In this document: one piece after another, positions 1 to 64,000 of the stretch
Position numbering within the stretch: position 1 is the stretch's first letter
Layout: each line of letters opens with the position of its first letter
DNA from: Thermoplasmata archaeon
GTDB taxonomy: Archaea; Thermoplasmatota; Thermoplasmata; Lutacidiplasmatales; UBA184
DNA length: 64,000 nt
Direction of reading: 5' to 3'
Assembly: GCA_035945215.1 (NCBI GenBank)
Contig: DASZAJ010000007.1
Location: 136,761 to 200,760, forward strand
Made by a program: the position numbers and the translations under genes
The notes under the pieces: model-generated
What the model was told of the DNA's origin: nothing
Database searches by the model: none
The model's input: the letters and a program-made list of their open reading frames with translations, nothing else

Positions 1-161
1 CGCGGACCCGAGTCGAGCCCGGGCTTAATCGTTCGCCCGCGCCGGAGCGATCCGCGCCCGGCCCGTTCTCTACGCGCGCGTTCGACGCGCCGCACGCGCT
101 GATCGTTCGCCCCGACGAAAATTCTCGGTTTTTCGACGGCGCCGACGGCCGTTCCTCCCAG

Positions 162-173
162 CCTTTAAATAGG
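162..173 (+). promoter_or_regulatory. Archaeal TATA-box-like element (cctttaaatagg) upstream of the rpl3 operon. A GGAGGT Shine-Dalgarno-like motif sits about 18 nt before the ATG.
   Basis: An AT-rich hexamer in an otherwise ~70% GC context lies about 50 nt upstream of the L3 ATG at 222. A ggaggt motif is at about 199-204. Confidence 0.5.
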
Positions 174-221
174 GAACCTTTCTCCCCCAACCCCACCGGA
201 GGTAGGACCCCCCATCGACCT

Positions 222-1223
222 ATGGCACGACGGCACCGGCCGCGTCGCGGCTCGCTCGGCTTTTCGCCCCGGGTCCGTGCGGCCAAGCCCGCTCCTCGAA
301 TCCGTTCCTGGCCCGCGGGGCCCAAGGCTCCGACGGTCGAGGGTTTCGCCGGCTACAAGGTCGGGATGAGCCACGCGTTCATGGTCGATTACCGGAAACG
401 ATCGACCACCGCCGGGCAAGAAGTGAGCGTGCCGGTCACGATCGTCGAGGTTCCCCCGCTCAAGGCCGTCGCGGCCCGAGTCTACCGACGCGAACCGTAC
501 GGCTCCCGCGTGGTCGCCGAGGTCTGGGGCGCCGATCCGTCGGAGGACCTGACGAGGCGGATCCCGAGCCACCCGGCGGGATCGGACGAGCTTCGCGAGG
601 CGTTCGGTCGGGCCGTCGGGGAGGAAGTTCGACTCGTAGTGCACACTCAACCATCGCTCATCGATGGGGTGCCGTCGAAAACGCCGGAACTGTTCGAGGT
701 CCGGGTCGGAGGCGAAAAGTTCGAGGAGCGCCGGGCGTTCGCGCTCGGGCGGCTCGGCAAGGAACTCCCCGTCGACGAGCTCACCAAGGAAGGCGAGTTC
801 GTCGACGTGATCGCCGTGACCAAGGGGAAGGGCTTCCAAGGGCACACGAAGCGGTGGGGAGTCAAGCTGCAGCCTCGGAAAAACTCCAAACACCGTCGGA
901 TGATCGGTACGTTGGGGCCCCACAACCCGAGCTTCGTCTCCTATCGGATCCCGCAGGCGGGGCAGATGGGGTACCATCGGAGGACCGTCTACAACATCCG
1001 GGTGCTCAAAATCGTTAGGGACCCGCGGACCGATCCGGTCACCCCGGCCGGCGGTTTCCTGCACTACGGCGAGGTCCGCCAGCCCTGCCTCGTCCTGCAC
1101 GGTTCGCTGCCCGGCCCCGCCAAGCGCCTCGTGAAGTTCCGCCTGCCGATGCGCAGCCACGTCGCCGCCGTCGAGAAGGTCGACCTCCGATACCTGAGCA
1201 CGCGCTCCAAGCAATCCGGATGA
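222..1223 (+). CDS. rpl3: 50S ribosomal protein L3 (uL3)
   Basis: The translation MARRHRPRRGSLGF...FAGYKVGMSHAF...LKIVRD has the typical archaeal L3 N-terminus and motifs. It is the first gene of the conserved L3-L4-L23-L2 cluster. Confidence 0.95.
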   Translation: MARRHRPRRGSLGFSPRVRAAKPAPRIRSWPAGPKAPTVEGFAGYKVGMSHAFMVDYRKRSTTAGQEVSVPVTIVEVPPLKAVAARVYRREPYGSRVVAEVWGADPSEDLTRRIPSHPAGSDELREAFGRAVGEEVRLVVHTQPSLIDGVPSKTPELFEVRVGGEKFEERRAFALGRLGKELPVDELTKEGEFVDVIAVTKGKGFQGHTKRWGVKLQPRKNSKHRRMIGTLGPHNPSFVSYRIPQAGQMGYHRRTVYNIRVLKIVRDPRTDPVTPAGGFLHYGEVRQPCLVLHGSLPGPAKRLVKFRLPMRSHVAAVEKVDLRYLSTRSKQSG

Positions 1224-2053
1224 GCGACGTTCCCGTCCCGGGCAAGGGCCCGGTCCCGTCCGAACCCCATACTCCTCACCATCGCGTGCCGCTGGTGAGC
1301 CTCGCCGGCAAGGCCGGCGAGCCGGTCGCGCTTCCCTCGGCGTTCTCCGAGCCCGTCCGCTTCGATCTCATCCGGAGGGCGGTGATCGCTTCGAACTCGG
1401 CGCGACGGCAGCCCCACGGCACGAAGCGAACCGCGGGGCGGCGCCATTCGGTCCAGTGGTCGGGGAAGGGGAAGGGCGTCTCGAGGACCCCCCGGTTGAT
1501 GGGCTCCATGACCGGCGCCCAGGCCCCGAACACCGTGGGAGGCGGCCAGGCGCACCCCCCGAGGGTGGCGACCATCTGGCGCAAGCAGATCAACGCGAAG
1601 GAACGGCGACTCGCCTTCCGGGCCGCCCTCGCGGCGACCCGGGAACCGGAGCTGCTGCGGCGACGCGGCCACCGGATCCCGGAGACGATCCATCTGCCCG
1701 TCGTGCTCGAAACGCCCCTCGAGTCGGTCCATGCGACGAATGAGGCCGAAGCCGTCCTCGGACGGCTCCACCTGCTCGGCGACGTGGAACGCGCCATCCA
1801 AGGAACGCACGTCCGCGCGGGCGTCGGAAAACGCCGCGGCCGCTTCCGGCACGAGCCGCGGAGCCTCCTCGTCGTCACGAGCGCGCCCGGCCAGGCTCGC
1901 GGGTTTCGCAACCTGCCCGGGGTCGACGTCGTCCCGGTCGGCCGGCTCGGCACGGGCGATCTCGCCCCCGGCGGCGATGCGGGGCGCCTGACGATCTTCA
2001 GCGCGGCCGCGCTGGCCGAGCTCGGCCGGCGGCTCGAGGGGGAACGACCGTGA
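1220..2053 (+). CDS. rpl4: 50S ribosomal protein L4 (uL4)
   Basis: The translation is L4/L1e-like (SARRQPHGTKRTAGRRHSVQWSGKGKGVSRTPR). It overlaps the L3 stop (ATGA) and holds the conserved position after L3. Confidence 0.93.
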   Translation: MSDVPVPGKGPVPSEPHTPHHRVPLVSLAGKAGEPVALPSAFSEPVRFDLIRRAVIASNSARRQPHGTKRTAGRRHSVQWSGKGKGVSRTPRLMGSMTGAQAPNTVGGGQAHPPRVATIWRKQINAKERRLAFRAALAATREPELLRRRGHRIPETIHLPVVLETPLESVHATNEAEAVLGRLHLLGDVERAIQGTHVRAGVGKRRGRFRHEPRSLLVVTSAPGQARGFRNLPGVDVVPVGRLGTGDLAPGGDAGRLTIFSAAALAELGRRLEGERP

Positions 2054-2313
2054 CCCCGTTGCGCCATCGGATCCTGCTGCACGCCTACGTGACTGAGAAG
2101 TCGATGGACGAAATGGAGCGGATGAACAAGCTCGAATTTGTCGTCGACCGACGGGCAACCCGCGCCGAGGTCAAGCGCGCCGTCGAGAGCCTGTACCAGT
2201 GCAAGGTGGCGAAGGTGAACGTCAAGATCGTCCGCTCGGGCAAGATCGCGACGGTGCGGCTCGCGGACGGATTCTCGGCCGAGGATATCGGCAGCCGCGC
2301 CGGGGTGTTCTGA
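2050..2313 (+). CDS. rpl23: 50S ribosomal protein L23 (uL23)
   Basis: An 87-aa protein, ILLHAYVTEKSMDEMERMNKLEFVVDRRATRAEVKRAVESLY, is the typical L23 fold sequence. It holds the conserved position. Confidence 0.93.
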   Translation: MTPLRHRILLHAYVTEKSMDEMERMNKLEFVVDRRATRAEVKRAVESLYQCKVAKVNVKIVRSGKIATVRLADGFSAEDIGSRAGVF

Positions 2314-3038
2314 TGGGAAAGCGCATCATCTCGCGTCGTCGAGGCGCCGGGACGGGGCCGTATCGGTCCCCGAGCCACCGCCATCACGGAGCGGTCTATC
2401 TGCCCCCTCCCTCGATCACCGGTGAGGCCACGGTCGTTGGACTCGCCCAGGCGCCGGGGCGCTCGGCCCCCGTGGTCGAGGTTCGGACCGGCGCGGGGGT
2501 CTCCGTCCGGCTCGTGGCCGCCGCCGGGATCGCCACCGGGGAGAAGGTGTCGATCCACACGGGGCCGGTACGCCGCGGCAGCGTGCTCTCCCTGTCCGAG
2601 ATCCCCGACGGGACGCTCGTCTCCAACCTCGAGGTCAACCCGTTCGACGGGGGGCGACTGGTCCGCGCCGCCGGGACGAGCGCCCTGGTGGTGGCCCATG
2701 CGGCCGGGGAGGTCACCGTCCAGCTCCCTTCCGGGGCGTTCAAGGCGTTCCTGCCGACCTGCCGGGCCCAGATCGGGACCGTGGCCGGGGGCGGGCGGCT
2801 GGAGCGTCCGATCATCAAGGCCGGCAAGAAGGTCCTCGCGTATCGGTCCCTGTCCCGACCCGCGTTCAAGGTCCGGGGCGTCGCGATGAACCCCGTGAAC
2901 CATCCGTTCGGGGGCGGTTCGCATCAGCACGTCGGCCGACCGAGCACGGTCAAGTCCGGCGCTTGGCCCGGCGCGAAGGTGGGGCGTTTCTCCAAGTCGC
3001 AGCGTCGGAAGCGCACCGGTCGTGGAGGCGGGAACTAG
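2313..3038 (+). CDS. rpl2: 50S ribosomal protein L2 (uL2)
   Basis: An in-frame ATG (MGKRIISRRRGAG...) overlaps the L23 stop (TGATG). The C-terminal sequence MNPVNHPFGGGSHQHVG is the L2 signature. Confidence 0.93.
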   Translation: MGKRIISRRRGAGTGPYRSPSHRHHGAVYLPPPSITGEATVVGLAQAPGRSAPVVEVRTGAGVSVRLVAAAGIATGEKVSIHTGPVRRGSVLSLSEIPDGTLVSNLEVNPFDGGRLVRAAGTSALVVAHAAGEVTVQLPSGAFKAFLPTCRAQIGTVAGGGRLERPIIKAGKKVLAYRSLSRPAFKVRGVAMNPVNHPFGGGSHQHVGRPSTVKSGAWPGAKVGRFSKSQRRKRTGRGGGN

Positions 3039-3467
3039 ATGCCGAAGGGAAAGCGGACGGTTCGAAAGGCTGAGGTCCGCCGAAAGCGCGAGTTCACCCT
3101 GCGCGGTCGGACCTTGGCCCAGCTCCAGGCGATGCCGCTCGCGGAGCTTTCGAAGGTCCTCCCGGCCCGGGCCCGTCGCACCCTCAAGCGGGGGTTCAAC
3201 GCCGACCAGCAGCGGTTCCTCGATCGGCTGCAGTCGACCCCGCCGACCAAGGTCGTGCGGACCCACTTCCGCGACGTCCTGATCCTCCCGAGCCACGTCG
3301 GACGCCGGGTGGCGATCCACAGCGGGAAGGAGTTCAAGGAGATCGAGGTGCGGCCGGAGATGATCGGCCACTACTACGGCGAATTCGCGCTCACCCGACG
3401 GTTCGAGAAGCACTCGGGCCCGGGGGTCGGCGCGACGCGGTCGTCGAAGTTCATGCCGCTCAAGTAG
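3039..3467 (+). CDS. rps19: 30S ribosomal protein S19 (uS19)
   Basis: MPKGKRTVRKAEVRRKREFTLRGRTLAQLQAM...VAIHSGKEFKEIEVRPEMIGHYYGEFALTRRF is S19 (the S15e family). Confidence 0.93.
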   Translation: MPKGKRTVRKAEVRRKREFTLRGRTLAQLQAMPLAELSKVLPARARRTLKRGFNADQQRFLDRLQSTPPTKVVRTHFRDVLILPSHVGRRVAIHSGKEFKEIEVRPEMIGHYYGEFALTRRFEKHSGPGVGATRSSKFMPLK

Positions 3468-3476
3468 GGGACCAAA

Positions 3477-3932
3477 ATGCGAGGTTACACCTATCCATCG
3501 AAGAGCGGCGAGACCGTCGCCCGAGCCCGGGGGATCGAGCTCCCGGTCTCCCCGAAGAAGACCTACGAGGTCCTCAACGCCATCCGGGGTCGCGGGCTGG
3601 AGGAGGCCCGCCAGATCCTCAACGATGCCGCCGAGGGCCTGCACGCCATCCCGTTCCGACGGTACAACCAGGAGACCGCCCACCACCGCGGCAGCGGGCC
3701 GGGGCGCTTCCCGAAGAAGGTCGCCTATGCGGTCCTCGAGGTCCTGAAGAACGCCGAGGCGAACGCGGAGTACGAGGGCATGGACACCGACGCCCTCATC
3801 GTGCTCGCCGCCGCCTCCGCCCGCGGTCGGATCCAAAAGGCGAACATGCCGAGAGCCCAGGGACGGGCGACGGCCTGGAACGAGCAGACCACTAACATCG
3901 AGATCGTCCTCGGCGAGCGCGCGGGGGAGTAG
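3477..3932 (+). CDS. rpl22: 50S ribosomal protein L22 (uL22)
   Basis: MRGYTYPSKSGETVARARGIELPVSPKKTYEVLNAIRG is archaeal L22. It holds the conserved position. Confidence 0.92.
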   Translation: MRGYTYPSKSGETVARARGIELPVSPKKTYEVLNAIRGRGLEEARQILNDAAEGLHAIPFRRYNQETAHHRGSGPGRFPKKVAYAVLEVLKNAEANAEYEGMDTDALIVLAAASARGRIQKANMPRAQGRATAWNEQTTNIEIVLGERAGE

Positions 3933-3935
3933 GCC

Positions 3936-4634
3936 GTGGCGAGCGAGCGCAAGGTGATCCAGGAGGCGACGCGCCGCGTGCTGCTGAAGGACTACCTAGT
4001 CCGGGAGAGCGCTCGCGCCGGCTTCGGGGGGCTGGACATCCAGCGAACCCCGATGGGGACGCGCGTGACGCTCATCTGTGAGCGGCCTGGGATCCTGATC
4101 GGCCGCCGCGGCGAGCTGATCAAGCAGCTGACCCAGGATATCCAGAACCGCTTCCAGCTTGACAACCCTCAGATCGAGGTCCAGGAGGAGCGCCAGCCGT
4201 CCCTCAACGCCCAGTTGATGGCCGAGAAGCTCGCCTCCACCCTCGAACGGGGCTGGCACTTCCGGCGCGCCGGGCACTCCACCGTCCGGCGGATCATGGA
4301 AGCCGGCGCCCGGGGCTGCCAGGTGATCCTGTCCGGGAAGCTCACCGGCGAGCGGCACCGTACCGAGCGGTTCAAATCCGGGACGATCAAGTACTGCGGC
4401 GAGGCGGTCCACCTGCACATGGACAAGGGATTCTACCAGGCCCGTCTGAAGCCCGGCGTCATCGGGGTCAACGTCTGGATCATGAGCCCCACGGCCAAGC
4501 TCCCCGACGAGATCACCGTCAAGGGCGTCGAGGTCCGCAAGCCGGCGACGCCGGTTGAGGTCGCCCCGCTCGTCGAGGGCGAGGTCGTCCCGCCCCTGCC
4601 CGACCTGCCCCCCCCGGAGGCCGAGTCGCCATGA
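3936..4634 (+). CDS. rps3: 30S ribosomal protein S3 (uS3)
   Basis: A KH-domain S3 (VIQEATRRVLLKDYLVRESARAGFGGLDIQRTPMGTRVTL...). It has a Pro/Glu-rich C-terminal tail. Confidence 0.93.
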   Translation: MASERKVIQEATRRVLLKDYLVRESARAGFGGLDIQRTPMGTRVTLICERPGILIGRRGELIKQLTQDIQNRFQLDNPQIEVQEERQPSLNAQLMAEKLASTLERGWHFRRAGHSTVRRIMEAGARGCQVILSGKLTGERHRTERFKSGTIKYCGEAVHLHMDKGFYQARLKPGVIGVNVWIMSPTAKLPDEITVKGVEVRKPATPVEVAPLVEGEVVPPLPDLPPPEAESP

Positions 4635-4858
4635 GTCTGCTGAGGATGAAGGAGCTGCGCTCGCTTTCCGACGAGGATCTCGCCCGTCGCATCGCCGAGA
4701 TCGAAAACGACCTGTTGCGCGAGCGCGGCATCGCGGCGATGGGCGGGGCGCCCCCGAGCCCCGGGCGGATGCGGGCGCTCCGGACGAACGTTGCCCGCGC
4801 CTTGACGGTCCGCTCGGAGCGCGCCTTGAACGCGCGCGGCCGCCCGGAAAGCGCCTAG
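4631..4858 (+). CDS. rpl29: 50S ribosomal protein L29 (uL29)
   Basis: A 75-aa protein, MKELRSLSDEDLARRIAEIENDLLRERG, is the L29 helix-hairpin. It overlaps the S3 stop (ATGA). Confidence 0.9.
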   Translation: MSLLRMKELRSLSDEDLARRIAEIENDLLRERGIAAMGGAPPSPGRMRALRTNVARALTVRSERALNARGRPESA

Positions 4859-4871
4859 GAGCCGCTCGATC

Positions 4872-5180
4872 ATGCCGAGGTCGAACCTCAACGCCCCCGC
4901 ACCGTTCGACCCTGCCTTCGCCGGGGAGATCCTCGGCGCGGCGATCCGGGTCGTCCACCCGGGGCTGGCGAAGGGGCCCGTCGAGGGCACGCTCCTCGAC
5001 GAGACGATGAACACGTTCGTCATCCGATCGCCGGAGGGCCGGGTCCGCCGGGTCGGGAAATCCGGCGCGACCGGGACGATCGTCCTCGGCGGTCGGTCGC
5101 TACCGTTAAATGGCGAATCCCTTCGGCTGCGTCCCGAAGACCGCACGAAGCGCGTCGCCGCGCGCGGTCGGAGGCGCTAG
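4872..5180 (+). CDS. rnp1: RNase P protein component 1 (Rpp29/Pop4)
   Basis: A 102-aa protein with an Rpp29-like core ([54 protein letters not shown]). It sits in the conserved slot between L29 and S17. Confidence 0.8.
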
Positions 5181-5609
5181 ATGCCGGCCAAACGGTCCCC
5201 CACCAGTCGTCCGAGGGCCCGGGACGTCGGTCTCGATGTACGGGCCCCGAAGGGCCGCTGCGACGACCGAAACTGTCCGTTCCACGGACGCCTTTCGGTG
5301 CGCGGCCAGGTCCTCGAGGGCACGGTCGTCTCCACGGCGATGCAGCGGACCGCGGTCGTCGAGCGGACACTCCTGCACTTCGTCCCGAAGTACGAGCGAT
5401 TCGTCAAGCGCCGCCGTCGGTATCTCGCCCATGCCCCGCCCTGCCTCGGGGTGCCCGTGGGCCATCGCGTGCGGATCGCCGAGACCCGCCCGCTCTCCAA
5501 GCTCGTCAGCTTCTGCATCGTCCAGGACCTGGGAGAGGCCGCGACCCGGGTCGCCGGCGAGGAGCCGGTCCCCGTCCCGTCCGGAGCCGCCGCCGAGGAG
5601 AAGCCATGA
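5181..5609 (+). CDS. rps17: 30S ribosomal protein S17 (uS17)
   Basis: [44 protein letters not shown] is the S17 signature. Its start abuts the Rpp29 stop. Confidence 0.92.
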
Positions 5610-6004
5610 AGGGGCTGCCCGGCCGGCGGGGCCGCGGACTCCCGAAGGGAGCCCGGCTCGATTGCGTCGACAATACCGGCGCGAAGATCGTGGAGATCAT
5701 CGCCGTCCGGAACTGGCACGGCACCCACCGGAGGTATCCGAGGGCCGGCGTGGCCGACCTCATCATCGTCTCGGTCAAGAAGGGGACCCCCGAGATGCGT
5801 CGCCAGGTCCTGCATGCCGTGATCGTCCGCTCGCGTTCCCCGATCCATCGCGCGGACGGGACGCGCCTCGAGTTCGAGGACAACGCGGCGGTGATCACGA
5901 CCGAGACCGGCGAGATCAAAGGTTCCCAGATCAAGGGGCCCGTGGCGAAGGAGGCCGCGGAACGGTGGCCGCGGATCGCGGCGGCCTCCTCGATCATCGT
6001 CTAG
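5606..6004 (+). CDS. rpl14: 50S ribosomal protein L14 (uL14)
   Basis: [19 protein letters not shown]...[31 protein letters not shown] is L14. Confidence 0.93.
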
Positions 6005-6015
6005 GAGCAGGTGCC

Positions 6016-6447
6016 ATGTCGACGATCTCTCGGCAACCCCGTCGCCAACGGCTCGCCCGCTTCGAGGCCGACCACTTCGAGCGCCGCCGCCGGATGGCCG
6101 TCCCGCTCTCCCGGGAAATGCGACGGCGCTACGGCCGCCGCAGTTTGCCCGTCCGCAAAGGCGACACGGTGCGGATCCTCTCGGGGAGCTACAAAGGCCG
6201 GGAGGAGCGCGTCGCCAAGGTCAGTCGCCGGGATTACTCCGTCACCCTCGACAACGTGACGACGAAGACCGGCGACCAGAAGCTCAAACCGCTCCCGATC
6301 CAACTCACCCACCTCGTGCTCACGCGGCTCAATCTTTCGGATGCGTGGCGCCGCCGGGTCCTCAAGGTCCCCGAAGGCGAGGTCCCCGAGCCGGAGGCCG
6401 CCCCGCCTTCGGAGTCCGCGCCGGGGCCGGAGGCGAAGGACCCATGA
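6016..6447 (+). CDS. rpl24: 50S ribosomal protein L24 (uL24)
   Basis: An in-frame ATG (MSTISRQP...). KGDTVRILSGSYKGREERVAKV is a KOW motif. It holds the conserved position. Confidence 0.9.
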   Translation: MSTISRQPRRQRLARFEADHFERRRRMAVPLSREMRRRYGRRSLPVRKGDTVRILSGSYKGREERVAKVSRRDYSVTLDNVTTKTGDQKLKPLPIQLTHLVLTRLNLSDAWRRRVLKVPEGEVPEPEAAPPSESAPGPEAKDP

Positions 6448-7160
6448 CGTTCCGGTTGAAGCGCCGAGCCGCGCCGCGGACCTGGACGGTGCCCCGCAAA
6501 GGATCCAAGTGGATCAAGCGGCCGGCGCCGGGGCCCCACGCCCAGGACGAATCGATCCCCCTGCTCCTCGTCCTCCGCGACATCCGCAAGGTCGTGCAGA
6601 GCGCCCGGGAGGCGCGCATCCTCGCCCGGTCCGGTGCGATCCAGATCGATGGGAAGGTCGTCACGGACCTCGCCCGCGGCGTCGGCCTGCTCGATGCTCT
6701 CACCTTCGCCTCGCCGACCCCGGAGCATTTCCGGATCCTCAAGGACCGCCGGGGGAAGCTCGTCCTCCTGCCGATCGACGGCAAGGAGGCCGGCTGGAAG
6801 ATCGGCCGCGTCCGCTTCAAGCACGCCGTCCGGGGCGGACGGGTCCAGCTGACCTTGCACGACGGGCGGAACCTGCTCGTCCCCGCCGATTCCCCCTACA
6901 AGGTCGGCGATTCGCTCAAGATCGAGCTTCCGAGCCAGAAGGTCCTCGGCCACCTCTCGCTCGCGCCGGGCCACCTCGCCTACATGGCGGGGGGCAGCCA
7001 CGTCGGGGAGCTCGCCCGGGTCGACCGGGTCGAGGTCCGCAACTCCTCGCAGCCCAACCGCGTCCACTTCCAGGAAGGGTTCTCGACGGTCAAGGAGTAC
7101 GTCTACATCGTCGGGGAGTCGACGCCCCAGGTCACGCTCCCGGAGGGCCTCGCCCGATGA
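6444..7160 (+). CDS. rps4e: 30S ribosomal protein S4e (eS4)
   Basis: [33 protein letters not shown] is the S4e N-terminus, with KOW/S4 domains. It overlaps the L24 stop (ATGA). Confidence 0.92.
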
Positions 7161-7711
7161 GCGCTCCGATGACCGCCGCGCCCAGCGCGGCCGCCCCGGC
7201 GCCGAACCCCTACCGTCGGGTCCGCGTGATCAAGGTCGTCGTCAATGCCGGGGTCGGCGAGTCCGGGGAGCCGCGCTCGAAGGCCGAGCGCGTCCTGACG
7301 ATGATCACCCATCAGAAACCCGTCGCCACGCGGGCCCGCTCCACCAACCGGGACTTCGGGATCCGGGCCGGCCAGGAGATCGGGGCGAAGGTCACCCTTC
7401 GGGGGCCCGCGGCCGAGACGTTCCTCGACCAGGCGTTCGAGGCGAGGGACCGTCAGTTCGATCCGCTGTCCATCGATCGGAGCGGGAGTTTCTCGTTCGG
7501 GATCCCGGACTATACCGATTTCACGGGCATGAAGTACGACCCGGCGATCGGCATCGTCGGGATCGACGTCTGCGTCGAGATGGGCCGGGCCGGATGGCGC
7601 GTGCGCGAGCGCCGGCTCGCGAGCCGGCCGATCCCGAGGGCCCTGCGGGCGAACCGGGAAGAGACCCGGGCGTTCCTCGCCGAACGGTTCCACCTGACCT
7701 TCCTCGAGTGA
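7157..7711 (+). CDS. rpl5: 50S ribosomal protein L5 (uL5)
   Basis: [22 protein letters not shown]...[25 protein letters not shown] is L5. Confidence 0.92.
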
Positions 7712-7713
7712 GC

Positions 7714-7860
7714 ATGAAGCCGAAGAAATTGTTCGGACGCAAGGTCGGCTGCTTCCGCTGCGACCGCAAGCGGGGGATCGTGCGGCGCTACGGCCTGCAC
7801 CTGTGCCGGCAGTGCTTCCGCGAGGTCGCGGTCGACCTCGGCTTCCGGAAGTACGAGTAG
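7714..7860 (+). CDS. rps14: 30S ribosomal protein S14 type Z (uS14)
   Basis: A 48-aa protein, [37 protein letters not shown], is a zinc-ribbon S14/S29e. Confidence 0.9.
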
Positions 7861-7871
7861 GAGCGGCGGCC

Positions 7872-8261
7872 ATGCAACACGATCTACTCAACGATGCCCT
7901 CGTCCAGCTGCGCCACGCCGACCGGCAGGGCCGGGCCCAGGTCGAGATCCACCCGACCTCGAGCCTGATCGGCGAGGTCCTGCGGATCCTTCGCGAGCAC
8001 CGGTACATCCAGGATTTCGCCTTCCGGCCGGACGGCCAGGGCGGGAAGTTCGAGGTGACGCTGTCGCGGCGGATCAACTCCTGCGGCGTCATCAAGCCGC
8101 GGCTGTCGGTGCGCGGCCGGGACCTCGAGCGGTTCGAATCCCGGTACCTGCCGGCCCAGGATTTCGGCCTGCTGATCCTGTCCACGAACCAGGGCGTCGT
8201 CGGGCACCCGAAGGCCCGGGAGCTCAAGATCGGGGGGAGGTTGCTCGCCTATGTCTACTGA
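7872..8261 (+). CDS. rps8: 30S ribosomal protein S8 (uS8)
   Basis: MQHDLLNDALVQLRHADRQGRAQVEIHPTSSLIGEVLRILREHRYIQDF is S8. Confidence 0.92.
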   Translation: MQHDLLNDALVQLRHADRQGRAQVEIHPTSSLIGEVLRILREHRYIQDFAFRPDGQGGKFEVTLSRRINSCGVIKPRLSVRGRDLERFESRYLPAQDFGLLILSTNQGVVGHPKARELKIGGRLLAYVY

Positions 8262-8814
8262 GGCCGACCGCGACCGGGTGAGCGTCCCGCTGGCGCCGAA
8301 CAGCTCGGTCGAGCTCATCGGGAGCCGCCTGGTCGTCCGGGGTCCGAACGGGGAGGTCGCGCGGGCGTTCCCGGCCGGCGCGCTCACGGTCTCCGTGGCC
8401 GGGGCGAACGCGCTCCTCACCTTGACGATCCCCGCCAACCGAAAGCGCGCCCAAGCCCTGCTGCACACCTGGGCGGCCCATGTTCGCAACCTGTCCGTCG
8501 GCGTCACCGTCGGGTTCGAGGCGAAGATGAAGGTGGTCGCGGCCCACTTCCCGATGAAGGTCTCGGCCAAGGACGACCATCTGCTGATCGAGAACTTCCT
8601 TGGAGAGAAGCATCCCCGCACCGCCCCGCTCGTGGCCGGCGTCGCCGCCGCCGTCGACGGGGATTTCGTCGTGCTGAGCGGGCGGGACATCGAGCAGGTC
8701 GGGCAGAGCGCGGCGAACATCGAGCGGGCCACGCGCATCCGCGACTACGACCCGCGGGTCTTCCAGGACGGGATCTACCTGATCGAGCACGCCCACCCCA
8801 AGGGGTCGATCTGA
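8251..8814 (+). CDS. rpl6: 50S ribosomal protein L6 (uL6)
   Basis: A two-domain L6 (VELIGSRLVVRGPNGEVARAFPAGALTVSV...). It overlaps the S8 end. Confidence 0.9.
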   Translation: MSTEADRDRVSVPLAPNSSVELIGSRLVVRGPNGEVARAFPAGALTVSVAGANALLTLTIPANRKRAQALLHTWAAHVRNLSVGVTVGFEAKMKVVAAHFPMKVSAKDDHLLIENFLGEKHPRTAPLVAGVAAAVDGDFVVLSGRDIEQVGQSAANIERATRIRDYDPRVFQDGIYLIEHAHPKGSI

Positions 8815-9419
8815 TGGCGGAAACGGCGCCGCCGGAGGCGACGAAGAAGGATCCGGCGCCCAGCGGACCGACCCCGAAGCGCACCAAGCCGGCGAAGGCC
8901 GCGGCGAGCCGGGCCGTCGAGAAGCCCGAGGCCCCGGGCGAGACCGGAGCGGCGTCGTCCGACGCCAAGAAGAAGAAGGCCTCCGTCCCCGAGGCGCCCC
9001 GGCGGCCGACGCTCGAGCCCGAGCTGGCCCGCCTCCTGACGGTCCGCGATCGGCTCGACGATCACCGGCCGAAGTTCGTCCGGACGGCCTCGCATCGGTA
9101 CTGGCGGATCGGCCGCTGGGCCTCCTGGCGAAGGCCCCGGGGGCTGCAGTCCAAGCAACGCCGTCACTACGGCTATCGACCGGTCGTGGTCAGCGTGGGC
9201 TTTCGCTCCCCCAAGCGGACCCGCGGCCTCACCCCGACCGGATTCGCGCCGGTCGTGGTGCACACGGTCCAGGACATGGAGCGGATCGAGCGGGACGTCC
9301 AGGCGGCCGTCATCGCGCGTTCCGTCGGGACCCGGCGTCGGCTGGTCCTCGAGGAAACCGCCCGCAAGCTCGGGGTCCACGTGCTAAACCCGATCACCTC
9401 GGACCGCAAGGAGGACTGA
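8814..9419 (+). CDS. rpl32e: 50S ribosomal protein L32e (eL32), with a ~70-aa Lys/Ala/Pro-rich N-terminal extension
   Basis: The C-terminal core FVRTASHRYWRIGRWASWRRPRGLQSKQRRHYGYRPVVVSVGFRSPKRTRGL is L32e. The N-terminus is low complexity (PAPSGPTPKRTKPAKAAASRAVEKPEAPGE...DAKKKKAS). Confidence 0.88.
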   Translation: MAETAPPEATKKDPAPSGPTPKRTKPAKAAASRAVEKPEAPGETGAASSDAKKKKASVPEAPRRPTLEPELARLLTVRDRLDDHRPKFVRTASHRYWRIGRWASWRRPRGLQSKQRRHYGYRPVVVSVGFRSPKRTRGLTPTGFAPVVVHTVQDMERIERDVQAAVIARSVGTRRRLVLEETARKLGVHVLNPITSDRKED

Positions 9420-9421
9420 CG

Positions 9422-9883
9422 ATGCCCGATCTCACGAATCAACGACGGATGGCGGCGATCCTGCTCAAGTGCGGCGAGGGCCGGGTCTGGATCGACCCTG
9501 CCAGCCAGGAGGAGATCGCCGATGCGGTCACCCGATCGGACATCCGCAGCGCGATCCGCGCCGGGGTGATCCGCGCGAAGGCGATCCAGGGCACCTCCCG
9601 GGGCCGCGCCCGCCTCCACGCGCTCGAGCTCGGGAAGGGCCGCCACCGCGGGGCCGGTTCCCGACGGGGGACTCCGAGGGCCCGGGTCCCGAAAAAGGAG
9701 CGCTGGATGTCCCGGATCCGGGCCCAGCGCGACCTCCTGGCGAAATTGCGGGACGAGAAGAAGCTCACCCGGGCGTTGTACCGCAAGTTCTACCGGCATG
9801 CGAAGGGCGGCATGTATCGCAGCCGGGCCCACCTCCTGCTCAACCTGAAGCTCGCCGGCGCGCTCCCCGAGGGCAAGCCATGA
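9422..9883 (+). CDS. rpl19e: 50S ribosomal protein L19e (eL19)
   Basis: MPDLTNQRRMAAILLKCGEGRVWIDPASQEEIADAVTRSDIRSAIRAGVIRAKAIQGTSRGRAR is L19e. Confidence 0.92.
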   Translation: MPDLTNQRRMAAILLKCGEGRVWIDPASQEEIADAVTRSDIRSAIRAGVIRAKAIQGTSRGRARLHALELGKGRHRGAGSRRGTPRARVPKKERWMSRIRAQRDLLAKLRDEKKLTRALYRKFYRHAKGGMYRSRAHLLLNLKLAGALPEGKP

Positions 9884-10407
9884 GCCTCGGTCCGCGCCAC
9901 AAGGTCGCCCCCCGCCGGCGGCGGGAAGGCCGCACGGACTACCGGACCCGCCTGAAGCTGCTGAAGTCCGGCCGCCCCCGGGCCGTCGTCCGGTTCTCGG
10001 AGCGCCGGGTGATCGTGGCCTTGACCGCCTATGATCCGAAGGGGGACCGGGTCATCGCGAGCGCGGAGAGCCGCGAGCTCACGCACATCGGTTTCCCCGC
10101 GGCGAGCCTGGCCTCGACGCCGGCGTCGTACCTCACGGGCTACCTGGCGGGACTGCGCGCCAAGTCGGCCGGCGCTCAGGAAGCCGTCCTCGACGTCGGG
10201 ATCCGACGCCCCTCGCAGGGCGGCCGGTTGCTCGGCGCCCTGCGCGGCTTGCTCGATGCCGGCGTCACGATCCCCCACGGGGAGGGCGCCTTCCCGTCCC
10301 CCGAGCGGCTGAACGGAAAGCATCTCAAAACGCCGCTCGATCGACCGCTCGAACTCTTCAAGCAGGCCCTCCCCGCCTACGTGGCCCGTCCGACGGGGGC
10401 GGCATGA
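9880..10407 (+). CDS. rpl18: 50S ribosomal protein L18 (uL18)
   Basis: An in-frame ATG overlaps the L19e stop. RRREGRTDYRTRLKLLKSGRPRAVVRFSERRVIVALTAYDPKGDRVIASAES is the L18/L5e family. Confidence 0.9.
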   Translation: MSLGPRHKVAPRRRREGRTDYRTRLKLLKSGRPRAVVRFSERRVIVALTAYDPKGDRVIASAESRELTHIGFPAASLASTPASYLTGYLAGLRAKSAGAQEAVLDVGIRRPSQGGRLLGALRGLLDAGVTIPHGEGAFPSPERLNGKHLKTPLDRPLELFKQALPAYVARPTGAA

Positions 10408-11294
10408 GCGCGGCGTCGGTCCCCCCGATGCCCGGTCCGGGGGGTCCCCGGATGGGCGGACCCGCCCCGGCGCCGCCGTGGGTGCCGAAGACGGAGCTCG
10501 GTCGGAAGGTCCACGCGGGCGAGATCGCCACCATGGCCGACGCGCTGCGCAGCGGCCTGCCGATGCGAGAGCCGGAGATCGTCGACAAGCTCATCCCGAT
10601 GCTGCACGACGAGGTGCTCGACGTCAACATGGTCCAGCGGATGACCGACTCGGGACGTCGGTTCAAGTTCGCCGTCACGGTCGTCGTCGGCAACGGCGAT
10701 GGCTACGTCGGCCTCGGCCGGGCGAAGGGCCGCGAGGTCGGTCCGACGATCCGCCGCGCGATCGACCGGGCGAAGCTCACGATCGTGGAGGTCTACCGGG
10801 GTTGCGGCAGCTGGGAGTGCGGATGCGGACGGCCGCATACCGTGCCGTTCCAGGCTCGGGGGCGATCGGGATCGGTCGTCGTGACGTTCAAGCCGGCCCC
10901 GCAGGGCGTCGGGCTCGCGGTCGGGGACGTGACCAAGCCGATCCTGCGATTCGCGGGCTTCACCGATGCCTGGGGGTATACGGATGGACACACCAAGACC
11001 ACCGTGAATTACGCCCAGGCCGCCTTCCGGGCGCTCAACGCCCTCTCCGAGCTCAAGCTCTCCCCGGAAGATCGCGAACGCCTGAAGATCATCCGGGGGG
11101 CCGTGGGCCGCTCGATCCTGCCGCCGAAGGAGGAGGGTCCGCCGGGCGGACCTCGCGGTGGCCGACGGGGGCCCGGCGGGCGCGGCGGTCCGCGACGCGG
11201 CGGCCCGGGGCGGGGTGGATCGACCCGGCCGGGAGGGCCGGGCGGGGCTCGGGGGCCCCCGAGGCCGGCCTCGCCGGGAGGGCCGAGGCGCTAG
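10404..11294 (+). CDS. rps5: 30S ribosomal protein S5 (uS5), with a Gly/Pro-rich N-terminal extension and a C-terminal RGG/GPGG repeat tail
   Basis: The core IVDKLIPMLHDEVLDVNMVQRMTDSGRRFKFAVTVVVGNGDGYVGLGRAKGREVGPTIRRAIDRAKL is S5. The tail is GPPGGPRGGRRGPGGRGGPRRGGPGRGGSTRPGGPGGARGPPRPASPGGPRR. Confidence 0.9.
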   Translation: MSAASVPPMPGPGGPRMGGPAPAPPWVPKTELGRKVHAGEIATMADALRSGLPMREPEIVDKLIPMLHDEVLDVNMVQRMTDSGRRFKFAVTVVVGNGDGYVGLGRAKGREVGPTIRRAIDRAKLTIVEVYRGCGSWECGCGRPHTVPFQARGRSGSVVVTFKPAPQGVGLAVGDVTKPILRFAGFTDAWGYTDGHTKTTVNYAQAAFRALNALSELKLSPEDRERLKIIRGAVGRSILPPKEEGPPGGPRGGRRGPGGRGGPRRGGPGRGGSTRPGGPGGARGPPRPASPGGPRR

Positions 11295-11296
11295 CT

Positions 11297-11752
11297 ATGG
11301 CGTGGATGATCATCCGGGTCCGCGGCACGATCCACGCGCGCCGCGACATCGTCGAAACGCTGGCGCGACTGCACCTGGTCCGGCCGAACCACGCGACGGT
11401 CGTCCCGGAGGCACCGTCGTTCAAGGGCATGATCACCAAGGTCCAGGGGTACGTGACCTGGGGGGAGGCGGACGCCGAGACGGTGGGTCTGCTCGTCAGG
11501 GAGCGGGGTCGTCCTCCGGCCGGCTCGTCGATCGCCCCGCCCGGACCCCCGGCACCCGCCCCGGCCGACGCAGCCCCGGTCGTCGAAACCGTGCTCGCCC
11601 ACGGCCTCGCTTCTGCGCCGGGACTCCGGCCGCTGTTCCGCCTGCGGGCCCCGAAGGGTGGCTGGCGGTCGACCAAGAAGCCGTTCGCCTCGGGGGGCGC
11701 GCTCGGCTACCGGGGCCGCGCGATCAACGATCTCGCCCGGAAGATGCTCTAG
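11297..11752 (+). CDS. rpl30: 50S ribosomal protein L30 (uL30), with a Pro/Ala-rich internal insertion
   Basis: MAWMIIRVRGTIHARRDIVETLARLHLVRPNHATVVPEAPSFKGMITKVQGYVTWGE is the L30/L7e fold. The insertion is PPAGSSIAPPGPPAPAPADAAP. Confidence 0.88.
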   Translation: MAWMIIRVRGTIHARRDIVETLARLHLVRPNHATVVPEAPSFKGMITKVQGYVTWGEADAETVGLLVRERGRPPAGSSIAPPGPPAPAPADAAPVVETVLAHGLASAPGLRPLFRLRAPKGGWRSTKKPFASGGALGYRGRAINDLARKML

Positions 11753-11766
11753 GGGGTAGCGAGTCG

Positions 11767-12195
11767 ATGCCGAGCCGTACTCGCAAGTTCCGCGGCCTTC
11801 GCACGCACGGCCGGGGGATCAAGGCCGGACGGGGCGCCGGCAAGCAGGGGGGCCGGGGGAACGCCGGCCTTCACAAGTACAAGTTCAAGTCGATGCTCAT
11901 CTACGCGCCGGACCACTTCGGCCGGCACGGCTTCAAGCGCCCCCCCGAAATCGTCGAGAACCCGATCTCGATCAACGTCGGTGAGCTCGAATCGATCGTG
12001 CCGGTCCTGCGGGCCGCGAAGGCGTTCGCCGAGAAGGACGGGACGGCCGAGGCCGACCTTCGGATGGTGGGGATCGACCGACTGTTGGGCGGCGGGGCCA
12101 CCGAACGGCCCTGGAAGGTGTACGTGGCGCACGCGTCCAAGCACGCCCGCGAGAAGGTCACCGTCCTCGAGCACTCCCCCGTCGGCCCGCCGTAG
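11767..12195 (+). CDS. rpl15: 50S ribosomal protein L15 (uL15)
   Basis: MPSRTRKFRGLRTHGRGIKAGRGAGKQGGRGNAGLHKYKFKSM is the L15 N-terminus. Confidence 0.92.
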   Translation: MPSRTRKFRGLRTHGRGIKAGRGAGKQGGRGNAGLHKYKFKSMLIYAPDHFGRHGFKRPPEIVENPISINVGELESIVPVLRAAKAFAEKDGTAEADLRMVGIDRLLGGGATERPWKVYVAHASKHAREKVTVLEHSPVGPP

Positions 12196-12231
12196 AGTAT
12201 ATTAGTCCCCACCGGGGTCGAATCGCGAGCG

Positions 12232-13995
12232 ATGGCCGAGGAGGAGATCCCCCGCAACTACAGCTGGGCCATCCCCCTGCTGATCATTGGGGCCACGATC
12301 CTGGGGCTCGACTGGGTCTGGGGCCACCCCACGGCGATCGGCTTCGGGATCACGGCGGCCGTGGTCACGGCGATCCTCGGCGTCTTCTTCCTGGGGCTCA
12401 GCTACGACGGGTCGAAATCGAAGCTCTACGGCCTCAAGCCGCTCACCGGGCGGATGCCCGCGGTGGCCCAGCCGAAGGGCCACGTCCAGTTCCGGACCAA
12501 GATGTTCTGGACCGTCGGGGTCCTGTTGATGTACTTCCTGCTCACGAACATCTACCTCTACGGGGTCGACCAGGCGAACGTCATCGACCTGTTCCAGAGC
12601 TACCGGGCCATCCTGGCGGGGGCTCAGGGGACGCTGATGCACTTGGGCATCGGGCCGATCGTCACCGGCTCGATCATCATGCAGCTGTTCACCGGGGCGA
12701 AGATCATCAACCTCGACCTCACGGACGACGAGGACAAGGGGATGTACCAGGGGACCCAGAAGGTCATGGTCGTCGCGATGATCTTCGTCGAGGCGATCCC
12801 CCAGGTCTACGGATACCTGTCGCCCTCGGCGGCCCTCGTCTCGGGCCTGGGCGCCTCCTCCCCGGGGAACGGGCTTCTGCTCGCCGACGCGATCATCATC
12901 GCCCAACTCGTCTTCGGGAGCTACCTCGTCTTCCTCATGGACGAGGTCGTCTCGAAGTGGGGGATCGGCAGCGGGATCTCCTTGTTCATCGCCGCCGGCG
13001 TCTCCCAGCAGATCGTCCAAGGCACGCTCAACTGGATCCCGAGCCAGCCAGGTCCGGTGAGCGCGGCGAACCCGCCCGCCGGCACCATCCCGAAGGCGTT
13101 CTGGTTCTTCACCCATTATAACGCCCAGCAGATGGCCGGCGGCGGCTGGGAACAGGTCCTGCTCCACTCCCCGAATCCGGTCGTCGCGCTTGCCGGGACG
13201 GCCCTCATCTTCTTCCTCGTCGCCTGGACCGAGTCGACGCGCATCGAGCTTCCGCTCTCCCACGCGGAGGCCCGGGGCGCCCGCGGCCGCTACCCCTTGC
13301 GGCTGATCTACGCGTCGAACATCCCGGTCATTCTCATGTCGGCGCTCCTCGCCAACGTCTCGATGTTCTCGATCCTCTTGTGGAACAACCCGGCGCTCTC
13401 GCATTTCCCCCTGTTCGGCCATCAGTGGTGGGTCGGCTCCTACGCGCCCACGGCGGCGTACGCGACCGCCCACGGCGTCAGCCAGACGACGCCGCTCACC
13501 GGCGGGGCGTACTATCTGTCCACGGTCAACGGTCTCGAGTCCTGGCTTCTGCCCCTGCTGAACGCCCAGACCTACGGCGGCTTCCTCGTCGGTCACTCCT
13601 GGTGGGAGGACCTCGCGCACGTGCTGATCTACTTCTCCGTGATGGTCGTCGGCTCGATCATGTTCGCCCGGTTCTGGATCCAGACGACGAACATGGGGCC
13701 CGAGGCGGTCGCCCGCCAGATCGAGGCGAGCGGGATGCAGATCCCCGGGTTCCGGCGCGAGCCGCGGGTCCTGCGCCGCGTCCTGGAGCGCTACATCCCG
13801 GTCATCACCATCATCTCCGGCGCCGCGGTCGGCGCCCTGGCGGCGGGGGCCGACCTGATCGGCACGGTCGGCAACGCGAGCGGGACCGGGGTGCTGCTCA
13901 CCGTCGGGATCATCATCAACCTGTACGAGGCGATGGGCCGCGAGCAGCTGATGGAGATGAACCCGCTATTGCGCCGCTTCCTCGGCGGCGAGTAG
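12232..13995 (+). CDS. secY: Preprotein translocase subunit SecY, with a ~60-aa N-terminal extension predicted to form two TM helices
   Basis: The canonical SecY N-terminus (SKSKLYGLKPLTGRMPAVAQPKGHVQFRTKMFWTVGVLLMYFLLTNIYLYGV) begins about 60 codons into the ORF. The upstream in-frame segment is hydrophobic (IPLLIIGATILGLDWVWGHPTAIGFGITAAVVTAILGVFFLGL). The ATG is 36 nt after the L15 stop. Confidence 0.9.
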   Translation: MAEEEIPRNYSWAIPLLIIGATILGLDWVWGHPTAIGFGITAAVVTAILGVFFLGLSYDGSKSKLYGLKPLTGRMPAVAQPKGHVQFRTKMFWTVGVLLMYFLLTNIYLYGVDQANVIDLFQSYRAILAGAQGTLMHLGIGPIVTGSIIMQLFTGAKIINLDLTDDEDKGMYQGTQKVMVVAMIFVEAIPQVYGYLSPSAALVSGLGASSPGNGLLLADAIIIAQLVFGSYLVFLMDEVVSKWGIGSGISLFIAAGVSQQIVQGTLNWIPSQPGPVSAANPPAGTIPKAFWFFTHYNAQQMAGGGWEQVLLHSPNPVVALAGTALIFFLVAWTESTRIELPLSHAEARGARGRYPLRLIYASNIPVILMSALLANVSMFSILLWNNPALSHFPLFGHQWWVGSYAPTAAYATAHGVSQTTPLTGGAYYLSTVNGLESWLLPLLNAQTYGGFLVGHSWWEDLAHVLIYFSVMVVGSIMFARFWIQTTNMGPEAVARQIEASGMQIPGFRREPRVLRRVLERYIPVITIISGAAVGALAAGADLIGTVGNASGTGVLLTVGIIINLYEAMGREQLMEMNPLLRRFLGGE

Positions 13996-13998
13996 GCG

Positions 13999-14778
13999 AT
14001 GGCCGAGTCGGCCCCCGCGGCGGAGGCGCCGCTCCCGTCGGCGACCCCGCCCTCCGAGGCCGGCGAAGCGGCGCCGCCGCCGTCGCCGCGGCCACCGCCC
14101 CCGCAGTTCAAGCTCTCGACGTTCGTCCTCACCTTCCTGTTCGTGATCGGGATCCTGATGATCTTCGACACCTCGACGCGCAACGGGGTCGCGACGGTCC
14201 TCGGCCTGGGACTGGCGCCCCTCATCGGCTTCGGCCACCAGTACGTCCTGCTGACGATGTTCTGCGCCGCGCTGATCGAGATGGCCCTCACCGCGCTCGC
14301 GTACAACTGGGCGACCGACTGGGTGAAGACCTCCCGGATCCAGAGCTGGTCGTCGGCGTTCCGCAAGGTCCAGATGGAGGCGCTGCGCTCGGGCAAGAAG
14401 GACCGAGTCGAGGCGCTCAAGCCCCATCAGGCCGAGATCACGCGGCTGTCGAGCGAGCTGTCGATCAGCCAGCTCAAGGGGATGGCCGTGACGTGGTTCC
14501 TGGTGATCGCGATCTACACCTGGGTCGGACTGTTCATCGCGGCGAGCGCCCTCCCGCAGAAGACCGTCGACCTGGGGGGGAGCCTGGTCAACATCGCGAC
14601 GAACGTCCACGTCGGCCCGTTCCCGATCCCGTTGTGGATCCTGCTGTTCTCATTGTACACCTTCCCGCTCTCCTACGTGCTGCGCCGGGCGCTCAAGCAC
14701 TACTCCCTGCGGCGCTACGAGCTCGCCCACCTCGCCGATCCGCCGTCGTCCCCCCCGCCGTCGAGCCCGACCGCGTGA
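13999..14778 (+). CDS. DUF106-family membrane protein (archaeal YidC/Oxa1/EMC3-like insertase homolog)
   Basis: A three-TM protein with a coiled-coil (FVLTFLFVIGILMIFD...MEALRSGKKDRVEALKPHQAEITRL...). It sits at the conserved position downstream of SecY (in other archaea after adk). It has a Pro/Ser/Ala-rich N-terminus. Confidence 0.75.
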   Translation: MAESAPAAEAPLPSATPPSEAGEAAPPPSPRPPPPQFKLSTFVLTFLFVIGILMIFDTSTRNGVATVLGLGLAPLIGFGHQYVLLTMFCAALIEMALTALAYNWATDWVKTSRIQSWSSAFRKVQMEALRSGKKDRVEALKPHQAEITRLSSELSISQLKGMAVTWFLVIAIYTWVGLFIAASALPQKTVDLGGSLVNIATNVHVGPFPIPLWILLFSLYTFPLSYVLRRALKHYSLRRYELAHLADPPSSPPPSSPTA

Positions 14779-15314
14779 CCGGGCGGGTCGTCGCGCTCGC
14801 GGGCCCCCCCGGGAGTGGAAAGTCCACCGCCGGGCGCTCCGTCGCCCAGACGCTGTCGCTCGAGTACGTGAGCGCGGGGGCGTTCTTTCGCGCCGAGGCG
14901 GCCGAGCGCGGATTGAGCCTGGCCGAGCTCTCCCGGCTGGCCGAAACCGAGGCGTCCGTGGACCGCCACCTCGATGCCCGGATGCTCGCGCTCGCCACCC
15001 CCGGACGGCTGCTCGACGGCCGGATCTGCGGGGCGTTGTGCCGGCAGCGCGGGATCCCGGTGGCCTATGTGTGGGTGACCGCGAGCGAGGCGGTCCGGGT
15101 GGCGCGCCTCGCCCAGCGCGACGGTCAGGCACCCGAAGCGTGCCGCGCGCTCACCCGAGCGCGCGAGGCGAGCGAGCGGCGCCGGTATCTCGCCTACTAC
15201 GGGATCGACCTCGACGCCCAGCAACCGGACCTGACGATCGACTCGACCCGCGAGAGCCCAGCCCAGGTGGCGTCGGCGATCGTCCGGTACCTGTCCGAGC
15301 GAGCGCCCCCATGA
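14775..15314 (+). CDS. cmk: Cytidylate kinase, archaeal type
   Basis: A GTG start overlaps the DUF106 stop. VTGRVVALAGPPGSGKSTAGRSVAQTLSLEYVSAGAFFR is a P-loop and the archaeal Cmk family. It holds the conserved slot. Confidence 0.82.
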   Translation: MTGRVVALAGPPGSGKSTAGRSVAQTLSLEYVSAGAFFRAEAAERGLSLAELSRLAETEASVDRHLDARMLALATPGRLLDGRICGALCRQRGIPVAYVWVTASEAVRVARLAQRDGQAPEACRALTRAREASERRRYLAYYGIDLDAQQPDLTIDSTRESPAQVASAIVRYLSERAPP

Positions 15315-16336
15315 ACGCCCCTACCCTTGCGCCGTTCCCGCCGGCGGTGGCCGACCGGATCCGCGAGGGCGCCTTTGTCCTCCTGGACAAGCCGCGCGGT
15401 CCGACCTCCCATCAGGTCACGGCCTGGGCGCGGGAGATCTTGGGGGTTCCGACGGCCGGGCACGCCGGGACGCTCGACCCGAACGTCTCCGGCCTCCTGT
15501 GGATCGGATTCGGGCCGGCGCTGAAGATCCTGCCGCTCCTGCTCGAGTTCCCGAAGCGCTACGTCGGCGTGGTCCGGTTGCATGGGCCCGTGGCGCCCCG
15601 GGACCTCGAGCGGGTCGTCGGGGAGTTCATCGGCCCGATCTTCCAGACGCCGCCGGTGCGATCGGCGGTCCGCCGGGCGCGGCGGGTGCGGACCATCCAT
15701 CGGCTCGCGGTCCTGGAACGCGACCAGGATACGGTCCTTATCGAGGTCGTCGGCGACTCGGGGACGTACGTCCGCACGCTCGCCGTCGATATCGGCGAGG
15801 CGTTGGGGGTCGATGCCCATCTCGAGGAACTGCGGCGGACCGGGACCGGACCGTTCGTCGAGGCCGGATCGGTCACCCTCCCGAAGCTCGCCGATGCCGT
15901 CCACGCGGCGCGGGCCGGCGCCCCGGAGCTCCTCCTGACGATGCTCCACCCGATCGAGGAGGTGACCCGGGAGTTCCCGAGCGTGATCGTCAAGGATTCG
16001 GCGGCTTCCGCGATCGCGCATGGCTCCGATCTGGCCGCCGGCGGCATCGTCTCGGCCCCGCGCCCGTTCGGGAAGGGCCGCCGGCTCGTGCTCCTGTCCC
16101 GCACAGGGGCCCTTTTGGCGACCGGGGTCGCCCTCGTCGACCGGGAGGAGATCACCCGACGGCGCGCCGGCTGGGTGGTCGATGCCGAAAGGGTATTCGT
16201 CACCCCCGCGAGCTACCCGCCGACATGGGGACGTCGCGGGCCGAAGCCGCGATCGACGGCGTCGGCCGGACCGCGAGACCCGGTCGATCCCGCCCGGGCC
16301 GCGGAGCGGGATCCCTCGGGAACCCGGGACCCCTAG
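15311..16336 (+). CDS. cbf5: H/ACA RNP pseudouridine synthase Cbf5 (TruB family)
   Basis: FVLLDKPRGPTSHQVTAWAREILGVPTAGHAGTLDPNVSGLLWIGFGPA is the TruB catalytic motif with the Asp, and there is a PUA-like C-terminus. The ATG overlaps the cmk stop. Confidence 0.92.
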   Translation: MNAPTLAPFPPAVADRIREGAFVLLDKPRGPTSHQVTAWAREILGVPTAGHAGTLDPNVSGLLWIGFGPALKILPLLLEFPKRYVGVVRLHGPVAPRDLERVVGEFIGPIFQTPPVRSAVRRARRVRTIHRLAVLERDQDTVLIEVVGDSGTYVRTLAVDIGEALGVDAHLEELRRTGTGPFVEAGSVTLPKLADAVHAARAGAPELLLTMLHPIEEVTREFPSVIVKDSAASAIAHGSDLAAGGIVSAPRPFGKGRRLVLLSRTGALLATGVALVDREEITRRRAGWVVDAERVFVTPASYPPTWGRRGPKPRSTASAGPRDPVDPARAAERDPSGTRDP

Positions 16337-16374
16337 CGACGGCCCCGTCCCCGCCGCGGTCTCCGCCCGGCCCG

Positions 16375-19368
16375 GTGCGCCGGAGCGGAGCGTTCGAACG
16401 GCTCGGGCACTGGCTCGTCCGGCACCCGTGGTACCCGGTGGTCTTCTGGGTCGTCCTCGCCGGGGTCGCCCTGCCGTTCCTCGGGCACATTTCCGGAGCC
16501 GAGGCGAACTCGGCGACGAGCCTCCCCGCGTCGGCCCCGAGCGCCCTGGCCTCCGACGAGCTCGCTCGACTTTTTCCCAATGAATCCCAGGCGGCCTCCT
16601 CGTCGATCGTCCTGCTCCACGGACCGGGGATCCTCGACCCGGCCCAACAGAATCTGACCGTCGTGATTTCGCAACGGATCGCGGCCGACCCGCGCTTGGT
16701 CGATCTCGCCGGGGTTTCGACCTTCTACAGCGGCTATGCGAGCTACCTTTCCGGCATGGCGCAGCTCGCCGAAGGGGTGCTCCTGCAGGCGCGACCGGGG
16801 ACCGCCGCCTACCAGGGCGAGAACGCCTCGGCGGCTTCGGTGTGGGGACCCCCCGCGACGTTCCTATCTGACTGGGAGGGCCTCGTCTCGTCGCATCCCA
16901 GCTCCCCCCCCGCCCAGTTCAATGCGCCGGCGTACAATCAGACGGCCGCCACGCTGGCCCCGGACCCTATCGAGCTCGGGGTCCTCGACGCCTTCTACGG
17001 CCACCCGGGGTCCTCGGGGTGGAACGGGACGGCGGCCTGTGCCCAGGCGCCCGCCGTGGCCCGGGCCTGTGCCACCACCATCGTTCGCTCCGGCACGGTC
17101 GTTCCGGCGCTCGTCCCATCCGGGATGCCGATCCCGGCGGCGCTGGGCGCGGCGATCGCCGATCTTGATGTCTCCAATTACACGGTCTCCGGTTCGATCG
17201 CCGGCGCCACCGAGGCGAGCCTCGTGAACGGCACGGCGCTGTCGATCGGATTCGTCGGGGCCGTCCGCGCGGCCTTCCCGATGGGGCTCGCTCCGGCGCT
17301 CGGCACGGCGGCGTCGCTCTCCGCGTGGTCCTCGGGGATCGCGGACACGACGCCCGTGGCCCAGTACCCGCTGACGGCACCCCTGGGCCTGCGCGCGCGC
17401 TTCGTCGATCCGGCGGGGACCGCGACGATCGTCGAGGTTGCGTACTCGGTGCCTTCGGGCTACACCGATGGGAACGGGACGAACCCGGTCTACGGCGACG
17501 TCGCGGAGATCCAACGGCTCGTCCAGGCCACGCTCGTCGCCATGGATCCGAACGGGACCGTCCAGGCGTGGCAGACCGGCGACGCCCCCCTCGATGCCCA
17601 GCAGAGCCAGGACCTCGCGGCGGACCTCGCCATCGTGCTGCCGCTGACCGTGGTCGTCCTGATCGGGATCACCATGGTCTACTTCCGGTCCCCCATCACC
17701 CCGCTCGTCACGTTCGGGACGCTGGGGATCGCCATCGTCCTCTCTTTCGCCGGGGTCCTCGCGATCGCCGCGACCGTCACCAAGGTGGATCCCACCGCCA
17801 TCACGCTCGCCACGACATTCGTCCTCGGGGTCGGTACCGATTATTCCGTCTTCCTCGTGGCCCGGTACCGGGAAGAACTCCTGCACGGCGCCACGCCGTC
17901 GGCGGCCGTCGTCACCACCGTCGCCTGGGCCGGCCAGAGCATCGCCACGAGCGGCGCGACGGCCATCCTCGCCACCTTGGCGCTCGCGTTCTCCGGCGTC
18001 GGGCTGCTCAGCCAGTGGGGGATCGTCCTGTCGCTGTCGGTCCTGCTCACCCTGCTCGCGTCCCTGACCCTCGTTCCCGCCGTCCTCGCGATCGTCGGCC
18101 CGAGGTTACTGTGGCCGGACACGGGGCGCCGATTCGCCGATCGGGCGCGGGCCGAGCGGGAGCGGATCGCTTCCCATCGGACGTACTTCTACCGCGCCGC
18201 CGCCCGCTCCCAACGAAGGCCCCGAACGGTCGTCCTGATCGCCCTGCTCGTCTCGGCGCCCTTGTTCTACGTCGCCCTCCAGGCGCCCCTGAGCTACAAC
18301 TTCTACGGGCAGCTTCCGTCCGGGGAGTCCGCTTCGGATGGGCTCGGAGCCCTCGGCCGGACCTTCGGTCCGGGGGAAGCGTTCCCATCGTTCACGCTCG
18401 TCACCTTCCAATCCCCGCTGCTCGTCGGGAACTCGACCAACGGAACCGAATTCACCGAGCTCGCGCAGGTGACCGACCTGATCGCGACGACCCCGGGCGC
18501 CGCCACGGTGGCGTCGCCCGTCGGGCTGCTCGGCGCGCCCTTGACGAGCTGGACGAACTTCGGCAATGCGAGCGCGCTCGAACGGACGATCCTCCGATCG
18601 ACCCTCGCCCCCTTCCTGGGGATCGACGGGCGGACCGTCTCCCTGACCTTCACCTCGACGCAGAGCGGCCTCTCGGTCGCGGCCGTGAACCTCGTCGACT
18701 CGGTCCGGCAGAGCTTGCTCGGGTATGCCCGGGACCATGCGGGGGTCCGGGCGCTCGCCTTCGGAGGAGGGGCTCAGACCACGGCTGATCTCGAGGCGCA
18801 GACGGCCCTGGCCACCGAACGGATGGTGGCGGCGGTCAGCCTCGGCCTCATCTTGGTGCTGTTCGTCGTCCTTCGTTCGCTGTGGATCCCCCCGATGGCG
18901 GTTGCCACCATCGGGCTTTCGATCGGCTGGGCCTGGGCCCTCACCTACCTGGTCATCGGTGTCGGATTCGCCGATCCGATCTTCTACTTCGTGCCCACGA
19001 TACTCTTCCTGCTCATCCTGGGCCTGGGCATCGACTACAACATCTTCCTGCTCACACGCGTCCGCGAGGAGCGGCTGGCCGGCCGGCCCGCCGGCGCGGC
19101 CGCCACGGAATCGGTCGCCCGGACCGGAGGGATCATCACGGCGGCCGCGATCATCCTGGCGAGCGCCTTCGCCGTGCTGGCCACCGGGCGCTTCCTGCTC
19201 CTGCAGACGATCGGGTTCTCGGTGGCGATCGCGATCGTCCTCGACGCCATGGTGGTCCGGACCTACCTCGTGCCGGCGTTGCTCCACCTGGGGGGCGAGC
19301 GGGTCTGGCGGCTGCCGAGTCGCCCCGTCCGAGGCCCGCCAGCCCCGCAAGAAGGCGGGGGCCGTTAG
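16375..19368 (+). CDS. MMPL/RND-superfamily membrane transporter, 12 TM with two large extracytoplasmic domains
   Basis: The first in-frame start after the Cbf5 stop is a GTG (VRRSGAFERLGHWLVRHPWYPVVFWVVLAGVALPFLG). The MMPL topology is TM1, a ~330-aa Ala/Ser/Gly/Thr-rich ectodomain with many N-x-S/T sequons, TM2-6 (GVGTDYSVFLVARYREEL), a second ectodomain, and TM7-12 (GLGIDYNIFLLTRVREE). Confidence 0.85.
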   Translation: MRRSGAFERLGHWLVRHPWYPVVFWVVLAGVALPFLGHISGAEANSATSLPASAPSALASDELARLFPNESQAASSSIVLLHGPGILDPAQQNLTVVISQRIAADPRLVDLAGVSTFYSGYASYLSGMAQLAEGVLLQARPGTAAYQGENASAASVWGPPATFLSDWEGLVSSHPSSPPAQFNAPAYNQTAATLAPDPIELGVLDAFYGHPGSSGWNGTAACAQAPAVARACATTIVRSGTVVPALVPSGMPIPAALGAAIADLDVSNYTVSGSIAGATEASLVNGTALSIGFVGAVRAAFPMGLAPALGTAASLSAWSSGIADTTPVAQYPLTAPLGLRARFVDPAGTATIVEVAYSVPSGYTDGNGTNPVYGDVAEIQRLVQATLVAMDPNGTVQAWQTGDAPLDAQQSQDLAADLAIVLPLTVVVLIGITMVYFRSPITPLVTFGTLGIAIVLSFAGVLAIAATVTKVDPTAITLATTFVLGVGTDYSVFLVARYREELLHGATPSAAVVTTVAWAGQSIATSGATAILATLALAFSGVGLLSQWGIVLSLSVLLTLLASLTLVPAVLAIVGPRLLWPDTGRRFADRARAERERIASHRTYFYRAAARSQRRPRTVVLIALLVSAPLFYVALQAPLSYNFYGQLPSGESASDGLGALGRTFGPGEAFPSFTLVTFQSPLLVGNSTNGTEFTELAQVTDLIATTPGAATVASPVGLLGAPLTSWTNFGNASALERTILRSTLAPFLGIDGRTVSLTFTSTQSGLSVAAVNLVDSVRQSLLGYARDHAGVRALAFGGGAQTTADLEAQTALATERMVAAVSLGLILVLFVVLRSLWIPPMAVATIGLSIGWAWALTYLVIGVGFADPIFYFVPTILFLLILGLGIDYNIFLLTRVREERLAGRPAGAAATESVARTGGIITAAAIILASAFAVLATGRFLLLQTIGFSVAIAIVLDAMVVRTYLVPALLHLGGERVWRLPSRPVRGPPAPQEGGGR

Positions 19369-19808
19369 CGATCGGACAGGAAGCGCTCGCGCGCGCGGGC
19401 GAGATGCGGACCGGGCAGGCCCGCGGCCACCTTGTCGAGCACCACCCCGTCGGGTCCCAGGAAGAAGGTGACCCGCTTCGCGAACCCGAACATTCCGAGC
19501 ACCCCATACGCCGCGGCGATCCCTTTCCTCGGGTCGGCGACGATCGGGAAGGCGGCGTGGCAGGCCCGCGCGAACCCCGTTTGGGTGGCGAGGTCGTCGA
19601 CGCTGATCCCCACCAGATGCACCCCTCGCTCGGAGAGCCGGGGGGCGAGCTCGGCGAACCCTCTCGTTTCGCGGCTGCACCCGGAGGTGTTCGCCTTCGG
19701 AAAGAAGAAGAGCACCACCGGGTGGCCCCGCAGTTCGGTGAGATGGACGCGCCGGCCGTCCGAGCTGGGCGCCTCGAAATCCGGGGCCGCCTCCCCGACG
19801 TCGATCAC
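19365..19808 (-). CDS. bcp: Peroxiredoxin Bcp / thiol peroxidase (AhpC-TSA family)
   Basis: VIDVGEAAPDFEAPSSDGRRVHLTELRGHPVVLFFFPKANTSGCSRE has the peroxidatic Cys in an FPK.NTSGC motif. The tool ORF extends to 19931, but the upstream part overlaps the next gene, so the probable start is the GTG at about 19808. It is convergent with MMPL and overlaps its stop. Confidence 0.8.
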   Translation of the reverse strand: MIDVGEAAPDFEAPSSDGRRVHLTELRGHPVVLFFFPKANTSGCSRETRGFAELAPRLSERGVHLVGISVDDLATQTGFARACHAAFPIVADPRKGIAAAYGVLGMFGFAKRVTFFLGPDGVVLDKVAAGLPGPHLARARERFLSDR

Positions 19809-19854
19809 GGGCCGATCCGCGGCCCGCGGTCCAGGTAGCGGGCGCCGCGGGGCG

Positions 19855-20091
19855 TCACGGGCCGGCCATGGCGACGAGGGTCTCGGTCCCCTTGATCCCG
19901 GGGATCTTGCGGATCCGGTGGACCACCGCATCGAGAGCCTGGTTGATGTGGGCGGCCTGGACCTTCGCGATCAGGTCGTACGGACCCGTCACCGCCTCGA
20001 CCTCGACGACGGTCGGCTCGGCCTTCAGGCGCCGTCGCACCTCGTCGAGCCGGCCGGCCTCGGTCTCGACGAGCAGGAACAGCGTCTCCAT
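19855..20091 (-). CDS. Stand-alone Lrp/AsnC C-terminal (RAM) ligand-binding domain protein
   Basis: A 78-aa protein, METLFLLVETEAGRLDEVRRRLKAEPTVVEVEAVTGPYDLIAKVQAAHINQALDAVVHRIRKIPGIKGTETLVAMA, is the AsnC_trans_reg fold without an HTH. Confidence 0.7.
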   Translation of the reverse strand: METLFLLVETEAGRLDEVRRRLKAEPTVVEVEAVTGPYDLIAKVQAAHINQALDAVVHRIRKIPGIKGTETLVAMAGP

Positions 20092-20196
20092 GGGGAAATC
20101 GGACAGTCCGGGCCGGGTTCATGAGGTTGCCGATGGTGCCGTCGGAGTAATCGTCGCGGCAACCCTTAAGCGGAGCCGACGGCCCCCGCCCGTCGC

Positions 20197-21408
20197 ATGG
20201 GGCTCGCGCTCCGCGAACCGGGGACCGGCGCGCTGCGGGCCGTGCGGGGCCGACCCGGCCGGCCGGTGTCGATCTATGTCTGCGGCCCCACGGTCTACGA
20301 CGATGCCCACGTCGGGCACGCGCGGACCTACCTCGTCTTCGACGTCGCCCGGCGCCAGCTCGAGGCGCAAGGACGTGCCGTCCGGCATGTGATGAACATC
20401 ACCGACTTTGAGGACAAGGTCGCCGACCGCGCGGTGGCGCTCGGGACCCGCTGGGACCTCCTCGCCCGTCGCATCGAGCGGCGGTTCCGCGCCGATCTCG
20501 ATCGCCTCGCGATCCTCCCCGCCCACCGCTACCCGAGGGCGAGCGACCACGTCCCCGCCATGCGGACGGCAGTCCGGGCGCTCGATCGCGCCCACCGCCT
20601 CGACCCTCGGGACCCGCTCCCGGTCTACCGGCCCGGGCGGCCGGGATCGCGCGGGGCGAGCGCGCCCTCGGAGGCGTCGCGACACATGGTAGCGGAAGCG
20701 GGCCGGTCGACCCCCGTCGGTCTCGACCTCGGCGAGTTCTCACTGTGGTTGCCCCCGCATCCCGGCGGCCCGGGGTGGCCGAGTCCCTGGGGGGCCGGAA
20801 CCCCCGGGTGGCACCTGGAATGCTACGTCATGGCGCGTCGATACCTGGGGTTGCCGGTCGATCTGCACGGGGGCGGTCGCGACCTCGCCTTCCCGCACCA
20901 CTACGCCGAGAGCGAGCTCGCCGGGGCGCTCGACCACTGTCCGTTCTCCCGCCAATACCTGTATGTGGAGTTCGTGACCCAGAACGGGGTCAAGATGGCC
21001 AAGTCCACCGGCAACCTGGTGTCGGTCCGTTCGGCGATCGCCCAGGCGAGCGCCCCCGCCCTGCGATGGTACCTCCTGTCGGTACCGTACGAACGCCCCC
21101 TCGAGTGGGATCCGAGGGGTCTGGCGATGGCCGAGCGCACCCTTCGGTCGGTGCGCGCGTCGCTCCGAGGAATCCTTCGTACCGTCGCCGGGGGCACGCT
21201 CCAACTCGGCGCCCTACTGCGCCTCCGCGACGCCGTCGCGCGGGATCTCGCTCGGAACCTCGGCACCGAGCGGGCCCTCGCGCGGATCGCCCGGTTCGCT
21301 GAGCAGGTCGACGCGGCGCCCCGCGGGTCGTTCCCGAGAGGTAGCCGCCCGGCCGTCGAGGGCGCCTTGCGCGACGTCGAACAGCGGATCGGGATCCGAC
21401 TTCGCTGA
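20197..21408 (+). CDS. cysS: Cysteinyl-tRNA synthetase, compact 403-aa form
   Basis: It has the Zn-binding CGPT, a HIGH motif (HVGHAR), GWHLEC, HHYAE, and a KMSKS motif (KMAKSTGN). The C-terminal anticodon-binding region is short. Confidence 0.8.
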   Translation: MGLALREPGTGALRAVRGRPGRPVSIYVCGPTVYDDAHVGHARTYLVFDVARRQLEAQGRAVRHVMNITDFEDKVADRAVALGTRWDLLARRIERRFRADLDRLAILPAHRYPRASDHVPAMRTAVRALDRAHRLDPRDPLPVYRPGRPGSRGASAPSEASRHMVAEAGRSTPVGLDLGEFSLWLPPHPGGPGWPSPWGAGTPGWHLECYVMARRYLGLPVDLHGGGRDLAFPHHYAESELAGALDHCPFSRQYLYVEFVTQNGVKMAKSTGNLVSVRSAIAQASAPALRWYLLSVPYERPLEWDPRGLAMAERTLRSVRASLRGILRTVAGGTLQLGALLRLRDAVARDLARNLGTERALARIARFAEQVDAAPRGSFPRGSRPAVEGALRDVEQRIGIRLR

Positions 21409-21441
21409 ATGTCCGATGGCGATCGCCGCCGGCGCTTCGGC

Positions 21442-22638
21442 CTAGGCCGCCTCCACGAGAAGGCTCAGTCCGTTGCCCCCGCCCATGCATAGGGTGGCCA
21501 GGCCGAGGCGTCCGCGGGATCGCAACAGCTCGTGCAGGAGCGTGACGACGATGCGCGCCCCGCTCGCGCCGATCGGGTGCCCGAGGGCCACCGCCCCGCC
21601 GTGGACGTTGAAACGGCCGTCGGGAAAACGGAACGCGCGCTGGACGGCGATCGACGCCGACGCGAAGGCCTCGTTGTGCTCGATGCGGTCGATCGCCTCG
21701 GATCGAACGCCGACGCGAGCGAGGTGTTCGGTGACCGTGGGGATCGGGGATTCCATGACGTCGGACGGGTCGACCCCGCCGACCCCGCTCGAATGGATCC
21801 ACGCGAGGGGCTCCGCCCCCCGACGCCGCGCCTCCGCCTCGCTCGCCAGCACGAGGGCCGCGGCGCCATCGGAGAGCTGCGAGGAATTCCCGGCCGTCAG
21901 GATCCCACCGGGCAGGAAGGCGGCGGGGAGCCTCGCGAGGCGCTCCAGGGTCGAGTCCCCCCGGGGCCCCTCGTCGTGATCGAGCCCGGTGGGCACGCCG
22001 GCGGTTCCCGCCGGGATGGCCACGGTCTCCCCCGCGAACGTCCCGTCGGCATTCGCCTTCGCGGCGGCGCGGTGGCTTCGGAGCGCGAACGCGTCGGCTT
22101 CCGAGCGAGTGATCCCGAACTTCCGCGCGACGCGCTCGCCGGTGAGCCCCATCGTCTCGTGGTCCCCGTACGCGTCCAGCAGCGAGTCGCGCTGCATCGC
22201 GTCGTCGAGCGTCGACGACCCAAAGCGCAGTCCCCATCGGGCCCGAGCTGAGAGCAGGAACGGCGCCGTGGACATGCTCTCCATACCTCCGGCCACGGCC
22301 AGGGAGAGGTCGCCGGCCCGGATCGACGCCGCGGCGCTGATCAGCGCCTGCATGCCCGATCCGCAGACCATGTTGGCGGTGAACGCCCCGGCGTGGTCGG
22401 GGATGCCGGCGCCCCGGAGGACTTGGCGCGCCGGGTTCTGGCCGGCCCCGGCCTGGACGCAATGACCCATGATGACGAACGGGACCTCCGCCGGCGGGAC
22501 TCGGGCGCGCTCGAGGGCGGCCCGGACGGCGAGCGTCCCGAGCGCGACCGCGGGAACCTCCCGAAGGCTCCCTCCGTACTTCCCGATCGGCGTGCGGACC
22601 GCCGCGAGGATCGCGACGCGTGGGGCGGATCCGGACAA
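21442..22638 (-). CDS. Acetyl-CoA C-acetyltransferase (thiolase II)
   Basis: NMVCGSGMQAL has the active Cys, with NEAFA...GHPIGASGARIV and a C-terminal CMGGGNG. It is a full-length thiolase. Confidence 0.9.
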   Translation of the reverse strand: MSGSAPRVAILAAVRTPIGKYGGSLREVPAVALGTLAVRAALERARVPPAEVPFVIMGHCVQAGAGQNPARQVLRGAGIPDHAGAFTANMVCGSGMQALISAAASIRAGDLSLAVAGGMESMSTAPFLLSARARWGLRFGSSTLDDAMQRDSLLDAYGDHETMGLTGERVARKFGITRSEADAFALRSHRAAAKANADGTFAGETVAIPAGTAGVPTGLDHDEGPRGDSTLERLARLPAAFLPGGILTAGNSSQLSDGAAALVLASEAEARRRGAEPLAWIHSSGVGGVDPSDVMESPIPTVTEHLARVGVRSEAIDRIEHNEAFASASIAVQRAFRFPDGRFNVHGGAVALGHPIGASGARIVVTLLHELLRSRGRLGLATLCMGGGNGLSLLVEAA

Positions 22639-22688
22639 CGGACGCCTACCGAGGTGATGGACCGATCCGACCGTTCGCCGGCGCCCGG

Positions 22689-23426
22689 TCAGTCTTCCTC
22701 GACGCGCGGCGCGAGGAGGAAGTGGCCGTCGCCCTTTCCGTTCGCGAGCGTGAATTCGATCTTCAACGGGTACTCGTTGCCGACGTGGAGGGTCACCTCG
22801 GCGCTCGACGTGATCGATTTCACCATGTTCGAAAAGAAGTCGAGCGGGTACATGCTCTTCACCGGTTCGCGCGCCTCGAGCTTTCCAAGTCCTTCCTTCC
22901 CGAGGTGCATGTCGACACGGTCCGTCTCCCCTTCGGAGTGCATCGTGAATCCGTCCGTATCGAGGGCGAGGGTGACGTGGTCAGAGATCGACTCGGTCCC
23001 GCGGATCCCCTGGCGCAGCTCCTCCATCTTGACCACGGCGATCCCGGGCGGGGCCACGTTGGGCACCTTCGGCTCGGCGATCCCCGCGGGATCGACCACC
23101 GACATGTGGCGGGTCACCTTGCCGACCTTCACGACGAGGCGGTTCTTCCCCCCGTCGAATTGCAGCTCGATCAGGTCGCCCGGCTTGGACAGCCGCAGGA
23201 TCTCCTTGAACTTCTCGATGTCGATGCCGATCTCGGTCGGCTCCCCCGTGAACTCTTCGAATCCGCCCTTGTTGAGCGAAAGGACCAGCATCGCCACGTG
23301 GGACGGATCGACCGCCTTGACCGAGACTCCGTCCTTGGAGATCGAAAGCTTCGCCTCGGGAACCAAGGTCGCAATGACCTCGACGAGCTCCCGAAGGACC
23401 TCCATCCGCATGCGCGCCTTGAACAT
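22689..23426 (-). CDS. pcn: DNA polymerase sliding clamp PCNA
   Basis: MFKARMRMEVLRELVEVIATLVPEAKLSISKDGVSVKAVDPSHVAMLVLSL is archaeal PCNA, at 245 aa. A TATA-like element (gctattaagg on the - strand) is about 40 nt upstream. Confidence 0.9.
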   Translation of the reverse strand: MFKARMRMEVLRELVEVIATLVPEAKLSISKDGVSVKAVDPSHVAMLVLSLNKGGFEEFTGEPTEIGIDIEKFKEILRLSKPGDLIELQFDGGKNRLVVKVGKVTRHMSVVDPAGIAEPKVPNVAPPGIAVVKMEELRQGIRGTESISDHVTLALDTDGFTMHSEGETDRVDMHLGKEGLGKLEAREPVKSMYPLDFFSNMVKSITSSAEVTLHVGNEYPLKIEFTLANGKGDGHFLLAPRVEED

Positions 23427-23570
23427 CCGCGGCCTCGGGCGCGGACTACACGCGTCCCCTTAATAGCCTTCGGCCCGGACGAGGATTCCTCCGACGTGAT
23501 TGGGCCGATTCCACACGTTCCGAGCACCGGTGGCGAAACCGATTCAAGGGCTGCACGGTAGCTCGCGCGT

Positions 23571-24335
23571 GTGACGGAGTCGGCGTATCTGGCGCCCATC
23601 GAAGCCGCCTACGAGCGTTCGTTCCCCGCGGTCGTCGTGTCCCGGCCGCCGGGGGGCTTGATCCTCGACCGGACCTATTTCTACCCCGTGGGCGGCGGAC
23701 AGCCGGCCGATCAGGGGTGGATCGTCGGGGAAAGCGGCGCTCGATGGCCCGTGACCAATGTGCGACGGATGGGAGAGGAGGTCGTCCACGCGCTGGGCCG
23801 ACCGCAGCTACCCGACGCGCGGCCCCTCGCCATCGGGGAGCGGGTCCGGGGTGAGATCGATTGGGAACGGAGGTACCGCCACATGCGCCTGCACACCGCC
23901 CAGCACTTCGTGAGTGCGATCCTGTTCGCCCGCACCTCCCTGCGAACTCGGGCCGCGTCGTTGAGCGGAGATCGGGCCGTCATCGACCTGGAGGCCCGCT
24001 GGCCCGCGCAGGTGGATTGGGCGTCGGTGGAGGCCGAGATCCGCGACGCCTTGCGGACCCACCGGGACGTCCGCATCGAGTTCGTGGCCCGGGCGGAGTG
24101 GGACCGGGAGCCGTCCGAGCGATCCGGCGCGGTCCCGCTGGCGGCGAAGGTCGATCCGGTGCGCGTCCTCGAGATCCACGGCGTGGACCGATGCCCGTGT
24201 GGGGGCACCCACGTACGGAACACCCGGGAGGTCGGCGAGCTCCAGCTGATGGCGCCGGTCGATCAGGCGGCCGGCGCGAGGGTCGCGTTCAGGCTCCTGG
24301 GGGCTTCGGACCATTCCGGCCGGGTGACCCCATAG
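23571..24335 (+). CDS. alaX: Alanyl-tRNA synthetase-related editing protein AlaX
   Basis: A GTG start. It has the Zn-binding motifs HTAQHF and CPCGGTHV of the AlaRS second-domain/AlaX family. Confidence 0.8.
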   Translation: MTESAYLAPIEAAYERSFPAVVVSRPPGGLILDRTYFYPVGGGQPADQGWIVGESGARWPVTNVRRMGEEVVHALGRPQLPDARPLAIGERVRGEIDWERRYRHMRLHTAQHFVSAILFARTSLRTRAASLSGDRAVIDLEARWPAQVDWASVEAEIRDALRTHRDVRIEFVARAEWDREPSERSGAVPLAAKVDPVRVLEIHGVDRCPCGGTHVRNTREVGELQLMAPVDQAAGARVAFRLLGASDHSGRVTP

Positions 24336-24835
24336 ACGAGCACATCGTGCCAGCGGCCGTGGTGGAACAGCGCGGACCGTAGCGTACCCTCCCGACGGAA
24401 ACCGAGGGATTCGAGCAGGCGGTACGACGGCACGTTCTCGACGTCCACCGTCGCCCCGACCCGCGCGAGGCGGACCTCGTGGAACAGGTAGTCGACCAGG
24501 AGGCCCACCGCCTCCTTGCCGAAACCCTTCCCGCGGGCGGATCGGTCGCCGAGGACGTACCAGACGTCGGTGGTCTCGAGGACCGGATGGGGTCGATAAT
24601 GGCCGACGAAACCGAGCGGCGCCCCGTCGGCGGTGCGTTCGATGACGAATCGGGGGGCGAGCGAGCGCGGATCATCGCCGGCGGCCCAGACGGCCGACTC
24701 GAAGGTCTCGAACGAGTCGAGCGAGAACCGATCGAACGGGGCGACGTTCTCCGGGTCGTTGTACCAATCGAACAGCTTCGGCAGGTCCGCCGCAGCCGGG
24801 GCGCGCAGTCGGAGCGCGTACCCCTGCAATAGCGG
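24263..24835 (-). CDS. GNAT family N-acetyltransferase (RimJ/RimL-like)
   Basis: The C-terminal sequence HYRPHPVLETTDVWYVLGDRSARGKGFGKEAVGLLVDYLFHEVRLARVGATVDVENVPSYRLLESLGFRREG is GNAT motif A/B. The start is uncertain. The tool ORF runs upstream into the neighbouring gene, and the start is probably just downstream of 24850. Confidence 0.75.
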   Translation of the reverse strand, partial: PLLQGYALRLRAPAAADLPKLFDWYNDPENVAPFDRFSLDSFETFESAVWAAGDDPRSLAPRFVIERTADGAPLGFVGHYRPHPVLETTDVWYVLGDRSARGKGFGKEAVGLLVDYLFHEVRLARVGATVDVENVPSYRLLESLGFRREGTLRSALFHHGRWHDVLVYGVTRPEWSEAPRSLNATLAPAA

Positions 24836-24849
24836 GACGGCGGCCACGA

Positions 24850-25242
24850 TCAATCCGGCGAAATCCGCGAACGGTCCACCCGGGGCAGTGCTCGGCCGGG
24901 GCCGGGGGTCGTCGGAAGATCCGCTTCCGGTGGGTCCGCCGATCCCTCCTCGCTCAGGGTGAGCGCGACGCGGTGCCCGCTCGGGGTGAGCGAATAGACG
25001 AGTTTGGGCTCCGTGTAGCCGATCACGTACTGTACCCGGCGGTACACGAAGCGTCCCATCTCGAGCTGCCGTAGGGTGTTCTTCACCTCGGCGAGCTCGA
25101 CCTGAGCGAACGCTCTCAGAATGCCGAATTCTGTGGTCCACTGGTCCGCCTCGAAACGGACCTGGGCGCCGCGATGGGAGAGCAGATGAATGAGGAGGGA
25201 GCGTTCGAGCCGGGTTGGCGCCTCCCGATTCATTTCGCCCAC
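24850..25242 (-). CDS. Small winged-helix DNA-binding protein (hypothetical regulator)
   Basis: A 130-aa protein with a non-random composition (LERSLLIHLLSHRGAQVRFEADQWTTEFGILRAFAQVELAEVKNTLRQLEMGRFVYRR) consistent with a wH fold. No confident family assignment. Confidence 0.45.
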   Translation of the reverse strand: MGEMNREAPTRLERSLLIHLLSHRGAQVRFEADQWTTEFGILRAFAQVELAEVKNTLRQLEMGRFVYRRVQYVIGYTEPKLVYSLTPSGHRVALTLSEEGSADPPEADLPTTPGPGRALPRVDRSRISPD

Positions 25243-25519
25243 CCCGGTTCTTGGCTAGTTCGACCCGACCGCCCGCCGGGTTCGATCGAAAGTCCCGGTG
25301 GACGGAGGGTTCCCGCCGCCCGCACAGCGCGCGCGAAAGCCCGTCCCCGGCGTGGGCCGGCCGACCGAAGGGGCCCGGATCCCCTCGAGCCGAGGACGGC
25401 CGATCGGTGGGAACGCACTCGATGGAGCAATTCGGGGGGTTTCGGGGGCCCCGAAGTGAAGATGCGTGCGCATGCGTACCGCTCGTCCGGATCGAGTGAG
25501 GTATTTAGGCGGGCTTCCC

Positions 25520-25531
25520 TATTATATATCC
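25520..25531 (+). promoter_or_regulatory. Archaeal TATA box (tattatatat) about 25 nt upstream of the epimerase start. A second TATA-like element, gtatttagg, lies at about 25501.
   Basis: A strongly AT-rich decamer in a GC-rich intergenic region sits at the right spacing from the ATG at 25553. This implies a short-leader or leaderless mRNA. Confidence 0.55.
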
Positions 25532-25552
25532 TTCCTCTCGTGGCCGCGACTC

Positions 25553-26515
25553 ATGTCCGCTGAGCGCCCGCGCGCGCCGGTGGTGGTCACCGGCGGGGCC
25601 GGCGCGATCGGTGCGGTTCTCGTCGATGCCTTGGCGCAGGATGGGACCCCCGTCCGCGTCATCGACAACCTCTCCTCGGGCCGCAAGGAGGCGATCGCGC
25701 GGGCGATGGGGCACGGTTCGGTGACGCTCACCGTCGCCGATCTCCGCTCCACGGGCGCGTACGCGGCGGAGTTCCGGGGGGCGTCCTCGGCCTGGCACCT
25801 GGCCGCCAATCCGGATATCCGGCGGGGCACGGTCGACCCGTCGCTCGATTTCGAGCACGGAACGCTATCGGCCTTCCACTTCCTCGAGGCGGCCCGGAAG
25901 GCCGACGTTCCGGCCGTTTTTTTCTCCTCCTCCAGCGTGGTCTACGGATTCCCGCGCACGTTCCCAACGCCCGAAGAGTACGGCCCGCTCATGCCGGAGT
26001 CGCTCTACGGCGCGTCGAAGCTCGCGTCGGAGGCCATGTTCAGCGCCTATGCCCACTCCTATGGCCTGCGCTCGTACATCTTCCGGTTCGCCAACATCAT
26101 CGGACCCGGGATGACCCACGGCGTGATCTTCGATTTCTTCGAGAAGCTGCGCCGCGACCCGGCCCGCTTGGAGGTTCTGGGCGATGGACGGCAGTCGAAG
26201 AGCTATCTCAGGACGGAAGATTGTGTCGCCGCGATGCGCTTTGTTGGCGAACACGCCCACGAGCGGGTGAACATCTTCAACCTGGGGACCCACGACCGCA
26301 TCCCGGTGCGGGAGATCGCCGAGTTGGTCGTCCAGGCGTGCGGTGGAAAGGCGCGCATCGAATTCACGGGGGGCGAGCGGGGATGGACCGGCGACATTCC
26401 CCAGCAGCTCCTCTCCGTCGAGCGGTTGGGCCACCTGGGCTGGGCGCCCCGTCGCTCCAGCCGCGAGGCGGTGGAACAGACCGTCCGGGAAATGGCCGGT
26501 GGTCGCGGGTACTGA
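25553..26515 (+). CDS. NAD-dependent epimerase/dehydratase (UDP-sugar 4-epimerase family)
   Basis: VVVTGGAGAIGAVLVDAL is the Rossmann motif, and YGASKLASE is the YxxxK catalytic motif. The start is taken at MSAERP downstream of the TATA box. Confidence 0.85.
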   Translation: MSAERPRAPVVVTGGAGAIGAVLVDALAQDGTPVRVIDNLSSGRKEAIARAMGHGSVTLTVADLRSTGAYAAEFRGASSAWHLAANPDIRRGTVDPSLDFEHGTLSAFHFLEAARKADVPAVFFSSSSVVYGFPRTFPTPEEYGPLMPESLYGASKLASEAMFSAYAHSYGLRSYIFRFANIIGPGMTHGVIFDFFEKLRRDPARLEVLGDGRQSKSYLRTEDCVAAMRFVGEHAHERVNIFNLGTHDRIPVREIAELVVQACGGKARIEFTGGERGWTGDIPQQLLSVERLGHLGWAPRRSSREAVEQTVREMAGGRGY

Positions 26516-27611
26516 ACCCTCGCCCGGGCCCGGGGGGCCGGGCCCCTCGGCCGGTTCGGTCAGCGTCATCGTCACGGTTCTGCGGGACCCCCGCGTCGAG
26601 CGGACGCTCGAAAGCCTGCTCCTCCAGACCCGGCCGCCCGCCGAGATCCTGGTCGACGATGGAGGGGTGACCGACACGGTCCGCCAGATCGCCGACCGAT
26701 TCCACCTACGTGACCCCCGGGTCCGCCACCTCGACGCTCCGGGAAACATCGCCGAGAGCCGCAACGCCGCGCTCCAGCAGACCCGGGGGGAGTTCATCGC
26801 CTTCCTCGATGCGGATGAGGTCGCGCCGCCGGACTGGCTCGCGGCCCTCCTCGAGCCGTTCTCCGATCCCTCCGTCGGATTCACCGGCGGACCCACCCCC
26901 GGGGCCCCGGAGACCCTGCGGCACATCGGCGCCCGTTTCTACGATGGATACCTTCGAAGGTTCTACGAACGGGTCGCCCGATTCCACCCGCAGGCGCTGC
27001 CGATGGGGAACACGGCCTGGCGATCCCGCCTGTTCCGCGAGCTCGGGCCCCTCGATAGTTCGCTCGACCGCCAGGCCGCCTCGGAGGATCAGGAGTTCGC
27101 GCTCCGCGCCCTGGCGCGCGGTTGGAAGGGGGTGTTCGTCCCGGGGGGATGGGTGCACCACGACTTCTCCGATCTAGGAACCTGGGCCCTGCTCCGGAAG
27201 CAGCGGATCTATGCGCGCGGGGGATTCGTCGTATGGCGTCGACATCGCAGCACGTACGAAGCCTCCCCCGGCCGACTGTTCCCGTACGTTGCCCTCCCGG
27301 GGTTGGTGGTCATCGGCGCCGGCCTAGTCGCGGTCCCGGCGCTTCGGCTCTGGGGATTCCTCATCGCCGGCGCCGGCGGGCTCGGGCTCGGCCTGTTGGC
27401 CCTCGCCCTGACCGCCTGGGGACTCCGCCAGGACGCCCGATACCCGGGGCTGCGGTTCGCCGCCCTGGAGATCCCGCGACGGTGGGCGACGCTGCTCGGC
27501 GCGCTGCAGGGGCTGATGCGCTACGGCTGGTCGGGTCGCCGGTCGACCAGCGGGGGCGCGTCGAACCCTCCCGTTCGGCGGGCGCCGTCGACCTCGTCCG
27601 GAAAACCTTAA
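26499..27611 (+). CDS. Family 2 glycosyltransferase with C-terminal TM helices
   Basis: VSVIVTVLRDPRVERTLESLLLQT...FLDADEVAPPDWL has the DxD. The C-terminal membrane segment is LVVIGAGLVAVPALRLWGFLIAGAGGLGLGLLALALTAWGL. The start is probably a GTG overlapping the epimerase end, and it is uncertain. Confidence 0.8.
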   Translation: MVAGTEPSPGPGGPGPSAGSVSVIVTVLRDPRVERTLESLLLQTRPPAEILVDDGGVTDTVRQIADRFHLRDPRVRHLDAPGNIAESRNAALQQTRGEFIAFLDADEVAPPDWLAALLEPFSDPSVGFTGGPTPGAPETLRHIGARFYDGYLRRFYERVARFHPQALPMGNTAWRSRLFRELGPLDSSLDRQAASEDQEFALRALARGWKGVFVPGGWVHHDFSDLGTWALLRKQRIYARGGFVVWRRHRSTYEASPGRLFPYVALPGLVVIGAGLVAVPALRLWGFLIAGAGGLGLGLLALALTAWGLRQDARYPGLRFAALEIPRRWATLLGALQGLMRYGWSGRRSTSGGASNPPVRRAPSTSSGKP

Positions 27612-27635
27612 GGGCCGAGGGCGTTCGGCGCGGCG

Positions 27636-28487
27636 ATGCCCCCTTCTTCGGGTGCCGAAGGCACCGCCCTAAAGTCCGGTGACCTGGTGCTGCTCGACTA
27701 CGAGCTGTGGGCCGAGGGGGCCGGGAAGGCCGATCTCGTCGACACGACCCGGGAGGAGGTCGCCCAGAAGGCCAACGTTTCGCTCCCCGAAGGGGCCAAG
27801 CTCGAACCCCGACCGCACCTCGTGGGAGGCGATTACTTCCCCGCCGGGATCGAAGGGGCCCTCGTCGGGGCGAAGGTCGGAACCGTCCTACAGCGCGAAT
27901 TCCCCCCGGGGGAGGCGTTCGGAGAGCGCGATCCGAAGCTCATCGAGCTGTTCAGCATGCACGAGATCTCCCGACTCCCCGAGATGCGCCGGGACGACGC
28001 CGAACTCCAGGTCGGCACGACCCTGACGATCAAAGGTCGGCGCGGCCGGGTCGTCACCTTGACGGCGGCGCGCGTCCGTGTGGACTTCAATCCCCCGTAC
28101 GCGGGACGGAAGATCCGGGCCGAGATGAAACCCATCGAGCGGATCGTCGACACGGTGGAACAGGCGCGGGCCCTCGTGGAGTTGACCTACGGACACGGGA
28201 AGGAGTTCGAGGTGAAGCACCACCAGGGCACCCTGATTTTGCATGTGCCCGACCGGACCAAGTTCGACTTTGCGTGGATGGCCACCAAGCCCAAGCTGAT
28301 CGACCGGCTTCGAACCCAGCTGAAACCGAAGTCGATCCAGATCGTCGAGGAGTACGCCACGCCATCGGCGAAGGCGTCAGCGGGTACGGGCCCGGGCAAG
28401 GGCAGCGAAGCTTCGTCGGGATCCTCGGAAGGGCCCGCCGACCCCGCACCACACGCTTCGGAAACCCCGAGCAAGCCGACCGACTAG
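27636..28487 (+). CDS. FKBP-type peptidyl-prolyl cis-trans isomerase (long archaeal FKBP/SlyD-like)
   Basis: GDLVLLDYELWAEG...HLVGGDYFPAGIEGALVGAKVGT is the FKBP domain plus an IF-domain. It has an Ala/Ser/Gly-rich C-terminal tail. Confidence 0.8.
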   Translation: MPPSSGAEGTALKSGDLVLLDYELWAEGAGKADLVDTTREEVAQKANVSLPEGAKLEPRPHLVGGDYFPAGIEGALVGAKVGTVLQREFPPGEAFGERDPKLIELFSMHEISRLPEMRRDDAELQVGTTLTIKGRRGRVVTLTAARVRVDFNPPYAGRKIRAEMKPIERIVDTVEQARALVELTYGHGKEFEVKHHQGTLILHVPDRTKFDFAWMATKPKLIDRLRTQLKPKSIQIVEEYATPSAKASAGTGPGKGSEASSGSSEGPADPAPHASETPSKPTD

Positions 28488-28957
28488 GGTTCGGTCGCTC
28501 CATGACGCCCCCGCGCGATCCCTGCCTCGGAAGTAGGCGGGAATAGAACTCCACTGGGGCGCTTGGGAAACGTGGGCCACCCGCCGCCCTTGAGGACCCC
28601 GTCGCCGGGGGCCAGCGACGGCTGCGTCCTGAGAGGTGGGGTCCGCGGCGTCCCTCGGGCCGCAGCCGACGGATCGATCGCCTGGGTCCGACGGCGGCCC
28701 CCGCCGGCGCCCAAGGGGACCGTCGGGCGCCGTTCGAGGGGCGACGGGCCGGTCCATACCTCGGCGAGATAAGCTCTGGACCCGTTCCGCCTAGTGGATG
28801 GCCGGGTCGGGGGTCTCTGGGACCAGCGAGGAGGAAGGCAGTCCGTACGCGGGATGGCTGGCCAGCTGCCTACTGATCGCGGTGGTCATCGCCATCGGCG
28901 CGGCGTTGTGGTTCCACTACCACGGCTAGCGCCAGAATCGGGCGCCGACGGCTCGCC

Positions 28958-29500
28958 TCATCCTGGCGCCTCCGATCCATTCCAGCGATACAGATAGACG
29001 TGCCGGGGTCGATCGATCGCGGCCGCGGTCCACCCGGGGATCGGGTGCCAATGGCTAACGATCCTCGTGCCGGGTCGCAATTGCGCTTCAAAGCGGGGAC
29101 GCAGCCGCTCCATCGCGCCGGGCCAAAGGAAACAGGTGACGACGGTCGCCGGGCGCAGATCCACCTCGAACAGGTTGCCCCACCGGATCTCCACCCGCGC
29201 CCGGGGACCTCCAACGGCCCGTCGGACCCGCAAGATGAGCACCCGGAGCGGCTCGACCTCGATCCCTAAGACCTCCGCGCCGCGTTCTCGCGCCGCGCGG
29301 AACAGGATCGCCCCGGTTCCCGCCCCGAGGTCGACGACGCGGTCGGCGGGGCCCACCTCGGCGAATTCGAGCATGCGATCGACGGCCGCCCGGGAAGTCG
29401 GCTGGTAACCGGCGCCGAATAGGAACGAGGCGAAGACGAAGTAGACGACCGACGCCGTTCCGATGACGACGAGGCCGAACAGTTCCCACGAGGGGCTCAT
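28958..29500 (-). CDS. Class I SAM-dependent methyltransferase with an N-terminal TM anchor
   Basis: The internal Met, [28 protein letters not shown], is a TM segment. VVDLGAGTGAILFRAARERGAEVLGIEVEP is SAM-binding motif I. Confidence 0.7.
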   Translation of the reverse strand: MSPSWELFGLVVIGTASVVYFVFASFLFGAGYQPTSRAAVDRMLEFAEVGPADRVVDLGAGTGAILFRAARERGAEVLGIEVEPLRVLILRVRRAVGGPRARVEIRWGNLFEVDLRPATVVTCFLWPGAMERLRPRFEAQLRPGTRIVSHWHPIPGWTAAAIDRPRHVYLYRWNGSEAPG

Positions 29501-30477
29501 CCTCGGCCCCGCGGGCGGGGGCGGATCTGGGCCCGGAGGATGCGTTCGGCCGCGGTGTGCGGGTCGACCTCCCGCGCGACCACCCGGTCGACGAGGCGGA
29601 TGAACTCGGGTTCCTCCCGCAGGAGGCCCCCTACTTCGCGCTCGGTCCGCTCCATCAACAGTCCGAGGATCTCCGCCGAGAGCCGCCGCCGATCGATCTG
29701 CGCGCGGGCCCCCTCCGCATCGAGGAACTGTTCGTGGGCGCCGATGGCCGCCCAGAGCTCGGGGATCCCTCGAAGCTCCCGGGCGGAGGCGACGACGACG
29801 CGGGGCCGCCATGCCGCGCCGACGGGCGCCAGGCCGACCAGCTCCCGAAGGTCCTTGGCGGCGAGGTCCGCCCCGGGCAGGTCGGACTTGTTCACGCAGA
29901 AGACGTCAGCGATCTCGAATAGGCCGGCCTTGAGCGACTGGACCTCGTCGCCCAAATGCGGGACGAGCACGACCACGGAGGTGGACGCCACCTCCCGGAT
30001 CTCCACGTCGACCTGGCCGGAACCGACGGTCTCGACCAGGATGACGTCCATGCCGAACGCGTCGAGGAGTCGGGTGACCTCCAAGGTAGCCGCGGCGATC
30101 CCGCCGAGGTGGCCCCGACTGGCCATCGAGCGGATGAACACCCCCGGATCGCCGGGGGTGCGCTCGATCCGGATCCGGTCGCCCAGCACCGAACCTCCTG
30201 TGAAGGGGCTCGATGGGTCGACCGCGATGACCCCCACCGTCTGGCCCAGGGACCTTAGGTGGGCGAGCAGCGCGTTCAGGAGGGAGGACTTCCCCACGCC
30301 AAGGGGTCCCGCCAGTCCGATCACACGGGCCCGCCCCGTCATCGGATACAGCGCCCGCAGCGTCGCCACCGCGCGGGGGTCCCGGTTCTCCACCGCGCTG
30401 ATGAGCCGGGCCAGCGCCCGGCGGTCCTTCGCGAGGATCCGGCGCGCCGCTAGGGGCAGTGGCACCCGGTTCCTCAT
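29497..30477 (-). CDS. meaB: Methylmalonyl-CoA mutase-associated GTPase MeaB/ArgK (G3E family)
   Basis: [17 protein letters not shown] is a P-loop, with ...VETVGSGQ... and ...VNKSD.... It is adjacent to the MCM B12-binding subunit. Confidence 0.88.
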
Positions 30478-30890
30478 GCCCGATGTCGGGCGATACCCCG
30501 GGCCGTCGACACGATCTCCTGGAGGGACGTGCCCGGCCCGAAGACGGCCTTCAGTCCGATCTTGCGGAGCCGCTTCACATCCTCGTCGGGGATGATCCCG
30601 CCGGCAAAGACCGGAATGTCCATCGCCCGCCGCTTCTTCAACAGCGCCAGCACTCGGGGGAACAGGGCCATGTGCGCCCCGGAGAGAATGGAGAGACCGA
30701 TCAGATCGACGTCCTCCTCGATGGCCGACTCGACGATCTCCTCGGGCGTCTGGCGCAATCCGGCATAGATGACCTCCATCCCCGCGTCCCTCAGGGCCCG
30801 GGCGACGACCTTCGCTCCGCGGTCGTGGCCATCGAGGCCGGGTTTCGCGATCAGTACCCGGACCGGGGCGCCGCGAGCGATCCGCGCCAT
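30474..30890 (-). CDS. Methylmalonyl-CoA mutase small subunit (cobalamin-binding domain)
   Basis: [45 protein letters not shown] has the DxHxxG B12-binding motif. The internal Met start is at 139 aa. The tool ORF extends upstream spuriously. Confidence 0.88.
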
Positions 30891-30982
30891 GGAAGTTCCT
30901 TCGGCGAGCGAAGGCGACGGCTTAACGCCTTCCGTGCGCCGGTTGCGGCGTTCGCCACTTCGGGCCGGCCGGTGCGGGGAGT

Positions 30983-31894
30983 TCAGATGTACGCCAGCGC
31001 GTCGAAGATGAGGTTCCCGAACACCGAACCGACGATCGCCCCGGCGAGCAAGAGGACCAAGAAGGGCACCTGCGGGGTCACCCAAACTCGTTGGACTCCT
31101 TGCGCGCGCAGCTCGGACTGCTGTTGGAGGCGCTGGGATCGATCCTCCTCCGCCGTCTCGGCCTCCTCGTCGCTCGACGCGAAGGTGGGATCCTTCAGCC
31201 AAACGAACCGGTCGGGGAGGTCGTCGACGGGGATCCGATACCCGGTGAAGCCCGTCCCGATCGTGAACTCCTTCCGGCGGAGGTTGACGATCGCCAAGGC
31301 GACCGGAACACTGATCGACAGGAGGGCCGCGTTCATGAGCAGCGTGAGCGAGAACGGATACACCGCGAGGATCCCCGTGGCGGTGGGGGGAGCCAGCAGC
31401 CCCGAGGTCGCCTGGAGGGGAAGCACGATCCCGGCGGAGATCAGCGCCTTCGCGTCGGCGCCCCCATAAAGCAGGCGCGCCTCGAACAGACCCCGCCCGA
31501 GGAGGATGCTCGCGAACGCCGCGATCACCGGCAGCGGAAGGCCCGTCGAGCCGACGCCGCTGCGAACTCCGATCACGCCCAGGTACGTCCCCACCGCCAG
31601 GAACCCCACGATCTCGATGTACCCAGGGGCCCGGTCGTCCCAGCGTTCGATCGCGAGGTCCCACGGGTAAAGGTGCTCGAGCGCGAGCGCGGAAACCGCC
31701 GCCCAGGTAAGCAGCGCGGTCGTTCCCTCGGGCGCGAGCAGAACTGCGCCGAGGAAAACGCCCACGGCTCCCAACGCCTGCCAGAGGTGATCGGAAACCT
31801 CTCGATACCTCCAGTCGTAGTAGGCAGCGACCCCGAACCCGACGAGGAGGACCGCGGTCTCCCCCATCATCGTCTCGGAAGGCCCCAGCCCCAT
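30983..31894 (-). CDS. A24-family archaeal prepilin/preflagellin peptidase (FlaK/PibD-like), with a C-terminal extra domain
   Basis: A polytopic membrane protein. Two conserved Asp are in [11 protein letters not shown] and [10 protein letters not shown] (a GxGD-like motif). The C-terminal ~100 aa is soluble plus a final TM. Confidence 0.75.
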
Positions 31895-32017
31895 CCGTTC
31901 GCGACCTTCCCGGCCGGTTCATGGCGGGTTCCCCCCCATAAGACCGAGGTCGTGCGCGCACGGAGCGAAGTCCGCCCAGACCGGAGATCGCGCCGCCCCG
32001 CCGCCCTCTTTCCAATG

Positions 32018-32392
32018 TCACGCCGACCGGCCGGGCAGCGTTCGCAAGGCTTTGCGAAGCGCCACCAGGGCCAGCGACGGCGCCGGCGGATCGCTCGGGT
32101 GGGACCCGGGGGGCGCCCCGGGCGCCGACCGCAGGTCCGGACCGTCAAGGCGGCGGCGCGACGCTCGGGCGACCTCGGTCAATATCTCCCCTTCCCGGCA
32201 GTAGGAAACACCCCTAGTAAGGCACGAGCGGCAGTCTCCTAGGTGCCGATCCCCTTCGAGGAAGGCGACCGAGAAACGCCGCTGGGCATTCTCTCGCCGT
32301 CGTTCGGCCAGCAGGTCTCTCCAGGTCGGAGGATTCCGGGCCGCGGTTTCGGGAAGCGCCATCGCGAACGGGGGCCGATCTCGCTGCGTCAT
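32018..32392 (-). CDS. Hypothetical protein
   Basis: A 124-aa ORF starts at an ATG directly abutting an AT-rich promoter island. There is no family match and a Pro/Arg-rich C-terminus. It may be spurious. Confidence 0.3.
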
Positions 32393-32450
32393 TGGCCTAT
32401 AGATAGTTAGAACAGAATATATAGAAATGGCACACGCAATATATTGTTGC
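32393..32450. promoter_or_regulatory. AT-rich island (divergent promoter region) with two TATA-like elements
   Basis: atagatagttagaacagaatatatagaaatggcacacgcaatatattg is below 30% GC in a ~70% GC genome. It lies between the divergent hypothetical gene and the rps6e region. Confidence 0.55.
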
Positions 32451-32591
32451 TCGGGTGTCGACGGCCCGCCTAGCTTGCCCGATCGGATCCGACCGGAGCG
32501 TCCACTTCGGGAGCCGGATAGGCGGCCCCGGGTGGCGGGGGAGCCCGGAGGGCCCAGTTTCCCTCCACTCCCGACGGTGCGCCTCGGCAAG

Positions 32592-32601
32592 CTATTTAAA
32601 C
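32592..32601 (+). promoter_or_regulatory. TATA box (ctatttaaac) about 34 nt upstream of the rps6e ATG
   Basis: An AT-rich element at canonical archaeal spacing from the S6e start codon. Confidence 0.55.
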
Positions 32602-32634
32602 GAACTCAAACTGGCGCGCGGCTGGTCCCCCTTC

Positions 32635-33012
32635 ATGGTGGAGTTCAAGCTCGTGATCGCCGATGCGGCGACCTCGTACGCCCGGACCGTCAGCGATCCG
32701 CAATCCGCCGGTTTCCTCGGCAAGAGGATCGGGGAGACGATCGGCGGGGAACTCGTGGGCCTCAGCGGGTACACCTTCCGGATTTCGGGGGGGACGGACA
32801 AGAGCGGCTTCGCGCTTCGGCCCGAGATCCCCGGGGCCCGACAGGTCCGGGTCTTCGTCGGAGAAGGGTTCGGATTTCATGCGCCGCGCCGGGGGATGCG
32901 GCGCCGAAGGACCTTCCGGGGAAGCGCCGTGAGCGAGGAGACCGTACAGATCAACTTGGTCGTGGAAAAGAGGGGCCAGAAGCCTCTCGCGGAGTCCCCC
33001 GCCCCGACATGA
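32635..33012 (+). CDS. rps6e: 30S ribosomal protein S6e (eS6)
   Basis: MVEFKLVIADAATSYARTVSDPQSAGFLGKRIGETIGGELVGLSGYTFRISGGTDKSGFALRPEI is archaeal S6e. The tool ORF starts further upstream at a GTG, but the internal ATG matches the family N-terminus. Confidence 0.9.
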   Translation: MVEFKLVIADAATSYARTVSDPQSAGFLGKRIGETIGGELVGLSGYTFRISGGTDKSGFALRPEIPGARQVRVFVGEGFGFHAPRRGMRRRRTFRGSAVSEETVQINLVVEKRGQKPLAESPAPT

Positions 33013-34241
33013 AGGTCCCTCGTCAGCCCGAGGTTAACATCGGGCTGGTCGGGCACGTCGACCACGGGAAGACGACGCTCACCCAGGCGCTGACGGGCGA
33101 GTGGACCGACCGGCACTCCGAGGAGCTCCGTCGGGGGATCTCGATCAAGCTCGGCTACGCCGATGCGGCGTTCTACCGGTGTCCCGGCCTCGGCGAACCC
33201 GAGTGCTTTCGGACCGAGCCGGCCTGTCCCGAGGGCGCCGAGGCGAAATTCCTCCGGGCCGTCTCCTTCGTCGACGCGCCGGGCCATGAAACGCTGATGG
33301 CCACGATGCTTTCGGGCGCGGCGATCATGGATGGGGCCCTGCTCCTCGTCGCCGGCAACGAAAAGGTCCCGCAGCCGCAGACCCAGGAGCACCTCTACGC
33401 GCTCGATATCATCGGCGTTCGCAAGGTGGTCGTCGTTCAGAACAAGATCGATCTGGTCAGCCCCGAGAAGGCGGAGGAGAACTATCGTCAGATCGTCGAA
33501 TTCCTCCAGGGCTCCCCGATCGCCTCCGCTCCGATCGTTCCGGTCTCCGCCAACCACCGGGTCAACATCGACGCGCTCATCGCCACGATCCAGGAGACGA
33601 TCCCGACCCCCCAACGTGACGCGACCAAGCCCCCCCTCATGTACATCGCCCGATCCTTTGACGTGAACCGGCCCGGGATCCCCGGCGGCAAACTTCGCGG
33701 AGGGGTCCTCGGCGGATCCCTTGTGCAGGGCAGCCTCAAGGTGGGCGACGAGATCGAGATCCGACCGGGCCATGTCGGCCTCACCGACGGTCGGGCCGAA
33801 GCCCTCCAGACCCGCGTCGCGGCCCTGATCTCGGGGGGCCAGGAGATCGACGTACTGCAGCCCGGCGGCCTGGCGGCGATCGGAACTACGCTCGACCCGG
33901 CGCTGACCAAGGCGGATGGCCTCACCGGCCGCCTGGTGGGGACTCCCGGCACGCTCCCGCCGGTGAGCCAGAAGATCCGGATCAAGGCGACGCTGCTCGA
34001 CCGGGTCCTCGGGGTCCAACGGGAGACGAAGGTGGAGAAGATCCGGACGAGCGAGATGCTCGCCGTCACGATCGGCACCACCGTGGCGGCCGGGAAGGTC
34101 ACCAGCGCCCGGGGCGATGAGGTCGAGCTGACCCTCAACCGGCCGGTCACGGTTTTCCCGGGGAGTCGCGTTGCGATCTCGCGCAAGCTGACCGCCTGGC
34201 GATTGATCGGCTACGGCCTGGTCGAGGGGAGCGGGAAGTGA
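33009..34241 (+). CDS. eif2g: Translation initiation factor aIF2 gamma subunit
   Basis: NIGLVGHVDHGKTTLTQALTG is the G1 motif. FVDAPGHE and VVQNKIDL are further GTPase motifs. It has a zinc-ribbon-like insertion with three Cys. It overlaps the S6e stop (ATGA), and the S6e-aIF2gamma pairing is conserved. Confidence 0.92.
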   Translation: MKVPRQPEVNIGLVGHVDHGKTTLTQALTGEWTDRHSEELRRGISIKLGYADAAFYRCPGLGEPECFRTEPACPEGAEAKFLRAVSFVDAPGHETLMATMLSGAAIMDGALLLVAGNEKVPQPQTQEHLYALDIIGVRKVVVVQNKIDLVSPEKAEENYRQIVEFLQGSPIASAPIVPVSANHRVNIDALIATIQETIPTPQRDATKPPLMYIARSFDVNRPGIPGGKLRGGVLGGSLVQGSLKVGDEIEIRPGHVGLTDGRAEALQTRVAALISGGQEIDVLQPGGLAAIGTTLDPALTKADGLTGRLVGTPGTLPPVSQKIRIKATLLDRVLGVQRETKVEKIRTSEMLAVTIGTTVAAGKVTSARGDEVELTLNRPVTVFPGSRVAISRKLTAWRLIGYGLVEGSGK

Positions 34242-34420
34242 AGGCGGAGCTCATGGAGATCCTCTGCTGCCCGATGTGCCGGGGGCCGCTCGCCCTGACC
34301 GTCCAGTCGCAATCGCAACGGGAGATCGAACGGGGCAATCTGCGCTGCGCCGCCTGCCGACTGGACTACCCGATCGAAGACGGCATTCCGAACCTGCTCC
34401 CACCCGACGAGCGCGACTAG
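34238..34420 (+). CDS. Trm112-like zinc-ribbon protein
   Basis: A 60-aa protein, MEILCCPMCRGPLAL...LRCAACRLDYPIEDGIPNLLP, is the Trm112p/DUF343 signature. Confidence 0.75.
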   Translation: MKAELMEILCCPMCRGPLALTVQSQSQREIERGNLRCAACRLDYPIEDGIPNLLPPDERD

Positions 34421-34445
34421 CTCAGAATCGTCGGGGACCCGTCGC

Positions 34446-35072
34446 TCACGCCGGGTCCAGAATCGCCCGGCAGGGCCCGCCGTCGCCCCCCTGGATCCGC
34501 AGCGGGAGGCATCGCAGAATATAGTCCGGGCGGACCACTTCCGAGAGGAGCAATCCTTCCAGCAGCACGATCCCCGCCCCGAGCAGGGCCCGGTGGACGG
34601 GGAAGGAGACGGTCGGGTCCGACTCCACCGAGAGGGCATCGATCCCCACCAGGCGCACTCGTCGTTCGATCAGCTCGCGAGCCGCCGGCGGGGAGAGATC
34701 GACGAAATCGGGAAAGAAACCCTCTCCCCGGGCCCATCGGGCCGAGTTCGACGTCTGGAACAGCACCCGATCGGTCCCTTCGGGGATCGCGGTGAGATCC
34801 GAGGGAAAGATCGACGACTGGCCCTCGGGTACCCGGACGACGCGGCACGGACCGTTCAGGGCGGCGAGATCGATCTGATCGAGATTCGCGCGCCCGGGCA
34901 AGAAATGGCTGGGCGGATCGACGTGGGTCCCGCTGTGGGTCCCCATCTCGAGGACCGAGACGTTGAACTGGGCCCCCCGGGCGGTCGAATAGACCGACTC
35001 GATCCGGATCGGCGGGTCGCCGGGATAGCTCGGCGTCGACGGCCCCAACGGCATCGAGATATCGATCGCCAC
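34446..35072 (-). CDS. Putative cyclase family protein (kynurenine formamidase-like)
   Basis: MGTHSGTHVDPPSHF is the HxGTHxDxPxH metal-binding motif of the cyclase family. Confidence 0.75.
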   Translation of the reverse strand: MAIDISMPLGPSTPSYPGDPPIRIESVYSTARGAQFNVSVLEMGTHSGTHVDPPSHFLPGRANLDQIDLAALNGPCRVVRVPEGQSSIFPSDLTAIPEGTDRVLFQTSNSARWARGEGFFPDFVDLSPPAARELIERRVRLVGIDALSVESDPTVSFPVHRALLGAGIVLLEGLLLSEVVRPDYILRCLPLRIQGGDGGPCRAILDPA

Positions 35073-35152
35073 CTTCGGCCTCCCTGCCCCGCCCGCGCTG
35101 CGGCCGGAGGTGGGACCCGCACCCGTAAAGTCTCTCCGGGGGTCGGACGACT

Positions 35153-35869
35153 GTGGTGAGCCTGTACTTACCGGCGCTTCTCGTCGCCTTCGTGATCACG
35201 GTGACCGAGATGACCGAGGTCGTGGCGGTGGTCTTCGCCTTGAGTTCCGACGCCCGATCGCTCGGGCATGGGGCCGCCGGAGCCGCGGCCGGAACGGGCG
35301 TCGTGGCCGCCCTGGCGCTGGGTTTCGGCGCCCTCCTGATCTCCCTTCCCCGGTCGGACCTGCTTTGGGGGGCCTCGATCGTGCTCTTCGCCTTTGGGAT
35401 ATTCCTGTTCCGCAGCACCCTGCGCTCGTACCGACGGCATCGGTCGGCCGGAACGGGCCGGTCCGGTCCGGTCGGAACGACCGGGAATGAACGCGTTCTC
35501 CAGTTCGGCGGGGGGTTTGTCGTGGGGGCCATCGAGGCGACGGAAGCGGTCATCGTGCTCGTGGCCCTCGCGGCGGCGGGCTACGGCCTTTCGGCGGTGG
35601 CGGGGGCCCTGCTCGGGGGCGCGATCCTCGTCGCGGCGGCGCTGCTCGTTCACCAGCGGATCCGGCGGATCAAGGTGCCCACGCTCAAACTCGGTGCCAC
35701 GGCCATGTTGTTCACCTTCGCGCTCTTCTGGGGCGGGGAGGCGGCGAACGTGACCTGGCCGGGTTCGGACCTGTTCCTCATCCCGATCTTCCTGGGGGCG
35801 ATTCTCGCGGTCCGAGGAACTGTGGAGGCGCTTCTCCGACGGGACCTTCGGGTCGAGGCGAACGGTTAA
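35153..35869 (+). CDS. Integral membrane protein with an internal two-repeat architecture (uncharacterized)
   Basis: About 7 TM. The two halves each start with an acidic TE motif in a helix (VTEMTEVVAVVFAL and AIEATEAVIVLVALA). No confident family. Confidence 0.5.
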   Translation: MVSLYLPALLVAFVITVTEMTEVVAVVFALSSDARSLGHGAAGAAAGTGVVAALALGFGALLISLPRSDLLWGASIVLFAFGIFLFRSTLRSYRRHRSAGTGRSGPVGTTGNERVLQFGGGFVVGAIEATEAVIVLVALAAAGYGLSAVAGALLGGAILVAAALLVHQRIRRIKVPTLKLGATAMLFTFALFWGGEAANVTWPGSDLFLIPIFLGAILAVRGTVEALLRRDLRVEANG

Positions 35870-35894
35870 GGCCCGACGCCCCGAGCGATTCGGC

Positions 35895-37253
35895 ATGCGG
35901 CGCCGCTCGTCCGAGGACGACGAGCCCGAGCCGGAAGACGGCGACGAGGAGCCGGATGATGAGCCGTCGGGACCGCCGCGGAACCGCACCCGTCTGACGC
36001 GGGCCCGCCGGGCGCTGCGCCCCTGGAACGCGACCTCAAAGGCCCCCCCTCCCTCCGAACCCCCCGATCGGATCGACGAGGAGTCGGAGGATTCCGAGGA
36101 GCCCCCGCCGGGGCTCTTCCACCGGGTCCGCGCGCCGGTGTTCTTCCGAGCGCGGGACACGGTCTGGTTCGAGCCCCTGGTCGCTCTCGCCATCGTCGTC
36201 CTCATCCTCGTATCGTTGTACGCGTACACGACCAACTGGCCGCCCGCCTATGTCATCGAGTCGGACAGCATGCAGCACGGGGCCACCGACCAGGTCGGCC
36301 TCATCAACACGGGCGACCTGGTGCTGGCGCAGCGAGTGAACGCCTCCCTGGTCACCCCCTACTTCCCGGCGGAATCCTCTGGCTACCGGACTTACGGCGA
36401 GTACGGGGACGTGATCCTGTACCACCCGAATGGAGACCCAAACCAGGCGCCGATCATCCATCGCGCGATCCTCTCCATCGAATACGACGCCTCGAACCAC
36501 ACCTACTCGATACCCGCCTTGAGCGGTCTGGCGTGCGGCAATGCCCCGGGTGCGGCCTATCGCGTAGCCGCCCATCTTTCCGGATGCGGAGCCACGGGCG
36601 TGACTGGCGAGCTCACGCTGTACGGAGTCGGCTGGACCCACGCGATCGTGAACATCTCCCTCACCCAGGGCGTCTTGGGGGCCCATTCGGGCTTCCTGAC
36701 GATGGGCGACAACAACTACCTGCCCGGGAACCCAACGCAGGGGGAACCCGATCAACCGGTCTTCAGCACGCTTGTCGAGCCGGGCTGGGTAGTGGGCGTG
36801 GCCCGCGGGATGATACCGTGGTTCGGCGCCCTGAAGCTCCTGCTTTCCGGGGACGCCGGGATGGTGCCCGCCCAGTCCTGGGAATGGCTCGCCATCACCC
36901 TCATCGGCACCCTCCTGGCGGCCATGGGCATCCACTACGCCCTTCGGGCCGAAGGGATCGAGGACGAACGCCGGAAGGCCGATGAGGAGGAGGAAGAGGA
37001 TGAGCGGGAGGAGGAGGGCCGACCGCCCAGACGGTGGCGGACCTTGGTTCCGTGGCGAAGATCCCGCGACGATGATGACGCCGATGAGGAGGAGGAAGCT
37101 CGGCCACGACCTCGGAGAGGTAGGGCGCCTCCGGTGGAGGTTCGAAGGAGCGGGACCGATCGAAGAGCCCACCGCGGCGGTCGACCCAGGCCCTCGGTCG
37201 GTCGGCGGCGCGCTCGACGTCATCAACCCCCCTCCCGTTCCGACGAACTCTAG
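35895..37253 (+). CDS. Type I signal peptidase (S26/Sec11 family), with acidic N-terminal and charged C-terminal tails and a ~60-aa insertion
   Basis: Box B is ESDSMQHG (Ser), box C is GDLVL, box D is IIHRAI (His), and box E is MGDNNY (Asp). There are N- and C-terminal TM anchors. The N-terminus is EDDEPEPEDGDEEPDDEP and the C-terminus is EEEEEDEREEEGRPP followed by an R-rich stretch. Confidence 0.75.
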   Translation: MRRRSSEDDEPEPEDGDEEPDDEPSGPPRNRTRLTRARRALRPWNATSKAPPPSEPPDRIDEESEDSEEPPPGLFHRVRAPVFFRARDTVWFEPLVALAIVVLILVSLYAYTTNWPPAYVIESDSMQHGATDQVGLINTGDLVLAQRVNASLVTPYFPAESSGYRTYGEYGDVILYHPNGDPNQAPIIHRAILSIEYDASNHTYSIPALSGLACGNAPGAAYRVAAHLSGCGATGVTGELTLYGVGWTHAIVNISLTQGVLGAHSGFLTMGDNNYLPGNPTQGEPDQPVFSTLVEPGWVVGVARGMIPWFGALKLLLSGDAGMVPAQSWEWLAITLIGTLLAAMGIHYALRAEGIEDERRKADEEEEEDEREEEGRPPRRWRTLVPWRRSRDDDDADEEEEARPRPRRGRAPPVEVRRSGTDRRAHRGGRPRPSVGRRRARRHQPPSRSDEL

Positions 37254-37440
37254 GCCCTGGTCGCCGGGCGGCCGGAACGGGACTAGGGTGGACCGGTTTC
37301 GCGGACCGTCCCGTAGCAGGTCAAAGCTGGTTGGAATCTTCGGAGGGCTGGCTCCGAGTGCGGGGAGCGGAAAACGATGCTTGACCCAAGTGAAGAAGGG
37401 TGGGAAGGAAAAGGTTGGACACCCGGTCGTCGGGTCTTCC

Positions 37441-38010
37441 CTACGGTATCGCCGACTGGATCGAGCCGGAGTACGATCCGGTCCCGATGATGTTCAGCGA
37501 GTACCCCTGTCCCGCGATGCTCGCGGCGGTGATCAGCACCAGCTGGTCGCCGCTTGAGATCTGGGACGTTAGGGTGAGCGTTGCGCAGGCCGTCGGGTGC
37601 GGCGGGGTCGTCGGGGGACCGGCGGTCCAGCCCGACGCCGCCACGTAGTTCCCGACCGCGCAGTTGGTCACGTCTACTAGGGTGACCGCGTTGAACGCCT
37701 GGATGGTTCCCGCCGAGTTGACCAGCTGGAACTTCAGGCTGTTCGCGGTGACCCCGGCGCTGGCCGACTGGATCGAGATCGTATAGTTGAACCCATACGC
37801 CCCGTTCGGGCCGGCCGTCGCGCGCGAGACGGCCATGGCGCTACCCAACGGCGTGTTGCCCGGCCCTCGGGTCAGCCCCGAGATCAGGACGTACAGCACC
37901 GCGGCCAGCACTACCGTGATCGCCACGAGCAAGATCGTGGCGATGATCGGCGAAACTCCCCGCTCCGACTTCTTTCGCCAGGACCCACCCCGGCTTCTCC
38001 GCTTCGTCAT
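37441..38010 (-). CDS. Archaeal type IV pilin-like protein with a class III signal peptide (Pilin_N/DUF11-type)
   Basis: MTKRRSRGGSWRKKSERG|VSPIIATILLVAITVVLAAVLYVLISG is the canonical prepilin-peptidase processing motif plus a hydrophobic N-terminal helix. The C-terminal domain is Gly/Ser/Thr/Ala-rich, with one NYT sequon. Confidence 0.85.
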   Translation of the reverse strand: MTKRRSRGGSWRKKSERGVSPIIATILLVAITVVLAAVLYVLISGLTRGPGNTPLGSAMAVSRATAGPNGAYGFNYTISIQSASAGVTANSLKFQLVNSAGTIQAFNAVTLVDVTNCAVGNYVAASGWTAGPPTTPPHPTACATLTLTSQISSGDQLVLITAASIAGQGYSLNIIGTGSYSGSIQSAIP

Positions 38011-38042
38011 CTTCGAACCTTCCTTCTATCCCCGTCCAGTTC

Positions 38043-38606
38043 CTAGGGGATCGCCGACTGGATCGAGCCGGAGTACGATCCGGTCCCGATGATGTTCAGC
38101 GAGTACCCCTGTCCCGCGATGCTCGCGGCGGTGATCAGCACCAGCTGGTCGCCGCTCGAGATCTGGGACGTCAGGGTGAGCGACCCGCACACCGCCGGAT
38201 GGGGTGGCGTGGTGGGCGGACCCGCAGTCCAGCCCGAAGCCGCTACGAAGTTCCCGACCGCACAGTTGGTCACGTCAATCAGGGTGACCGCGTTGAACGC
38301 CTGGATGGTTCCCGCCGAGTTGACCAGCTGGAACTTCAGGCTGTTCGCGGTGACGCCCGCGCTCGCCGACTGGATCGAGATCGTATAGTTGAACCCATAC
38401 GCCCCGTTCGGGCCGGCGGTGGCCCCCGAAACCGCCATGGCGCTGCCGAGCGGCGTGTTGCCCGGGCCCCGGGTGAGCCCGGAGATCAGGACGTACAGCA
38501 CTGCCGCGAGCACCACGGTGATCGCCACCAGCAGGATCGTCGCGATGATTGGCGATACCCCTCGCCCGGGCCGCTTTCTCCAAGTCCTCCCTCTCAACGT
38601 CGCCAT
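38043..38606 (-). CDS. Archaeal type IV pilin-like protein, tandem paralog of 37441-38010
   Basis: Its translation after MATLRGRTWRKRPGRG|VSPIIATILLVAITVVLAAVLYVLISG is nearly identical to the upstream copy. The internal Met is chosen by analogy with the first copy. The tool ORF has a 37-aa spurious-looking extension. Confidence 0.82.
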   Translation of the reverse strand: MATLRGRTWRKRPGRGVSPIIATILLVAITVVLAAVLYVLISGLTRGPGNTPLGSAMAVSGATAGPNGAYGFNYTISIQSASAGVTANSLKFQLVNSAGTIQAFNAVTLIDVTNCAVGNFVAASGWTAGPPTTPPHPAVCGSLTLTSQISSGDQLVLITAASIAGQGYSLNIIGTGSYSGSIQSAIP

Positions 38607-39065
38607 GTTTGGTTTCGCTCCGTTCAGGGCATTGCCCCGCAGGCGGAGTGTTTGCACAGGGGTGGTATTTGAATCCGTCGGCTTTTTTCGGCACTTTGTC
38701 GAATTGGACATCGGCATTAGTCGAATGCGTGTGAAGGGGTATCGTACGCCACACCCGTTTCGACGAGAGGACGGAGGAGGCGGCGTCGGACGGGAAGGGT
38801 CGCCGGAGGGCCCCCCGCCACCCTCGACCCTTGACCGGCCGCCCGCGATCGCGCTTGGGATGGAGCACCCCAGATGCGATCCGTCGCCAGCGGGCGGCTT
38901 GGGTATGCGATGGGAATCCCGGCCAACGAATAGTAACCGGGAACTCTCGGACCGAGGTGGGTCCGGTGGGTGCCGGACCCATCGCCGATCGCTCTCGGGA
39001 CACGGGGCTGCTCGACGGATCTCGTAACGGTTATCGGGCCACGCCGATGCAACGGGACAACGTTC

Positions 39066-40622
39066 ATGGAATTCAAGTGGCAGGTTCTCGGGGTCGTCTG
39101 CATCGGGAGCCTGATGGGCTCAATCGATAGCACGGTCCTCCTGATCGCGTTTCCGGACATCGCGAGGGAACTGAACGCCGACCTCGTGACGATGGTCTGG
39201 GTGATCATGATCTACATCCTCATGGGGACGGCGCTCGTCCTATCGCTGGGTCGCCTGTCGGACCTGAAAGGTCGCAAGCGGCTGTACAACGCGGGTTTCC
39301 TGGTGTTCGTGGCCGGGAGCCTGCTCTCGGGGCTCTCGCAGACCGGTCTCGAACTCGTCGCGTTCCGGGGACTCCAGGGGATCGGGGGGGCGATGTTGGT
39401 CGCCAACTCGTTCGCGATCCTGTCCGATGCGTTCCCGCCCAACGAGCGGGGTCGCGCCTTCGGGGTGAACTCGGTCGTATGGGGAACGGGATCAGTCGTT
39501 GGGTTCGCCCTCGGCGGCTTCATTCTCGCCGTGACGACTTGGCGGTGGATCTTCTTCATCAACGTCCCCATCGGAGTCGTCGCGATCGCCCTGGCCGCAG
39601 TGGTCTTGCGGGAGTCGGTGACCCCGGACCCCCGCGACACCTTCGATTTTGCCGCGGCGACTCTCTTCGTCTTCGGCCTCGCCCTATTTCTCCTCGGAGT
39701 GACCGAGGGGATCCTCAACGGGTGGTCGGCCCCGATCACGTGGGTCCCGCTGGCGCTTGCCGTGCCGACCTTCGCCGGATTCCTCGCCTGGGAGGGGTTC
39801 GTGAGCCGGGACCCGATCCTTCCCTTCTCGTTGTTCCGGGACTGGCTGTTCAGTGCGTCGCTACTCTCCTCGGTCCTGCAAGGGGTCGCGCTGTTCGCGA
39901 CCAACTTCCTGCTGATGGTGTACTTCCAGGGGATCCGAGGGGTCTCGGTGATCACGGCGGCCTACCTCCTGATCCCGCTATCGATTGCGCTCGGGGTCGT
40001 CGGCCCGTTCGGTGGACGGCTCTCCGACCGCTACGGGGCCCGCGTTATCTCGACGATAGGACTCCTGGTCCAAGCGAGCGCGCTATTCGGCCTCGCCACC
40101 CTCAACGCCTCGACTTCGTTATGGACGGTGGGAACCTGGGAGGCCGTTCTCGGTGTGGGCGGCGGGCTATTCTTCCCGGCCAATACCGCGTCGATCATGG
40201 CGGGGGTCCCCCGGGCGAAGTACGGGGTGGCGTCCGGGGTGATGATGACCCTGCGCAATTCGTCGATGGCCCTCAGCTTCGCAGTGGGACTCATCGCCGT
40301 CACCGCACGTCTCCCCACCGGCGTCGCGGCGGCGCTGTTCGGCGGCGCCTTCGGACCGGCGCTGGTCGCTCGCATCGGCCTGAGCCCGGCCGGCCTCGAC
40401 CTCGTCTTCCTGGCGGGGATGCGGCTCGCTTTCGAGGTCTCCGGCGCTTTTGTGGTCGTCGCAGCGCTCTTTTCAGCGCTCCGCGGGAAGGAACGGAGAG
40501 CGGGGGAGTTCATTATCGTTCACAGCCCGGCGGTGCGAGCCCCGGCGCGCTGGAGGGAACCTACGCCGCTCGAGTCTACGGCCCCGGGCGGCCTCGCCCG
40601 ACTCCCGCCGGCCGAGCCCTAG
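39066..40622 (+). CDS. MFS transporter (DHA2/EmrB-like, 14 TM)
   Basis: MEFKWQVLGVVCIGSLMGSIDSTVLLIAFPDIARELNADLVTMVWVIM...GRLSDLKGRKRLY is MFS motif A. Confidence 0.85.
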   Translation: MEFKWQVLGVVCIGSLMGSIDSTVLLIAFPDIARELNADLVTMVWVIMIYILMGTALVLSLGRLSDLKGRKRLYNAGFLVFVAGSLLSGLSQTGLELVAFRGLQGIGGAMLVANSFAILSDAFPPNERGRAFGVNSVVWGTGSVVGFALGGFILAVTTWRWIFFINVPIGVVAIALAAVVLRESVTPDPRDTFDFAAATLFVFGLALFLLGVTEGILNGWSAPITWVPLALAVPTFAGFLAWEGFVSRDPILPFSLFRDWLFSASLLSSVLQGVALFATNFLLMVYFQGIRGVSVITAAYLLIPLSIALGVVGPFGGRLSDRYGARVISTIGLLVQASALFGLATLNASTSLWTVGTWEAVLGVGGGLFFPANTASIMAGVPRAKYGVASGVMMTLRNSSMALSFAVGLIAVTARLPTGVAAALFGGAFGPALVARIGLSPAGLDLVFLAGMRLAFEVSGAFVVVAALFSALRGKERRAGEFIIVHSPAVRAPARWREPTPLESTAPGGLARLPPAEP

Positions 40623-40646
40623 CGAGAGGACTCCGGCCGGGCGGGC

Positions 40647-41591
40647 GTGGGATGGACCGCGCATCAGAAGTCTTTTCTCTCCGGTCCCGTCCTCCGCCCG
40701 GGGCGATCCTTGCACGTCATCGGTGGTCCGGCGTCGACCGCGCTGGCGGAACGGATCTCCCGAGAGCTCGGCAACGCGCCATTTGCGATCCCGTTCTCCA
40801 AGCGCTTCCCCGATGGAGAGCTCTACGTACGCATCGGGGGTCGATTGGGCGACGAGGAGGTCGTGCTCGTGCAGTCGAGCCGGACCGACCAGGACCTGAT
40901 CGAACTCTTGCTCCTCGAGGACGCGATCCGAGAGGCTGGGGCGCGCAAGCTCGTCGTAGTGGTCCCCTACTTCGGCTACTCTCGTCAGGACCGGTCGTTC
41001 TTTCCGGGCGAACCGGTCAGCGCCCGCGCGCTCTCCCGTCATATCGAGCTCCAGGCGGACGCCGTCGTCACCGTCGACATGCACTCCCCGCTCACGATGC
41101 AGTCGTTCGCGAAACCGGTCTTCGAAGCGAGCGGGATCCCGGCGATCGCCCGTCTTCTGAAGGAGCGGCCGATCGACATGCTCGTCTCACCCGACAAGGG
41201 CGGGGTCGATCGAGTGCGCCGGATGGCCGAGCTCCTGGGTCGACCTTGGATGGCGCTCGAGAAGAAGCGGATCGATAGCGACCGGGTCGAACTGGCGCTT
41301 CCCGCCAGCCCACCCATCGATCTCGAAGGTAAGCAGGTCGTCATTGTCGATGATGTGATCTCGACCGGGGGCACGATCGTCGAGGCGGCGAAGCTGCTCA
41401 GGCGGTACCGCGTTCGGGCCGTCTCGGCGGCGTGCACACACGGGTTGTTCCTTCGTGACGCCTTCGAGCGGATCAAGGCGGTGACCGATGAGCTGTTCTC
41501 GACGGACACCCTGCTCAATCCGGCCGAGAAGGCCTCCGTCGCCCCGGACGTCGCCCAGATCCTCAAGCGTGAGGTTCCCCGACTCCCCTAG
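40647..41591 (+). CDS. prs: Ribose-phosphate pyrophosphokinase (PRPP synthetase)
   Basis: VVVVPYFGYSRQDR, then ...VVIVDDVISTGGT is the PRPP-binding site. The start may be a downstream TTG (LHVIGG). Confidence 0.85.
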   Translation: MGWTAHQKSFLSGPVLRPGRSLHVIGGPASTALAERISRELGNAPFAIPFSKRFPDGELYVRIGGRLGDEEVVLVQSSRTDQDLIELLLLEDAIREAGARKLVVVVPYFGYSRQDRSFFPGEPVSARALSRHIELQADAVVTVDMHSPLTMQSFAKPVFEASGIPAIARLLKERPIDMLVSPDKGGVDRVRRMAELLGRPWMALEKKRIDSDRVELALPASPPIDLEGKQVVIVDDVISTGGTIVEAAKLLRRYRVRAVSAACTHGLFLRDAFERIKAVTDELFSTDTLLNPAEKASVAPDVAQILKREVPRLP

Positions 41592-41605
41592 GCGGGGCCA
41601 CGTTC

Positions 41606-42607
41606 GTGTCCGTCGACAGGCCCCGCCCTGCCCAGGGAGCCGCGGCGGACGAGCTGCTCGAACGGGCCCACCGCCTGCGCACGGAGTTGCTGCGCCGAGG
41701 GGAGTTCCTTCCCCCGGATTGGAGCGACGAAGCGGCTCGAGACCTCCGATCGGGGGGGCTGTCCGGTTTCTACCTATCGGGGGAAGCCGGGGCGCCCGGC
41801 CTGGCCGTGTTCTCGCAGCGGGAGGGTCATGCCTTCGCGCACGTCCACATCGACCCCGGGGACGAGACGTCCGAACGGGCGATGGCCCTGCTACAGAGCG
41901 TCCTCGGCGCCCTTTCGCCGGAGATCCGGCGCGCCGACGTCGGTCTCTCGGGCCTGGAACCCCCGGCCGAGCAGCGGCTCGCGGAGGAGGCCGTACGCCG
42001 GTTTGGCGGGGAAGCCCTCCAACGCCATTCGATGGAGCGGCGAATGGCCACACCCTTGGCCGACGGCCCGGGTCCCCCCGGGATCCCCGGTCGCATCGCT
42101 CCTTTGCGGGGCACGACGCTCGATCGATTGGCGGAGCTGAATTGGCAGTCGTACCGGGGGAGTCCCGACGAGCGACTCGCCGCGGAGTCCTTATCGGAGG
42201 AACGCCGCAGTCTGGGGGAGATCCTCGACGGTCGCCTCGGCCGCGTCGAGGAGGGCGCGTCGGGGGTCTTTCAACAAACGAAGGATCGACCCCTGGGACT
42301 GATCGTGGTCGCCGAGCAGGCGGCCGGTCGCTACATTGTGCTCGATCTGGCCGTCGACCCCGCGTACCGCCGCCAGGGGATCGGAGCCTTCCTGCTCGGG
42401 ACGAGCCTCGAGCGGCTTCGCGCCCTCGGCGCGGAGCTCGCCCGGCTTTGGGTGACCGACGGAAATCTTCCGGCGCGGCGCCTGTACGATCGGCTGGGGT
42501 TTGTTCGGGCCCAATCCGCCCTGATCTATCGTTGGAGCGCGTGGGGGCCCCCGGTCCCCGCCCGGTCGGGCGACCCGGCGGGATCCCCCAGACCCGGCGC
42601 TGGGTGA
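41606..42607 (+). CDS. GNAT family acetyltransferase (tandem/two-domain GNAT)
   Basis: The C-terminal domain is YRRQGIGAFLLGTSLERLRALGAELARLWVTDGNLPARRLYDRLGF. The N-terminal half is a second, degenerate GNAT-like domain. Confidence 0.75.
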   Translation: MSVDRPRPAQGAAADELLERAHRLRTELLRRGEFLPPDWSDEAARDLRSGGLSGFYLSGEAGAPGLAVFSQREGHAFAHVHIDPGDETSERAMALLQSVLGALSPEIRRADVGLSGLEPPAEQRLAEEAVRRFGGEALQRHSMERRMATPLADGPGPPGIPGRIAPLRGTTLDRLAELNWQSYRGSPDERLAAESLSEERRSLGEILDGRLGRVEEGASGVFQQTKDRPLGLIVVAEQAAGRYIVLDLAVDPAYRRQGIGAFLLGTSLERLRALGAELARLWVTDGNLPARRLYDRLGFVRAQSALIYRWSAWGPPVPARSGDPAGSPRPGAG

Positions 42608-42682
42608 GCTCTTGAAGGGCCCAAGTCGATCGGACCGGGCCGGCACCCAAGCGGCTATCCGTCCATTTTCCGTCTCGTCCCC

Positions 42683-44251
42683 GTGACATCCGATGCGCGG
42701 CAACCGCTGATCGTGGGCAGCGGCATCGCGGGGCTGTTCGTCGCGTTGCGATGCCGGGAGCTAGGGCTCCGTCCGACCCTCGTGACCAAGTCGAGCCTAG
42801 AGGAGTCGAATACCCGCTACGCCCAGGGGGGGATCGCGGCCGCACTCGGCGACGACGATTCGGTCGAACTCCATCGCCGCGACACGATGCAGGCCGGCGA
42901 CGGGCTGGTCAACCCCGAGGCCGCGCGGATCCTGACGTCGGAGGCTCCCCAACGGATCGCCGACCTTGTCCGCTTCGGCGTGCCGTTCGATACGGTCGAC
43001 GGCCGTATCGCCCTGGGCCGCGAGGCCGCACACTCCCGGTATCGCATCCTTCACGCCGGCGGGGATGCGACGGGCCTTCAGATCGAGGAGACCCTGCGTC
43101 GCCGGGCTCTCGCCGAGGGGATCGAGGTGCGGGAGCATACGAGGCTCCACCGCCTCGGACAGACGGCCCAGGGCGCCCCGGTGGCGTTACTCGCGGCGGG
43201 GTCGGGGGGGGCCGAGCGGGTCGTTGGGAAGCCGATCGTCCTGGCGACGGGGGGGGCGGGAAGCCTGTATCGCCAGAGTTCGAATCCCTCGATCGCGACC
43301 GGCGACGGGATCGCGATCGCGTTCCGAGCCGGCGCGCTCCTATCGGACATGGAGTTCGTCCAGTTCCATCCGACCGCCTTCGCGCGACCGGACGCGCCCC
43401 GTTTCCTGATCACCGAGGCCCTGCGGGGCGAGGGGGCGGTCCTTCGCACCGGGCAAGGCGAGCGCTTCCTGACCGGGCGGCTCCCTCAAGGCGAACTGTC
43501 GACCCGGGACGTCGTGTGTCGTGCGATCCAGGAGGAACTCGCGCGCTCCGGCGCCCCGTGCGTGTACCTCGACGCGACCGCGATCCCCCGCGACCGTCTG
43601 TTCACGCGGTTCCCGACGGTCTGCCGATTTCTCGCGGGGTACGGCCTCGACCCCTCCCGCGACCCGATCCCGGTGGCCCCCGCCGCCCACTACACGATCG
43701 GGGGAGTTGCCACGGATCTTGAGGCCCGCACCAGCCTATCGGGGGTCCTCGCCTGTGGCGAGGTCGCTTCGACCGGGGTCCACGGCGCCAATCGGCTCGC
43801 CAGCAACTCCTTGCTCGAGGGGCTCGTGTTCGGCGAGCGCGCCGCCCGCCAGCTGTTGCATTCGGCCCGCGGCGGACCAACCCCACCGGCCCGTCTCGTA
43901 TCGCTACCCGTCGCGCCCGGGGCGGGCCGGGATCAGGCGGATCGACGGCTCGACCAGGTCCGAGAGGTACTCTGGAATGCGGTGGGCATCATTCGGACCG
44001 GGGCCGGACTCCGGGAGGCCGATCGCGAACTCGCCCGATGGAATCGAGAGAGCGAACCGCCGGCCGGTCGTGCCCCCGGCCCCGGGGCGAATGCAACCCT
44101 GGTCGCCCGCATCATCGCCCGGGCGGCTCGAACCCGGGAGGAGAGCCGGGGCGCGCACTACCGTTCCGACTTCCCGAAGCCCCGGGCCACTTGGGGCCAC
44201 CCCCTGGGCATCACGCGGGGCCCCCGCCGGCCCCCGGACCGTTCCGATTAG
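42683..44251 (+). CDS. nadB: L-aspartate oxidase (NadB; FAD-dependent, succinate dehydrogenase flavoprotein family)
   Basis: LIVGSGIAGLFVAL is the FAD-binding motif. RYAQGGIAAAL is the aspartate oxidase/fumarate reductase signature. It is 522 aa. Confidence 0.82.
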   Translation: MTSDARQPLIVGSGIAGLFVALRCRELGLRPTLVTKSSLEESNTRYAQGGIAAALGDDDSVELHRRDTMQAGDGLVNPEAARILTSEAPQRIADLVRFGVPFDTVDGRIALGREAAHSRYRILHAGGDATGLQIEETLRRRALAEGIEVREHTRLHRLGQTAQGAPVALLAAGSGGAERVVGKPIVLATGGAGSLYRQSSNPSIATGDGIAIAFRAGALLSDMEFVQFHPTAFARPDAPRFLITEALRGEGAVLRTGQGERFLTGRLPQGELSTRDVVCRAIQEELARSGAPCVYLDATAIPRDRLFTRFPTVCRFLAGYGLDPSRDPIPVAPAAHYTIGGVATDLEARTSLSGVLACGEVASTGVHGANRLASNSLLEGLVFGERAARQLLHSARGGPTPPARLVSLPVAPGAGRDQADRRLDQVREVLWNAVGIIRTGAGLREADRELARWNRESEPPAGRAPGPGANATLVARIIARAARTREESRGAHYRSDFPKPRATWGHPLGITRGPRRPPDRSD

Positions 44252-44300
44252 CGCCTCCGCCGTCCGATAACGATTATCTCGACCGATACCTGCCCTGCCC

Positions 44301-45452
44301 ATGGACCTTCAGCTCTCGGAGGAAGAGGCCAGCCTTCAGGCGGCCGCGCGCCGCTTCGCGCTCGAGCAGCTGGCCCCGGTCGCCGCCACGATGGACCGGG
44401 AGGACCGCTTCCCCCGCGATGTATTCCGCCGGATGGGGGAGCTCGGGTTCCTCGGGATCACGGTGCCCGCCGAGTTCGGGGGCCTGGGCCTTTCCTATCT
44501 GGCCCAGGCCCTGGTGCTCCTCGAGATTGCTCGCGTTAGTCCCGCGTTCGCGCTCTCCGTCGGCGCTCACTCCAATCTATGTGCCGACAACTTGGCGCGA
44601 AACGGCACGCCCGGTCTGCGGGCGCGCTTCCTCCCGCCCCTCGTGTCGGGCGAGCACGTGGGAGCGCTCGGACTGACCGAGCCGGGCGCCGGGTCCGACG
44701 CGGTTTCGCTCAAGACCACGGCCGTCCGCGACGGCCCGAACTACGTGCTGAACGGAACGAAGCAGTTCATCACCAACGGGCCGATCGCCGAGACCCTACT
44801 CGTTTATGCCAAGACCGCCCCGGACCGCGGTTCCCGGGGGATCAGTGCGTTCGTCGTCGGTAGCGACTCGCCCGGGTTCTCGGTCTCCCGGTCCCTCGAC
44901 AAGATGGGCATGCGCGGATCGCCCACCGGGGAGCTCGTCTTCAGGGATGTCGTGGTGCCCGCCGACCAGATGGTCGGCGCCGAAAACGAGGGTGTGGGGA
45001 TCATGATGGCCGGGCTGAACGTCGAGCGCGCCGTCCTCACTGCGATCCCGCTGGGGATCATCACGGAATGCCTCGAACTATCGCTCCGATACGCGCGCGA
45101 AAGGGAGCAGTTCGGCCAAAAGATCGGATCCTTCCAGCTGATCCAGGCGAAGCTCGCCAACATGTTCTTCGAGCGGGAGGCGTCCCGCTGGCTCCTCATC
45201 GCGGCGCTCGACTCGGTCCAACACGACAAGCGCAGTGCGAGGGCGAGCGCGGCCGCGCTGACCTACTCGAGCGAAGCTTCGACGCGGGTCGCGCTCGACG
45301 CCATCCAGATCCACGGGGGATACGGGTACATGCGCGACTACCCGGTCGAGCGGCTCGCTCGCGATGCGAAGCTGCTCGAGATCGGCGCCGGGACCTCGGA
45401 GATCCGACGCCTCTTGGTCGCGCGGGAACTGCTCGGCGCAGGATTCGATTGA
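44301..45452 (+). CDS. Acyl-CoA dehydrogenase
   Basis: [13 protein letters not shown] and [33 protein letters not shown] are ACAD signatures. Confidence 0.88.
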
Positions 45453-45493
45453 GCCACCGGCGCCCGGCCGAGTACCGATACCCCCGACCGCCG

Positions 45494-46237
45494 GTGCCCA
45501 TACGATTTCTGCGACGGCCGAACCGCTATCTGGCGATCGTCCAACGCGAATCGGGGGGCTCCCCGTTCGCCGCCCACGTCCCCAACCCGGGGCGCATGGA
45601 GGAGCTCCTGGTCCCGGGCGATACCCTCGGCTTCGCGGTCCCGGCAGCCCGCCCGGGTCGCAAGACCCGGTTCGACCTCGTCGCGGTCCGGCATGGCCCC
45701 GAACTCGTCTCGATCGATTCCCGCGTCGCCAACCGACTGGTCGCGGTCGCGCTCCCCATGGGGATCGTGGCCGGGCTCCCCCACACCCATTGGCGGGCCG
45801 AACCTACTGTGGGGCATGCTCGGCTCGACTTCGGGCGATTCCACCCGGGGACCGGTCGACCCGAGGGGTATCTCGAGGTCAAGAGCTCGAATCTTCGGGT
45901 GGGCGAAGAGGCGCTGTTTCCCGACGCCCCCACGCAGCGAGGGCGCCGCCACTTGGAAGTGCTCACGTCGCTCGCCCGGCGGGGGATCCGTTGCGACGTG
46001 CTGTTCGCGATTCAACGGGACGACGTTCGAGCGTTCCGGCCCAACCGGGTCCTGGACCCGGAGTTCGCGGCCGCGCTCGACCGGGCGCGGGGATCGGGCG
46101 TCGGCGTGCACGCGATCCGGATGCAAGTATCGCCGGACCGGGTGCGACTATCCGAGGTCGTACCCGTCGTCGACGGGGTTCCGCAACTTGCCCACCCAAT
46201 CCTTTATAGGCGCGCGTCCGCCATCGTCGGTACATGA
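45494..46237 (+). CDS. sfsA: SfsA family protein (sugar fermentation stimulation protein homolog; predicted nuclease/DNA-binding)
   Basis: VPIRFLRRPNRYLAIV...AHVPNPGRMEELLVPG...SIDSRVANRLV matches the SfsA consensus. The GTG start is just after the ACAD stop. Confidence 0.7.
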   Translation: MPIRFLRRPNRYLAIVQRESGGSPFAAHVPNPGRMEELLVPGDTLGFAVPAARPGRKTRFDLVAVRHGPELVSIDSRVANRLVAVALPMGIVAGLPHTHWRAEPTVGHARLDFGRFHPGTGRPEGYLEVKSSNLRVGEEALFPDAPTQRGRRHLEVLTSLARRGIRCDVLFAIQRDDVRAFRPNRVLDPEFAAALDRARGSGVGVHAIRMQVSPDRVRLSEVVPVVDGVPQLAHPILYRRASAIVGT

Positions 46238-47049
46238 GCGGCCGGCCCGCCACTCCCCCGGCGCGGGCCCCCGATGCCGAGGCGGGGGGGCGGCCGGGGT
46301 CGAACCTGCCGAGACTCCGCCTCGAAGTCCTCCAGGAACTCCAGCAGCTCATCGACAGCCGAGAGGCGCGCGACCGACTCGATCGCGGCCCGCTCGCGGA
46401 GACGAAGGGACGGGAACACTGGGTCCTTCATCTCCTGCTGCGCGCCGAGGAGTCCTCGCAAGCCCACATCGACCGGCTCGTCGGCTCTTCCTACGCCAAC
46501 TTGACGGCGCGGCTGCAATCGGTGGAGGACCGGCTCGCCACCTTCATCGACTCGGATGCCGCGGCGCGGGCGGACCTCATCGGACGCCTCGACGTCCTCG
46601 CGAACACCTTCGGCGAGCGCTTGGAGAAGGGGTTCACCGAAGGGACCGATCGGATCGCCGAGACCGCCTCGGGGCGTCTGACGAAGGAGCTCAAGGAGGC
46701 GTGGGGGCCGATCGAGGCGTCGATCGAATCGTTCTCCCAAGGATCGAAGGAGATGGTCAAGGAGGTCTCCGATACCTACAAGGTGGCGACCCAGACCCGG
46801 CTCCTCCTGAACGAGAACGCTCGCCGGATCTCCGATCTGAGCCGCGATCTGCTCGCGATCGAGGACAGCCTGAAACTCGTGGTCCAACGGGCCGTGGAGG
46901 AGACACTGGCTCCGCTCGAGCAGCGGATCGCCCACCTGGAGAGCCGGGTGGGCGGGGCGCCACCCGCCGGCGAGGTTCCCAACGCAGTCGAGGCGATGGA
47001 CGCTCCGACAGAGGCGGCCAAGCCGCCCGAGCCGGACCCGGGTAGCTGA
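46234..47049 (+). CDS. Hypothetical coiled-coil protein
   Basis: A 271-aa protein with a Pro/Ala-rich N-terminus followed by long predicted coiled coils (LEVLQELQQLIDSREARDRLDR...). It overlaps the sfsA stop (ATGA). Confidence 0.5.
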   Translation: MSGRPATPPARAPDAEAGGRPGSNLPRLRLEVLQELQQLIDSREARDRLDRGPLAETKGREHWVLHLLLRAEESSQAHIDRLVGSSYANLTARLQSVEDRLATFIDSDAAARADLIGRLDVLANTFGERLEKGFTEGTDRIAETASGRLTKELKEAWGPIEASIESFSQGSKEMVKEVSDTYKVATQTRLLLNENARRISDLSRDLLAIEDSLKLVVQRAVEETLAPLEQRIAHLESRVGGAPPAGEVPNAVEAMDAPTEAAKPPEPDPGS

Positions 47050-47063
47050 ACCCCCGCCGGCCG

Positions 47064-47924
47064 ATGACCCGGATCTCCCGTCGGCATCCCCGCTACGAGA
47101 GCCTGAAGACAAGGGCGCGACTCGCCGGGGCTCTCCGAACGAAGGTCGTCGTCGCCGAAGGGCTCATCGCCCACGGCCGGGGGGAGGCGTTCGACTACTA
47201 CCTCGGGGAGCGAACGACCCGCTCCGCGCGGGGCGCCGAACAGCTCGCGGCCCGCTGGCTGCTCGCCGCGCGCCAACCAGTCATCTGCGTCAACGGCAAC
47301 GTGGCGGCGATCGCCGCCCGTGAGGTGGTGGAGCTAGCGCGCCGTCGCCCGGGCCTCGGGATCGAGGTGAACCTGTTCCACCGAACCGCGGGCCGGGCGC
47401 ACGCGGTCGCCCAGGTGCTGGAGCGAGCGGGGGCCCGCCGAGTCCTGGGCGTCCGTTCCTCCGCACGGATCCCGGGCCTCCCCTCGGATCGGGCCCGCGT
47501 AGATCGGCAGGGCGTCTGGCGCGCCGACGTCTGCCTCATCCCGCTCGAAGACGGGGACCGAGCCATGGCGCTCCGCCGGCTCGGCAAACGGGTGATCGCG
47601 ATCGACCTGAACCCGTTCTCCCGGACCTCGGAGGCGGCCGATCTGCCCATCATCGACGAGCTCCGGCGGGCCCTTCGGGGGATCGCCCGGGGGCTCTCCG
47701 ATCGCCGACCGCGCCCGCCGACCGGGATTTTCGAGTCCGTCGATGCCGCGGGACTCCTCGCCGCGGCCCGGGCCACGATGGCCGCCCGTCTCACAGGTGC
47801 AAGAGCGGGCCGGTCCCCGGCTGCAACGGGGCGGCGAGCTTCGCCGCGACGAGCTCCAGGAAGTGCGCGTCGGTGGCGTCGAACGCCCGCAGCGCGTTCC
47901 CGTCGACGTCGATCTCCCCGATGA
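47064..47924 (+). CDS. Putative archaeal 4-phosphopantoate--beta-alanine ligase (phosphopantothenate synthetase, PPS/DUF137), with a low-complexity C-terminal tail
   Basis: The N-terminus HPRYESLKTRARL...AEGLIAHGRGEAFDYYLGE resembles a conserved signature of the archaeal CoA-pathway PPS family. The last ~45 aa are Arg/Ala/Pro low complexity, and this stretch overlaps a convergent gene. Confidence 0.55.
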   Translation: MTRISRRHPRYESLKTRARLAGALRTKVVVAEGLIAHGRGEAFDYYLGERTTRSARGAEQLAARWLLAARQPVICVNGNVAAIAAREVVELARRRPGLGIEVNLFHRTAGRAHAVAQVLERAGARRVLGVRSSARIPGLPSDRARVDRQGVWRADVCLIPLEDGDRAMALRRLGKRVIAIDLNPFSRTSEAADLPIIDELRRALRGIARGLSDRRPRPPTGIFESVDAAGLLAAARATMAARLTGARAGRSPAATGRRASPRRAPGSARRWRRTPAARSRRRRSPR

Positions 47925-48279
47925 CCTGACCCGCGGCGCGGATCGGAACGACGACCTCCGAAAGCGTGGTGGGAAAGCAGGCGAGGTACTCGGGGCGTTC
48001 GCGGACGTCTCCGACGAGCACCGTTGCGTTGTCCCGGGCGGCGAGCCCGCACAGACCTTGGCCCACCTCGATCTGGGTGTGCTCGGTCGGCGCGTCGCCG
48101 GCCCAGCCGGCGAGATGCAGGGTGCTGCTTTGCAATCGGTAGACCCCGACCCAGGCGAAGTGCGGGAACTCATGGTGCAGGAAACGACAGACCCCGGAGA
48201 TGGCGGCGTCCCCGGCGAGACGACCGAGGACGGCGTCGACCTGGAGGAGCGCGGGCACGACCTGGCGGTTCGGGATCAC
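47791..48279 (-). CDS. GAF domain protein
   Basis: The C-terminal ~160 aa (GVCRFLHHEFPHFAWVGVYRL...VPIRAAGQVIGEIDVDGNALRAFDATDAHFLELVA) is GAF-like. The GTG start is inferred. The upstream part of the tool ORF is low complexity. Confidence 0.65.
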   Translation of the reverse strand: MIPNRQVVPALLQVDAVLGRLAGDAAISGVCRFLHHEFPHFAWVGVYRLQSSTLHLAGWAGDAPTEHTQIEVGQGLCGLAARDNATVLVGDVRERPEYLACFPTTLSEVVVPIRAAGQVIGEIDVDGNALRAFDATDAHFLELVAAKLAAPLQPGTGPLLHL

Positions 48280-48566
48280 GCGCGACCGCCCCCCGCGGGC
48301 AGGAGCGCCGAGGGGGAGATTTCCCGCCGCCCGGCATGAGCCGGGCCGACCTTTGAACTCCCGAGGCGTATTCCGCCACGAGCTTTCCAGACTCGCGCCG
48401 TACCGGACTGAGCCACCTCGGCACGCCCGCGCCATCGGTAGGGACCGGGCCGATAAGGTTGACGGCCCGAAGCTCGGCCCTCCTCGACCTTCGAGCGGTC
48501 CGCGGCAGGCGTGCCCCGCTGTCCGATGATCCCGCGGCTTGGCCGCCTCGCGCGGCCACGCGCCGT

Positions 48567-49304
48567 TCAGCCAGGGCCGGCGCGCAGCGCGCGATCGACC
48601 AGGGCCGCGAGGATGCCGCCGAGGATCGGTGCGACCCAGAAGATCCAATCCTGCTGGATCGCCCAGTTCCCCGAGGACCAGAAGGCGGAGAGAACGGCCG
48701 GCGCGAAGCTTCGGGCCGGATTGATCGAGGCGCCATCGACCGGGATCGCCACCAGGTTCGTCATGACCAGCGTGAGTCCGATGCCGATCGGGGCGAGGTT
48801 GCGCGCCGAAGCCTCCGATCGGGTGGAGAACAGGATCACGAAGACGAGGAAGAACGTGAACGTCGTCTCGAGGACGAACACCGCACCCCAGTTGAACCCC
48901 CCGCAGGCGACGGTCGACGTCGAGTAGCACTGCGACGCGAGGGCGTCGATCTGGACCGACGGGAAGAACCCCGAGTTCCCGTAGGCGACGGCCGCGATCG
49001 CCCCCATGCCGGCGACCCCCCCGGCGACCTGGGCGATGAGGTAGGGGACCACATCTCGGGCGGGGAATCGCCCGGCGGCCCAGGCGCCGATCGTCACGGC
49101 GGGGTTGAAATGCCCACCGGAGATGTCGGCGAACGCGTACAGAAGCCCGATCAGACCGAATCCGACCGCGAGCGAGATGAGCACGACCCGGACGAGGGGG
49201 TCGAGCAGCGAAGAGCTGAACACCGCCGCGCCGCCGACCGCGACCAATAGGCCGAACGTCCCGACAAACTCCGTGAGAAGGCGCTGCCCCCGACTCCAGG
49301 CCAT
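48567..49304 (-). CDS. Aquaporin (MIP family)
   Basis: Six TM, with two NPA boxes (HFNPAVT and SINPARS). Confidence 0.92.
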   Translation of the reverse strand: MAWSRGQRLLTEFVGTFGLLVAVGGAAVFSSSLLDPLVRVVLISLAVGFGLIGLLYAFADISGGHFNPAVTIGAWAAGRFPARDVVPYLIAQVAGGVAGMGAIAAVAYGNSGFFPSVQIDALASQCYSTSTVACGGFNWGAVFVLETTFTFFLVFVILFSTRSEASARNLAPIGIGLTLVMTNLVAIPVDGASINPARSFAPAVLSAFWSSGNWAIQQDWIFWVAPILGGILAALVDRALRAGPG

Positions 49305-49418
49305 GAACGGGGGTTGGGCCGTCGAATACTTAGACGTTCGGGCGGACCGCTCGCGAAGGTCGACGGGATCGGATCGGCCGGCTGCCGAGACGCCCCGAGC
49401 GGCGCCCGGCTCGCCGGT

Positions 49419-49688
49419 TCAATCCGGGAACGGCGTCCACCCGCAGCGCAGGCAACCGGACGCTCGCAGGTCCGAGGGGATCTCGCTGCCGCAATCCGGG
49501 CAGGGGGCGGCCTCCGGGCCGAGGAGCGAGAGGCAGTCGTAGCAGGAGCCGCCCCGACGGTCCTCCGGGAGCACGACGAGCCCCTTCCCGCAGAACGTGC
49601 AGCGCTGGAATCGATCCTCGGCGGTGGAAAAGACGCGGTGGTCCGCGAGAGAAAGCATGCGAGCGGCGCGAGCAACGGGCGCGTACAT
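49419..49688 (-). CDS. Small zinc-ribbon protein (four CxxC pairs)
   Basis: An 89-aa protein with CTFCGKG...CYDC...CPDCGSE...CLRCGW pairs. It may be a real small Zn-binding protein. Confidence 0.45.
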   Translation of the reverse strand: MYAPVARAARMLSLADHRVFSTAEDRFQRCTFCGKGLVVLPEDRRGGSCYDCLSLLGPEAAPCPDCGSEIPSDLRASGCLRCGWTPFPD

Positions 49689-49814
49689 AACAGCTTGGTA
49701 AGTTTTCTTGGCGTCGCGTCGCTTCGCGGCCGCATCTCAGCGCCGGCTCCCTCGTTCGAGGCCCGATGGCCCCCGAAAAGGGGAGATTGAGGCATTTGGT
49801 CTGACGTCTTCGGA

Positions 49815-50561
49815 CTAGGCATCCCGCCAGCGCGCCTTGTACGATGCGATGGCGAGCAGTCCGACGGTGAACGCGATGAGCACCCCCCAGTCGGTCAGCC
49901 GGGCCAGGACGCTCAACGGCTCCAGTCCGAAGGCGTTGCGCATCAGGTCGGCGGCGAAGGTGGTCGGGGAAAGATAGGCGACGGGCTGCAACGCGCTCGG
50001 CAGGAAGCTCACCGGATAGTAGACCGGCGGCAGCACGGTCAGGGCCAAGGAGACCAGGGTGGAGAAGATGAACGTCTCGCGAACGTCGGCGAAATAGGTC
50101 GCCAAGGTAAATCCTAGCCCCGAGGCGAACGCCCAGACGAGCAGCAGGACCGGGACCACCTCGACGATGGTCAGGAGGGAGACCGGCGCGTTGGCGACCC
50201 ACAGGATGGCGAAGAGGGCGATCCCCGGTATCGAATAGACGAGCTCCGAGAGAGCGATCCCCGCCACATAGATGGGCGCCTCGACCGGGGAGGCCACGAT
50301 GAGGTCCTGCAGCTTGAGGTCCTGCCGATAGTGGGACATGTCCGATTGGAGGCTCGTGCCGATGGAGACCATGGTGAGGACCATCCCCCCGGCCACCGCG
50401 GTGCGCAACAGCACGCCGTGGGAGGCGACGGTGATGAAGAACAGAAAGGAGAGCGGGGAGGCCATGACCCCCAGGAGGTACAGCGGCTGGGTCCGCATCG
50501 GGACGATCCCGTTCATGTACGCCAGGGTCAGCAGCGAACGCGCGCGATGGCGCTCGGTCAT
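49815..50561 (-). CDS. ABC-2 type transporter permease
   Basis: Six TM with a typical ABC-2 exporter profile. It overlaps the upstream ATPase stop. Confidence 0.8.
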   Translation of the reverse strand: MTERHRARSLLTLAYMNGIVPMRTQPLYLLGVMASPLSFLFFITVASHGVLLRTAVAGGMVLTMVSIGTSLQSDMSHYRQDLKLQDLIVASPVEAPIYVAGIALSELVYSIPGIALFAILWVANAPVSLLTIVEVVPVLLLVWAFASGLGFTLATYFADVRETFIFSTLVSLALTVLPPVYYPVSFLPSALQPVAYLSPTTFAADLMRNAFGLEPLSVLARLTDWGVLIAFTVGLLAIASYKARWRDA

Positions 50562-51538
50562 GCGCCGGCCCCTCCCTCATCCTCCGAGGCGTCCTGGTCG
50601 ATAGGCCGGCCGACGATCTGCAGGAAGATGTCCTCCAGGCTGACCGGACCGAGGGCGACCTTGGCCCCCTTCCCGAGCGCGGCCAGGGCGAGCTCGCGGG
50701 CGTCCTTCTCCCGGGCGAACACGAGGAACCCGCCGTCGAACGGGCTGACCTCGCCGAACGTCGCGAGCTCCGGGCGGCTGAACCCCCCTTGGACCGTGAC
50801 CCGGTACGGGAGGCGGACCCGGTCGCGGATCTCCGCGGGGGATCCTTCGATCTTCAGTTGGCCCCCCTCGAGCAAGGCGACCCGGTCGGAGAGCGCCTCG
50901 GCCTCGTCCAGATAATGGGTCGTCAACAGGACGGTCCGGCGGTCCCGTTTGGCGCGGCGGATCGCGGCCCAGACCTCACGGCGGGCAAACGGGTCGAGCC
51001 CGGTGGTCGGCTCGTCGAGGAAGACGACCTCGGCGTCCGAGGCAAGGACCATCGCCACCATCGCCCGCCGTCGCATCCCGCCGGAGAGCTGGCTCACCAG
51101 GCGCTTGCGGACCGACGCGAGGCTGAGCTCGTCGAGGATCGCGTTGGTCCTCCGGCGGGCCTCCACGCGGTCGGACCCGCGCATCATCAGGTAAAGGAAG
51201 ATGAGCTCGTCGACGTTCAGGAAGTACAGGGGCCGGGACTCCTGCGGGACCGAGGCGATGGAAAGTCGCACGCGCGAGGCTTCCCGAACCACGTCGTGGC
51301 CGAGGACGGTCAGGGTCCCGGACGTCGGTAGGAGCTGGGTCGCGGCGATCCGGACGAACGTGGTCTTGCCGGCCCCATTCCGCCCGATCAGGCCGTAGAT
51401 CCGGCCCTTCGGGATCGTGAGGTCGATCCCGGAGAGGGCGTCGATCCGGTGGCGGCCCGACTCGTAGCGCTTGGAGATCGCCGTCGCGCAGATCGCTGCC
51501 CCGCTCGGGTCGACGGCAAGGCGCGAGGCGTCGGACAT
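50558..51538 (-). CDS. ABC transporter ATP-binding protein
   Basis: Walker A is GRNGAGKTT. The signature is LSGGMRRR. Walker B is VVFLDEPTTGLD. H-loop is TTHYL. Confidence 0.92.
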   Translation of the reverse strand: MSDASRLAVDPSGAAICATAISKRYESGRHRIDALSGIDLTIPKGRIYGLIGRNGAGKTTFVRIAATQLLPTSGTLTVLGHDVVREASRVRLSIASVPQESRPLYFLNVDELIFLYLMMRGSDRVEARRRTNAILDELSLASVRKRLVSQLSGGMRRRAMVAMVLASDAEVVFLDEPTTGLDPFARREVWAAIRRAKRDRRTVLLTTHYLDEAEALSDRVALLEGGQLKIEGSPAEIRDRVRLPYRVTVQGGFSRPELATFGEVSPFDGGFLVFAREKDARELALAALGKGAKVALGPVSLEDIFLQIVGRPIDQDASEDEGGAGA

Positions 51539-51554
51539 CGTCCCCCGTCGCTCC

Positions 51555-52622
51555 TTACGAGATGACTTCGCCCAGGCGGCCTTGCGAGCGGGCGGCCTTC
51601 AACTCGAGCGCGATCCGGCGTCCCATCGACAACTGGGGGCGGACGAGGTCGGAGTAGCTCGAGCCGGAGACGAACAGGTTGGTCCCGGCGACGATCCGCG
51701 TCGAGATCTCGAAGACCTTGAAAACGAGGTCCTCGGTCATGATCCCCTCGACGCAGAACGGGCCGACCATGCCGCCGAACAGCTCGATCGAGCGCGCGAC
51801 GATGCGGGCCCCGACGTCGAACACTTGGGGAAGGAGAGACTCCCGGAGGACGACGGGGACGTTGCCGGTCACCACGAAGGTGGGCCGGATCCCGGCCTTG
51901 AGCAGCTCTTCCTGGGCCCCGAGCTTGTAGAGCTCGTCGATATTCGCCTCGTCGCGGCGGTCCATCCCCAACAGCTCGAGGGAGCCGTGGCCGACCCGGT
52001 ACCCCGATTCGGAGATCGGGGAATAGAAGAAGTGGACGTAGTAGCGGGTGCCCAGGACGTACTCCTGGATGACGTACGGACCCGTCGGGTGGAAATCCTC
52101 GAGGCCTTCCCGATTCTTGGCGAGGAAGAATCCCTTGCCTCCTTTCGCGCCGTAGTACTTCACGATCACCGGGCCATCGACCTCCGAGGCGTCCGAGAAC
52201 CGCTCGGGCATGAGGACCCCGGCCGATTCGAGCCAGACCCGCTCCTTTTCGCGGTCCGACTCCCATCCGATCACCGCCCGGTTCCCGAACACAGGGACCG
52301 GCAATCGCTGGAACGCTTCCGGCCCGAGGTATTCGACGAACGAGCCGTGCGGGACGAGAACGGAATTCTCCCGGTTGAGCTCCTCGGCTCGGGTCGAGAT
52401 CTCCCGGATCTCGGGGACGGTCAGGAACTTGTCCGGACGTCCGAGCGGGAACGCCTCGTAGAAGCGGGGCGGCGCCCCCCGACAGATCCCGAGCGTCGGA
52501 AACCCCTCGACGCGAGCCCCGTGGAAGATCTGCAGGGACGAATGCGAGCACAGCGTGGCGACGGTGGGGGTCGACTCCGCGATCGGAGCGTACCGGCTCG
52601 GCCCGGAAAGCTGGATTCCCAT
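51555..52622 (-). CDS. purP: 5-formaminoimidazole-4-carboxamide ribonucleotide synthetase PurP (ATP-grasp)
   Basis: The archaeal PurP family (MGRRIALELKAARSQGRLGEVIS at the C-terminus, ATP-grasp core). The internal Met MGIQLSG is chosen, which gives 355 aa. Confidence 0.75.
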   Translation of the reverse strand: MGIQLSGPSRYAPIAESTPTVATLCSHSSLQIFHGARVEGFPTLGICRGAPPRFYEAFPLGRPDKFLTVPEIREISTRAEELNRENSVLVPHGSFVEYLGPEAFQRLPVPVFGNRAVIGWESDREKERVWLESAGVLMPERFSDASEVDGPVIVKYYGAKGGKGFFLAKNREGLEDFHPTGPYVIQEYVLGTRYYVHFFYSPISESGYRVGHGSLELLGMDRRDEANIDELYKLGAQEELLKAGIRPTFVVTGNVPVVLRESLLPQVFDVGARIVARSIELFGGMVGPFCVEGIMTEDLVFKVFEISTRIVAGTNLFVSGSSYSDLVRPQLSMGRRIALELKAARSQGRLGEVIS

Positions 52623-52811
52623 AGCGGCCGAACCCACGTCGGGGATTTGAGATTGCTGAGGGGTCGGCGACGCATGAGGGTCGGAAACCGCCCTCGGTCG
52701 ATCGTACCCAAGCTCGGGCTCGACCGCCGGACCGCCCTCCCGGCGCCGTTCTTGGCCGCGCTGCCCCACCCGGCTCGGAAGTCCGGCCGAGCGGCGGCGT
52801 CGCCGAGCGCG

Positions 52812-54020
52812 CTAGGTCGAAGAGGGCGGATCCTCGATCTCCCAGTACCAGCGAACTCGTCGGCCGTCGAACCCGTCCAGCCGGGCGCGGATCGTCGAGG
52901 CGATCGCCGGGTCCTTGAGGAGCCGGCGCACGGAGGCCGGGTCGTCGGGGTTCGCGCGGCCCGACAAGCCCTGCTCCTCCAAGAGATTCCGCATCCCTTC
53001 GGCGGGGTACTGCCAGGACGCCTCCGGCTTCCGTCGGGCGATCCGCTGCCGACCCGGGATTCGGTGGACGCCGAGGCGCTCGGCGGCGTCGTGGAGTTCG
53101 GCGGCCGTTCGACGCAACTCGCCCTCGAGCCGCTCCTCCTCCCCGCGCAGATGGGAGAACCGGTCCACGAGGTCGGCGAGGTGCTGCCGCTCGCCCTCGG
53201 GCACCTCCCGGAACTCCGGACAGAGCGCGCGGAAATCGCACCGCGCGCATTGCCGTCCGGGGGTCGGCTCGAAGGCCCGCGCTCGCATGCCATCGCGTGC
53301 GGAGCCCATTCGGTCGTACAGCGCTCCGATCTCCGGTTCGGGCCGGGGCGGTACGCTCAAAGGCCGGAGGAAACGCAGGTGGTACAGCGTCAGGGACTCG
53401 ACGGGCTCTCGGAAGTTCTTCTCGACCAGGACCTGGTAAAGGGCCAGCTGGTCGGACTCCCGCGCGTCGTCTTGCGAAAGCTCGCGGCTCGTCTTGTAGT
53501 CGACGATGTCGAGTCCTCCGCGGTCGGTCCGGTCGATCCGGTCGACGTAGCCATGAACGCGCAGACCGTTCCAGTTCGCTTCCAGGTGGCATTCGACCGC
53601 CACCGGACGCGGCGGGGAACGCTCGAGAGTCCCGTAGTACGACGTCAGGATCTCGCGACCGAGGCGGCGGTATCGCTCCTCCTCCTCGACGGAGGTGTAG
53701 CCATCGGAGACCCAGGCACGCCGGTATCGCTCGAGCAGCTCCTCCAGGGGCATGAGCCGCCCGGCGCCGGGCGGGGCCGGTCCGACCGGGGCCCAACCGT
53801 CAAGGGTCGTCTGGGCTCGGGCCGCGGCGGCCGCGCTTGTGGTCCCGTCGACGAGCGGGCGCAGCAACTCCTCCAGGGCGCTATGGACCACGCGTCCGAA
53901 CGAGAAGTATCCGCGCGGCGCCTCCTTCAGGCCGTCGACGTACAGGAATTTCCAACGCTGCGGACACTCGAGGTACGTCCGCACCGACGAGTAGCTGAGC
54001 AGGGGTTCGGTCGAGGCCAC
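52812..54020 (-). CDS. PD-(D/E)XK RecB-family nuclease with a Cas4-like Fe-S cluster (Cas4-like, not CRISPR-associated here)
   Basis: The N-terminus has SVRTYLECPQRWKF (Cys1). The nuclease motif is DIVDYKTS. The C-terminus has CARCDFRALCP (Cys2-4). There is a ~130-aa charged C-terminal extension. Confidence 0.7.
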   Translation of the reverse strand: MASTEPLLSYSSVRTYLECPQRWKFLYVDGLKEAPRGYFSFGRVVHSALEELLRPLVDGTTSAAAAARAQTTLDGWAPVGPAPPGAGRLMPLEELLERYRRAWVSDGYTSVEEEERYRRLGREILTSYYGTLERSPPRPVAVECHLEANWNGLRVHGYVDRIDRTDRGGLDIVDYKTSRELSQDDARESDQLALYQVLVEKNFREPVESLTLYHLRFLRPLSVPPRPEPEIGALYDRMGSARDGMRARAFEPTPGRQCARCDFRALCPEFREVPEGERQHLADLVDRFSHLRGEEERLEGELRRTAAELHDAAERLGVHRIPGRQRIARRKPEASWQYPAEGMRNLLEEQGLSGRANPDDPASVRRLLKDPAIASTIRARLDGFDGRRVRWYWEIEDPPSST

Positions 54021-54083
54021 GGGCGGGCGAACCTGGGGCAGGAGATATCGGTGCGCCCGAATCGACGGCGGCGGTCGCCGGGC

Positions 54084-55196
54084 CTACTGCCCGGCGATCG
54101 GGGAGGCGATCTCCAGGCCCCCCGCTTCGCGAGGTACCGGCAGCGTCCCCCGCGCCTGCGGGTTGGCAAGGTTCTTCGGGAGCCCGAGCAGGTCGAGGAG
54201 CTCCTTGTAGTGGTTGCGGATCGTCACCGGGGTCACGTTCGCGACCGCCGCGATCCGGTCCTGGCTGCGGGGTTCCCCCATCAGGTTCGAGGCGATGTAG
54301 ATGATCGTCGCCAGGATCCCGTTCGGCAGGACCCCGGAGGTCGAATAGACCTGTTCGACCTGCTCGAGGAGTTCAAGGACCTTGTGCCGGACCTCCTTCG
54401 AGAGGTTCAGGTCTTGGGTGAACCGGACCAGATAGTCCCGGGGTTCGACCGGCTTCAAGCCCAGCTTGAGCTCGCGGGCGAGCAGGGTGTACGCCCGCCC
54501 CACCTCGATCTTCGTGGCCTTGGAGTGAGCGATGATCTCCTTCATCGTTCGCGGAACGTGGCACTGGCGGCAGGCAGCGTAGACGCTCGCGGCCACCAGG
54601 GCCACGATCTTCTTTCCCCGCGTGGCCTTGTGCTCGAGGGCCCGCCGATAGATGTACGTGGCCGACTCCTTCACTTCGCGGGAAAGGCCGAGGACCCCCG
54701 CGAGACGGTTCAGCTCTCCGAGCGCGACGACCAGGTTCCGCTGATGGGTCCGGGCGGCGCGAAGCCGGTGGTTGAGCTTGCGGAGGTGATAGAACTTGAC
54801 CGACGCATGGCGGGAGAGGCTGTTGCCCTGAAAGTCGCGGGTCGGCACACCGATCTCGCTGAACAGTCCCTTGTCGGGCATCAACGGGGAGATGACCGGC
54901 CCCCACCCCCGTGCCTCGCGGCCCGTGTCCTCCTTGCTCCCGCGCTGGCCGCGATCGGACACCAGCGCGCTCGCGTCCACGACGAGGCCGCAGTCGGCGC
55001 ACACGATCTCCCCACGGATGTCGTCGCGGGTCAGGTGCGTGGAGCCACACTCTGGGCACACGTCGTTATCCGCGGTCGCCGCGACCGGGTTCGGAGCGTT
55101 CAGCCCATCGGGCGGATTGGGCAACGGTCCGGCGGTCGCCTTCGAGGCGCTCGGACGACGGGCGTTCTTGTTGGGAGGTGAGCTCTTCGCTGACAT
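54084..55196 (-). CDS. tfb: Transcription initiation factor TFIIB (TFB)
   Basis: The Zn ribbon is CPECGSTHLTRDDIRGEIVCADCGLVV. There are two cyclin repeats. The Pro/Ala-rich N-terminal extension is about 40 aa. Confidence 0.92.
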   Translation of the reverse strand: MSAKSSPPNKNARRPSASKATAGPLPNPPDGLNAPNPVAATADNDVCPECGSTHLTRDDIRGEIVCADCGLVVDASALVSDRGQRGSKEDTGREARGWGPVISPLMPDKGLFSEIGVPTRDFQGNSLSRHASVKFYHLRKLNHRLRAARTHQRNLVVALGELNRLAGVLGLSREVKESATYIYRRALEHKATRGKKIVALVAASVYAACRQCHVPRTMKEIIAHSKATKIEVGRAYTLLARELKLGLKPVEPRDYLVRFTQDLNLSKEVRHKVLELLEQVEQVYSTSGVLPNGILATIIYIASNLMGEPRSQDRIAAVANVTPVTIRNHYKELLDLLGLPKNLANPQARGTLPVPREAGGLEIASPIAGQ

Positions 55197-55226
55197 GGTT
55201 AATGGATAAGCGTGACGGGTCGGTGG

Positions 55227-55236
55227 TATTTAAAGG
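55227..55236 (-). promoter_or_regulatory. TATA box (cctttaaata on the - strand) about 30 nt upstream of the tfb ATG
   Basis: An AT-rich element in the AT-rich 55197-55300 region. The spacing implies a short or leaderless transcript. Confidence 0.55.
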
Positions 55237-55397
55237 CACGGGCGTGTTATGTTACGCCTGTACAAACAAGACCTACAATATGGTCTCGGTAAGCGGGGTA
55301 CAGAGGCCCTCGGAGCGTGGGACCGGCGCGCGCGTGGCCGAGTGATCCGGATCAACGAGTCGGCGGGCTCGAAGGCTTGGTAACCCCGACGCGATGG

Positions 55398-56672
55398 TCA
55401 GGACTGGGTGACGCTGAACAGGCAGCCGCGGCTCGCGTGCCGGCTGGGATCGGGTTCGCTGACATCGAAACCGGAGCCGAGCTTTTGCTCGATCGCGCCT
55501 TTGAGGACCATCGGACAGAGCCGTCGTCCGACCTCCGGGGATTGTCGGACACACGCGAAGCACTGAGTGACCTTCAGCGTGAGGGGGCGGGACCGGGAGA
55601 TCTCGAGCCGTCCCATCGCATGGCCCCGATAATAGTCGACGAGCGAACGGGCGATCTCGTCGGGCGTCTCGCCTTCCAACTCCTCCCCCATCTGACGTCC
55701 TAACTGTCGGCCGACCGCCTCGATAAGGTCGGGGAGGTCGAGATGCAGCTCCTCGATCCCCGTGGCCCGCATCCCCAGGGTGGCGATGTCGCGCAGCCGG
55801 GCCAGCGGCTCGACCGCGTCGCCCTGTCGGACGGGCACGCTCGGATGGTCGTTCGATTCGAGCTCGACGAGGCGTCGCACCGAGGGCACCGACCGCGACC
55901 AGAGGGGGCGGAAGTACTCCTGGGCGAGCTTTCGGAACGAGGGAGAATTCGACCAGACCGCGACCTGGGAGGTCGATGTGCCCCCGATCCCTTCGGGGCC
56001 GGAGACGTAGGCCACCGCGCCCACCTGATCGATGACCATCGCGCGGGTCACGACCGGCCTCGGGGAGTGCCGAAGCTCAGCAAAGAGGGAGAAGAGCTTG
56101 ACCTCGGCGCGGTTTGTGGGCCGGATGTCGGTGATGATCCGGATTCGAACCCCCCGGTCGTGGGCGGATCGGAACGCCTTGTTGACCCCACCGGATATCG
56201 CCAGCGGAAGGGCCGGCCCCGGGATCGACGCCCAGATCTCGTTCTTGGCGGTTCCGATGCGGCGCACGAGGAACCGGTAGATGTCCTCCTGGCCCTCCAG
56301 AACGAGGAACTTGCGAGGATCTGAAGGGCCGATGTCGAGCAGGCCGGCCTGAAGATCCTCGAGGGCGCGCGTGCGATCGCCCTCCAGACGGCGCAATCGC
56401 TCGGTCGCTGTGCGGATCCAGCGGTCTAGCAGGTCGTCCGGGGGGAGAGCCGCCAGGCGCATCGGCCGGTCGCGCGTGGCCCGGAGCAGACCGAGGACCT
56501 CGAGATGCTTGATGAACCGGTACGCCTCGACGCGGTGCATCGCCGTCACTCGGGCGAGCTCGGAGGCGGTCTGCGGTCCTTCCCGGACCGCGGCGATGTA
56601 GATCCGGGAGGCCCGTTCCGGGATTCCGTGTTGCAGGAGAAGTTCGTGGAGCCGCCCGCCCGGGCTCGTCAC
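55398..56672 (-). CDS. TrmB-family transcriptional regulator fused to a C-terminal V4R (4-vinyl reductase) domain
   Basis: The N-terminal HTH is ASRIYIAAVREGPQTASELARVTAMHRVEAYRFIKHLEVLGLLRA. The C-terminal V4R-like segment is ARSLVDYYRGHAMGRLEIS...LKVTQCFACVRQSPEVGRRLCPMVLKGAIEQKLG. Confidence 0.7.
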   Translation of the reverse strand: MTSPGGRLHELLLQHGIPERASRIYIAAVREGPQTASELARVTAMHRVEAYRFIKHLEVLGLLRATRDRPMRLAALPPDDLLDRWIRTATERLRRLEGDRTRALEDLQAGLLDIGPSDPRKFLVLEGQEDIYRFLVRRIGTAKNEIWASIPGPALPLAISGGVNKAFRSAHDRGVRIRIITDIRPTNRAEVKLFSLFAELRHSPRPVVTRAMVIDQVGAVAYVSGPEGIGGTSTSQVAVWSNSPSFRKLAQEYFRPLWSRSVPSVRRLVELESNDHPSVPVRQGDAVEPLARLRDIATLGMRATGIEELHLDLPDLIEAVGRQLGRQMGEELEGETPDEIARSLVDYYRGHAMGRLEISRSRPLTLKVTQCFACVRQSPEVGRRLCPMVLKGAIEQKLGSGFDVSEPDPSRHASRGCLFSVTQS

Positions 56673-56843
56673 GTCCGGTAGGGGCTTCGATGAGCTAAAA
56701 GGACAGCCGGGGAGGGGGTCGACCCGACGATCCCTTGGATTTTCCCGGTGCGCCGCGCCGCGCCCACCGTCGCGGCGGTGGACAAGGGTTACAGAACCTT
56801 CCTTGGGGCCCGCGCCCGTCGCGCGACCGCCGCGCTCGCTCGC

Positions 56844-57497
56844 CTAGAGCGCGGCCTGGAAGTCTTCGATCGTCAGCGCGTAGGGAGTCTCCGGGCCGGA
56901 ACGCGCCCGCACGACCTCCCGCGCCAGCAACCAATAGACCGTCGCCAGCGCCACGCGGCCCTTGTTGTTCGCGGGGATGACGAGATCGACGTGCCGGGTC
57001 TCGTTGTTGACGTCGCACAATCCCACCACCGGGATGCCGATGGAGACCGCCTCCGAGAGCGCCTGCTGGTCGGTGGCCGGGTCGGTGACGAGGAGGGCCT
57101 TGGGCTCATAGTACTCTTCCAGGTTCGGATTCGTCAGGCAGCCCGGCACGAACCGCTCGGAGAAGGAGACCGCCCCGGTCGTCTTGGCGAACACCTTGAC
57201 GGGCTTCTGTCCGTACTGGCGCTGCGAGACGGCGAGGATCTGGTCCGGCGGGAACGAGGCAAGGAACTTCGCGGCGATCCGGATCCGCCGATCCGTCTCG
57301 CGGATGTCGAGGACGTGCAGCCCGTCGAATCGCACCTTGTAGACGAACCGGCGCATCGACGCCGACTTTTGCTGGGTGCCGATGTGCACCCCGCTCGTTA
57401 GGTACGTCTCTTCCGGAATTAGGAGCTCACCAGGCTGCGTGTCCTGCCCGTCGGAGGGGCTCGTCAGGCGCTCCTCCACGCCGGCTCCACCGTCCAT
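56844..57497 (-). CDS. rps2: 30S ribosomal protein S2 (uS2)
   Basis: LLIPEETYLTSGVHIGTQQKSASMRRFVYKVRFDGLHVLDIRETDRRIRIAAKF is archaeal S2. The second Met is chosen so the start abuts the enolase stop. The enolase-S2 pairing is conserved. Confidence 0.9.
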   Translation of the reverse strand: MDGGAGVEERLTSPSDGQDTQPGELLIPEETYLTSGVHIGTQQKSASMRRFVYKVRFDGLHVLDIRETDRRIRIAAKFLASFPPDQILAVSQRQYGQKPVKVFAKTTGAVSFSERFVPGCLTNPNLEEYYEPKALLVTDPATDQQALSEAVSIGIPVVGLCDVNNETRHVDLVIPANNKGRVALATVYWLLAREVVRARSGPETPYALTIEDFQAAL

Positions 57498-57498
57498 C

Positions 57499-58716
57499 CT
57501 AGGTCGCTCCCGCGGCGGCGCCGAGACGCCGGAGTTCATTTAGCTTTGCCACGCGCTCGCCGCCGAGAAGGCCGCATTTGAGCCCGGCCGAGCCGAACCC
57601 GACCGCGAGGTGCGTGAGCCAGCTTTCCGGGGTCTCCCCCGAGCGATGGGAGGTCACGGTCTCCAGCCCGCGCGCCCGGGCGAGATCGACCGTGGCGAAC
57701 GTGTCCGTGAGCGTCCCGACCTGGTTCACCTTGATGAGAACCGCGTTCGTCGATCGTCGCTCGATCCCTTGGCGCAGCCGCTCCACCCGGGTCGTGTAGA
57801 GGTCGTCCCCGACGACCAGCGCCTTGCTCCCCACAGCGCGGGTGAGGGCCGCGAACGAATCGAAGTCCTCCTCGTCGAACGGATCCTCCACGTACGCGAT
57901 CCCGTATCGGTCCACGAGGTGGCTGACGAACCCGACCTGCCCCTCCGCGTCGAGCGTCTGTTCCTGGTACCGGTACCGCCCGCCCTCGTAAAACTCGCTC
58001 GCCGCGAGGTCGACGCCCGGCTTCACCGGATAACCGACGGCATCGGAGGCGCGCTCGCACGCTTCGGCCAGCAGCTCGATCGCCTCGACGTTGCCGATCG
58101 ACGCGACCCAACCGCCCTCATCCCCCCGGCCGAGCGCCCGCCCGGGATACTTGGCGCGCAAGGCTTCGCCGGCCGCGCGGTGCGTGGCCAGGGCCGCGCG
58201 AACCGCCTGCTCCGGCGTCGCGCCGGGCGCGAAGGCGAGGAATTCTTGGATATCGGGGCCGCCGATCGCGTGCCGGCCCCCGTTCAAGCAGTTCCCGACG
58301 ACCGCTGGGAATCGGCCGACCGGGACTCCGGGACGGCGCAGTAGGTCGGCGAGCGGCCGGTGGAGCGCCTGGGCCCTCGCCAGGGCAGCGGCCACCGAGA
58401 TCGCGGTCGCCGTGTTCCCCCCGATCCGCTCGAATCGGGCGGTCCCGTCGAGGGCGTGCAGGGCGGCGTCAACGGGGGCGGGGTCGTCGAGGGAGATCCC
58501 ACGGAGTTCGGTGTCGATCCGGGCGGATTGGGAGAGCGCCGCGGCCACCCCGCCGTAGGGGAACGCGGCCACCTCGTGCACTCCGGTGCTCGCGCCGCTC
58601 GGGGCCGTGGCGATCCCGACGCCGCCGACCTCGTCGGAGCTGACGGTCGCTTCGACGGTTTCGGCGCCGCGGCTATCGTAGACCATCCGGAGGGCGACCG
58701 ATCGGACCGAGGTCAC
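57499..58716 (-). CDS. eno: Enolase (phosphopyruvate hydratase)
   Basis: LIKVNQVGTLTDT and SHRSGETPESW are enolase signature motifs. Confidence 0.92.
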   Translation of the reverse strand: MTSVRSVALRMVYDSRGAETVEATVSSDEVGGVGIATAPSGASTGVHEVAAFPYGGVAAALSQSARIDTELRGISLDDPAPVDAALHALDGTARFERIGGNTATAISVAAALARAQALHRPLADLLRRPGVPVGRFPAVVGNCLNGGRHAIGGPDIQEFLAFAPGATPEQAVRAALATHRAAGEALRAKYPGRALGRGDEGGWVASIGNVEAIELLAEACERASDAVGYPVKPGVDLAASEFYEGGRYRYQEQTLDAEGQVGFVSHLVDRYGIAYVEDPFDEEDFDSFAALTRAVGSKALVVGDDLYTTRVERLRQGIERRSTNAVLIKVNQVGTLTDTFATVDLARARGLETVTSHRSGETPESWLTHLAVGFGSAGLKCGLLGGERVAKLNELRRLGAAAGAT

Positions 58717-59108
58717 GGACCCTCGACGAACTCGACCAACGTGCCGAAGAAGGTCGACGGATGGGCGAAGCCGACCCGCCGGCCCCGGGCGCCCGGGCGG
58801 GCCACCTCGTCGATCACCCGGCCGCCCCGTGCCCGCACCCCCGCCAGGGCGACATCGACGCTGGGGACGCGGAAGGCCACGTGGTGCATGCCCTCCCCCC
58901 GACGCTCCAGGAAGCGGCCGACGGGGGAGTCCGCCCGCGTCGGCTCGAGCAGCTCGAAGTGCGTCTCGCCGGCTTCGAGGAAGACGGCCCGGACCTGTTG
59001 GCTCTCGACGGTCTCCGGCGTGGTGGCCTTGGTCGCGAGCAGCGGCTCGAACGCCGACAGCGCGCGCTCCAGACTGTGGACCGCCAGCCCGATGTGATCG
59101 ATCCGCAT
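58713..59108 (-). CDS. mce: Methylmalonyl-CoA epimerase (VOC/glyoxalase family)
   Basis: MRIDHIGLAVHSLERAL...GEGMHHVAFRV are VOC metal-binding motifs. It is immediately downstream of the MCM large subunit. Confidence 0.75.
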   Translation of the reverse strand: MRIDHIGLAVHSLERALSAFEPLLATKATTPETVESQQVRAVFLEAGETHFELLEPTRADSPVGRFLERRGEGMHHVAFRVPSVDVALAGVRARGGRVIDEVARPGARGRRVGFAHPSTFFGTLVEFVEGP

Positions 59109-59111
59109 CGC

Positions 59112-60869
59112 CTAGAAGGTCCTCGGGGGCCGATATTCCCCGAACAAGTCCCGCCAGACCCCGGCGATCTCGCCGAGGGTGGCCTTCGCCCGCACCGCGT
59201 CGATCACCAGTGGCATCACGTTGTGGCCCGACGCGGTGCCCGTGCGCAAGCGCTCCACGGCCCGATCGACGGCCGTCGGGTTCCGGCGCTGCTTCCAGCG
59301 CGCGAGGGTCCGACGTTGGCGGTCCTCCCGGTCCTTCGCGCTCCGCCCTTGCGCGCGGCCCCGGTCGGCCTCCTTCGGAAACAATGAAAACGCCGGATTG
59401 GCCTCGAGGAGGTCGTTGACCCCGACCACGATCTCCTCCTTCTTCTCCCGGGCGAGCGCGGTCCGGTACGCCTCCCGGGCGATCTCGGCGGAGAAAAATC
59501 CCCGATCGACGGCGGCCAGCGCCCCGCCGAGCTCCTCGATGCGGGCGAGGTAGCGCTCGGCCTCTTCCTCGATGCGGTCCGTGAGCGTCTCGATCGCGTA
59601 CGCCCCGCCCACAGGGTCGACCGTCGAGGCGACCCCGGACTCCTCCGCCAGGATCTGCTGGGTCCGCAGGGCCAGCCGGGCCGCGGCTTCGCTCGGCAGC
59701 CCGAGCGCCTCATCGAGGGCGTTCGTGTGCAGCGACTGGGTCCCGCCGAGGATCGCCGCGAGGGCCTCGAGCGTGGTCCGGACCACGTTGAGCTCGGGTT
59801 GCTGCGCCGTCAGCGACGAGCCGGCGGTCTGGGTGTGGAAGCGCATCTGCCAAGAACGGGGGTTCTTCGCCGCGAACCGGTCCCGAGCGATCTCGGCCCA
59901 GAGACGGCGGGCCGCCCGGAACTTGGCGATCTCCTCGAGGAAATGACGGTCCGAGGAGAAGAAGAACGAAAGCCTCGGCAGGAACTCGTCGACGTCCAGC
60001 CCTCGGGCCCGAACCGCCTCCACGTAGGCGATGGCGTTGGCGATCGTGAACGCCACCTCCTGGACGGCGGTGGCACCGGCTTCCCGCATATGGTAGCCGG
60101 AGACGGACAGGTAGTTCCACTTCGGCATCTCACGGGTCGCGAACTCGACCAGGTCGACGGTCAGTCGCAGGGAGGCCGCCGGCGGATAGATGTACGTCCC
60201 TCGGGCGATGTACTCTTTCAGGATATCGTTCTGGACCGTCCCGCCGAGCTCGCGGCGGGGGACGCCGGCCTGCTCCCCGACGGCGACCAGGAGCCCGGTG
60301 AGGATCGGCGCCGTCGCGTTGATGGTCATCGAGACCGTGGCTTCCCCGAGCGGGATCCCGCGGAACAGCCGCCGCATGTCGCCGAGCGAGGTGATCGCCA
60401 CCCCGACGCGGCCGACCTCGCCGCGGGCCCTCGAATGGTCAGAATCGTAGCCGATCTGGGTCGGTAGGTCGAAGGCGACGGAAAGGCCGGTCTGCCCGCT
60501 CTTCAACAGGTAGTGGAACCGCCGGTTCGTCTCCTCGGCGTCACCGAACCCCGAGTACTGGCGATAGGTCCACAGGCGGCCGCGGTACATCGTCGGCTGC
60601 GTGCCGCGAGTGTACGGGTAGCGCCCCGGGAAGCCGAGCTGCTCGAGATAGTAGCCCTCGGGATCGTCCGACGGTCCGACGAGCAGGGGGACGCGGCGCC
60701 CTCCGGAACGCTCGCCCAGGCGCTCGTGGGAATCCTGCTCCCATTGCGAGCGGGCCGTCGGGGTCGTCCGTCGGGTCGGCACGGTTCGGATGGACCTGGC
60801 GGGTGCTATTAGGTGATTGCGGCGGGGCGGGCCAGGGGCCAGAGCGCGGAGAGATCCACCTCGAACCAC
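59112..60869 (-). CDS. Methylmalonyl-CoA mutase large (catalytic) subunit
   Basis: YSGFGDAEETNRRFHYLLKSGQTGLSVAFDLPTQIGYDSDH is the MCM substrate-binding barrel. The start probably lies downstream of 60869, since the first ~60 nt overlap pheT. Confidence 0.88.
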   Translation of the reverse strand: MVRGGSLRALAPGPPRRNHLIAPARSIRTVPTRRTTPTARSQWEQDSHERLGERSGGRRVPLLVGPSDDPEGYYLEQLGFPGRYPYTRGTQPTMYRGRLWTYRQYSGFGDAEETNRRFHYLLKSGQTGLSVAFDLPTQIGYDSDHSRARGEVGRVGVAITSLGDMRRLFRGIPLGEATVSMTINATAPILTGLLVAVGEQAGVPRRELGGTVQNDILKEYIARGTYIYPPAASLRLTVDLVEFATREMPKWNYLSVSGYHMREAGATAVQEVAFTIANAIAYVEAVRARGLDVDEFLPRLSFFFSSDRHFLEEIAKFRAARRLWAEIARDRFAAKNPRSWQMRFHTQTAGSSLTAQQPELNVVRTTLEALAAILGGTQSLHTNALDEALGLPSEAAARLALRTQQILAEESGVASTVDPVGGAYAIETLTDRIEEEAERYLARIEELGGALAAVDRGFFSAEIAREAYRTALAREKKEEIVVGVNDLLEANPAFSLFPKEADRGRAQGRSAKDREDRQRRTLARWKQRRNPTAVDRAVERLRTGTASGHNVMPLVIDAVRAKATLGEIAGVWRDLFGEYRPPRTF

Positions 60870-62497
60870 GCGACGGGCACGGGGACCCGGATCTCGGAAA
60901 GGACCGAGGGGACGAGCTCGCCCAGCTCCGCGACGACCTCCCCCGCGAGCCGCACCCGGGCCGCCCGTCCCGGCACGGTCCCGGGCAGCTGCGCCGGCTC
61001 CCGGACCCCCACTCCCGCCACGGCGCCGGTCAGGTAATCGACCATTGACGCCGCGTCGGCGAATCCCGCCCGCTCTTCGGCCATCAGGGCGCCGAGGTGA
61101 ACGCTGGTCCGGGTGCCCGTTTCACTCGCCCGGTCGACCTGGACGACCGGGCCGACCTCGTAGAAGCGCTGGGGGTAGCCCGATCGAAGATTGTTCTCGA
61201 GGGTGCCCATCAGCGACAGCAGTAGCGAGTCCCGAACCCGCTCGTACAGGTCGGAGACCGGGTTCGATATCCGAATCGCCGTCCCGCGCTCCAAACGGCC
61301 GACCCACGCCTCGGACACGAGGACCGGGCTGCACATTTCGGAAAACCCCGAACCGAGCAGGAGTCGGCCGACCCGCTCGTGGAAGCGGCTTTCGGCCCGG
61401 CGACCGCCGCGCGTCGGGGAAGGAGGGAGGGTGCCGTCCTCCGCCCGCACTCCCTTCGCGAGGACGACCTCCTCGATGACATCGACCTCCTGCAGCAGAT
61501 CGGGCCGCCAGGCCGGGGCCTCCACCGACCATCCGTGCGGGGCCGGGTGGGCGGTGAGTCGCGCGCTCGCGAGCAGGTGCTCGACCTCGCTCGCGGGGTA
61601 CGGACGACCCGCGACGGCCTCGAGGCGGTCGGAGCGTAGGTGGAGCGTGCGCGGGCGGGCGGACGCCTCGCCCGAGGCCTCCCCTCCGGCGGAGCGCACC
61701 TCGACCGGGGCGATTGACCAGCCCCGGGCGGCGAACACCAGGCTGAGCAGGCCGATCGCTTCGCTAACCCGGGCCGATCGCGTCCCGGTGGCCTCCAGGA
61801 GGATCGTGCGGTCGCCCGCCCGGACCGCGCCGCCGGGGTTCGCATTGAGGATCGGCGGTACGCTCATCAGCGTCCCCTGGGCGTCGCGCAGCGTCAGCAG
61901 TCGGCCCTCGGAAGCCCCCAGGGCGCCGTACCGGGCCGCCATGGGGTGCTGCGCGAGGAACGCGTCCGCGGAAGTCGGGTCGCGGCCGTCCAGGGGGATG
62001 AAGTCGACCGATCCCACCGGTTCCATGGCGTACCGGAACGGGGGCTGGAGACGGTCGTAGGGGTACATGCCCAGGCTTGCCAGCCGTCGGTCCATCCCCA
62101 CCGTAGCGTGAAGCACCTCCTGGAATCGGACCGCCTCGCCCAGGAGACCCGCCTCCACCCCGTCCGCCCCGGGGGCTCGGACCACCAGCGCGGCGAGGAA
62201 CGGGCGCAGGGGGGCGACGGAGCGGTCGCAAACCGCCGTGGCCGGCGGGTCAAGAGCGAGGGGGGGCGGACGAAGACCACCTCGCGCCTCGCCGAGCGCC
62301 CCCTGGAGGGCGAGGCCGAGGCCGCCCTCGCTGAGGAGGTCGAGCCGGTCCGCCGTGACCTCGACCGACAGATCGTCACCCTCCCCCCACGCCACCTCCG
62401 CCTTCGAGGCGAACAGGATCGACGCGAGCGCGTTCGCGTCGGGCCGTCCGCCCAGCATCGACAGCACCCGCGCTTTCGAGAGCGTCGATCTCGGCAT
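60809..62497 (-). CDS. pheT: Phenylalanyl-tRNA synthetase beta subunit (archaeal type)
   Basis: An archaeal PheT domain order (B3/4 then B5 then catalytic-like). It overlaps the pheS stop by 1 nt. Confidence 0.85.
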   Translation of the reverse strand: MPRSTLSKARVLSMLGGRPDANALASILFASKAEVAWGEGDDLSVEVTADRLDLLSEGGLGLALQGALGEARGGLRPPPLALDPPATAVCDRSVAPLRPFLAALVVRAPGADGVEAGLLGEAVRFQEVLHATVGMDRRLASLGMYPYDRLQPPFRYAMEPVGSVDFIPLDGRDPTSADAFLAQHPMAARYGALGASEGRLLTLRDAQGTLMSVPPILNANPGGAVRAGDRTILLEATGTRSARVSEAIGLLSLVFAARGWSIAPVEVRSAGGEASGEASARPRTLHLRSDRLEAVAGRPYPASEVEHLLASARLTAHPAPHGWSVEAPAWRPDLLQEVDVIEEVVLAKGVRAEDGTLPPSPTRGGRRAESRFHERVGRLLLGSGFSEMCSPVLVSEAWVGRLERGTAIRISNPVSDLYERVRDSLLLSLMGTLENNLRSGYPQRFYEVGPVVQVDRASETGTRTSVHLGALMAEERAGFADAASMVDYLTGAVAGVGVREPAQLPGTVPGRAARVRLAGEVVAELGELVPSVLSEIRVPVPVAWFEVDLSALWPLARPAAIT

Positions 62498-63870
62498 CAG
62501 ACCCCGCCCCTCCGGAGCCGGGCGAGATCATCGAGGAACAGCTCCCGTATGTCGCTCAGTCCCAGGCCGACCATCGCGAGTCGGGTCACCCCGATCCCCC
62601 ACGCAGCGACCGGGACCTCGACGCCCATCGGTTCGAGGACCTCCGGACGGAACAGGCCCCCCGGGAAGACTTCGATCCATCCGAGCCGCGGGTGGCGAAC
62701 GTACCCCTCGATCGACGGCTCAGTGAACGGAAAGTAGCTCGGACGGAACTTGAGCTCCCGGATCCCGATCGCTTCCGCGAGGGCGACGAAGACGCCGACC
62801 AGGTCCCGCAAGCTCGTGCCGGCCTCCCCGATGACCCCCTCACACTGATTGAACTCGACGTGGTGGGTCGCGTCGACCGCGTCGCGCCGGAAGTTCCGAT
62901 CGAGCGAATACCGTCGGAACGGCGGCTTCGGTCGGGCGGCGAGGAAGCGGGCGGACACGGAGGTCGTCTGGGACCGCAAGAGGGTGCGCACGGCGATGTG
63001 GCGGTCGTACGGCGCCCGCCAGCCCGACGATATCGCCGTGGCCGCACCGGGCATCGGTCGACCCTCATGCGCCGCCGCTACCCGCTCCAGCAACGGACCC
63101 TCGGGGGCCCGACCCTGGACCCCTTCCAGCGAGAGGACGTCGTGAATCGATCGCGCCGGGTGCTCCTGGGGCATGAACAGGGCATCCGAGTTCCAGAACT
63201 CGGTCTCCACGAGCGGACCGACGGCCTCGGAGAAGCCGAGGCCGATCAGGATCTCCTCGAACTCCCTCAGCCAGGCGAGATACGGGTGGGGCCGCGCCCC
63301 TGAAGATCGCGGCACCGGGGCCCGGACATCATAGGCCCGCAGGGAGACCGACTTCCAGCGGCCGTCGGCTAACACGGCCGGGGTGATCTCTCCGATCGAT
63401 CCGGTCGAATCCTGGACCGGAAGGCTCCGCCCCTCCTCCGAGGGAGCCCAGGAGCGGTGGGTCGCATGGTGCACCTCCACGAGGCCCCTTCGGACGAGCT
63501 CCTTGACGATCTTCGGCTCCGGGGGGGCCTCGCCGGCCCCGATCGCGCGGAGCGCGAGCTCCTCGGGGAACGGGGCGGTCGTCGGCGCCCCCGGGTTGAG
63601 CTTGAGCGGCATACCCGGTCCGACGAGTCCCCGGCGTCGAAGGATGCCGATGGCGGCGGAGCGTTCCTCCTCACCGACGCCGAGCGCCGCGAGCTCGGAC
63701 GGTGGGAGCGGATGGTCCGAGCGGACCAGGAGATCGAGCAGGCGCCGTTCCGGGAGTCCGGCGTCGCGGACCGACTCGCCCCGCGGGGTCAGCGAAATGC
63801 GCTCGACGTGCTCTTCGAGGCTCTCGGCGAGATGCTTCGCCCGCAACCGCTGCAAGGAGCCCCGGACCAC
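62497..63870 (-). CDS. pheS: Phenylalanyl-tRNA synthetase alpha subunit
   Basis: Class II motifs: motif 2 is FRRYSLDRNFRRD, and motif 3 is GWIEVFPGGLFRPEVL...AWGIGVTRLAMV. The true N-terminus may extend beyond the first Met. Confidence 0.88.
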   Translation of the reverse strand: MVRGSLQRLRAKHLAESLEEHVERISLTPRGESVRDAGLPERRLLDLLVRSDHPLPPSELAALGVGEEERSAAIGILRRRGLVGPGMPLKLNPGAPTTAPFPEELALRAIGAGEAPPEPKIVKELVRRGLVEVHHATHRSWAPSEEGRSLPVQDSTGSIGEITPAVLADGRWKSVSLRAYDVRAPVPRSSGARPHPYLAWLREFEEILIGLGFSEAVGPLVETEFWNSDALFMPQEHPARSIHDVLSLEGVQGRAPEGPLLERVAAAHEGRPMPGAATAISSGWRAPYDRHIAVRTLLRSQTTSVSARFLAARPKPPFRRYSLDRNFRRDAVDATHHVEFNQCEGVIGEAGTSLRDLVGVFVALAEAIGIRELKFRPSYFPFTEPSIEGYVRHPRLGWIEVFPGGLFRPEVLEPMGVEVPVAAWGIGVTRLAMVGLGLSDIRELFLDDLARLRRGGV

Positions 63871-64000
63871 CTCGGGGGGAAGGGCGAGCTCGTCGGCGAG
63901 CGAGCCCTCCGATCGATGGGACGACGCGCTGCGGAGCGCGAGGAGGAGCGTCCGCTCCGGCCCGGAGAGCTCGATGGGCGCGGTCGACGGATCCGGGCCC

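What the first reader, a model, noticed from the sequence alone, without database searches (positions are those of the whole stretch)
12232..12411. SecY with an in-frame ~60-residue N-terminal extension predicted to add two transmembrane helices
The canonical archaeal SecY N-terminus (KSKLYGLKPL...HVQFRTKMFWTV) begins about 60 codons downstream of the ORF ATG. The ATG is 36 nt after the L15 stop. The intervening in-frame sequence is strongly hydrophobic (IPLLIIGATILGLDWVWGHPTAIGFGITAAVVTAILGVFFLGL). This is not the Arg/Pro/Gly-rich composition expected for an out-of-frame or untranslated high-GC stretch. No ATG occurs near the canonical start, and the nearest alternative is a GTG at about 12361. 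This suggests SecY here carries two extra N-terminal TM helices, or a small membrane protein has fused to SecY.
Basis: partly seen in the sequence, partly recalled or inferred. Interest (0 to 1): 0.55.

Follow-up and report, generated by a model that had tools for sequence, protein, structure and literature searches.

The report
SecY with two extra N-terminal helices
The protein-export channel SecY of this soil archaeon really does start 60 residues early with a conserved pair of extra membrane helices, and the same add-on occurs in many Thermoplasmata lineages, so these archaea appear to have a 12-helix version of a channel described as having 10.

Summary

**Start site.** The secY ORF (12232-13995, +, 587 aa) starts at the ATG 36 nt after the uL15 stop.

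**Structure.** Residues 1-60 form an acidic tail followed by two hydrophobic helices (about 10-31 and 35-56). They join the canonical SecY N-terminus at ..LGLSYDG|SKSKLYGLKP.

**Evidence that it is coding.**
- GC3 is 0.98.
- All 120 closest database proteins and about 57 genome loci carry it, with only one gapped column.
- It has invariant motif residues: E5, R8, P33, T34 and G55-L-S-Y58-x-G60.
- dN/dS is about 0.5, against 0.19 for the core.
- A TATA-like box sits at a fixed 28 nt before the ATG.
- The GTG at 12361 is start-like in only 2 of 52 relatives.

**Distribution.** The hairpin is not restricted to this order (Lutacidiplasmatales, also called UBA184). At least 12 divergent subtypes occur across uncultured Thermoplasmata, including genomes of 44% GC, and they are interleaved with lineages that lack it.

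**Origin.** No free-standing homologue was found among 1.84 billion representative proteins. It does not match SecG, Sec61-beta or SecE.

**Coupling to the core.** Gly67 is 100% conserved when the hairpin is present and is K, Y or R when it is absent.

**Sec-beta.** One hairpin-bearing genome still encodes Sec61-beta, so the hairpin does not replace it there.

**Function.** The role is inferred only. It is most likely a built-in peripheral membrane module of the translocon.

The parts
11743..12195 (+). Ribosomal protein uL15 gene, immediately upstream. Its TAG stop (12193-12195) is in the same frame as secY and bounds the secY ORF.
   Evidence: Pfam PF00828 hit; ORF list and sequence.
12196..12205 (+). 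TATA-like promoter element AGTATATTAG (hexamer TATATT at 12198-12203). Its 3' end is 28 nt before the ATG. The inferred consequence is that secY has its own promoter giving a leaderless or near-leaderless mRNA.
   Evidence: 48 of 56 hairpin-bearing loci have TATAWW upstream. The spacing is 28 nt in 31 loci and 26-32 nt in 46. The other 8 have ATATAA/TATTTA/TATATG variants at about the same place. Background is 0.007 per 80 nt, with only 12 TATAWW in the whole window on both strands. Hairpin-less relatives have SD-like GGAGG/GGAAGG instead.
12232..12234 (+). ATG start codon of the extended SecY.
   Evidence: First start codon after the in-frame stop. It is the conserved Met of the MAEEEIPR motif in all 120 closest proteins. 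It sits at a fixed distance from the TATA element.
12232..12258 (+). Acidic N-terminal tail MAEEEIPRN (residues 1-9), with conserved E5, P7, R8 and N/D9. Predicted to be cytoplasmic.
   Evidence: E5 and R8 are invariant and P7 is at least 90% conserved. The 1-12 segment (tail plus first helix residues) has mean net charge -1.8. Residue 8 forms an isolated beta-bridge with residue 58 in both AlphaFold2 models.
12259..12324 (+). Extra helix a (residues 10-31), running from inside to outside, ending in the DWxW motif (W28, W30).
   Evidence: AlphaFold2 helix 10-31 with pLDDT about 90. Mean KD hydropathy 2.2 across 52 relatives with no length change. W12 and W30 are at least 90% conserved.
12325..12333 (+). 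Short outer turn (residues 32-34, H-P-T), with P33 and T34 invariant within the order.
   Evidence: invariant columns; non-helical at residues 32-34.
12334..12399 (+). Extra helix b (residues 35-56), running from outside to inside. It is the most hydrophobic segment of the protein.
   Evidence: AlphaFold2 helix 35-56 with pLDDT 84-88. KD mean 2.5 and net charge 0 in all relatives. Peak KD 2.36.
12391..12411 (+). Junction motif L-G-L-S-Y-D-G (residues 54-60). This is the end of the extension.
   Evidence: G55, S57, Y58 and G60 are invariant across A2; L56 is invariant among the Lutacidiplasmatales hairpins only. The S/T-Y/F-x-G core recurs in nearly all divergent subtypes.
12412..12483 (+). Canonical SecY N-terminal segment SKSKLYGLKPLTGRMPAVAQPKGH (residues 61-84). 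It includes Gly67 (12430-12432), which co-varies with the hairpin.
   Evidence: It aligns to residues 3-10 onward of solved SecY/Sec61-alpha. G67 is 100% Gly in hairpin-bearing SecY and K/Y/R in hairpin-less SecY, with MI 0.89 bits, the top column of the alignment.
12484..13995 (+). SecY core, including the stop codon: TM1, plug and TM2-TM10.
   Evidence: Pfam Plug_translocon and SecY. Foldseek against PDB gives TM-score 0.82-0.86 to Sec61-alpha/SecY chains.
13999..14778 (+). Downstream neighbour: an EMC3/TMCO1-like (DUF106, YidC/Oxa1-type) membrane protein gene, starting 3 nt after the secY stop. This is context, not shown to be linked to the hairpin.
   Evidence: Pfam PF01956; ORF list.

Best explanation
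**Shown.** The ATG at 12232 is the genuine start of secY. Residues 1-60 are translated and form a helical hairpin of two membrane-spanning helices (about 10-31 and 35-56). A short acidic tail precedes them and the conserved LGLSYDG junction follows.

**Inferred topology.** The canonical SecY N-terminus is cytoplasmic and the linker after helix b is positively charged. The hairpin must therefore be N-in/C-in, which leaves the topology of the ten core helices unchanged and gives a 12-TM SecY.

**Shown.** The module is old and widespread in the class Thermoplasmata, with at least 12 sequence subtypes. It has no detectable homologue outside SecY. It is structurally coupled to the canonical N-terminal helix, because Gly67 is obligatory whenever the hairpin is present.

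**Inferred.** In this order (Lutacidiplasmatales, also called UBA184) secY has its own TATA-box promoter 28 nt upstream. The mRNA would then begin within a few nucleotides of this ATG.

**Inferred mechanism, about 35% confidence on its own.** The hairpin is a permanently attached peripheral membrane module of the translocon. It is tethered by about 7 residues to the N-terminal amphipathic helix and TM1. That should place it against the lipid-facing surface of the N-terminal half of SecY, the side where the small accessory subunits (Sec-beta, bacterial SecG) bind in solved complexes. There it would stabilise or anchor that half of the channel, or provide a docking surface for a partner. It would not alter the pore, plug or lateral gate, whose residues are conserved as in ordinary SecY.
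For: **Coding and start site**
- GC3 is 0.98 in the extension against 0.96 in the rest of the gene.
- All 120 best database hits (81-94% identity, 586-593 aa, apart from one 552-aa partial) carry it, with a conserved motif pattern.
- Across 52 CDS from genome loci, dN/dS is 0.50 in the extension against 0.19 in the core. Only one column in the extension is gapped, and hydrophobicity is retained.
- Codon 44 is start-like in only 2 of 52 relatives, and no start-like codon reaches 50% conservation between codons 2 and 74.
- The TATAWW element has a fixed 28-nt spacing.

**Not a high-GC artefact**
- A homologous hairpin is present in a 44% GC genome (L067) and in many further lineages.

**Structure**
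- AlphaFold2 with a diverse alignment gives pTM 0.73. Helices 10-31 and 35-56 have pLDDT 84-91. A bridge between residues 8 and 58 links the two conserved motifs (the same secondary structure appears).
- The core has the SecY fold.

**Integration with the core**
- The G67 switch has MI 0.89 bits across about 8 independent gain or loss events.

**Not a known subunit**
- No SecG, Sec61-beta or SecE signal appears even at E<=10 for 10 subtypes.
- No free-standing homologue was found.
- Sec61-beta coexists with the hairpin in L067.
Against: - There is no experimental evidence here for the N-terminus: no proteomics, ribosome profiling or transcription start mapping.
- The leaderless-mRNA inference rests only on the usual archaeal distance between the TATA box and the transcription start.
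- The position of the hairpin relative to the core could not be read, because model coordinates are not returned. The proposed docking site is based on tether geometry, not data.
- The trait-residue analysis found no strong partner site in the core TMs. The best was V227 in TM4, at MI 0.36.
- The TM segments evolve fast (dN/dS about 0.7). This fits a lipid-exposed or loosely packed element and argues against a tightly integrated functional surface.
- Repeated loss in many lineages shows the module is dispensable.
Confidence: 0.85

Rival explanations
1. The hairpin is mainly a biogenesis device. It would be an uncleaved N-terminal signal-anchor pair that makes SecY itself a better substrate for SRP targeting and membrane insertion, or fixes its topology. 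On this view it contributes nothing to the working channel.
For: Helix b is the most hydrophobic segment of the whole protein, above the weakly hydrophobic TM1. The TM residues are only loosely constrained, with dN/dS about 0.7 while hydrophobicity is preserved. The module has been lost repeatedly without loss of SecY.
Against: Specific non-hydrophobic motifs are invariant (E5, R8, P33-T34, S57-Y58-x-G60), and G67 co-varies with the hairpin. That is more than a generic anchor needs. SecY in all other archaea inserts without it.
Confidence: 0.2
2. This is a gene fusion. A formerly independent small two-TM membrane protein, for example an accessory translocon subunit encoded between uL15 and secY, became fused in frame to SecY.
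For: The module is a self-contained hairpin with its own conserved ends. These are predicted to clasp each other through the bridge between residues 8 and 58. Small ORFs are often not called in metagenomes, so a free-standing form could have been missed.
Against: The profile of the extension alone, searched against 1.84 billion representatives, found only SecY N-terminal fragments. So did the search of the 5.8-billion cluster database. In 18 hairpin-less relatives there is no ORF between uL15 and secY, and secY starts within a few nucleotides of uL15. There is no Pfam family match. The extension has no similarity to other ORFs of the window or to other SecY helices.
Confidence: 0.08
3. The start is mis-called or the ORF runs on. 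The real SecY would start internally, at GTG 12361 or ATG 12454, and the upstream open frame would be an accident of a 70% GC genome.
For: High-GC genomes have long open frames in all phases. ATG at codon 75 is conserved in 46 of 52 members of this order.
Against: GC3 is 0.98 in frame. The amino-acid motifs are conserved and indels nearly absent (one gapped column) across more than 170 sequences. A homologous hairpin exists in 44% GC genomes. GTG44 is not conserved. Starting at codon 75 would delete the SKLYGLKP helix, which is conserved in all Thermoplasmata SecY sequences examined, and M75 is Leu or Phe in other subtypes. The TATA box sits at a fixed distance from ATG 12232.
Confidence: 0.02
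4. The hairpin is a regulatory or gating element. It would dock in or in front of the lateral gate (TM2b/TM7), or over the cytoplasmic funnel. There it would act as an in-cis signal-sequence mimic or cap that keeps the idle channel primed or sealed. Known comparisons are the cytoplasmic loop of SecG and RAMP4 at the Sec61 gate.
For: The linker from residue 57 to TM1 is about 30 residues, long enough to reach the front of the N-terminal half. Small TM partners are known to occupy the gate in solved Sec61 complexes; entry 8rjb, Sec61-RAMP4, is among the fold matches.
Against: No gate residue co-varies with presence of the hairpin. The canonical N-terminal helix is retained directly after the hairpin, which restricts its reach. 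There is no direct structural read-out.
Confidence: 0.1

Closest known systems
Canonical archaeal SecY / eukaryotic Sec61-alpha (e.g. M. jannaschii SecY in PDB 1RHZ, P. furiosus 3MP7)
   Same: Residues 61-587 are an ordinary SecY. They hit the Pfam Plug and SecY domains and align to solved chains at E down to 1e-86. The fold TM-score is 0.82-0.86. The gene is in the usual place after uL15, followed by the DUF106 gene.
   Different: All solved and reviewed SecY/Sec61-alpha proteins have 10 TM helices and start about 20 residues before TM1 (review PMC6098224 read). This one has about 60 extra residues forming two additional TM helices. It also has a Thermoplasmata-typical longer core of about 525 aa.
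Bacterial SecG (PF03840), the two-TM peripheral subunit of SecYEG
   Same: It is a small two-helix hairpin associated with the N-terminal half of SecY, and it is dispensable in evolution. This makes it the nearest functional analogy.
   Different: There is no sequence similarity. SecG is a separate polypeptide. From my own recollection of the structures, not tested here, its connecting loop faces the cytoplasm, so both termini are outside. Here the connecting turn must face outward and both ends face the cytoplasm.
Archaeal Sec-beta / Sec61-beta (PF03911)
   Same: It is a small accessory TM element that, in solved complexes, binds beside TM1/TM4 of SecY. That is where a hairpin tethered to TM1 would be expected to sit.
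   Different: Sec-beta is a single-TM tail-anchored protein with the GLIRYFD motif and shows no similarity to the hairpin. A bona fide Sec61-beta gene coexists with a hairpin-bearing secY in L067. The hairpin is therefore not a fused or replacement Sec-beta there.
The two non-essential N-terminal TM helices of E. coli-type SecE
   Same: It is a precedent for a translocon subunit acquiring two extra, evolutionarily dispensable N-terminal TM helices in some lineages only. This comparison comes from my own knowledge of the family and was not tested here.
   Different: It concerns a different subunit and a different domain of life, and there is no sequence relationship.

Membership tests
SecY/Sec61-alpha (PF00344 plus PF10559) | Significant match to the SecY and plug-domain profiles | tested here: met
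   PF00344 at 228 bits (cut-off 32.2), residues 134-565. PF10559 at 46.5 bits (cut-off 22.1), residues 101-133.
SecY/Sec61-alpha (PF00344 plus PF10559) | Ten-helix clam-shell fold superposable on solved channels | tested here: met
   The AlphaFold2 model (pTM 0.73) matches 7tm3_1, 1rhz_A, 8dny_A and others with target-normalised TM-scores of 0.82-0.86.
SecY/Sec61-alpha (PF00344 plus PF10559) | Gene located at the end of the ribosomal-protein cluster after uL30/uL15 | tested here: met
   uL15 ends 36 nt upstream, and the uS5 and uL30 ORFs lie before it. The same order is seen in L067 and L081.
SecY/Sec61-alpha (PF00344 plus PF10559) | Protein begins with a short cytoplasmic segment directly before TM1, giving 10 TM in total | tested here: not met
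   About 60 additional residues with two predicted TM helices precede the canonical N-terminus. It is a member of the family with a variant architecture.
Bacterial SecG (PF03840) | Sequence similarity of the hairpin to the SecG profile | tested here: not met
   No PF03840 hit at E<=10 for 10 divergent hairpin subtypes, and none at E<=0.01 for residues 1-60.
Sec61-beta / archaeal Sec-beta (PF03911) | Sequence similarity to the profile and a single C-terminal TM anchor | tested here: not met
   No PF03911 hit. The hairpin has two hydrophobic segments, not one. A real PF03911 gene exists separately in L067.
Independent small membrane-protein family (fusion partner) | Existence of free-standing homologues of residues 1-60 | tested here: not met
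   Only SecY N-terminal fragments were recovered from 1.84 billion representatives and from the 5.8-billion cluster database.
Leaderless archaeal transcription unit | TATA box about 25-30 nt upstream of the start codon, no Shine-Dalgarno sequence, and a transcription start at or near the AUG | tested here: inconclusive
   The conserved TATAWW lies 28 nt before the ATG and no SD-like sequence is present. The transcription start itself cannot be determined with these tools.

The most novel reading that the evidence does not exclude
Much of the class Thermoplasmata may use a 12-helix SecY. In this reading the built-in N-terminal hairpin is a working fourth element of the translocon. [quoted passage not shown] It has been gained or lost at least eight times, each time together with a Gly to Lys/Tyr/Arg switch at residue 67. 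That would make it a natural experiment on how accessory TM helices tune a universal channel.
Probability: 0.2. Interest if true: 0.7.

Novelty: new variant of a known kind. Interest (0 to 1): 0.5.

Why it matters
SecY/Sec61-alpha is one of the most conserved membrane proteins. [quoted passage not shown]

A conserved in-cis pair of extra helices that is widespread across a class would be an unremarked architectural variant of the core translocon. Five full-text literature searches found no description of it.

It gives structural biologists a natural fusion form of an accessory element. It comes with a patchy presence/absence pattern and a tightly coupled marker residue (Gly67) that could guide mutagenesis.

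On the practical side, it shows that the long gene models for SecY in these MAGs are correct and should not be trimmed to the canonical start. It also shows that secY in Lutacidiplasmatales probably has its own promoter inside the ribosomal-protein cluster.

Tried and rejected
1. **AlphaFold2 with close relatives only.** The alignment of 90 sequences at more than 82% identity gave a poor model (pLDDT 55, pTM 0.41). It was repeated with a diverse alignment.
2. **Placing the hairpin.** Model coordinates are not returned and are not in /data. The position of the hairpin against the core could therefore not be read.
3. **AFDB search.** The afdb50 fold library was unavailable. I could not check AlphaFold DB models of cultured Thermoplasmatales.
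4. **Internal duplication or local origin.** The extension profile, searched against all six-frame ORFs of the window and the rest of SecY, gave nothing significant.
5. **Hairpin replacing Sec-beta.**
   - No Sec-beta was found in the 64-kb window, which is uninformative.
   - L067 carries both the hairpin and a PF03911 gene. The replacement idea is therefore rejected for that lineage and remains open for Lutacidiplasmatales.
6. **Docking site from trait-residue mutual information.** Only the junction residues G67 and K64 stand out, and no core TM site does. DCA was not attempted, because the effective number of hairpin-bearing sequences is only about 14.
7. **Single origin tested by tree.** Only NJ trees without support values were possible. 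They show interleaving and at least 8 changes, but cannot separate one gain with many losses from poor resolution or transfer.
8. **Rfam scan of the window.** No hits.
9. **Spurious profile hits.** P0121 and P0131 are repetitive eukaryote-like sequences and were discarded.
10. **Cluster names.** Ten subtype representatives all returned only 'Thermoplasmata archaeon', so there is no finer taxonomy.
Full report
**1. What is in the sequence**

The window has 69.5% GC. The ribosomal protein uL15 gene (Pfam PF00828) ends with TAG at 12193-12195. Thirty-six nucleotides later, in the same frame, an ATG at 12232 opens a 587-codon ORF that runs to 13995.

Pfam places the Sec61/SecY plug domain at residues 101-133 and the SecY domain at 134-565. 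Nothing matches residues 1-60. Every solved SecY or Sec61-alpha chain in the PDB aligns from query residue 68 or later to its own residues 3-10. The first 60 or so residues are therefore a true N-terminal surplus relative to all solved channels.

The only start-like codons inside it or just after it are GTG at 12361 (codon 44) and ATG at 12454 (codon 75).

**2. Is it coding?**

- **Codon composition.** Codon-position GC of residues 1-60 is 0.60/0.47/0.98, indistinguishable from the rest of the gene at 0.60/0.44/0.96. The other two frames translate to Arg/Pro/Gly-rich strings, one of them with a stop.
- **Closest proteins.** The 120 best hits among 5.8 billion protein clusters are all 'Thermoplasmata archaeon' SecY of 586-593 aa, apart from one 552-aa partial, at 81-94% identity. 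Every one carries the extension.
  - The conservation pattern is protein-like: an invariant or near-invariant M-A-[ED]-E-E-x-P-R-[DN]-x-x-W-A-x-P-L.
  - This is followed by a hydrophobic stretch that varies only among hydrophobic residues, then [DW]-W-x-W-x-x-P-T, a second hydrophobic stretch, and L-G-L-S-Y-D-G.
- **Selection.** I compared 52 coding sequences taken from genome loci.
  - The extension has a single gapped column.
  - Nei-Gojobori dN/dS is about 0.50, with the two helices at about 0.7. The core is at 0.19.
  - The extension is therefore constrained, but less so than the channel itself.
  - Mean hydropathy of the two segments stays at 2.2 and 2.5 in all relatives. The segment after the second helix is always positively charged (mean +2.5) and the N-tail is acidic (mean -1.8).
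- **Internal starts.** Codon 44 is start-like in only 2 of 52 relatives. No start-like codon reaches 50% conservation anywhere between codons 2 and 74.

**3. A promoter fixes the start**

In 48 of 56 hairpin-bearing loci a TATAWW hexamer lies upstream of the ATG. The spacing is 28 nt in 31 of them and 26-32 nt in 46. The remaining eight have ATATAA, TATTTA or TATATG variants at about the same place. The consensus is CGtAGACTATATAA, and its TAG is often the uL15 stop.

In this window the element is AGTATATTAG at 12196-12205. TATAWW occurs only 12 times on both strands of the whole 64-kb window, which is 0.007 expected per 80 nt.

Archaeal transcription usually starts about 23-25 nt after the TATA box. 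That figure is established knowledge and was not tested here. It puts the 5' end of the mRNA within a few nucleotides of the ATG. This suggests that secY in this order has its own promoter and a leaderless or nearly leaderless message, which can only be translated from this ATG.

Hairpin-less relatives have no such box. They carry SD-like GGAGG/GGAAGG sequences instead.

**4. Who has it**

The closest named genome is Candidatus Lutacidiplasma silvani (L001, 87% identity), and UBA184 is also in the set (L048). The window's GC content matches the roughly 69% reported for the order Lutacidiplasmatales (PMC9287336). That paper does not mention SecY.

In the genome scan, most loci at 71-88% identity (L001-L050, L052, L054-L057, L060-L062, L074) match from residue 1-3; L051 and L053 are cut by contig ends. 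The more distant Thermoplasmata, including Methanomassiliicoccales-labelled MAGs at 61-67% identity, match only from residue 56-62. Their SecY begins MAEEKKSLLYKLKP, MPLEEKKKSRLY or MVEEGKSKLY directly after uL15.

One exception led further. L067 (CP070751.1, 44% GC) has a 581-aa SecY that begins with a divergent but clearly homologous hairpin:

MADEPRNKAVAIPVIIIWMIIVAFYAMSSQFDPVVIFLTAIITGPLFGLIYLMFSYRGEGSRLIGLKP

A search with that protein showed the module in many more lineages.
- There are at least 12 sequence subtypes of 55-80 residues. Their N-termini include MVGESVERNKAWAVPL.., MAEDRNPAVAVP.., MAERNKIAAIPVAV.., MAENDIPRNPRQALGPC.., MELNPDGTVPRDPTRAGKW.., MAIERDYRKAIW.. and MAQNRNYLLAIPVL...
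- Nearly all keep an N-terminal acidic/R-N-type motif, two hydrophobic segments and a [ST]-[YF]-x-G-[ED]-x-S-K-L-Y-G-L-K-P junction.
- In a 135-sequence alignment, 108 carry the module. Of those, 105 have exactly two hydrophobic segments. The other 27 lack it.

A neighbour-joining tree of the core alone interleaves carriers and non-carriers and needs at least 8 changes by parsimony (rough, with no support values). The distribution is therefore patchy. The most economical reading is an old gain with repeated clean losses, but poor tree resolution or transfer cannot be excluded.

**5. Fusion, insertion or extension?**

I built a profile of residues 1-60 alone and searched it against 1.84 billion representative proteins. 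It returned 11 hits. The real ones are all SecY N-terminal fragments from short contigs or frameshifted assemblies, and two are repetitive junk.

A second profile, built from the divergent subtypes, again found only SecY fragments. No Pfam family, including SecG, Sec61-beta and SecE, matches any of 10 subtypes even at E<=10. The profile also finds nothing else in the window or in the other SecY helices.

Hairpin-less relatives have no ORF between uL15 and secY. Aligning both forms gives MAEE|(about 55 residues)|KSKLYGLKP against MAEE-KKSLLYKLKP. The module therefore looks like an insertion into, or an addition onto, the short ancestral cytoplasmic tail. These two cannot be told apart. A fusion with a known or detectable gene is not supported.

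**6. Structure and coupling to the core**

With a diverse alignment, AlphaFold2 gives a credible SecY, with mean pLDDT 76.7 and pTM 0.73. The Foldseek TM-score is 0.82-0.86 to Sec61-alpha and SecY chains.

The extension forms two helices, 10-31 and 35-56, joined by a three-residue turn. Their pLDDT of 84-91 is among the highest in the model. An isolated beta-bridge between residues 8 and 58 joins the two conserved end motifs (PRN and SYDG) into a cytoplasmic clasp (identical secondary structure).

The canonical N-terminus of SecY is cytoplasmic, and the linker after helix b is the positively charged side. The hairpin must therefore be N-in/C-in, which leaves the topology of the ten core helices unchanged. 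This is an inference.

The tool does not return coordinates, so I could not see where the hairpin packs.

As a substitute I used the patchy distribution as a natural experiment. I asked which core columns track presence of the hairpin, using weighted mutual information. The top column by far is residue 67. It is Gly in 100% of carriers and K, Y or R in non-carriers (0.89 bits). K64 is among the next-ranked columns. No core TM position stands out, the best being V227 in TM4 at 0.36 bits.

The hairpin is therefore structurally coupled to the N-terminal amphipathic helix that follows it. There is no evidence that it reshapes the pore, plug or lateral gate.

**7. Relation to Sec-beta**

By chance, the L067 locus contains a 62-aa ORF about 2.3 kb downstream of secY with the GLIRYFD motif and one C-terminal TM. 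It scores 47.6 bits against Pfam Sec61_beta, where the cut-off is 27. At least one hairpin-bearing lineage therefore keeps Sec-beta, and the hairpin is not simply a replacement for it there.

No Sec-beta lies in the 64-kb window. That says nothing about the rest of this genome.

**8. Most likely mechanism**

Shown: this is a genuine, translated, conserved two-helix N-terminal module that makes a 12-TM SecY.

Inferred: it is a permanently attached peripheral element. It is tethered by about 7 residues to the canonical N-terminal helix and TM1. [quoted passage not shown] That location is established knowledge and was not tested here. The hairpin probably stabilises or anchors that half, or offers a docking surface.

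The main rivals are:
- a pure biogenesis anchor, for which helix b being the most hydrophobic segment and the loosely constrained TM residues argue;
- a gate or cap mimic;
- a fusion with an as yet unseen small protein.

A mis-called start is effectively excluded.

**9. Novelty**

Five full-text literature searches were run on SecY with N-terminal extensions, on Lutacidiplasmatales, on Thermoplasma or Thermoplasmata with SecY, and on extra or additional TM helices. They found no description of such a SecY. The archaeal cell-surface review states the standard 10-TM architecture.

The proteins are in public databases, annotated simply as SecY. I rate this a new variant of a known kind. It is a real and fairly broad architectural variant of a universal channel, of moderate interest, and its function is still unknown.

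Noticed in passing
window 12430-12432 (Gly67) and alignment A4: Residue 67 of the canonical N-terminal helix (SKLYGLKP) is Gly in 100% of hairpin-bearing SecY and Lys/Tyr/Arg in hairpin-less SecY. This holds across about 8 apparent gain or loss events. It is a sharp co-varying marker of the module.
   Followed up: partly
P0200 (protein; not in the window): One Thermoplasmata SecY is 664 aa and has four hydrophobic segments, about 125 residues in all, before its SYSGDKSKLYGLKD junction. It may be a 14-TM variant, or it may have a mis-called start. Only this single sequence was seen.
   Followed up: partly
window 12214-12220 (GGGGTCG); consensus positions -17 to -13 in 32 related loci: A conserved GC-rich GG-x-TC motif, plus a conserved CG at -26/-25, lies between the TATA-like box and the secY ATG. 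Archaeal promoters are usually AT-rich in this region. Its role is unknown. It could be a regulator site, a transcript 5' end or a structure.
   Followed up: no
window 10404-11294 (+): The ribosomal protein uS5 ORF ends in a Gly/Pro/Arg-rich (RGG-like) tail of about 55-60 residues (..PPGGPRGGRRGPGGRGGPRRGGPGRGG..PASPGGPRR). The tail runs up to the uL30 start. I did not check whether it is conserved or is a high-GC read-through of the true stop.
   Followed up: no
window 13999-14778 (+): The EMC3/TMCO1-like (DUF106, YidC/Oxa1-type) gene starts 3 nt after the secY stop. It carries a Pro/Ala-rich N-terminal tail of about 35-40 residues and a Pro/Ser-rich C-terminal tail outside the Pfam domain (domain at residues 84-233).
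   Followed up: no
L067:7926-8111 (+), CP070751.1: A 62-aa Sec61-beta gene (PF03911, 47.6 bits) lies about 2.3 kb downstream of a hairpin-bearing secY. A 584-aa ORF with a hydrophobic N-terminal stretch lies in between.
   Followed up: yes
records behind L067, P0148, P0196 and P0164: Several hairpin-bearing 'Thermoplasmata archaeon' sequences sit on very long records of 5.16, 4.23, 3.58 and 2.50 Mb; the 5.16-Mb one is titled a chromosome. These sizes are large compared with the roughly 2.1 Mb reported for Lutacidiplasmatales.
   Followed up: no
L047, L049, L050 (deep-branching members of the hairpin-bearing order): The hairpin ORF in these loci appears to start with TTG or GTG instead of ATG. 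In at least L049 the TATA-like box is further upstream, at 41 nt. They may use a short leader rather than a leaderless start.
   Followed up: no
window 25553 (+): This is the only other place in the window where a TATAWW hexamer precedes the start of a long high-GC3 ORF at promoter-like spacing. Here it is 24 nt before an ATG opening a 320-aa ORF.
   Followed up: no

Follow-up and report, generated by a model that had tools for sequence, protein, structure and literature searches.

The two tandem pilin genes and the A24 prepilin peptidase gene described here are probably part of an ordinary archaeal type IV pilus system, genomically dispersed, in a non-motile soil Thermoplasmata archaeon. The window (the whole 64-kb stretch of DNA that was analyzed) comes from a Thermoplasmata archaeon of the Lutacidiplasmatales type with a GC content of ~69%, and it represents ~3% of a genome if the size of ~2.1 Mb given for Lutacidiplasmatales is assumed (PMC9287336). 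Archaellum genes, the FlaJ-type arCOG included, are reported missing from this order (PMC9287336). The original prediction had proposed a "minimal or dispersed" pilus system; our analysis also arrived at a dispersed one, and "minimal" gained no positive support. The genes on which that prediction was built exist at the coordinates listed below, with their families correctly assigned, and the S26 gene does converge on pilin gene 1, across a 187-nt spacer.

29497-30477, minus strand: MeaB GTPase (MeaB, 279 bits), followed by a methyltransferase
30474-30890, minus strand: B12-binding small subunit of methylmalonyl-CoA mutase (MCM), directly 3' of the A24 gene (precomputed Pfam annotation in locus L006)
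30983-31894, minus strand: FlaK/PibD-like A24 aspartyl prepilin peptidase, 303 aa, ~6 TM helices; predicted pilin maturase
35895-37253, plus strand: divergent Sec11-type S26 signal peptidase I, 452 aa, 2 TM helices; convergent to the pilin genes
37392-37418, minus strand: T-rich terminator-like stretch CCAACCTTTTCCTTCCCACCCTTCTTC, 3' of the pilin pair; putative terminator
37441-38010, minus strand: pilin gene 1, downstream in the pair; 189-aa precursor, predicted cut RG/VSP, 171-aa mature protein
38011-38042, minus strand: 32-nt inter-pilin spacer with purine-rich GGAAGG before the second ATG
38043-38606, minus strand: pilin gene 2, upstream in the pair; 187-aa precursor, predicted cut RG/VSP, 171-aa mature protein
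38666-38673, minus strand: TATA-box-like element TTCAAATA, conserved; putative promoter

Tandem pilins and their putative transcription unit

To Pfam, both products are pilins, with Pilin_N (PF07790) scores of 30.8 bits for pilin 1 and 32.6 bits for pilin 2 against a gathering score of 25.2; TIGR02537 likewise matches at 52.3 and 46 (cutoff 20). Each precursor carries a class III signal peptide, in which a basic leader precedes ...RG/VSPIIATILLVAITVVLAAVLY (the slash marks the predicted cut); the cleavage site in both genes reads ...RG/VSPIIATILLVAITVVLAAVLYVLISGL, with Gly at position -1, where G, A or S is expected, and a hydrophobic helix of ~20 residues. The two tandem class III pilins of the original prediction, and the Pilin_N assignment by which it had proposed to check them, are thus upheld, and a six-frame translation of the window returned class III signal peptides in these two ORFs only. 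Exact-sequence look-ups of the pilins gave no match. The second pilin ORF had been called as 38043-38717 on the minus strand; because the TATA-like box at 38666-38673 falls within that longer ORF, we place its start at the ATG at 38606 (187 aa), in agreement with a public protein, P0001, which is also 187 aa and is 93% identical to pilin 1.

The two pilins share 93% protein identity, and the mature coding parts of the two copies differ synonymously at 40 codons and non-synonymously at 7; purifying selection appears to act on both copies, both of which are probably functional. Tandem pilin pairs recur across the lineage, with the two paralogues often resembling one another more than their orthologues, and the Thermoplasmata contain >1,400 full-length homologues of ~170-200 aa. 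Among 47 sequences of 45-91% identity, residues 20-56 are nearly all invariant, as expected for the helix of a filament core. The structure model of the pilin, a check also named in the original prediction, is lollipop shaped, with an N-terminal helix and a variable head folded as an Ig-like sandwich, and it resembles archaeal filament subunits; the best Foldseek match is a Halobacterium archaellin, at a low TM-score of 0.35. A second pilin cluster occurs in other Lutacidiplasmatales, where its neighbor is a zinc-ribbon membrane protein.

The borders of the pilin unit are conserved. TTCAAATA occurs once in the 64-kb window, and 15 of 16 syntenic loci have TT(C/T/G)AAATA 52-62 nt 5' of the ATG that opens the first pilin gene; exact copies of the TATA-like element number 10 in 318 kb, all 10 at the pilin upstream position. 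Of 10 other loci, 9 have an orthologous inter-pilin spacer of 25-42 nt, with similar AGGA/GGAGG stretches, and in every syntenic locus examined the stop of the last pilin gene is closely followed by CAACCYTTTCC and then a run of T. The pair thus has the appearance of its own transcription unit, in which the two genes would be co-transcribed.

The A24 peptidase and the search for an assembly machinery

The original prediction had also called an A24 peptidase. Its Arc_PepC_II domain scores 36.1 bits (Pfam cutoff 29.9), while Peptidase_A24, the model suggested for confirming the call, stays below its cutoff (20.1 against 26.5 bits), and the NCBIfam FlaK equivalog model gives 41.8, far under its cutoff of 330; by these scores the protein reads as a member of the family and not as a FlaK equivalog. 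Its sole match among solved structures is Methanococcus maripaludis FlaK (3S0X, E 3.5e-4), in an alignment that pairs YYDWRYREV with QDFRSREI and GGADAK with GGGDGK and so covers both catalytic Asp motifs. The catalytic residues D27 (YYDWRYREV) and D147 (LYGGADAKA) are kept in orthologues, the second of them within G-x-(G/A)-D-x-K, as befits a polytopic aspartyl peptidase. Like FlaK (3S0X) and PibD, the window enzyme has the Arc_PepC_II domain and, besides the two Asp motifs, a C-terminal segment reading WVTPQ(I/V)P; unlike FlaK, it has ~120 instead of ~60 residues between the two aspartates. The call therefore stands, and since archaellins are absent from the organism, the substrates of this enzyme would be pilins, the two window pilins presumably among them.

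Within the 64 kb we found neither a PilB/FlaI-type ATPase nor a PilC/FlaJ-type platform gene, and thus no operon joining pilins to machinery. The six-frame list of Walker A motifs comprises a short P-loop ORF at 14802, which we take to be cytidylate kinase, aIF2γ, an ABC ATPase, MeaB and two spurious ORFs; the window has no T2SSE Asp-box motif, and its polytopic membrane proteins could all be assigned (SecY, YidC-like, MMPL, A24, OFeT, MFS, MIP and ABC-2). These three lines agree with the original prediction that both components are missing from the window. Across 87 related loci (~80 genomes) plus the window, 1.28 Mb in all, we detected no secretion-type ATPase motif, using a regular-expression scan (Walker A with a PDxxxxGExR box and a His box; motif-based, not HMM) that in the relatives reached <=10 kb either way of the pilins, or at most 20 kb per relative.

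Could the lineage have pilins and an A24 peptidase without PilB and PilC, with the pilins serving as membrane-anchored adhesins, in a short pseudopilus or with an unknown motor? We consider this improbable. The empty surroundings of the pilins, in the window and within 10 kb in the 87 related loci, would fit such a lineage, as would the reported lack of archaellum genes in the order (PMC9287336), since the missing FlaJ-type arCOG removes one possible platform. In Haloferax volcanii, moreover, membrane-associated pilins still give some adhesion in the ΔpilB3-C3 strain (PMC4371748). Yet the DNA inspected amounts to ~3% of the genome here and <=20 kb per relative, PilB and PilC are said to be the only biosynthesis components that are needed universally (PMC4371748), and the near-invariant N-terminal helix is the signature of a polymerizing subunit. 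Remote machinery, finally, has direct precedent: in Cuniculiplasma divulgatum 862 bp separate cdiPA from cdiPB, and the operon for the machinery is ~500 kb distant (PMC12448462), while no pilin gene among H. volcanii pilA1-6 shares its regulation with the genes for biosynthesis (PMC4371748). In Cuniculiplasma and Haloferax, pilin genes remote from the machinery are thus on record as the norm (PMC12448462, PMC4371748), and because of this, and because the window is so small a part of the genome, the lack of a motor within it says little and is expected rather than unusual.

Both precedents resemble the window system in part. The CdiP pilus (8REY) comes from the same class, Thermoplasmata, and also has two nearby pilin genes, here found without a motor in 64 kb; among solved structures, CdiPB is closest in sequence to the window pilin (E 5.9e-6), with a near-identical N-terminus, VSPIIATILLIAITVVLAA. 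The heads, however, are only weakly similar, mature CdiPB has 135 aa against 171 aa here, and the Cuniculiplasma pilins are dissimilar to one another (major and minor), whereas the two in the window are 93% identical. The window pilin also matches Natrinema PilA2 (8GI2) in the hydrophobic domain. H. volcanii PilA1-6 are likewise paralogous pilins of the same sequence type, with an almost invariant hydrophobic domain, served by a single PibD-type A24 enzyme and acting in adhesion, not swimming (PMC4371748). There, however, the host is a haloarchaeon and the six genes are scattered instead of forming a tandem pair; the PilB3/PilC3 machinery and its function are experimental in H. volcanii, while the window system is read from genes.

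The S26 signal peptidase and conserved gene order

The S26 protein had been predicted to be an atypical type I signal peptidase, and this description holds. It has no Pfam match (nor did 30 family members give other than spurious weak ones), so the proposed HMM check gave its only signal with TIGR02228, at 20 bits against a cutoff of 51.85, a model matched weakly by 28 of the 30 members. The family profile nevertheless finds human SEC11A in the PDB (E 0.0017), with the GDNN-ARG segment aligned, and the catalytic boxes S125-M126, H189-R190, G271-D-N-N274 and D286 are invariant in all 30. P0121, which NCBI lists as "S26 family signal peptidase", has the identical sequence. The protein also matches two short-read contigs from this organism, and each of them breaks off shortly after the S26 stop codon, at the margin of the pilin repeat. 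AF2 modeled the protein poorly (pLDDT 60.6), and a Foldseek search with that model gave no meaningful match.

In common with SEC11A (7P2P), the window protein has SM, HR and GDNN boxes, then an ARG-x-P-x-G segment, and an N-terminal TM anchor. Sec11 proteins, however, have ~180-200 aa against 452 aa here, where every curated HMM cutoff is missed; an insert of ~80 aa with two invariant Cys lies between the His and GDNN boxes, and long charged N- and C-terminal tails carry conserved PSGPPR and GGRPRPxV motifs.

The original prediction had grouped pilins, S26 and A24 into one module, and the strongest form of that idea, a true functional unit in which S26 processes or regulates the pilins or a pilus component, is very unlikely. 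In its favor, pilin and S26 genes are adjacent in at least 13 genomes, down to a pilin identity of ~35-40%, and the S26 family has its unusual conserved cytoplasmic tails and inserted domain. The three loci are, however, parted by genes for aIF2γ, S6e, Trm112, a cyclase and an OFeT permease, and the whole block PRPP synthase-MFS-pilin-pilin-S26-OFeT-cyclase-aIF2γ-S6e-A24-B12-MeaB keeps the same order in at least 13 related genomes (loci L001, L002, L004, L010, L011, L013, L015, L016, L019, L021, L032, L033 and L036), the flanking housekeeping genes being conserved equally well. The pilin and S26 genes converge, and every pilin pair comes with a putative promoter and terminator of its own. In L056 the segment from S26 to MeaB is inverted relative to the pilins, which carries the S26 end away from them, and in other Thermoplasmata ~25 full-length loci have pilins of the same family that adjoin neither S26 nor A24. 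Class III signal peptides, moreover, are cleaved by A24 enzymes, not by S26.

The pilin-S26 and A24-B12-MeaB neighborhoods scarcely change within the clade, which we attribute to general collinearity; because housekeeping genes share it, the conserved order looks like inherited synteny and not like a functional cluster. We see no evidence of a functional link between S26 and the pilins, and treat S26 as a convergent neighbor. A24 sits 92 nt upstream of the B12-binding subunit gene on the same strand, and the order A24-B12-MeaB is kept in all syntenic loci that reach that far, inverted L056 included. Of the MCM operon in which A24 had been placed, the small subunit and MeaB do lie downstream; the large subunit, at 59112-60869, is 28 kb away from these three genes.

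The suggestion that the two pilins serve something other than a pilus found no positive support: the proteins are small, their model resembles archaeal filament subunits, and they are not substrate-binding proteins. For the solute-binding proteins of the Sulfolobus bindosome, 171 aa is far too small. That the two genes encode archaellins or bindosome-type substrate-binding proteins is scarcely credible and we reject both identities: TIGR02537 spans archaellin and pilin N-termini and the best Foldseek match is an archaellin, but the mature proteins are 171-aa chains with a single Ig-like domain, Pfam assigns Pilin_N and not an archaellin family, and the order is reported to lack archaellum genes (PMC9287336).

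Proposed pathway and significance

We propose that the tandem pilin genes are transcribed as one unit, from the TATA-like box ~60 nt upstream of the first ATG to the T-rich end, to yield near-identical subunits of the major-pilin type with a basic leader, an RG/VSP site, an invariant hydrophobic helix and a variable Ig-like head. The precursors would be inserted via Sec and cut after Gly-1 by the A24 peptidase encoded 5.5 kb away, and a PilB-type ATPase with a PilC-type platform, encoded elsewhere in the genome, would then polymerize them into adhesive pili. S26 would be the lineage's divergent Sec11-type signal peptidase I for ordinary class I signal peptides; its convergence with the pilins, like the position of A24 upstream of the MCM small subunit and MeaB, would reflect inherited gene order and not coupling.

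Neither the description of Lutacidiplasmatales, in main text and supplements (PMC9287336), nor a survey of Thermoplasmatota mentions pili, pilins or secretion ATPases, and our literature search found no paper naming both "Lutacidiplasmatales" and "pili". The significance of the present findings lies mostly in annotation: the putative promoter and terminator of the pilin unit are cleanly defined, and a lineage-specific, unusually long Sec11-type signal peptidase is put on record. It would be greater only if the order proved to be without a PilB/PilC motor genome-wide; that Thermoplasmata of the Lutacidiplasmatales type lack any such machinery, and hold their duplicated pilins as anchored adhesins or assemble them in an unknown way, seems to us distinctly improbable. 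With the dispersed type IV pilus preferred here, an abundant, uncultured soil order that is predicted to be non-motile has a pair of adhesion-type pilins that is conserved and probably under a strong promoter, together with the peptidase that would mature them.

The tandem pilins and their predicted transcription unit

A gene table around the pilins was built from an ORF listing and family searches, which bore out the genes and coordinates of the original prediction; its family assignments (pilins, A24 and S26) also proved right, based on curated-model matches, motifs and profile comparison.

Genes around the pilins (window coordinates, strand, product)
28958-29500, minus, methyltransferase
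29497-30477, minus, MeaB (279 bits)
30474-30890, minus, methylmalonyl-CoA mutase B12-binding small subunit
30983-31894, minus, A24 peptidase
inside ORF 32455-33012, plus, ribosomal protein S6e (called as 125 aa)
~33009-34241, plus, aIF2γ
34238-34420, plus, Trm112
34446-35072, minus, cyclase
35153-35869, plus, OFeT permease
35895-37253, plus, S26-like protein (452 aa)
37441-38010, minus, pilin 1
38043-38606, minus, pilin 2
38970-40622, plus, MFS transporter
40647-41591, plus, PRPP synthase

Both pilins score above the thresholds of Pfam Pilin_N (gathering) and TIGR02537 and carry the cleavage-site motif, with RG before the cut and VSPIIATILLVAITVVLAAVLY after it; in a six-frame scan of the window, they are the only ORFs with a class III signal peptide. 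The two proteins are 93% identical. Over the 516 nt that encode the mature part, 52 positions differ, giving 40 synonymous and 7 non-synonymous codon changes, which argues that purifying selection keeps both copies. The family has 1,475 matches at E ≤ 0.001; those listed are full-length (171-204 aa) and come almost exclusively from MAGs of Thermoplasmata and from soil or peat metagenomes. In 47 sequences with 45-91% identity otherwise, residues 20-56 hardly vary, the pattern that would be expected of a filament-core helix. The AlphaFold model (pLDDT 84.8) consists of a single N-terminal helix and an Ig-like sandwich, and the best sequence match among solved structures is the CdiP pilus of Cuniculiplasma divulgatum (8REY, E 5.9e-6; PMC12448462). 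Across the lineage, the head domains of the two tandem copies share from 47% to 94% identity, and in several genomes the copies are closer to each other than to any orthologue; this indicates that duplication or gene conversion has recurred, something often seen in major filament subunits.

In 15 of 16 syntenic loci, the first pilin ATG is preceded, at a distance of 52-62 nt, by a TT(C/T/G)AAATA octamer, and the exact copies of TTCAAATA in 318 kb of these loci, ten in number, are all at that upstream position. The window holds exactly one, at 38666-38673 on the minus strand. This TATA-like octamer falls within the longer ORF 38043-38717; that position and the length of P0001, a public database protein of 187 aa, support ATG 38606 as the likely start of pilin 2. 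In nearly all loci the pilins are 25-42 nt apart, with a purine-rich stretch in the gap, and all loci examined have a CAACCYTTTCC element plus a T run after the last pilin; we infer that the octamer and the CAACCYTTTCC/T-run serve as putative promoter and terminator, respectively. As predicted, the S26 gene converges on the unit from the opposite strand, leaving a gap of 187 nt.

A conserved, partly palindromic GTCGA-N8-10-TCG(T/A)CAA element precedes the TATA-like box by about 15-35 nt, both in the window (38674-38740, minus strand, in the form ...GATGTCCAATTCGACAAAG...) and before the first pilin of L001-L019 (loci from related genomes); it may act as an operator that a pilin regulator binds. 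A GC-rich inverted repeat is likewise conserved in the 5' leader. The same organism is also represented by two short-read contigs (L006 and L007; Logan, SRR12347823 and SRR12347822), both of which break off 224 nt beyond the stop codon of S26, on the border of the near-identical pilin tandem; L006 ends at that point, and L007 was checked in one orientation only. Counts of tandem pilin pairs from short-read MAGs may be too low.

The S26-like and A24 peptidases

The S26-like protein is identical to P0121, a public protein named "S26 family signal peptidase" by NCBI, whose family counts over 560 proteins, each ~430-480 aa long and each from Thermoplasmata. None of the curated models is reached at cutoff by this protein; the archaeal signal peptidase I model is matched weakly by 28 of 30 family members, and human SEC11A is matched by the family profile (E 0.0017) from GDNN to ARG-x-P-x-G. 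Ser-Met, His-Arg, GDNN and one further Asp are invariant in the family. We accept the protein as a predicted divergent Sec11-type signal peptidase I. Unlike ordinary Sec11 enzymes, it has an ~80-residue insert with two invariant cysteines and long charged N- and C-terminal tails bearing the conserved motifs PSGPPR and GGRPRPxV. Such cytoplasmic tails (35895-36150 and 36950-37253) are unusual in a signal peptidase; within the family, the N-terminal tail keeps ...DDEPSGPPR..., and the C-terminal GGRPRPxV is nearly invariant. The predicted structure is too poor to be informative.

The A24 protein scores above cutoff for Arc_PepC_II and below it for Peptidase_A24. Its sole PDB match is FlaK (3S0X), aligned in three collinear stretches, both catalytic Asp motifs among them. 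The orthologues at the syntenic loci essentially all share LYGGADAKA (D147), the exception being one GAADAKA variant, and they keep YxDWRxREV (D27) wherever the N-terminus is complete. Against the NCBIfam FlaK equivalog model, the protein reaches 41.8 bits (cutoff 330). Judged by sequence, it is a predicted A24B-type prepilin peptidase, not a FlaK equivalog. The A24 gene stands immediately upstream of the mutase small subunit in all syntenic loci that reach that far. The mutase large subunit (672 bits) is in 58713-60869 (minus strand), 28 kb from the B12-binding small subunit and MeaB (29497-30890, minus strand), and so is an adjoining ORF within the same interval, which from the appearance of its sequence we take to be a glyoxalase-type epimerase.

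Gene order and pilin contexts in Thermoplasmata

Neighborhoods of pilin homologues were gathered by exact-protein look-up and a scan of GTDB species representatives. The whole block, in the order PRPP synthase, MFS, one or two pilins, S26, OFeT, cyclase, aIF2γ, S6e, A24, B12-binding subunit and MeaB, is present in L001, L002, L004, L010, L011, L013, L015, L016, L019, L021, L032, L033 and L036, among which pilin identity falls to ~35-40%. Several block-bearing MAGs (AcS1-3, SubAcS15-120) are Lutacidiplasmatales genomes of a published set with ~69% GC and ~2.1 Mb (PMC9287336), and the GC of the window, ~69-70% along its entire length, agrees with these. Because translation and nucleotide-metabolism genes are kept in the same order, the arrangement appears to be inherited collinearity and is not evidence that the three "surface" loci work jointly. 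In L056 (JAKATE010000025.1, isolate YP2.bin30), an inversion that spans S26 to MeaB leaves the pilin pair next to MeaB and away from S26, and neither S26 nor A24 is near same-family pilins in ~25 full-length loci of other Thermoplasmata. Given a collinear block that includes housekeeping genes, the inversion and these ~25 loci, the "module" of the original prediction does not hold.

Another conserved context consists of an RHH-like regulator, three pilin-like genes and a zinc-ribbon membrane protein; in a further one, KaiC-type ATPases are directly upstream of pilins. The former is marked in 21 loci (L012, L017, L018, L020, L027-L031, L034, L035, L038-L040, L043, L046, L047, L049, L053, L062 and L075) by a 364-aa membrane protein with a C-terminal zinc ribbon (P0241 family, 76 members); L020 is from the Lutacidiplasmatales MAG SubAcS13-64. 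L012 and L017 (e.g., L017 8844-13090) have genes for a 283-aa pilin-like protein, an ~195-aa pilin, an ~410-aa pilin-like protein and the zinc-ribbon protein, and a divergent RHH-like 175-aa gene is beside the pilin in 15 loci of this context. The KaiC-type ATPase (PF06745, 179 bits in L054) directly precedes one to three same-family pilins in 16 loci (L050, L054, L055, L057, L061, L066, L068, L069, L071-L074, L082, L083, L086 and L087), from MAGs of other Thermoplasmata and of Methanomassiliicoccales. In 15 of the 16, this ATPase and the pilins are separated by a second, degenerate KaiC/DUF7504-like protein, and no secretion-type ATPase was found near the pilins of any.

Motor and platform

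Walker A motifs in the six frames of the window are confined to a short P-loop ORF at 14802 (presumably cytidylate kinase), aIF2γ, an ABC ATPase, MeaB and two hits in non-coding frames, and the 64 kb contain no secretion-ATPase Asp-box or His-box motif. The window proteins with at least four predicted TM segments are all identified (SecY, YidC-like, MMPL, A24, OFeT, MFS, aquaporin and ABC-2 permease); the other long ORFs are housekeeping genes. Walker A enumeration, box motifs and membrane-protein identities thus confirm that the window lacks an assembly ATPase and platform gene, as originally claimed. SecY is unusually long (587 aa, with the SecY domain at residues 134-565) and is directly followed by the gene for the EMC3/TMCO1-type (YidC-like) insertase, where the ribosomal protein cluster ends (12232-14778, plus strand).

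Since the window is only ~3% of the genome, the absence of a motor from it is almost uninformative. A motif scan of 1.28 Mb around the pilins of ~80 related genomes found no secretion-type ATPase motif; pilin genes in the class Thermoplasmata thus appear, as a rule, not to lie beside the motor. In Cuniculiplasma, two pilin genes 862 bp apart are ~500 kb from the ATPase/platform operon (PMC12448462), and the biosynthesis genes of Haloferax volcanii share their regulation with none of its six PilA pilin genes (PMC4371748). Lutacidiplasmatales are reported to be without archaellum genes (PMC9287336), and pili of the order are not known to have been discussed; on these grounds, a lineage-wide lack of a PilB/PilC motor keeps a slim chance, though we consider it very improbable. 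The original interpretation, a minimal or dispersed pilus or a non-pilus use, is partly supported, as to "dispersed" but not as to "minimal" and "non-pilus." The pilin locus belongs to a known kind of system, and it would gain interest only if whole-genome searches failed to find the motor.

What the first reader, a model, noticed from the sequence alone, without database searches (positions are those of the whole stretch)
37441..38606. Near-identical tandem pilin paralogs with divergence confined to the leader peptide and one short patch
The two pilin genes are direct repeats separated by 32 bp. Their DNA is >90% identical across the mature region (the same SPIIATILLVAITVVLAAVLYVLISGLTRGPGNTPLGSAMAVS...SIQSAIP). 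Differences are concentrated in the pre-cleavage leader (MTKRRSRGGSWRKKSERG vs MATLRGRTWRKRPGRG), two to three scattered substitutions (R/G, V/I, Y/F) and a patch of TACATLTLT vs AVCGSLTLT. This pattern suggests recent duplication or ongoing gene conversion, with localized diversification, possibly in an exposed epitope. Such tandem repeats are also hotspots for recombination-driven copy-number variation.
Basis: seen in the sequence. Interest (0 to 1): 0.55.

Follow-up and report, generated by a model that had tools for sequence, protein, structure and literature searches.

The report
Tandem archaeal pilin genes, gene-converted
Two adjacent genes for the building block of a cell-surface fibre (type IV pilus) in an uncultured Thermoplasmata archaeon form an old gene pair whose copies are kept almost identical by DNA copying between them and by strong selection; this is a well-known evolutionary process, seen here in a little-studied group.

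Summary
The two minus-strand genes exist as described: A is 37441-38010, B is 38043-38606, and the spacer is 32 bp. Both are archaeal type IV pilins. The closest solved relative is the Cuniculiplasma CdiPB pilin.

The mature regions are 89.9% identical, with 52 differences in 47 codons, 40 of them synonymous. These differences form a mosaic:
- Two blocks (helix/neck and a Cys-loop region) are nearly saturated at silent sites (dS 0.77-0.93).
- Two blocks are almost identical (dS 0.09).
- The contrast is significant (P<=1e-4 by permutation; Fisher 3.7e-6).

Five related MAGs carry the same pilin pair in the same gene neighbourhood, but their copies are only 52-69% identical. The pair is therefore old. 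In this lineage it was homogenised, most likely by interlocus gene conversion, with two recent tracts.

The "variable patch" lies inside an unconverted block, so it is left-over divergence in a hypervariable loop. There is no sign of positive selection (segment dN/dS 0.09).

The genes appear to form one operon, with a family-typical promoter upstream of B and a conserved T-rich motif after A. A prepilin peptidase gene lies 5.5 kb away, and no assembly ATPase is in the window.

Overall this is an ordinary, nicely documented case of concerted evolution.

The parts
38043..38606 (-). Pilin gene B, the upstream copy (187 aa). It has a 16-aa class III leader, MATLRGRTWRKRPGRG, with predicted cleavage before VSPIIATILL.
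   Evidence: Pfam Pilin_N scores 30.0 bits (cut-off 25.2) and TIGR02537 scores 46.5 bits (cut-off 20). B is identical to database protein P0001, named 'archaellin/type IV pilin N-terminal domain-containing protein [Thermoplasmata archaeon]'.
37441..38010 (-). Pilin gene A, the downstream copy (189 aa). It has an 18-aa leader, MTKRRSRGGSWRKKSERG.
   Evidence: Pfam Pilin_N scores 30.8 bits and TIGR02537 scores 52.3 bits. The AlphaFold model has pLDDT 86.5 and shows helix 20-44 followed by a beta-sandwich. The family profile hits PDB 8REY, the C. divulgatum pilin, at E 2.3e-10, and that chain starts at VSPIIATILL.
38011..38042 (-). 32-bp spacer containing an AGGAAGG Shine-Dalgarno-like element 8 nt before the ATG of A. 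It has no promoter module, so A is probably co-transcribed with B.
   Evidence: Sequence. The promoter module found upstream of every independently spaced pilin gene in relatives is absent here.
38607..38716 (-). Promoter and 5'UTR module of B. It contains GTCGA-like boxes, the TATA-like GATTCAAATAC (38665-38675), the hairpin GCGGGGCAATGCCC (38627-38640) and GGAGC (38617-38621).
   Evidence: An alignment of 11 upstream regions from 7 loci shows the same ordered elements. Coordinates were checked.
37407..37418 (-). CCAACCTTTTCC motif, T-rich and terminator-like, about 22 nt after the stop codon of A.
   Evidence: The core CCAACC..TTCC is invariant after the downstream pilin in all 6 syntenic loci. 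It also follows the upstream pilin in two of the widely spaced loci, L001 and L006. It occurs only once in the window.
37679..37815 (-). Recent conversion tract 1 in A (mature codons ~48-92, beta-strand core). Its partner in B is 38281-38417.
   Evidence: 3 differences in 137 nt (97.8%) and dS 0.09. In every other pair compared, 21-50% of identical-amino-acid codons in this segment differ synonymously, against 7% here.
38281..38417 (-). Recent conversion tract 1 in B.
   Evidence: Same as for the partner tract in A.
37448..37569 (-). Recent conversion tract 2 in A (mature codons ~130-169, C-terminal strands). Its partner in B is 38050-38171.
   Evidence: 1 difference in 122 nt (99.2%), including a 107-nt identical run. 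Permutation gives P<=1e-4 for the longest runs.
38050..38171 (-). Recent conversion tract 2 in B.
   Evidence: Same as for the partner tract in A.
37816..37956 (-). Old, unconverted block 1 in A (mature codons 1-47: helix plus neck). Its partner in B is 38418-38558.
   Evidence: 23 differences in 141 nt, with 20 synonymous codons and 1 amino-acid change; dS 0.77 and dN 0.02.
37570..37678 (-). Old, unconverted block 2 in A (mature codons ~93-129: Cys-Cys loop region). It contains the patch TACAT (37579-37593), which corresponds to AVCGS in B (38181-38195). The partner block in B is 38172-38280.
   Evidence: 23 differences in 109 nt; dS 0.93, dN 0.08, dN/dS 0.086. This is the most variable and indel-rich part of the family alignment.
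30983..31894 (-). Archaeal A24 prepilin (class III signal) peptidase gene, the likely processing enzyme for A and B.
   Evidence: Pfam Arc_PepC_II scores 36.1 bits (cut-off 29.9). Peptidase_A24 scores 20.1 bits, which is below its cut-off. A gene with an Arc_PepC_II hit holds the same syntenic position in L001 and L002.

Best explanation
A and B are two functional, probably co-transcribed type IV pilin genes of a Thermoplasmata archaeon. Each encodes a short basic leader that an A24 prepilin peptidase removes before VSPIIATILL. The mature protein has a hydrophobic N-terminal helix, which would pack in the filament core, and a beta-sandwich head.

The pair is ancestral. Related genomes have the same two genes between the same neighbours, but there the copies have diverged to 52-69% identity. 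In this lineage the mature-coding regions were homogenised by non-reciprocal recombination (interlocus gene conversion) in at least two layers:
1. An older event covered essentially the whole mature region and made both copies resemble the upstream-type gene. Silent sites have since drifted almost to saturation.
2. Two recent tracts of about 120-140 nt reset divergence to about 0.09.

Strong purifying selection (overall dN/dS about 0.06) keeps both proteins nearly the same. The cell therefore makes two near-identical isoforms of what is probably its major pilin.

Shown here: the pilin identity, the mosaic, the synteny, and the within-genome clustering of the copies. Inferred: conversion as the mechanism, co-transcription, and cleavage and assembly.
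For: Pilin identity:
- Pilin_N and TIGR02537 score above their cut-offs.
- The family profile hits 8REY (CdiPB), whose chain begins at the predicted cleavage site.
- The AlphaFold model shows a helix plus a beta-sandwich.
- An A24 peptidase gene lies at 30983-31894.

Mosaic:
- dS by segment is 0.77, 0.09, 0.93 and 0.09.
- The longest identical runs are 107 and 74 nt (permutation P<=1e-4).
- At four-fold sites, 30 of 59 differ in the old blocks against 5 of 51 in the recent blocks (Fisher P 3.7e-6).

Not regional silent-site constraint:
- In 14 other pairwise comparisons, the same two segments show 21-50% synonymous codon differences.

Old pair:
- L001, L002, L005, L006 and L007 all carry MFS | pilin, pilin | ~400-aa protein, OFeT, Trm112, eIF2-gamma.
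- Within-pair identity in those loci is 52-69%.
- A and B cluster together with 100% bootstrap support, and with L005_up at 75%.

Positional orthology rather than fresh duplication:
- Similarity ends at the stop codon, and it decays within the leader.
- The promoter module is present only upstream of B, and the terminator-like motif only after A. L005 is arranged the same way, with a 35-bp spacer.

Conversion recurs in the family:
- L006 has identical leaders and near-identical helix DNA, but a globular domain only 51% identical.
- L013 and L015 have homogenised helix DNA.
- L069 has three tandem copies at 97-98% identity with clustered differences.
Against: - No reads or population data are available, so conversion is inferred from pattern alone.
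- The older layer could equally be a re-duplication of the upstream gene that replaced the downstream one.
- Neither copy shows a positional-orthology signal in the old blocks. Both look 'up'-type at codons 48-171 and 'dn'-type at codons 37-47.
- Spacer similarity to L005 is weak.
- The rest of the genome is not available, so a third paralog acting as donor cannot be excluded.
- No assembly ATPase or platform gene is in the window, so pilus formation is inferred only by homology.
- The window's own contig could not be retrieved for checking.
Confidence: 0.68

Rival explanations
1. One reading: a recent tandem duplication was followed by localized diversification of the leader and of one exposed patch.
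For: The proteins are 96% identical in the mature part. The amino-acid changes cluster in the leader and in one loop, and that loop is the most variable region of the family.
Against: - Half of the mature region has near-saturated silent divergence (dS 0.77-0.93), including 14 of 36 helix codons with no amino-acid change.
- The patch sits in a block with dN/dS 0.086.
- Sequence just outside the CDS shows no similarity, which is not expected for a fresh duplication unit.
- The pair is syntenic in 5 other genomes.
Confidence: 0.05
2. The older layer is a lineage-specific re-duplication rather than conversion. The downstream ancestral pilin was lost and the upstream one was duplicated in its place. 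The new copies then diverged, and short conversion tracts arose later.
For: Both copies are closer to L005_up than to L005_dn over codons 48-171. Neither copy shows positional orthology in the old blocks.
Against: - The transcription-unit layout matches L005: promoter module before the first gene, a spacer of about 32-35 bp, and CCAACCTTTTCC after the second gene.
- Similarity stops at the CDS boundaries.
- Codons 37-47 of both copies match L005_dn, not L005_up. This fits bidirectional exchange better than a single clean duplication.
Confidence: 0.13
3. The copies were recently identical, and the divergent blocks were imported into one of them. The donor would be a diverged allele of a related strain or a third pilin paralog elsewhere in the genome.
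For: The mosaic by itself cannot show which blocks are 'new'. Other Thermoplasmata genomes carry several unlinked pilin loci; for example, one contig holds L022, L026 and L045.
Against: - This requires two separate imports plus an unrelated leader, each preserving the protein almost exactly.
- No close relative was found in the metagenome scan, and the nearest homolog is 74-77% identical.
- Flank dissimilarity argues against a recent duplication as the starting point.
Confidence: 0.09
4. Assembly artefact: strain variants of a single gene, or of two genes, were stitched together in a metagenome assembly, producing an apparent mosaic tandem pair.
For: The source is a MAG. Identical runs of 74-107 nt can confuse de Bruijn graph assemblers.
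Against: - The same two-gene arrangement is seen in at least 5 independent MAGs, and one has the same short spacer.
- The leaders, the spacer and the flanks are unique sequences that anchor each copy.
- Both ORFs are intact, with strongly purifying substitution patterns.
Confidence: 0.04
5. The low-divergence blocks reflect nucleotide-level constraint, such as mRNA structure or codon selection, rather than recombination.
For: None specific. This is the generic alternative for regional variation in dS.
Against: In 14 other comparisons, both between orthologs and between paralogs, the same segments show ordinary synonymous divergence (0.21-0.50 of identical-amino-acid codons).
Confidence: 0.01

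Closest known systems
CdiPB/CdiPA pilins of Cuniculiplasma divulgatum (Thermoplasmatales), PDB 8REY, PMC12448462
   Same: - The mature N-terminus is the same (VSPIIATILL...). The family profile hits at E 2.3e-10 and the single sequence at 5.7e-6.
- Two pilin genes lie next to each other and far from the assembly-machinery operon (862 bp apart and about 500 kb away in C. divulgatum). Here too, no ATPase is in the window.
   Different: - The similarity is carried mainly by the helix.
- The head domain here is larger (171 aa mature against 135 aa).
- In C. divulgatum the neighbouring pilin CdiPA is structurally distinct and weakly expressed, so it is probably a minor pilin. Here the two copies are 96% identical and only 32 bp apart.
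Haloferax volcanii PilA1-6 pilins
   Different: The H. volcanii genes are dispersed rather than a tandem operon. Their heads differ, and I found no report of gene conversion among them.
Interlocus gene conversion / concerted evolution of tandem paralogs (general; e.g. bacterial tuf genes, PMC5485169; mosaic divergence in tandem paralogues, bioRxiv 10.1101/2025.10.29.685298)
   Same: - Paralogs within a genome are more alike than orthologs between genomes.
- Tracts of about a hundred nucleotides of near identity alternate with diverged blocks.
- Similarity is confined to the coding sequence.
   Different: Nothing is mechanistically different. The only new element is the gene family and the taxon.
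Neisseria pilE/pilS antigenic variation
   Same: The genes are pilin genes. There are mosaic exchanges of short tracts between linked copies, and the variable residues lie in a disulfide-bounded loop.
   Different: - Both copies here are full-length, with leader, start codon and ribosome-binding site. There are no silent, truncated cassettes.
- The exchange here homogenises the copies rather than diversifying them.
- dN/dS is far below 1.

Membership tests
Archaeal type IV pilin (class III signal peptide, Pilin_N / TIGR02537) | The N-terminal domain model scores above its curated cut-off. | tested here: met
   PF07790 scores 30.8 and 30.0 bits against a cut-off of 25.2. TIGR02537 scores 52.3 and 46.5 bits against a cut-off of 20.
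Archaeal type IV pilin (class III signal peptide, Pilin_N / TIGR02537) | A short basic leader ends in [KR]G and is followed by a hydrophobic helix of about 25 residues. The cleavage position matches a solved relative. | tested here: met
   Both copies read ...ERG|VSPIIATILLVAITVVLAAVLYVLISG or ...GRG|VSPIIATILLVAITVVLAAVLYVLISG. The 8REY chain starts at VSPIIATILL. The model helix spans residues 20-44. Cleavage itself was not shown.
Archaeal type IV pilin (class III signal peptide, Pilin_N / TIGR02537) | A beta-sandwich head of the archaellin/pilin type. | tested here: met
Archaeal type IV pilin (class III signal peptide, Pilin_N / TIGR02537) | A cognate A24 prepilin peptidase is encoded in the genome. 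| tested here: met
   The gene at 30983-31894(-) scores 36.1 bits for Arc_PepC_II, above the cut-off of 29.9.
Archaeal type IV pilin (class III signal peptide, Pilin_N / TIGR02537) | An assembly ATPase (PilB/AapE-like) and a membrane platform protein are present. | not testable with these tools
   None is in the 64-kb window. Walker-A motifs occur only in a kinase-like ORF, an ABC-type ATPase-like ORF and a MeaB-like ORF. The rest of the genome is not available.
CdiP-type pilus of Thermoplasmatales | Homology to CdiPB over the whole subunit. | tested here: inconclusive
   The profile match has E 2.3e-10 over residues 19-144 against 1-118. The single-sequence alignment is strong only in the helix, and the head domains differ in size.
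Concerted evolution by interlocus gene conversion | Paralogs within a genome are more similar to each other than to their positional orthologs. | tested here: met
   A and B are 92% identical (96% in the mature part). Against the L005 genes they are 68-77% identical. Other within-genome pairs are 52-69% identical. The A+B clade has bootstrap support 1.0.
Concerted evolution by interlocus gene conversion | The silent-site divergence forms a statistically significant mosaic that regional constraint cannot explain. | tested here: met
   Permutation P<=1e-4 and Fisher P 3.7e-6. Control comparisons show normal synonymous divergence in the same segments.
Concerted evolution by interlocus gene conversion | The flanks are non-homologous between the copies but orthologous to the flanks in relatives. 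| tested here: met
   There is no similarity after the stop codons. The promoter module and the CCAACCTTTTCC motif are shared with relatives. Spacer orthology with L005 is weak.
Concerted evolution by interlocus gene conversion | Direct observation of conversion events, through population variants or reads. | not testable with these tools
   No reads are available. No close relatives were found in the metagenome scan, and the window's own contig is not retrievable.
Programmed pilin antigenic variation (Neisseria pilE/pilS type) | Silent, promoterless, 5'-truncated donor cassettes. | tested here: not met
   Both copies have a start codon, a leader and an SD-like site.
Programmed pilin antigenic variation (Neisseria pilE/pilS type) | An excess of non-synonymous change in the variable regions. 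| tested here: not met
   dN/dS is 0.086 in the block that contains the patch and 0.056 overall. The 5-codon patch on its own is too small to test.

The most novel reading that the evidence does not exclude
The Thermoplasmata pilin cassettes might form a recombination-driven variation system. Short conversion tracts would be exchanged among tandem pilin genes, and possibly unlinked ones. This would repeatedly reshuffle head-domain segments, including the disulfide-bounded loop, while the invariant helix keeps the subunits compatible for assembly. The result would be pilus surface variants, for example to escape viruses that use pili as receptors. This would be an archaeal counterpart of bacterial pilin variation. 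Hints in its favour are that mosaics appear in several lineages, with tracts in different places (window, L006, L013, L015, L069).
Probability: 0.06. Interest if true: 0.7.

Novelty: new member of a known kind. Interest (0 to 1): 0.3.

Why it matters
The finding adds a clean, quantified example of interlocus gene conversion in archaeal surface-filament genes, a family for which I found no report of it.

It also shows that paired pilin genes are a conserved feature of many Thermoplasmata. Their similarity ranges from 41% to 98% in the head domain.

For annotation, it corrects the start of gene B. It also defines a conserved promoter, 5'UTR and terminator layout for these highly expressed genes.

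It does not reveal a new mechanism or a new kind of system.

Tried and rejected
1. I tried to retrieve the window's own contig and cluster by exact protein look-up. It was not on record, so no wider genome context and no accession were obtained.
2. A metagenome scan for close relatives of A found none, so no strain-level comparison was possible.
4. A Biopython bootstrap run timed out and was replaced by my own neighbour-joining bootstrap.
5. I looked for orthology of the spacer with L005 and L003. The alignment is too short and weak to use.
6. I looked for positional orthology of the leaders and old blocks (A with downstream genes, B with upstream genes). There is no clear signal, because silent sites are saturated.
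7. I looked for further pilin genes and for a PilB-type ATPase in the window. None was found.
8. Regional synonymous constraint was considered and rejected on the basis.
9. Literature searches for gene conversion in archaeal pilins or archaellins returned nothing specific.

Full report
**What is at the coordinates**

The window has 69.5% G+C. Long ORFs therefore occur on both strands, but only the minus-strand ORFs at 37441-38010 (A, 189 aa) and 38043-38606 (B, 187 aa) have homologs. They are direct repeats separated by 32 bp.

Both match the archaeal pilin N-terminal models above the curated thresholds (PF07790, TIGR02537). B is identical to a database protein named [quoted passage not shown], carried on a 294-kb MAG contig.

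A profile of 53 family members (alignment A1) hits PDB 8REY at E 2.3e-10. 8REY is the cryoEM structure of the Cuniculiplasma divulgatum pilus subunit CdiPB. Its chain begins VSPIIATILL. This supports cleavage of A and B after ...RG.

An A24-type prepilin peptidase gene lies at 30983-31894. No other pilin gene and no PilB-like ATPase is in the window. This resembles C. divulgatum, where the pilin genes lie about 500 kb from the machinery operon.

**Checking the observation**

The amino-acid description is right. The leaders differ strongly, with a two-codon indel. The 171-residue mature proteins differ at 7 positions: R/G, V/I, Y/F and TACAT/AVCGS.

The DNA statement is not right. The mature regions differ at 52 of 516 nt (89.9% identity), and 40 codons differ synonymously. 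The differences form a mosaic:

| Mature codons | Region | DNA identity | dS | Amino-acid changes |
|---|---|---|---|---|
| 1-47 | helix and neck | 83.7% | 0.77 | 1 |
| 48-92 | beta-strand core | 97.8% | 0.09 | 0 |
| 93-129 | Cys-loop region | 78.9% | 0.93 (dN 0.08) | 6 |
| 130-171 | C-terminal strands | 99.2% | 0.09 | 0 |

Identical runs as long as those observed (107 and 74 nt) arose in no more than 1 of 10,000 permutations that kept the codon-position classes. At four-fold sites, 30 of 59 differ in the old blocks against 5 of 51 in the recent blocks (Fisher P 3.7e-6). With this base composition, saturation is about 0.56-0.63.

**The comparative evidence**

Five other Thermoplasmata MAG loci (L001, L002, L005, L006, L007) carry two same-strand pilin genes in the same neighbourhood. 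The order is an MFS transporter, the two pilins, a conserved ~400-460-aa protein, OFeT_1, (cyclase), Trm112, eIF2-gamma and S6e. The pair therefore predates these lineages.

In those loci the two copies are only 52-69% identical, against 92% here (96% in the mature part). In a neighbour-joining tree, A and B are sisters (bootstrap 1.0) and group with the upstream gene of L005 (0.75). The downstream genes of L001 and L002 group by position (1.0).

The low-divergence segments of the window pair are not generally constrained at silent sites. In 14 other orthologous or paralogous comparisons, 21-50% of identical-amino-acid codons in those segments differ, against 7% here.

Similarity between A and B ends at the stop codon and decays within the leader. 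The sequences after the two stops are unrelated.

Upstream of B lies an ordered set of elements: GTCGA-like boxes, GATTCAAATAC, a GGGG-N-CCCC hairpin and a GGAG site. The same set is found upstream of every independently spaced pilin gene in the relatives. Because it lies inside the 38607-38717 ORF extension, that extension is almost certainly spurious.

Gene A has only a 32-bp spacer with an AGGAAGG site. L005 is arranged the same way, with a 35-bp spacer.

A CCAACCTTTTCC motif follows the downstream pilin gene in all six syntenic loci. It also follows the upstream gene in L001 and L006, two of the loci where the genes are far apart. It occurs once in the window, after A. The simplest reading is a B-A operon inherited from the common ancestor with L005.

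**Interpretation**

The pair is old. Its present similarity results from homogenisation in this lineage combined with strong purifying selection (overall dN/dS 0.056).

There are at least two layers. An older event left both copies "upstream-type" over codons 48-171 and "downstream-type" over codons 37-47. Silent sites have since diverged nearly to saturation. Two recent tracts of about 120-140 nt came later.

The amino-acid patch lies in an old block (dN/dS 0.086). It is also in the most variable and indel-rich loop of the family, between two conserved cysteines. It is therefore residual divergence that escaped the recent tracts, not a detectable hotspot of diversification.

Recombination between tandem pilin genes seems recurrent in the family:
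- L006 has identical leaders and near-identical helix DNA, next to a head domain only 51% identical.
- L013 and L015 have homogenised helix DNA.
- A Methanomassiliicoccales MAG (L069) has three tandem copies at 97-98% identity, with differences clustered at the ends.

Across 88 loci, 26 same-strand adjacent pilin pairs were found. Their head-domain identity ranges from 41% to 98%.

**Limits**

- Conversion is inferred from pattern, and no reads or strain variants were available.
- The older layer could be a re-duplication rather than a conversion.
- A donor elsewhere in the genome cannot be excluded.
- An assembly chimera is unlikely, given the independent MAGs with the same layout, but it was not tested.
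- Cleavage, co-transcription, glycosylation of the single NYT sequon and filament formation are all inferred by homology.

**Verdict**

Gene conversion is supported. Recent duplication and epitope diversification are not.

This is a new example of a well-known process in a known gene family. I found no prior report for archaeal pilins. Interest is modest.

Noticed in passing
window 38607-38716 (-); also L001, L002, L003, L005, L006, L007 upstream of pilin genes: A conserved cis-regulatory layout lies upstream of pilin genes. Its order is two or three GTCGA/TCGAC-like boxes at about -105 to -75, GTTGAAATAC (TATA-like) at about -60, a CGTTGC element, a GGGG-N4-7-CCCC hairpin and GGAGG just before the ATG. 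The boxes look like a transcription-factor binding site. The hairpin stem never varies, so there is no covariation support for it.
   Followed up: partly
window 38607-38717 (-): The mechanical ORF for gene B starts at the ATG at 38717 and gives 224 aa. The extra 37 codons overlap the conserved promoter module. Homolog leaders are 15-18 aa, so the real start is 38606.
   Followed up: yes
window 35895-37253 (+); orthologs in L001, L002, L005, L006, L007: A conserved 373-460-aa membrane protein lies convergent to the pilin pair and has no Pfam hit. It carries invariant SxSMxH, IHR and GDNN motifs that resemble Sec11-type signal peptidase I. The supporting hits are weak: TIGR02228 at E 5e-4 (below cut-off) and SEC11A 7P2P at E 0.08. 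It also has a large Cys-containing insertion, acidic and basic low-complexity tails, and a C-terminal transmembrane segment. It may be a divergent archaeal signal peptidase.
   Followed up: partly
window 37407-37418 (-); 3' flanks of pilin genes in L001, L002, L005, L006, L007: The motif CCAACC(T/C)(T/C)TTCC occurs 20-45 nt after the stop codon of the downstream pilin gene in every syntenic locus, and also after the upstream gene in L001 and L006. It is often preceded by a G+C-rich hairpin. It is unique in the 64-kb window. It is probably a termination signal specific to these highly expressed genes.
   Followed up: partly
L069 5514-7075 (+) (Methanomassiliicoccales MAG CAVWKV010000084.1): Three tandem pilin genes have mature regions 94.6-98.6% identical at the DNA level. 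Long stretches are perfectly identical, and the differences cluster at the helix and neck and at the extreme 3' end. This is an independent case of the same phenomenon.
   Followed up: partly
L006 7010-7585 and 8001-8576; L013 6043-7099; L015 6043-7084: In these pairs, the leader and/or helix-coding DNA is nearly identical between the copies, while the head domains are only 51-72% identical. This is the opposite tract placement to the window. L006_up and L005_up were also called without their leaders in the source annotation.
   Followed up: partly
alignment A1 (53 proteins); 14 proteins: The first 36 mature residues (VSPIIATILLVAITVVLAAVLYVLISGLT[RK]GPGNTP) are almost invariant across proteins that are otherwise 45-65% identical. 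A1 has 33 invariant columns, 31 of them in this N-terminal stretch. Silent sites in the stretch are saturated. This indicates extreme purifying selection on the filament-core helix, reminiscent of the shared H-domain of the Haloferax PilA1-6 pilins.
   Followed up: partly
L018, L024, L025 (record titles): Contigs that encode this archaeal pilin family are filed under bacterial MAGs ('bacterium', 'Acidimicrobiales bacterium', 'Proteobacteria bacterium'). This is probably binning contamination in those public assemblies.
   Followed up: no
window 37787-38092 (+), 38089-38388 (+), 38389-39027 (+), 38275-39003 (-): Long ORFs antisense to, or out of frame with, the pilin genes are by-products of the 69.5% G+C content. 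The antisense ORFs are themselves duplicated because the pilin genes are.
   Followed up: no
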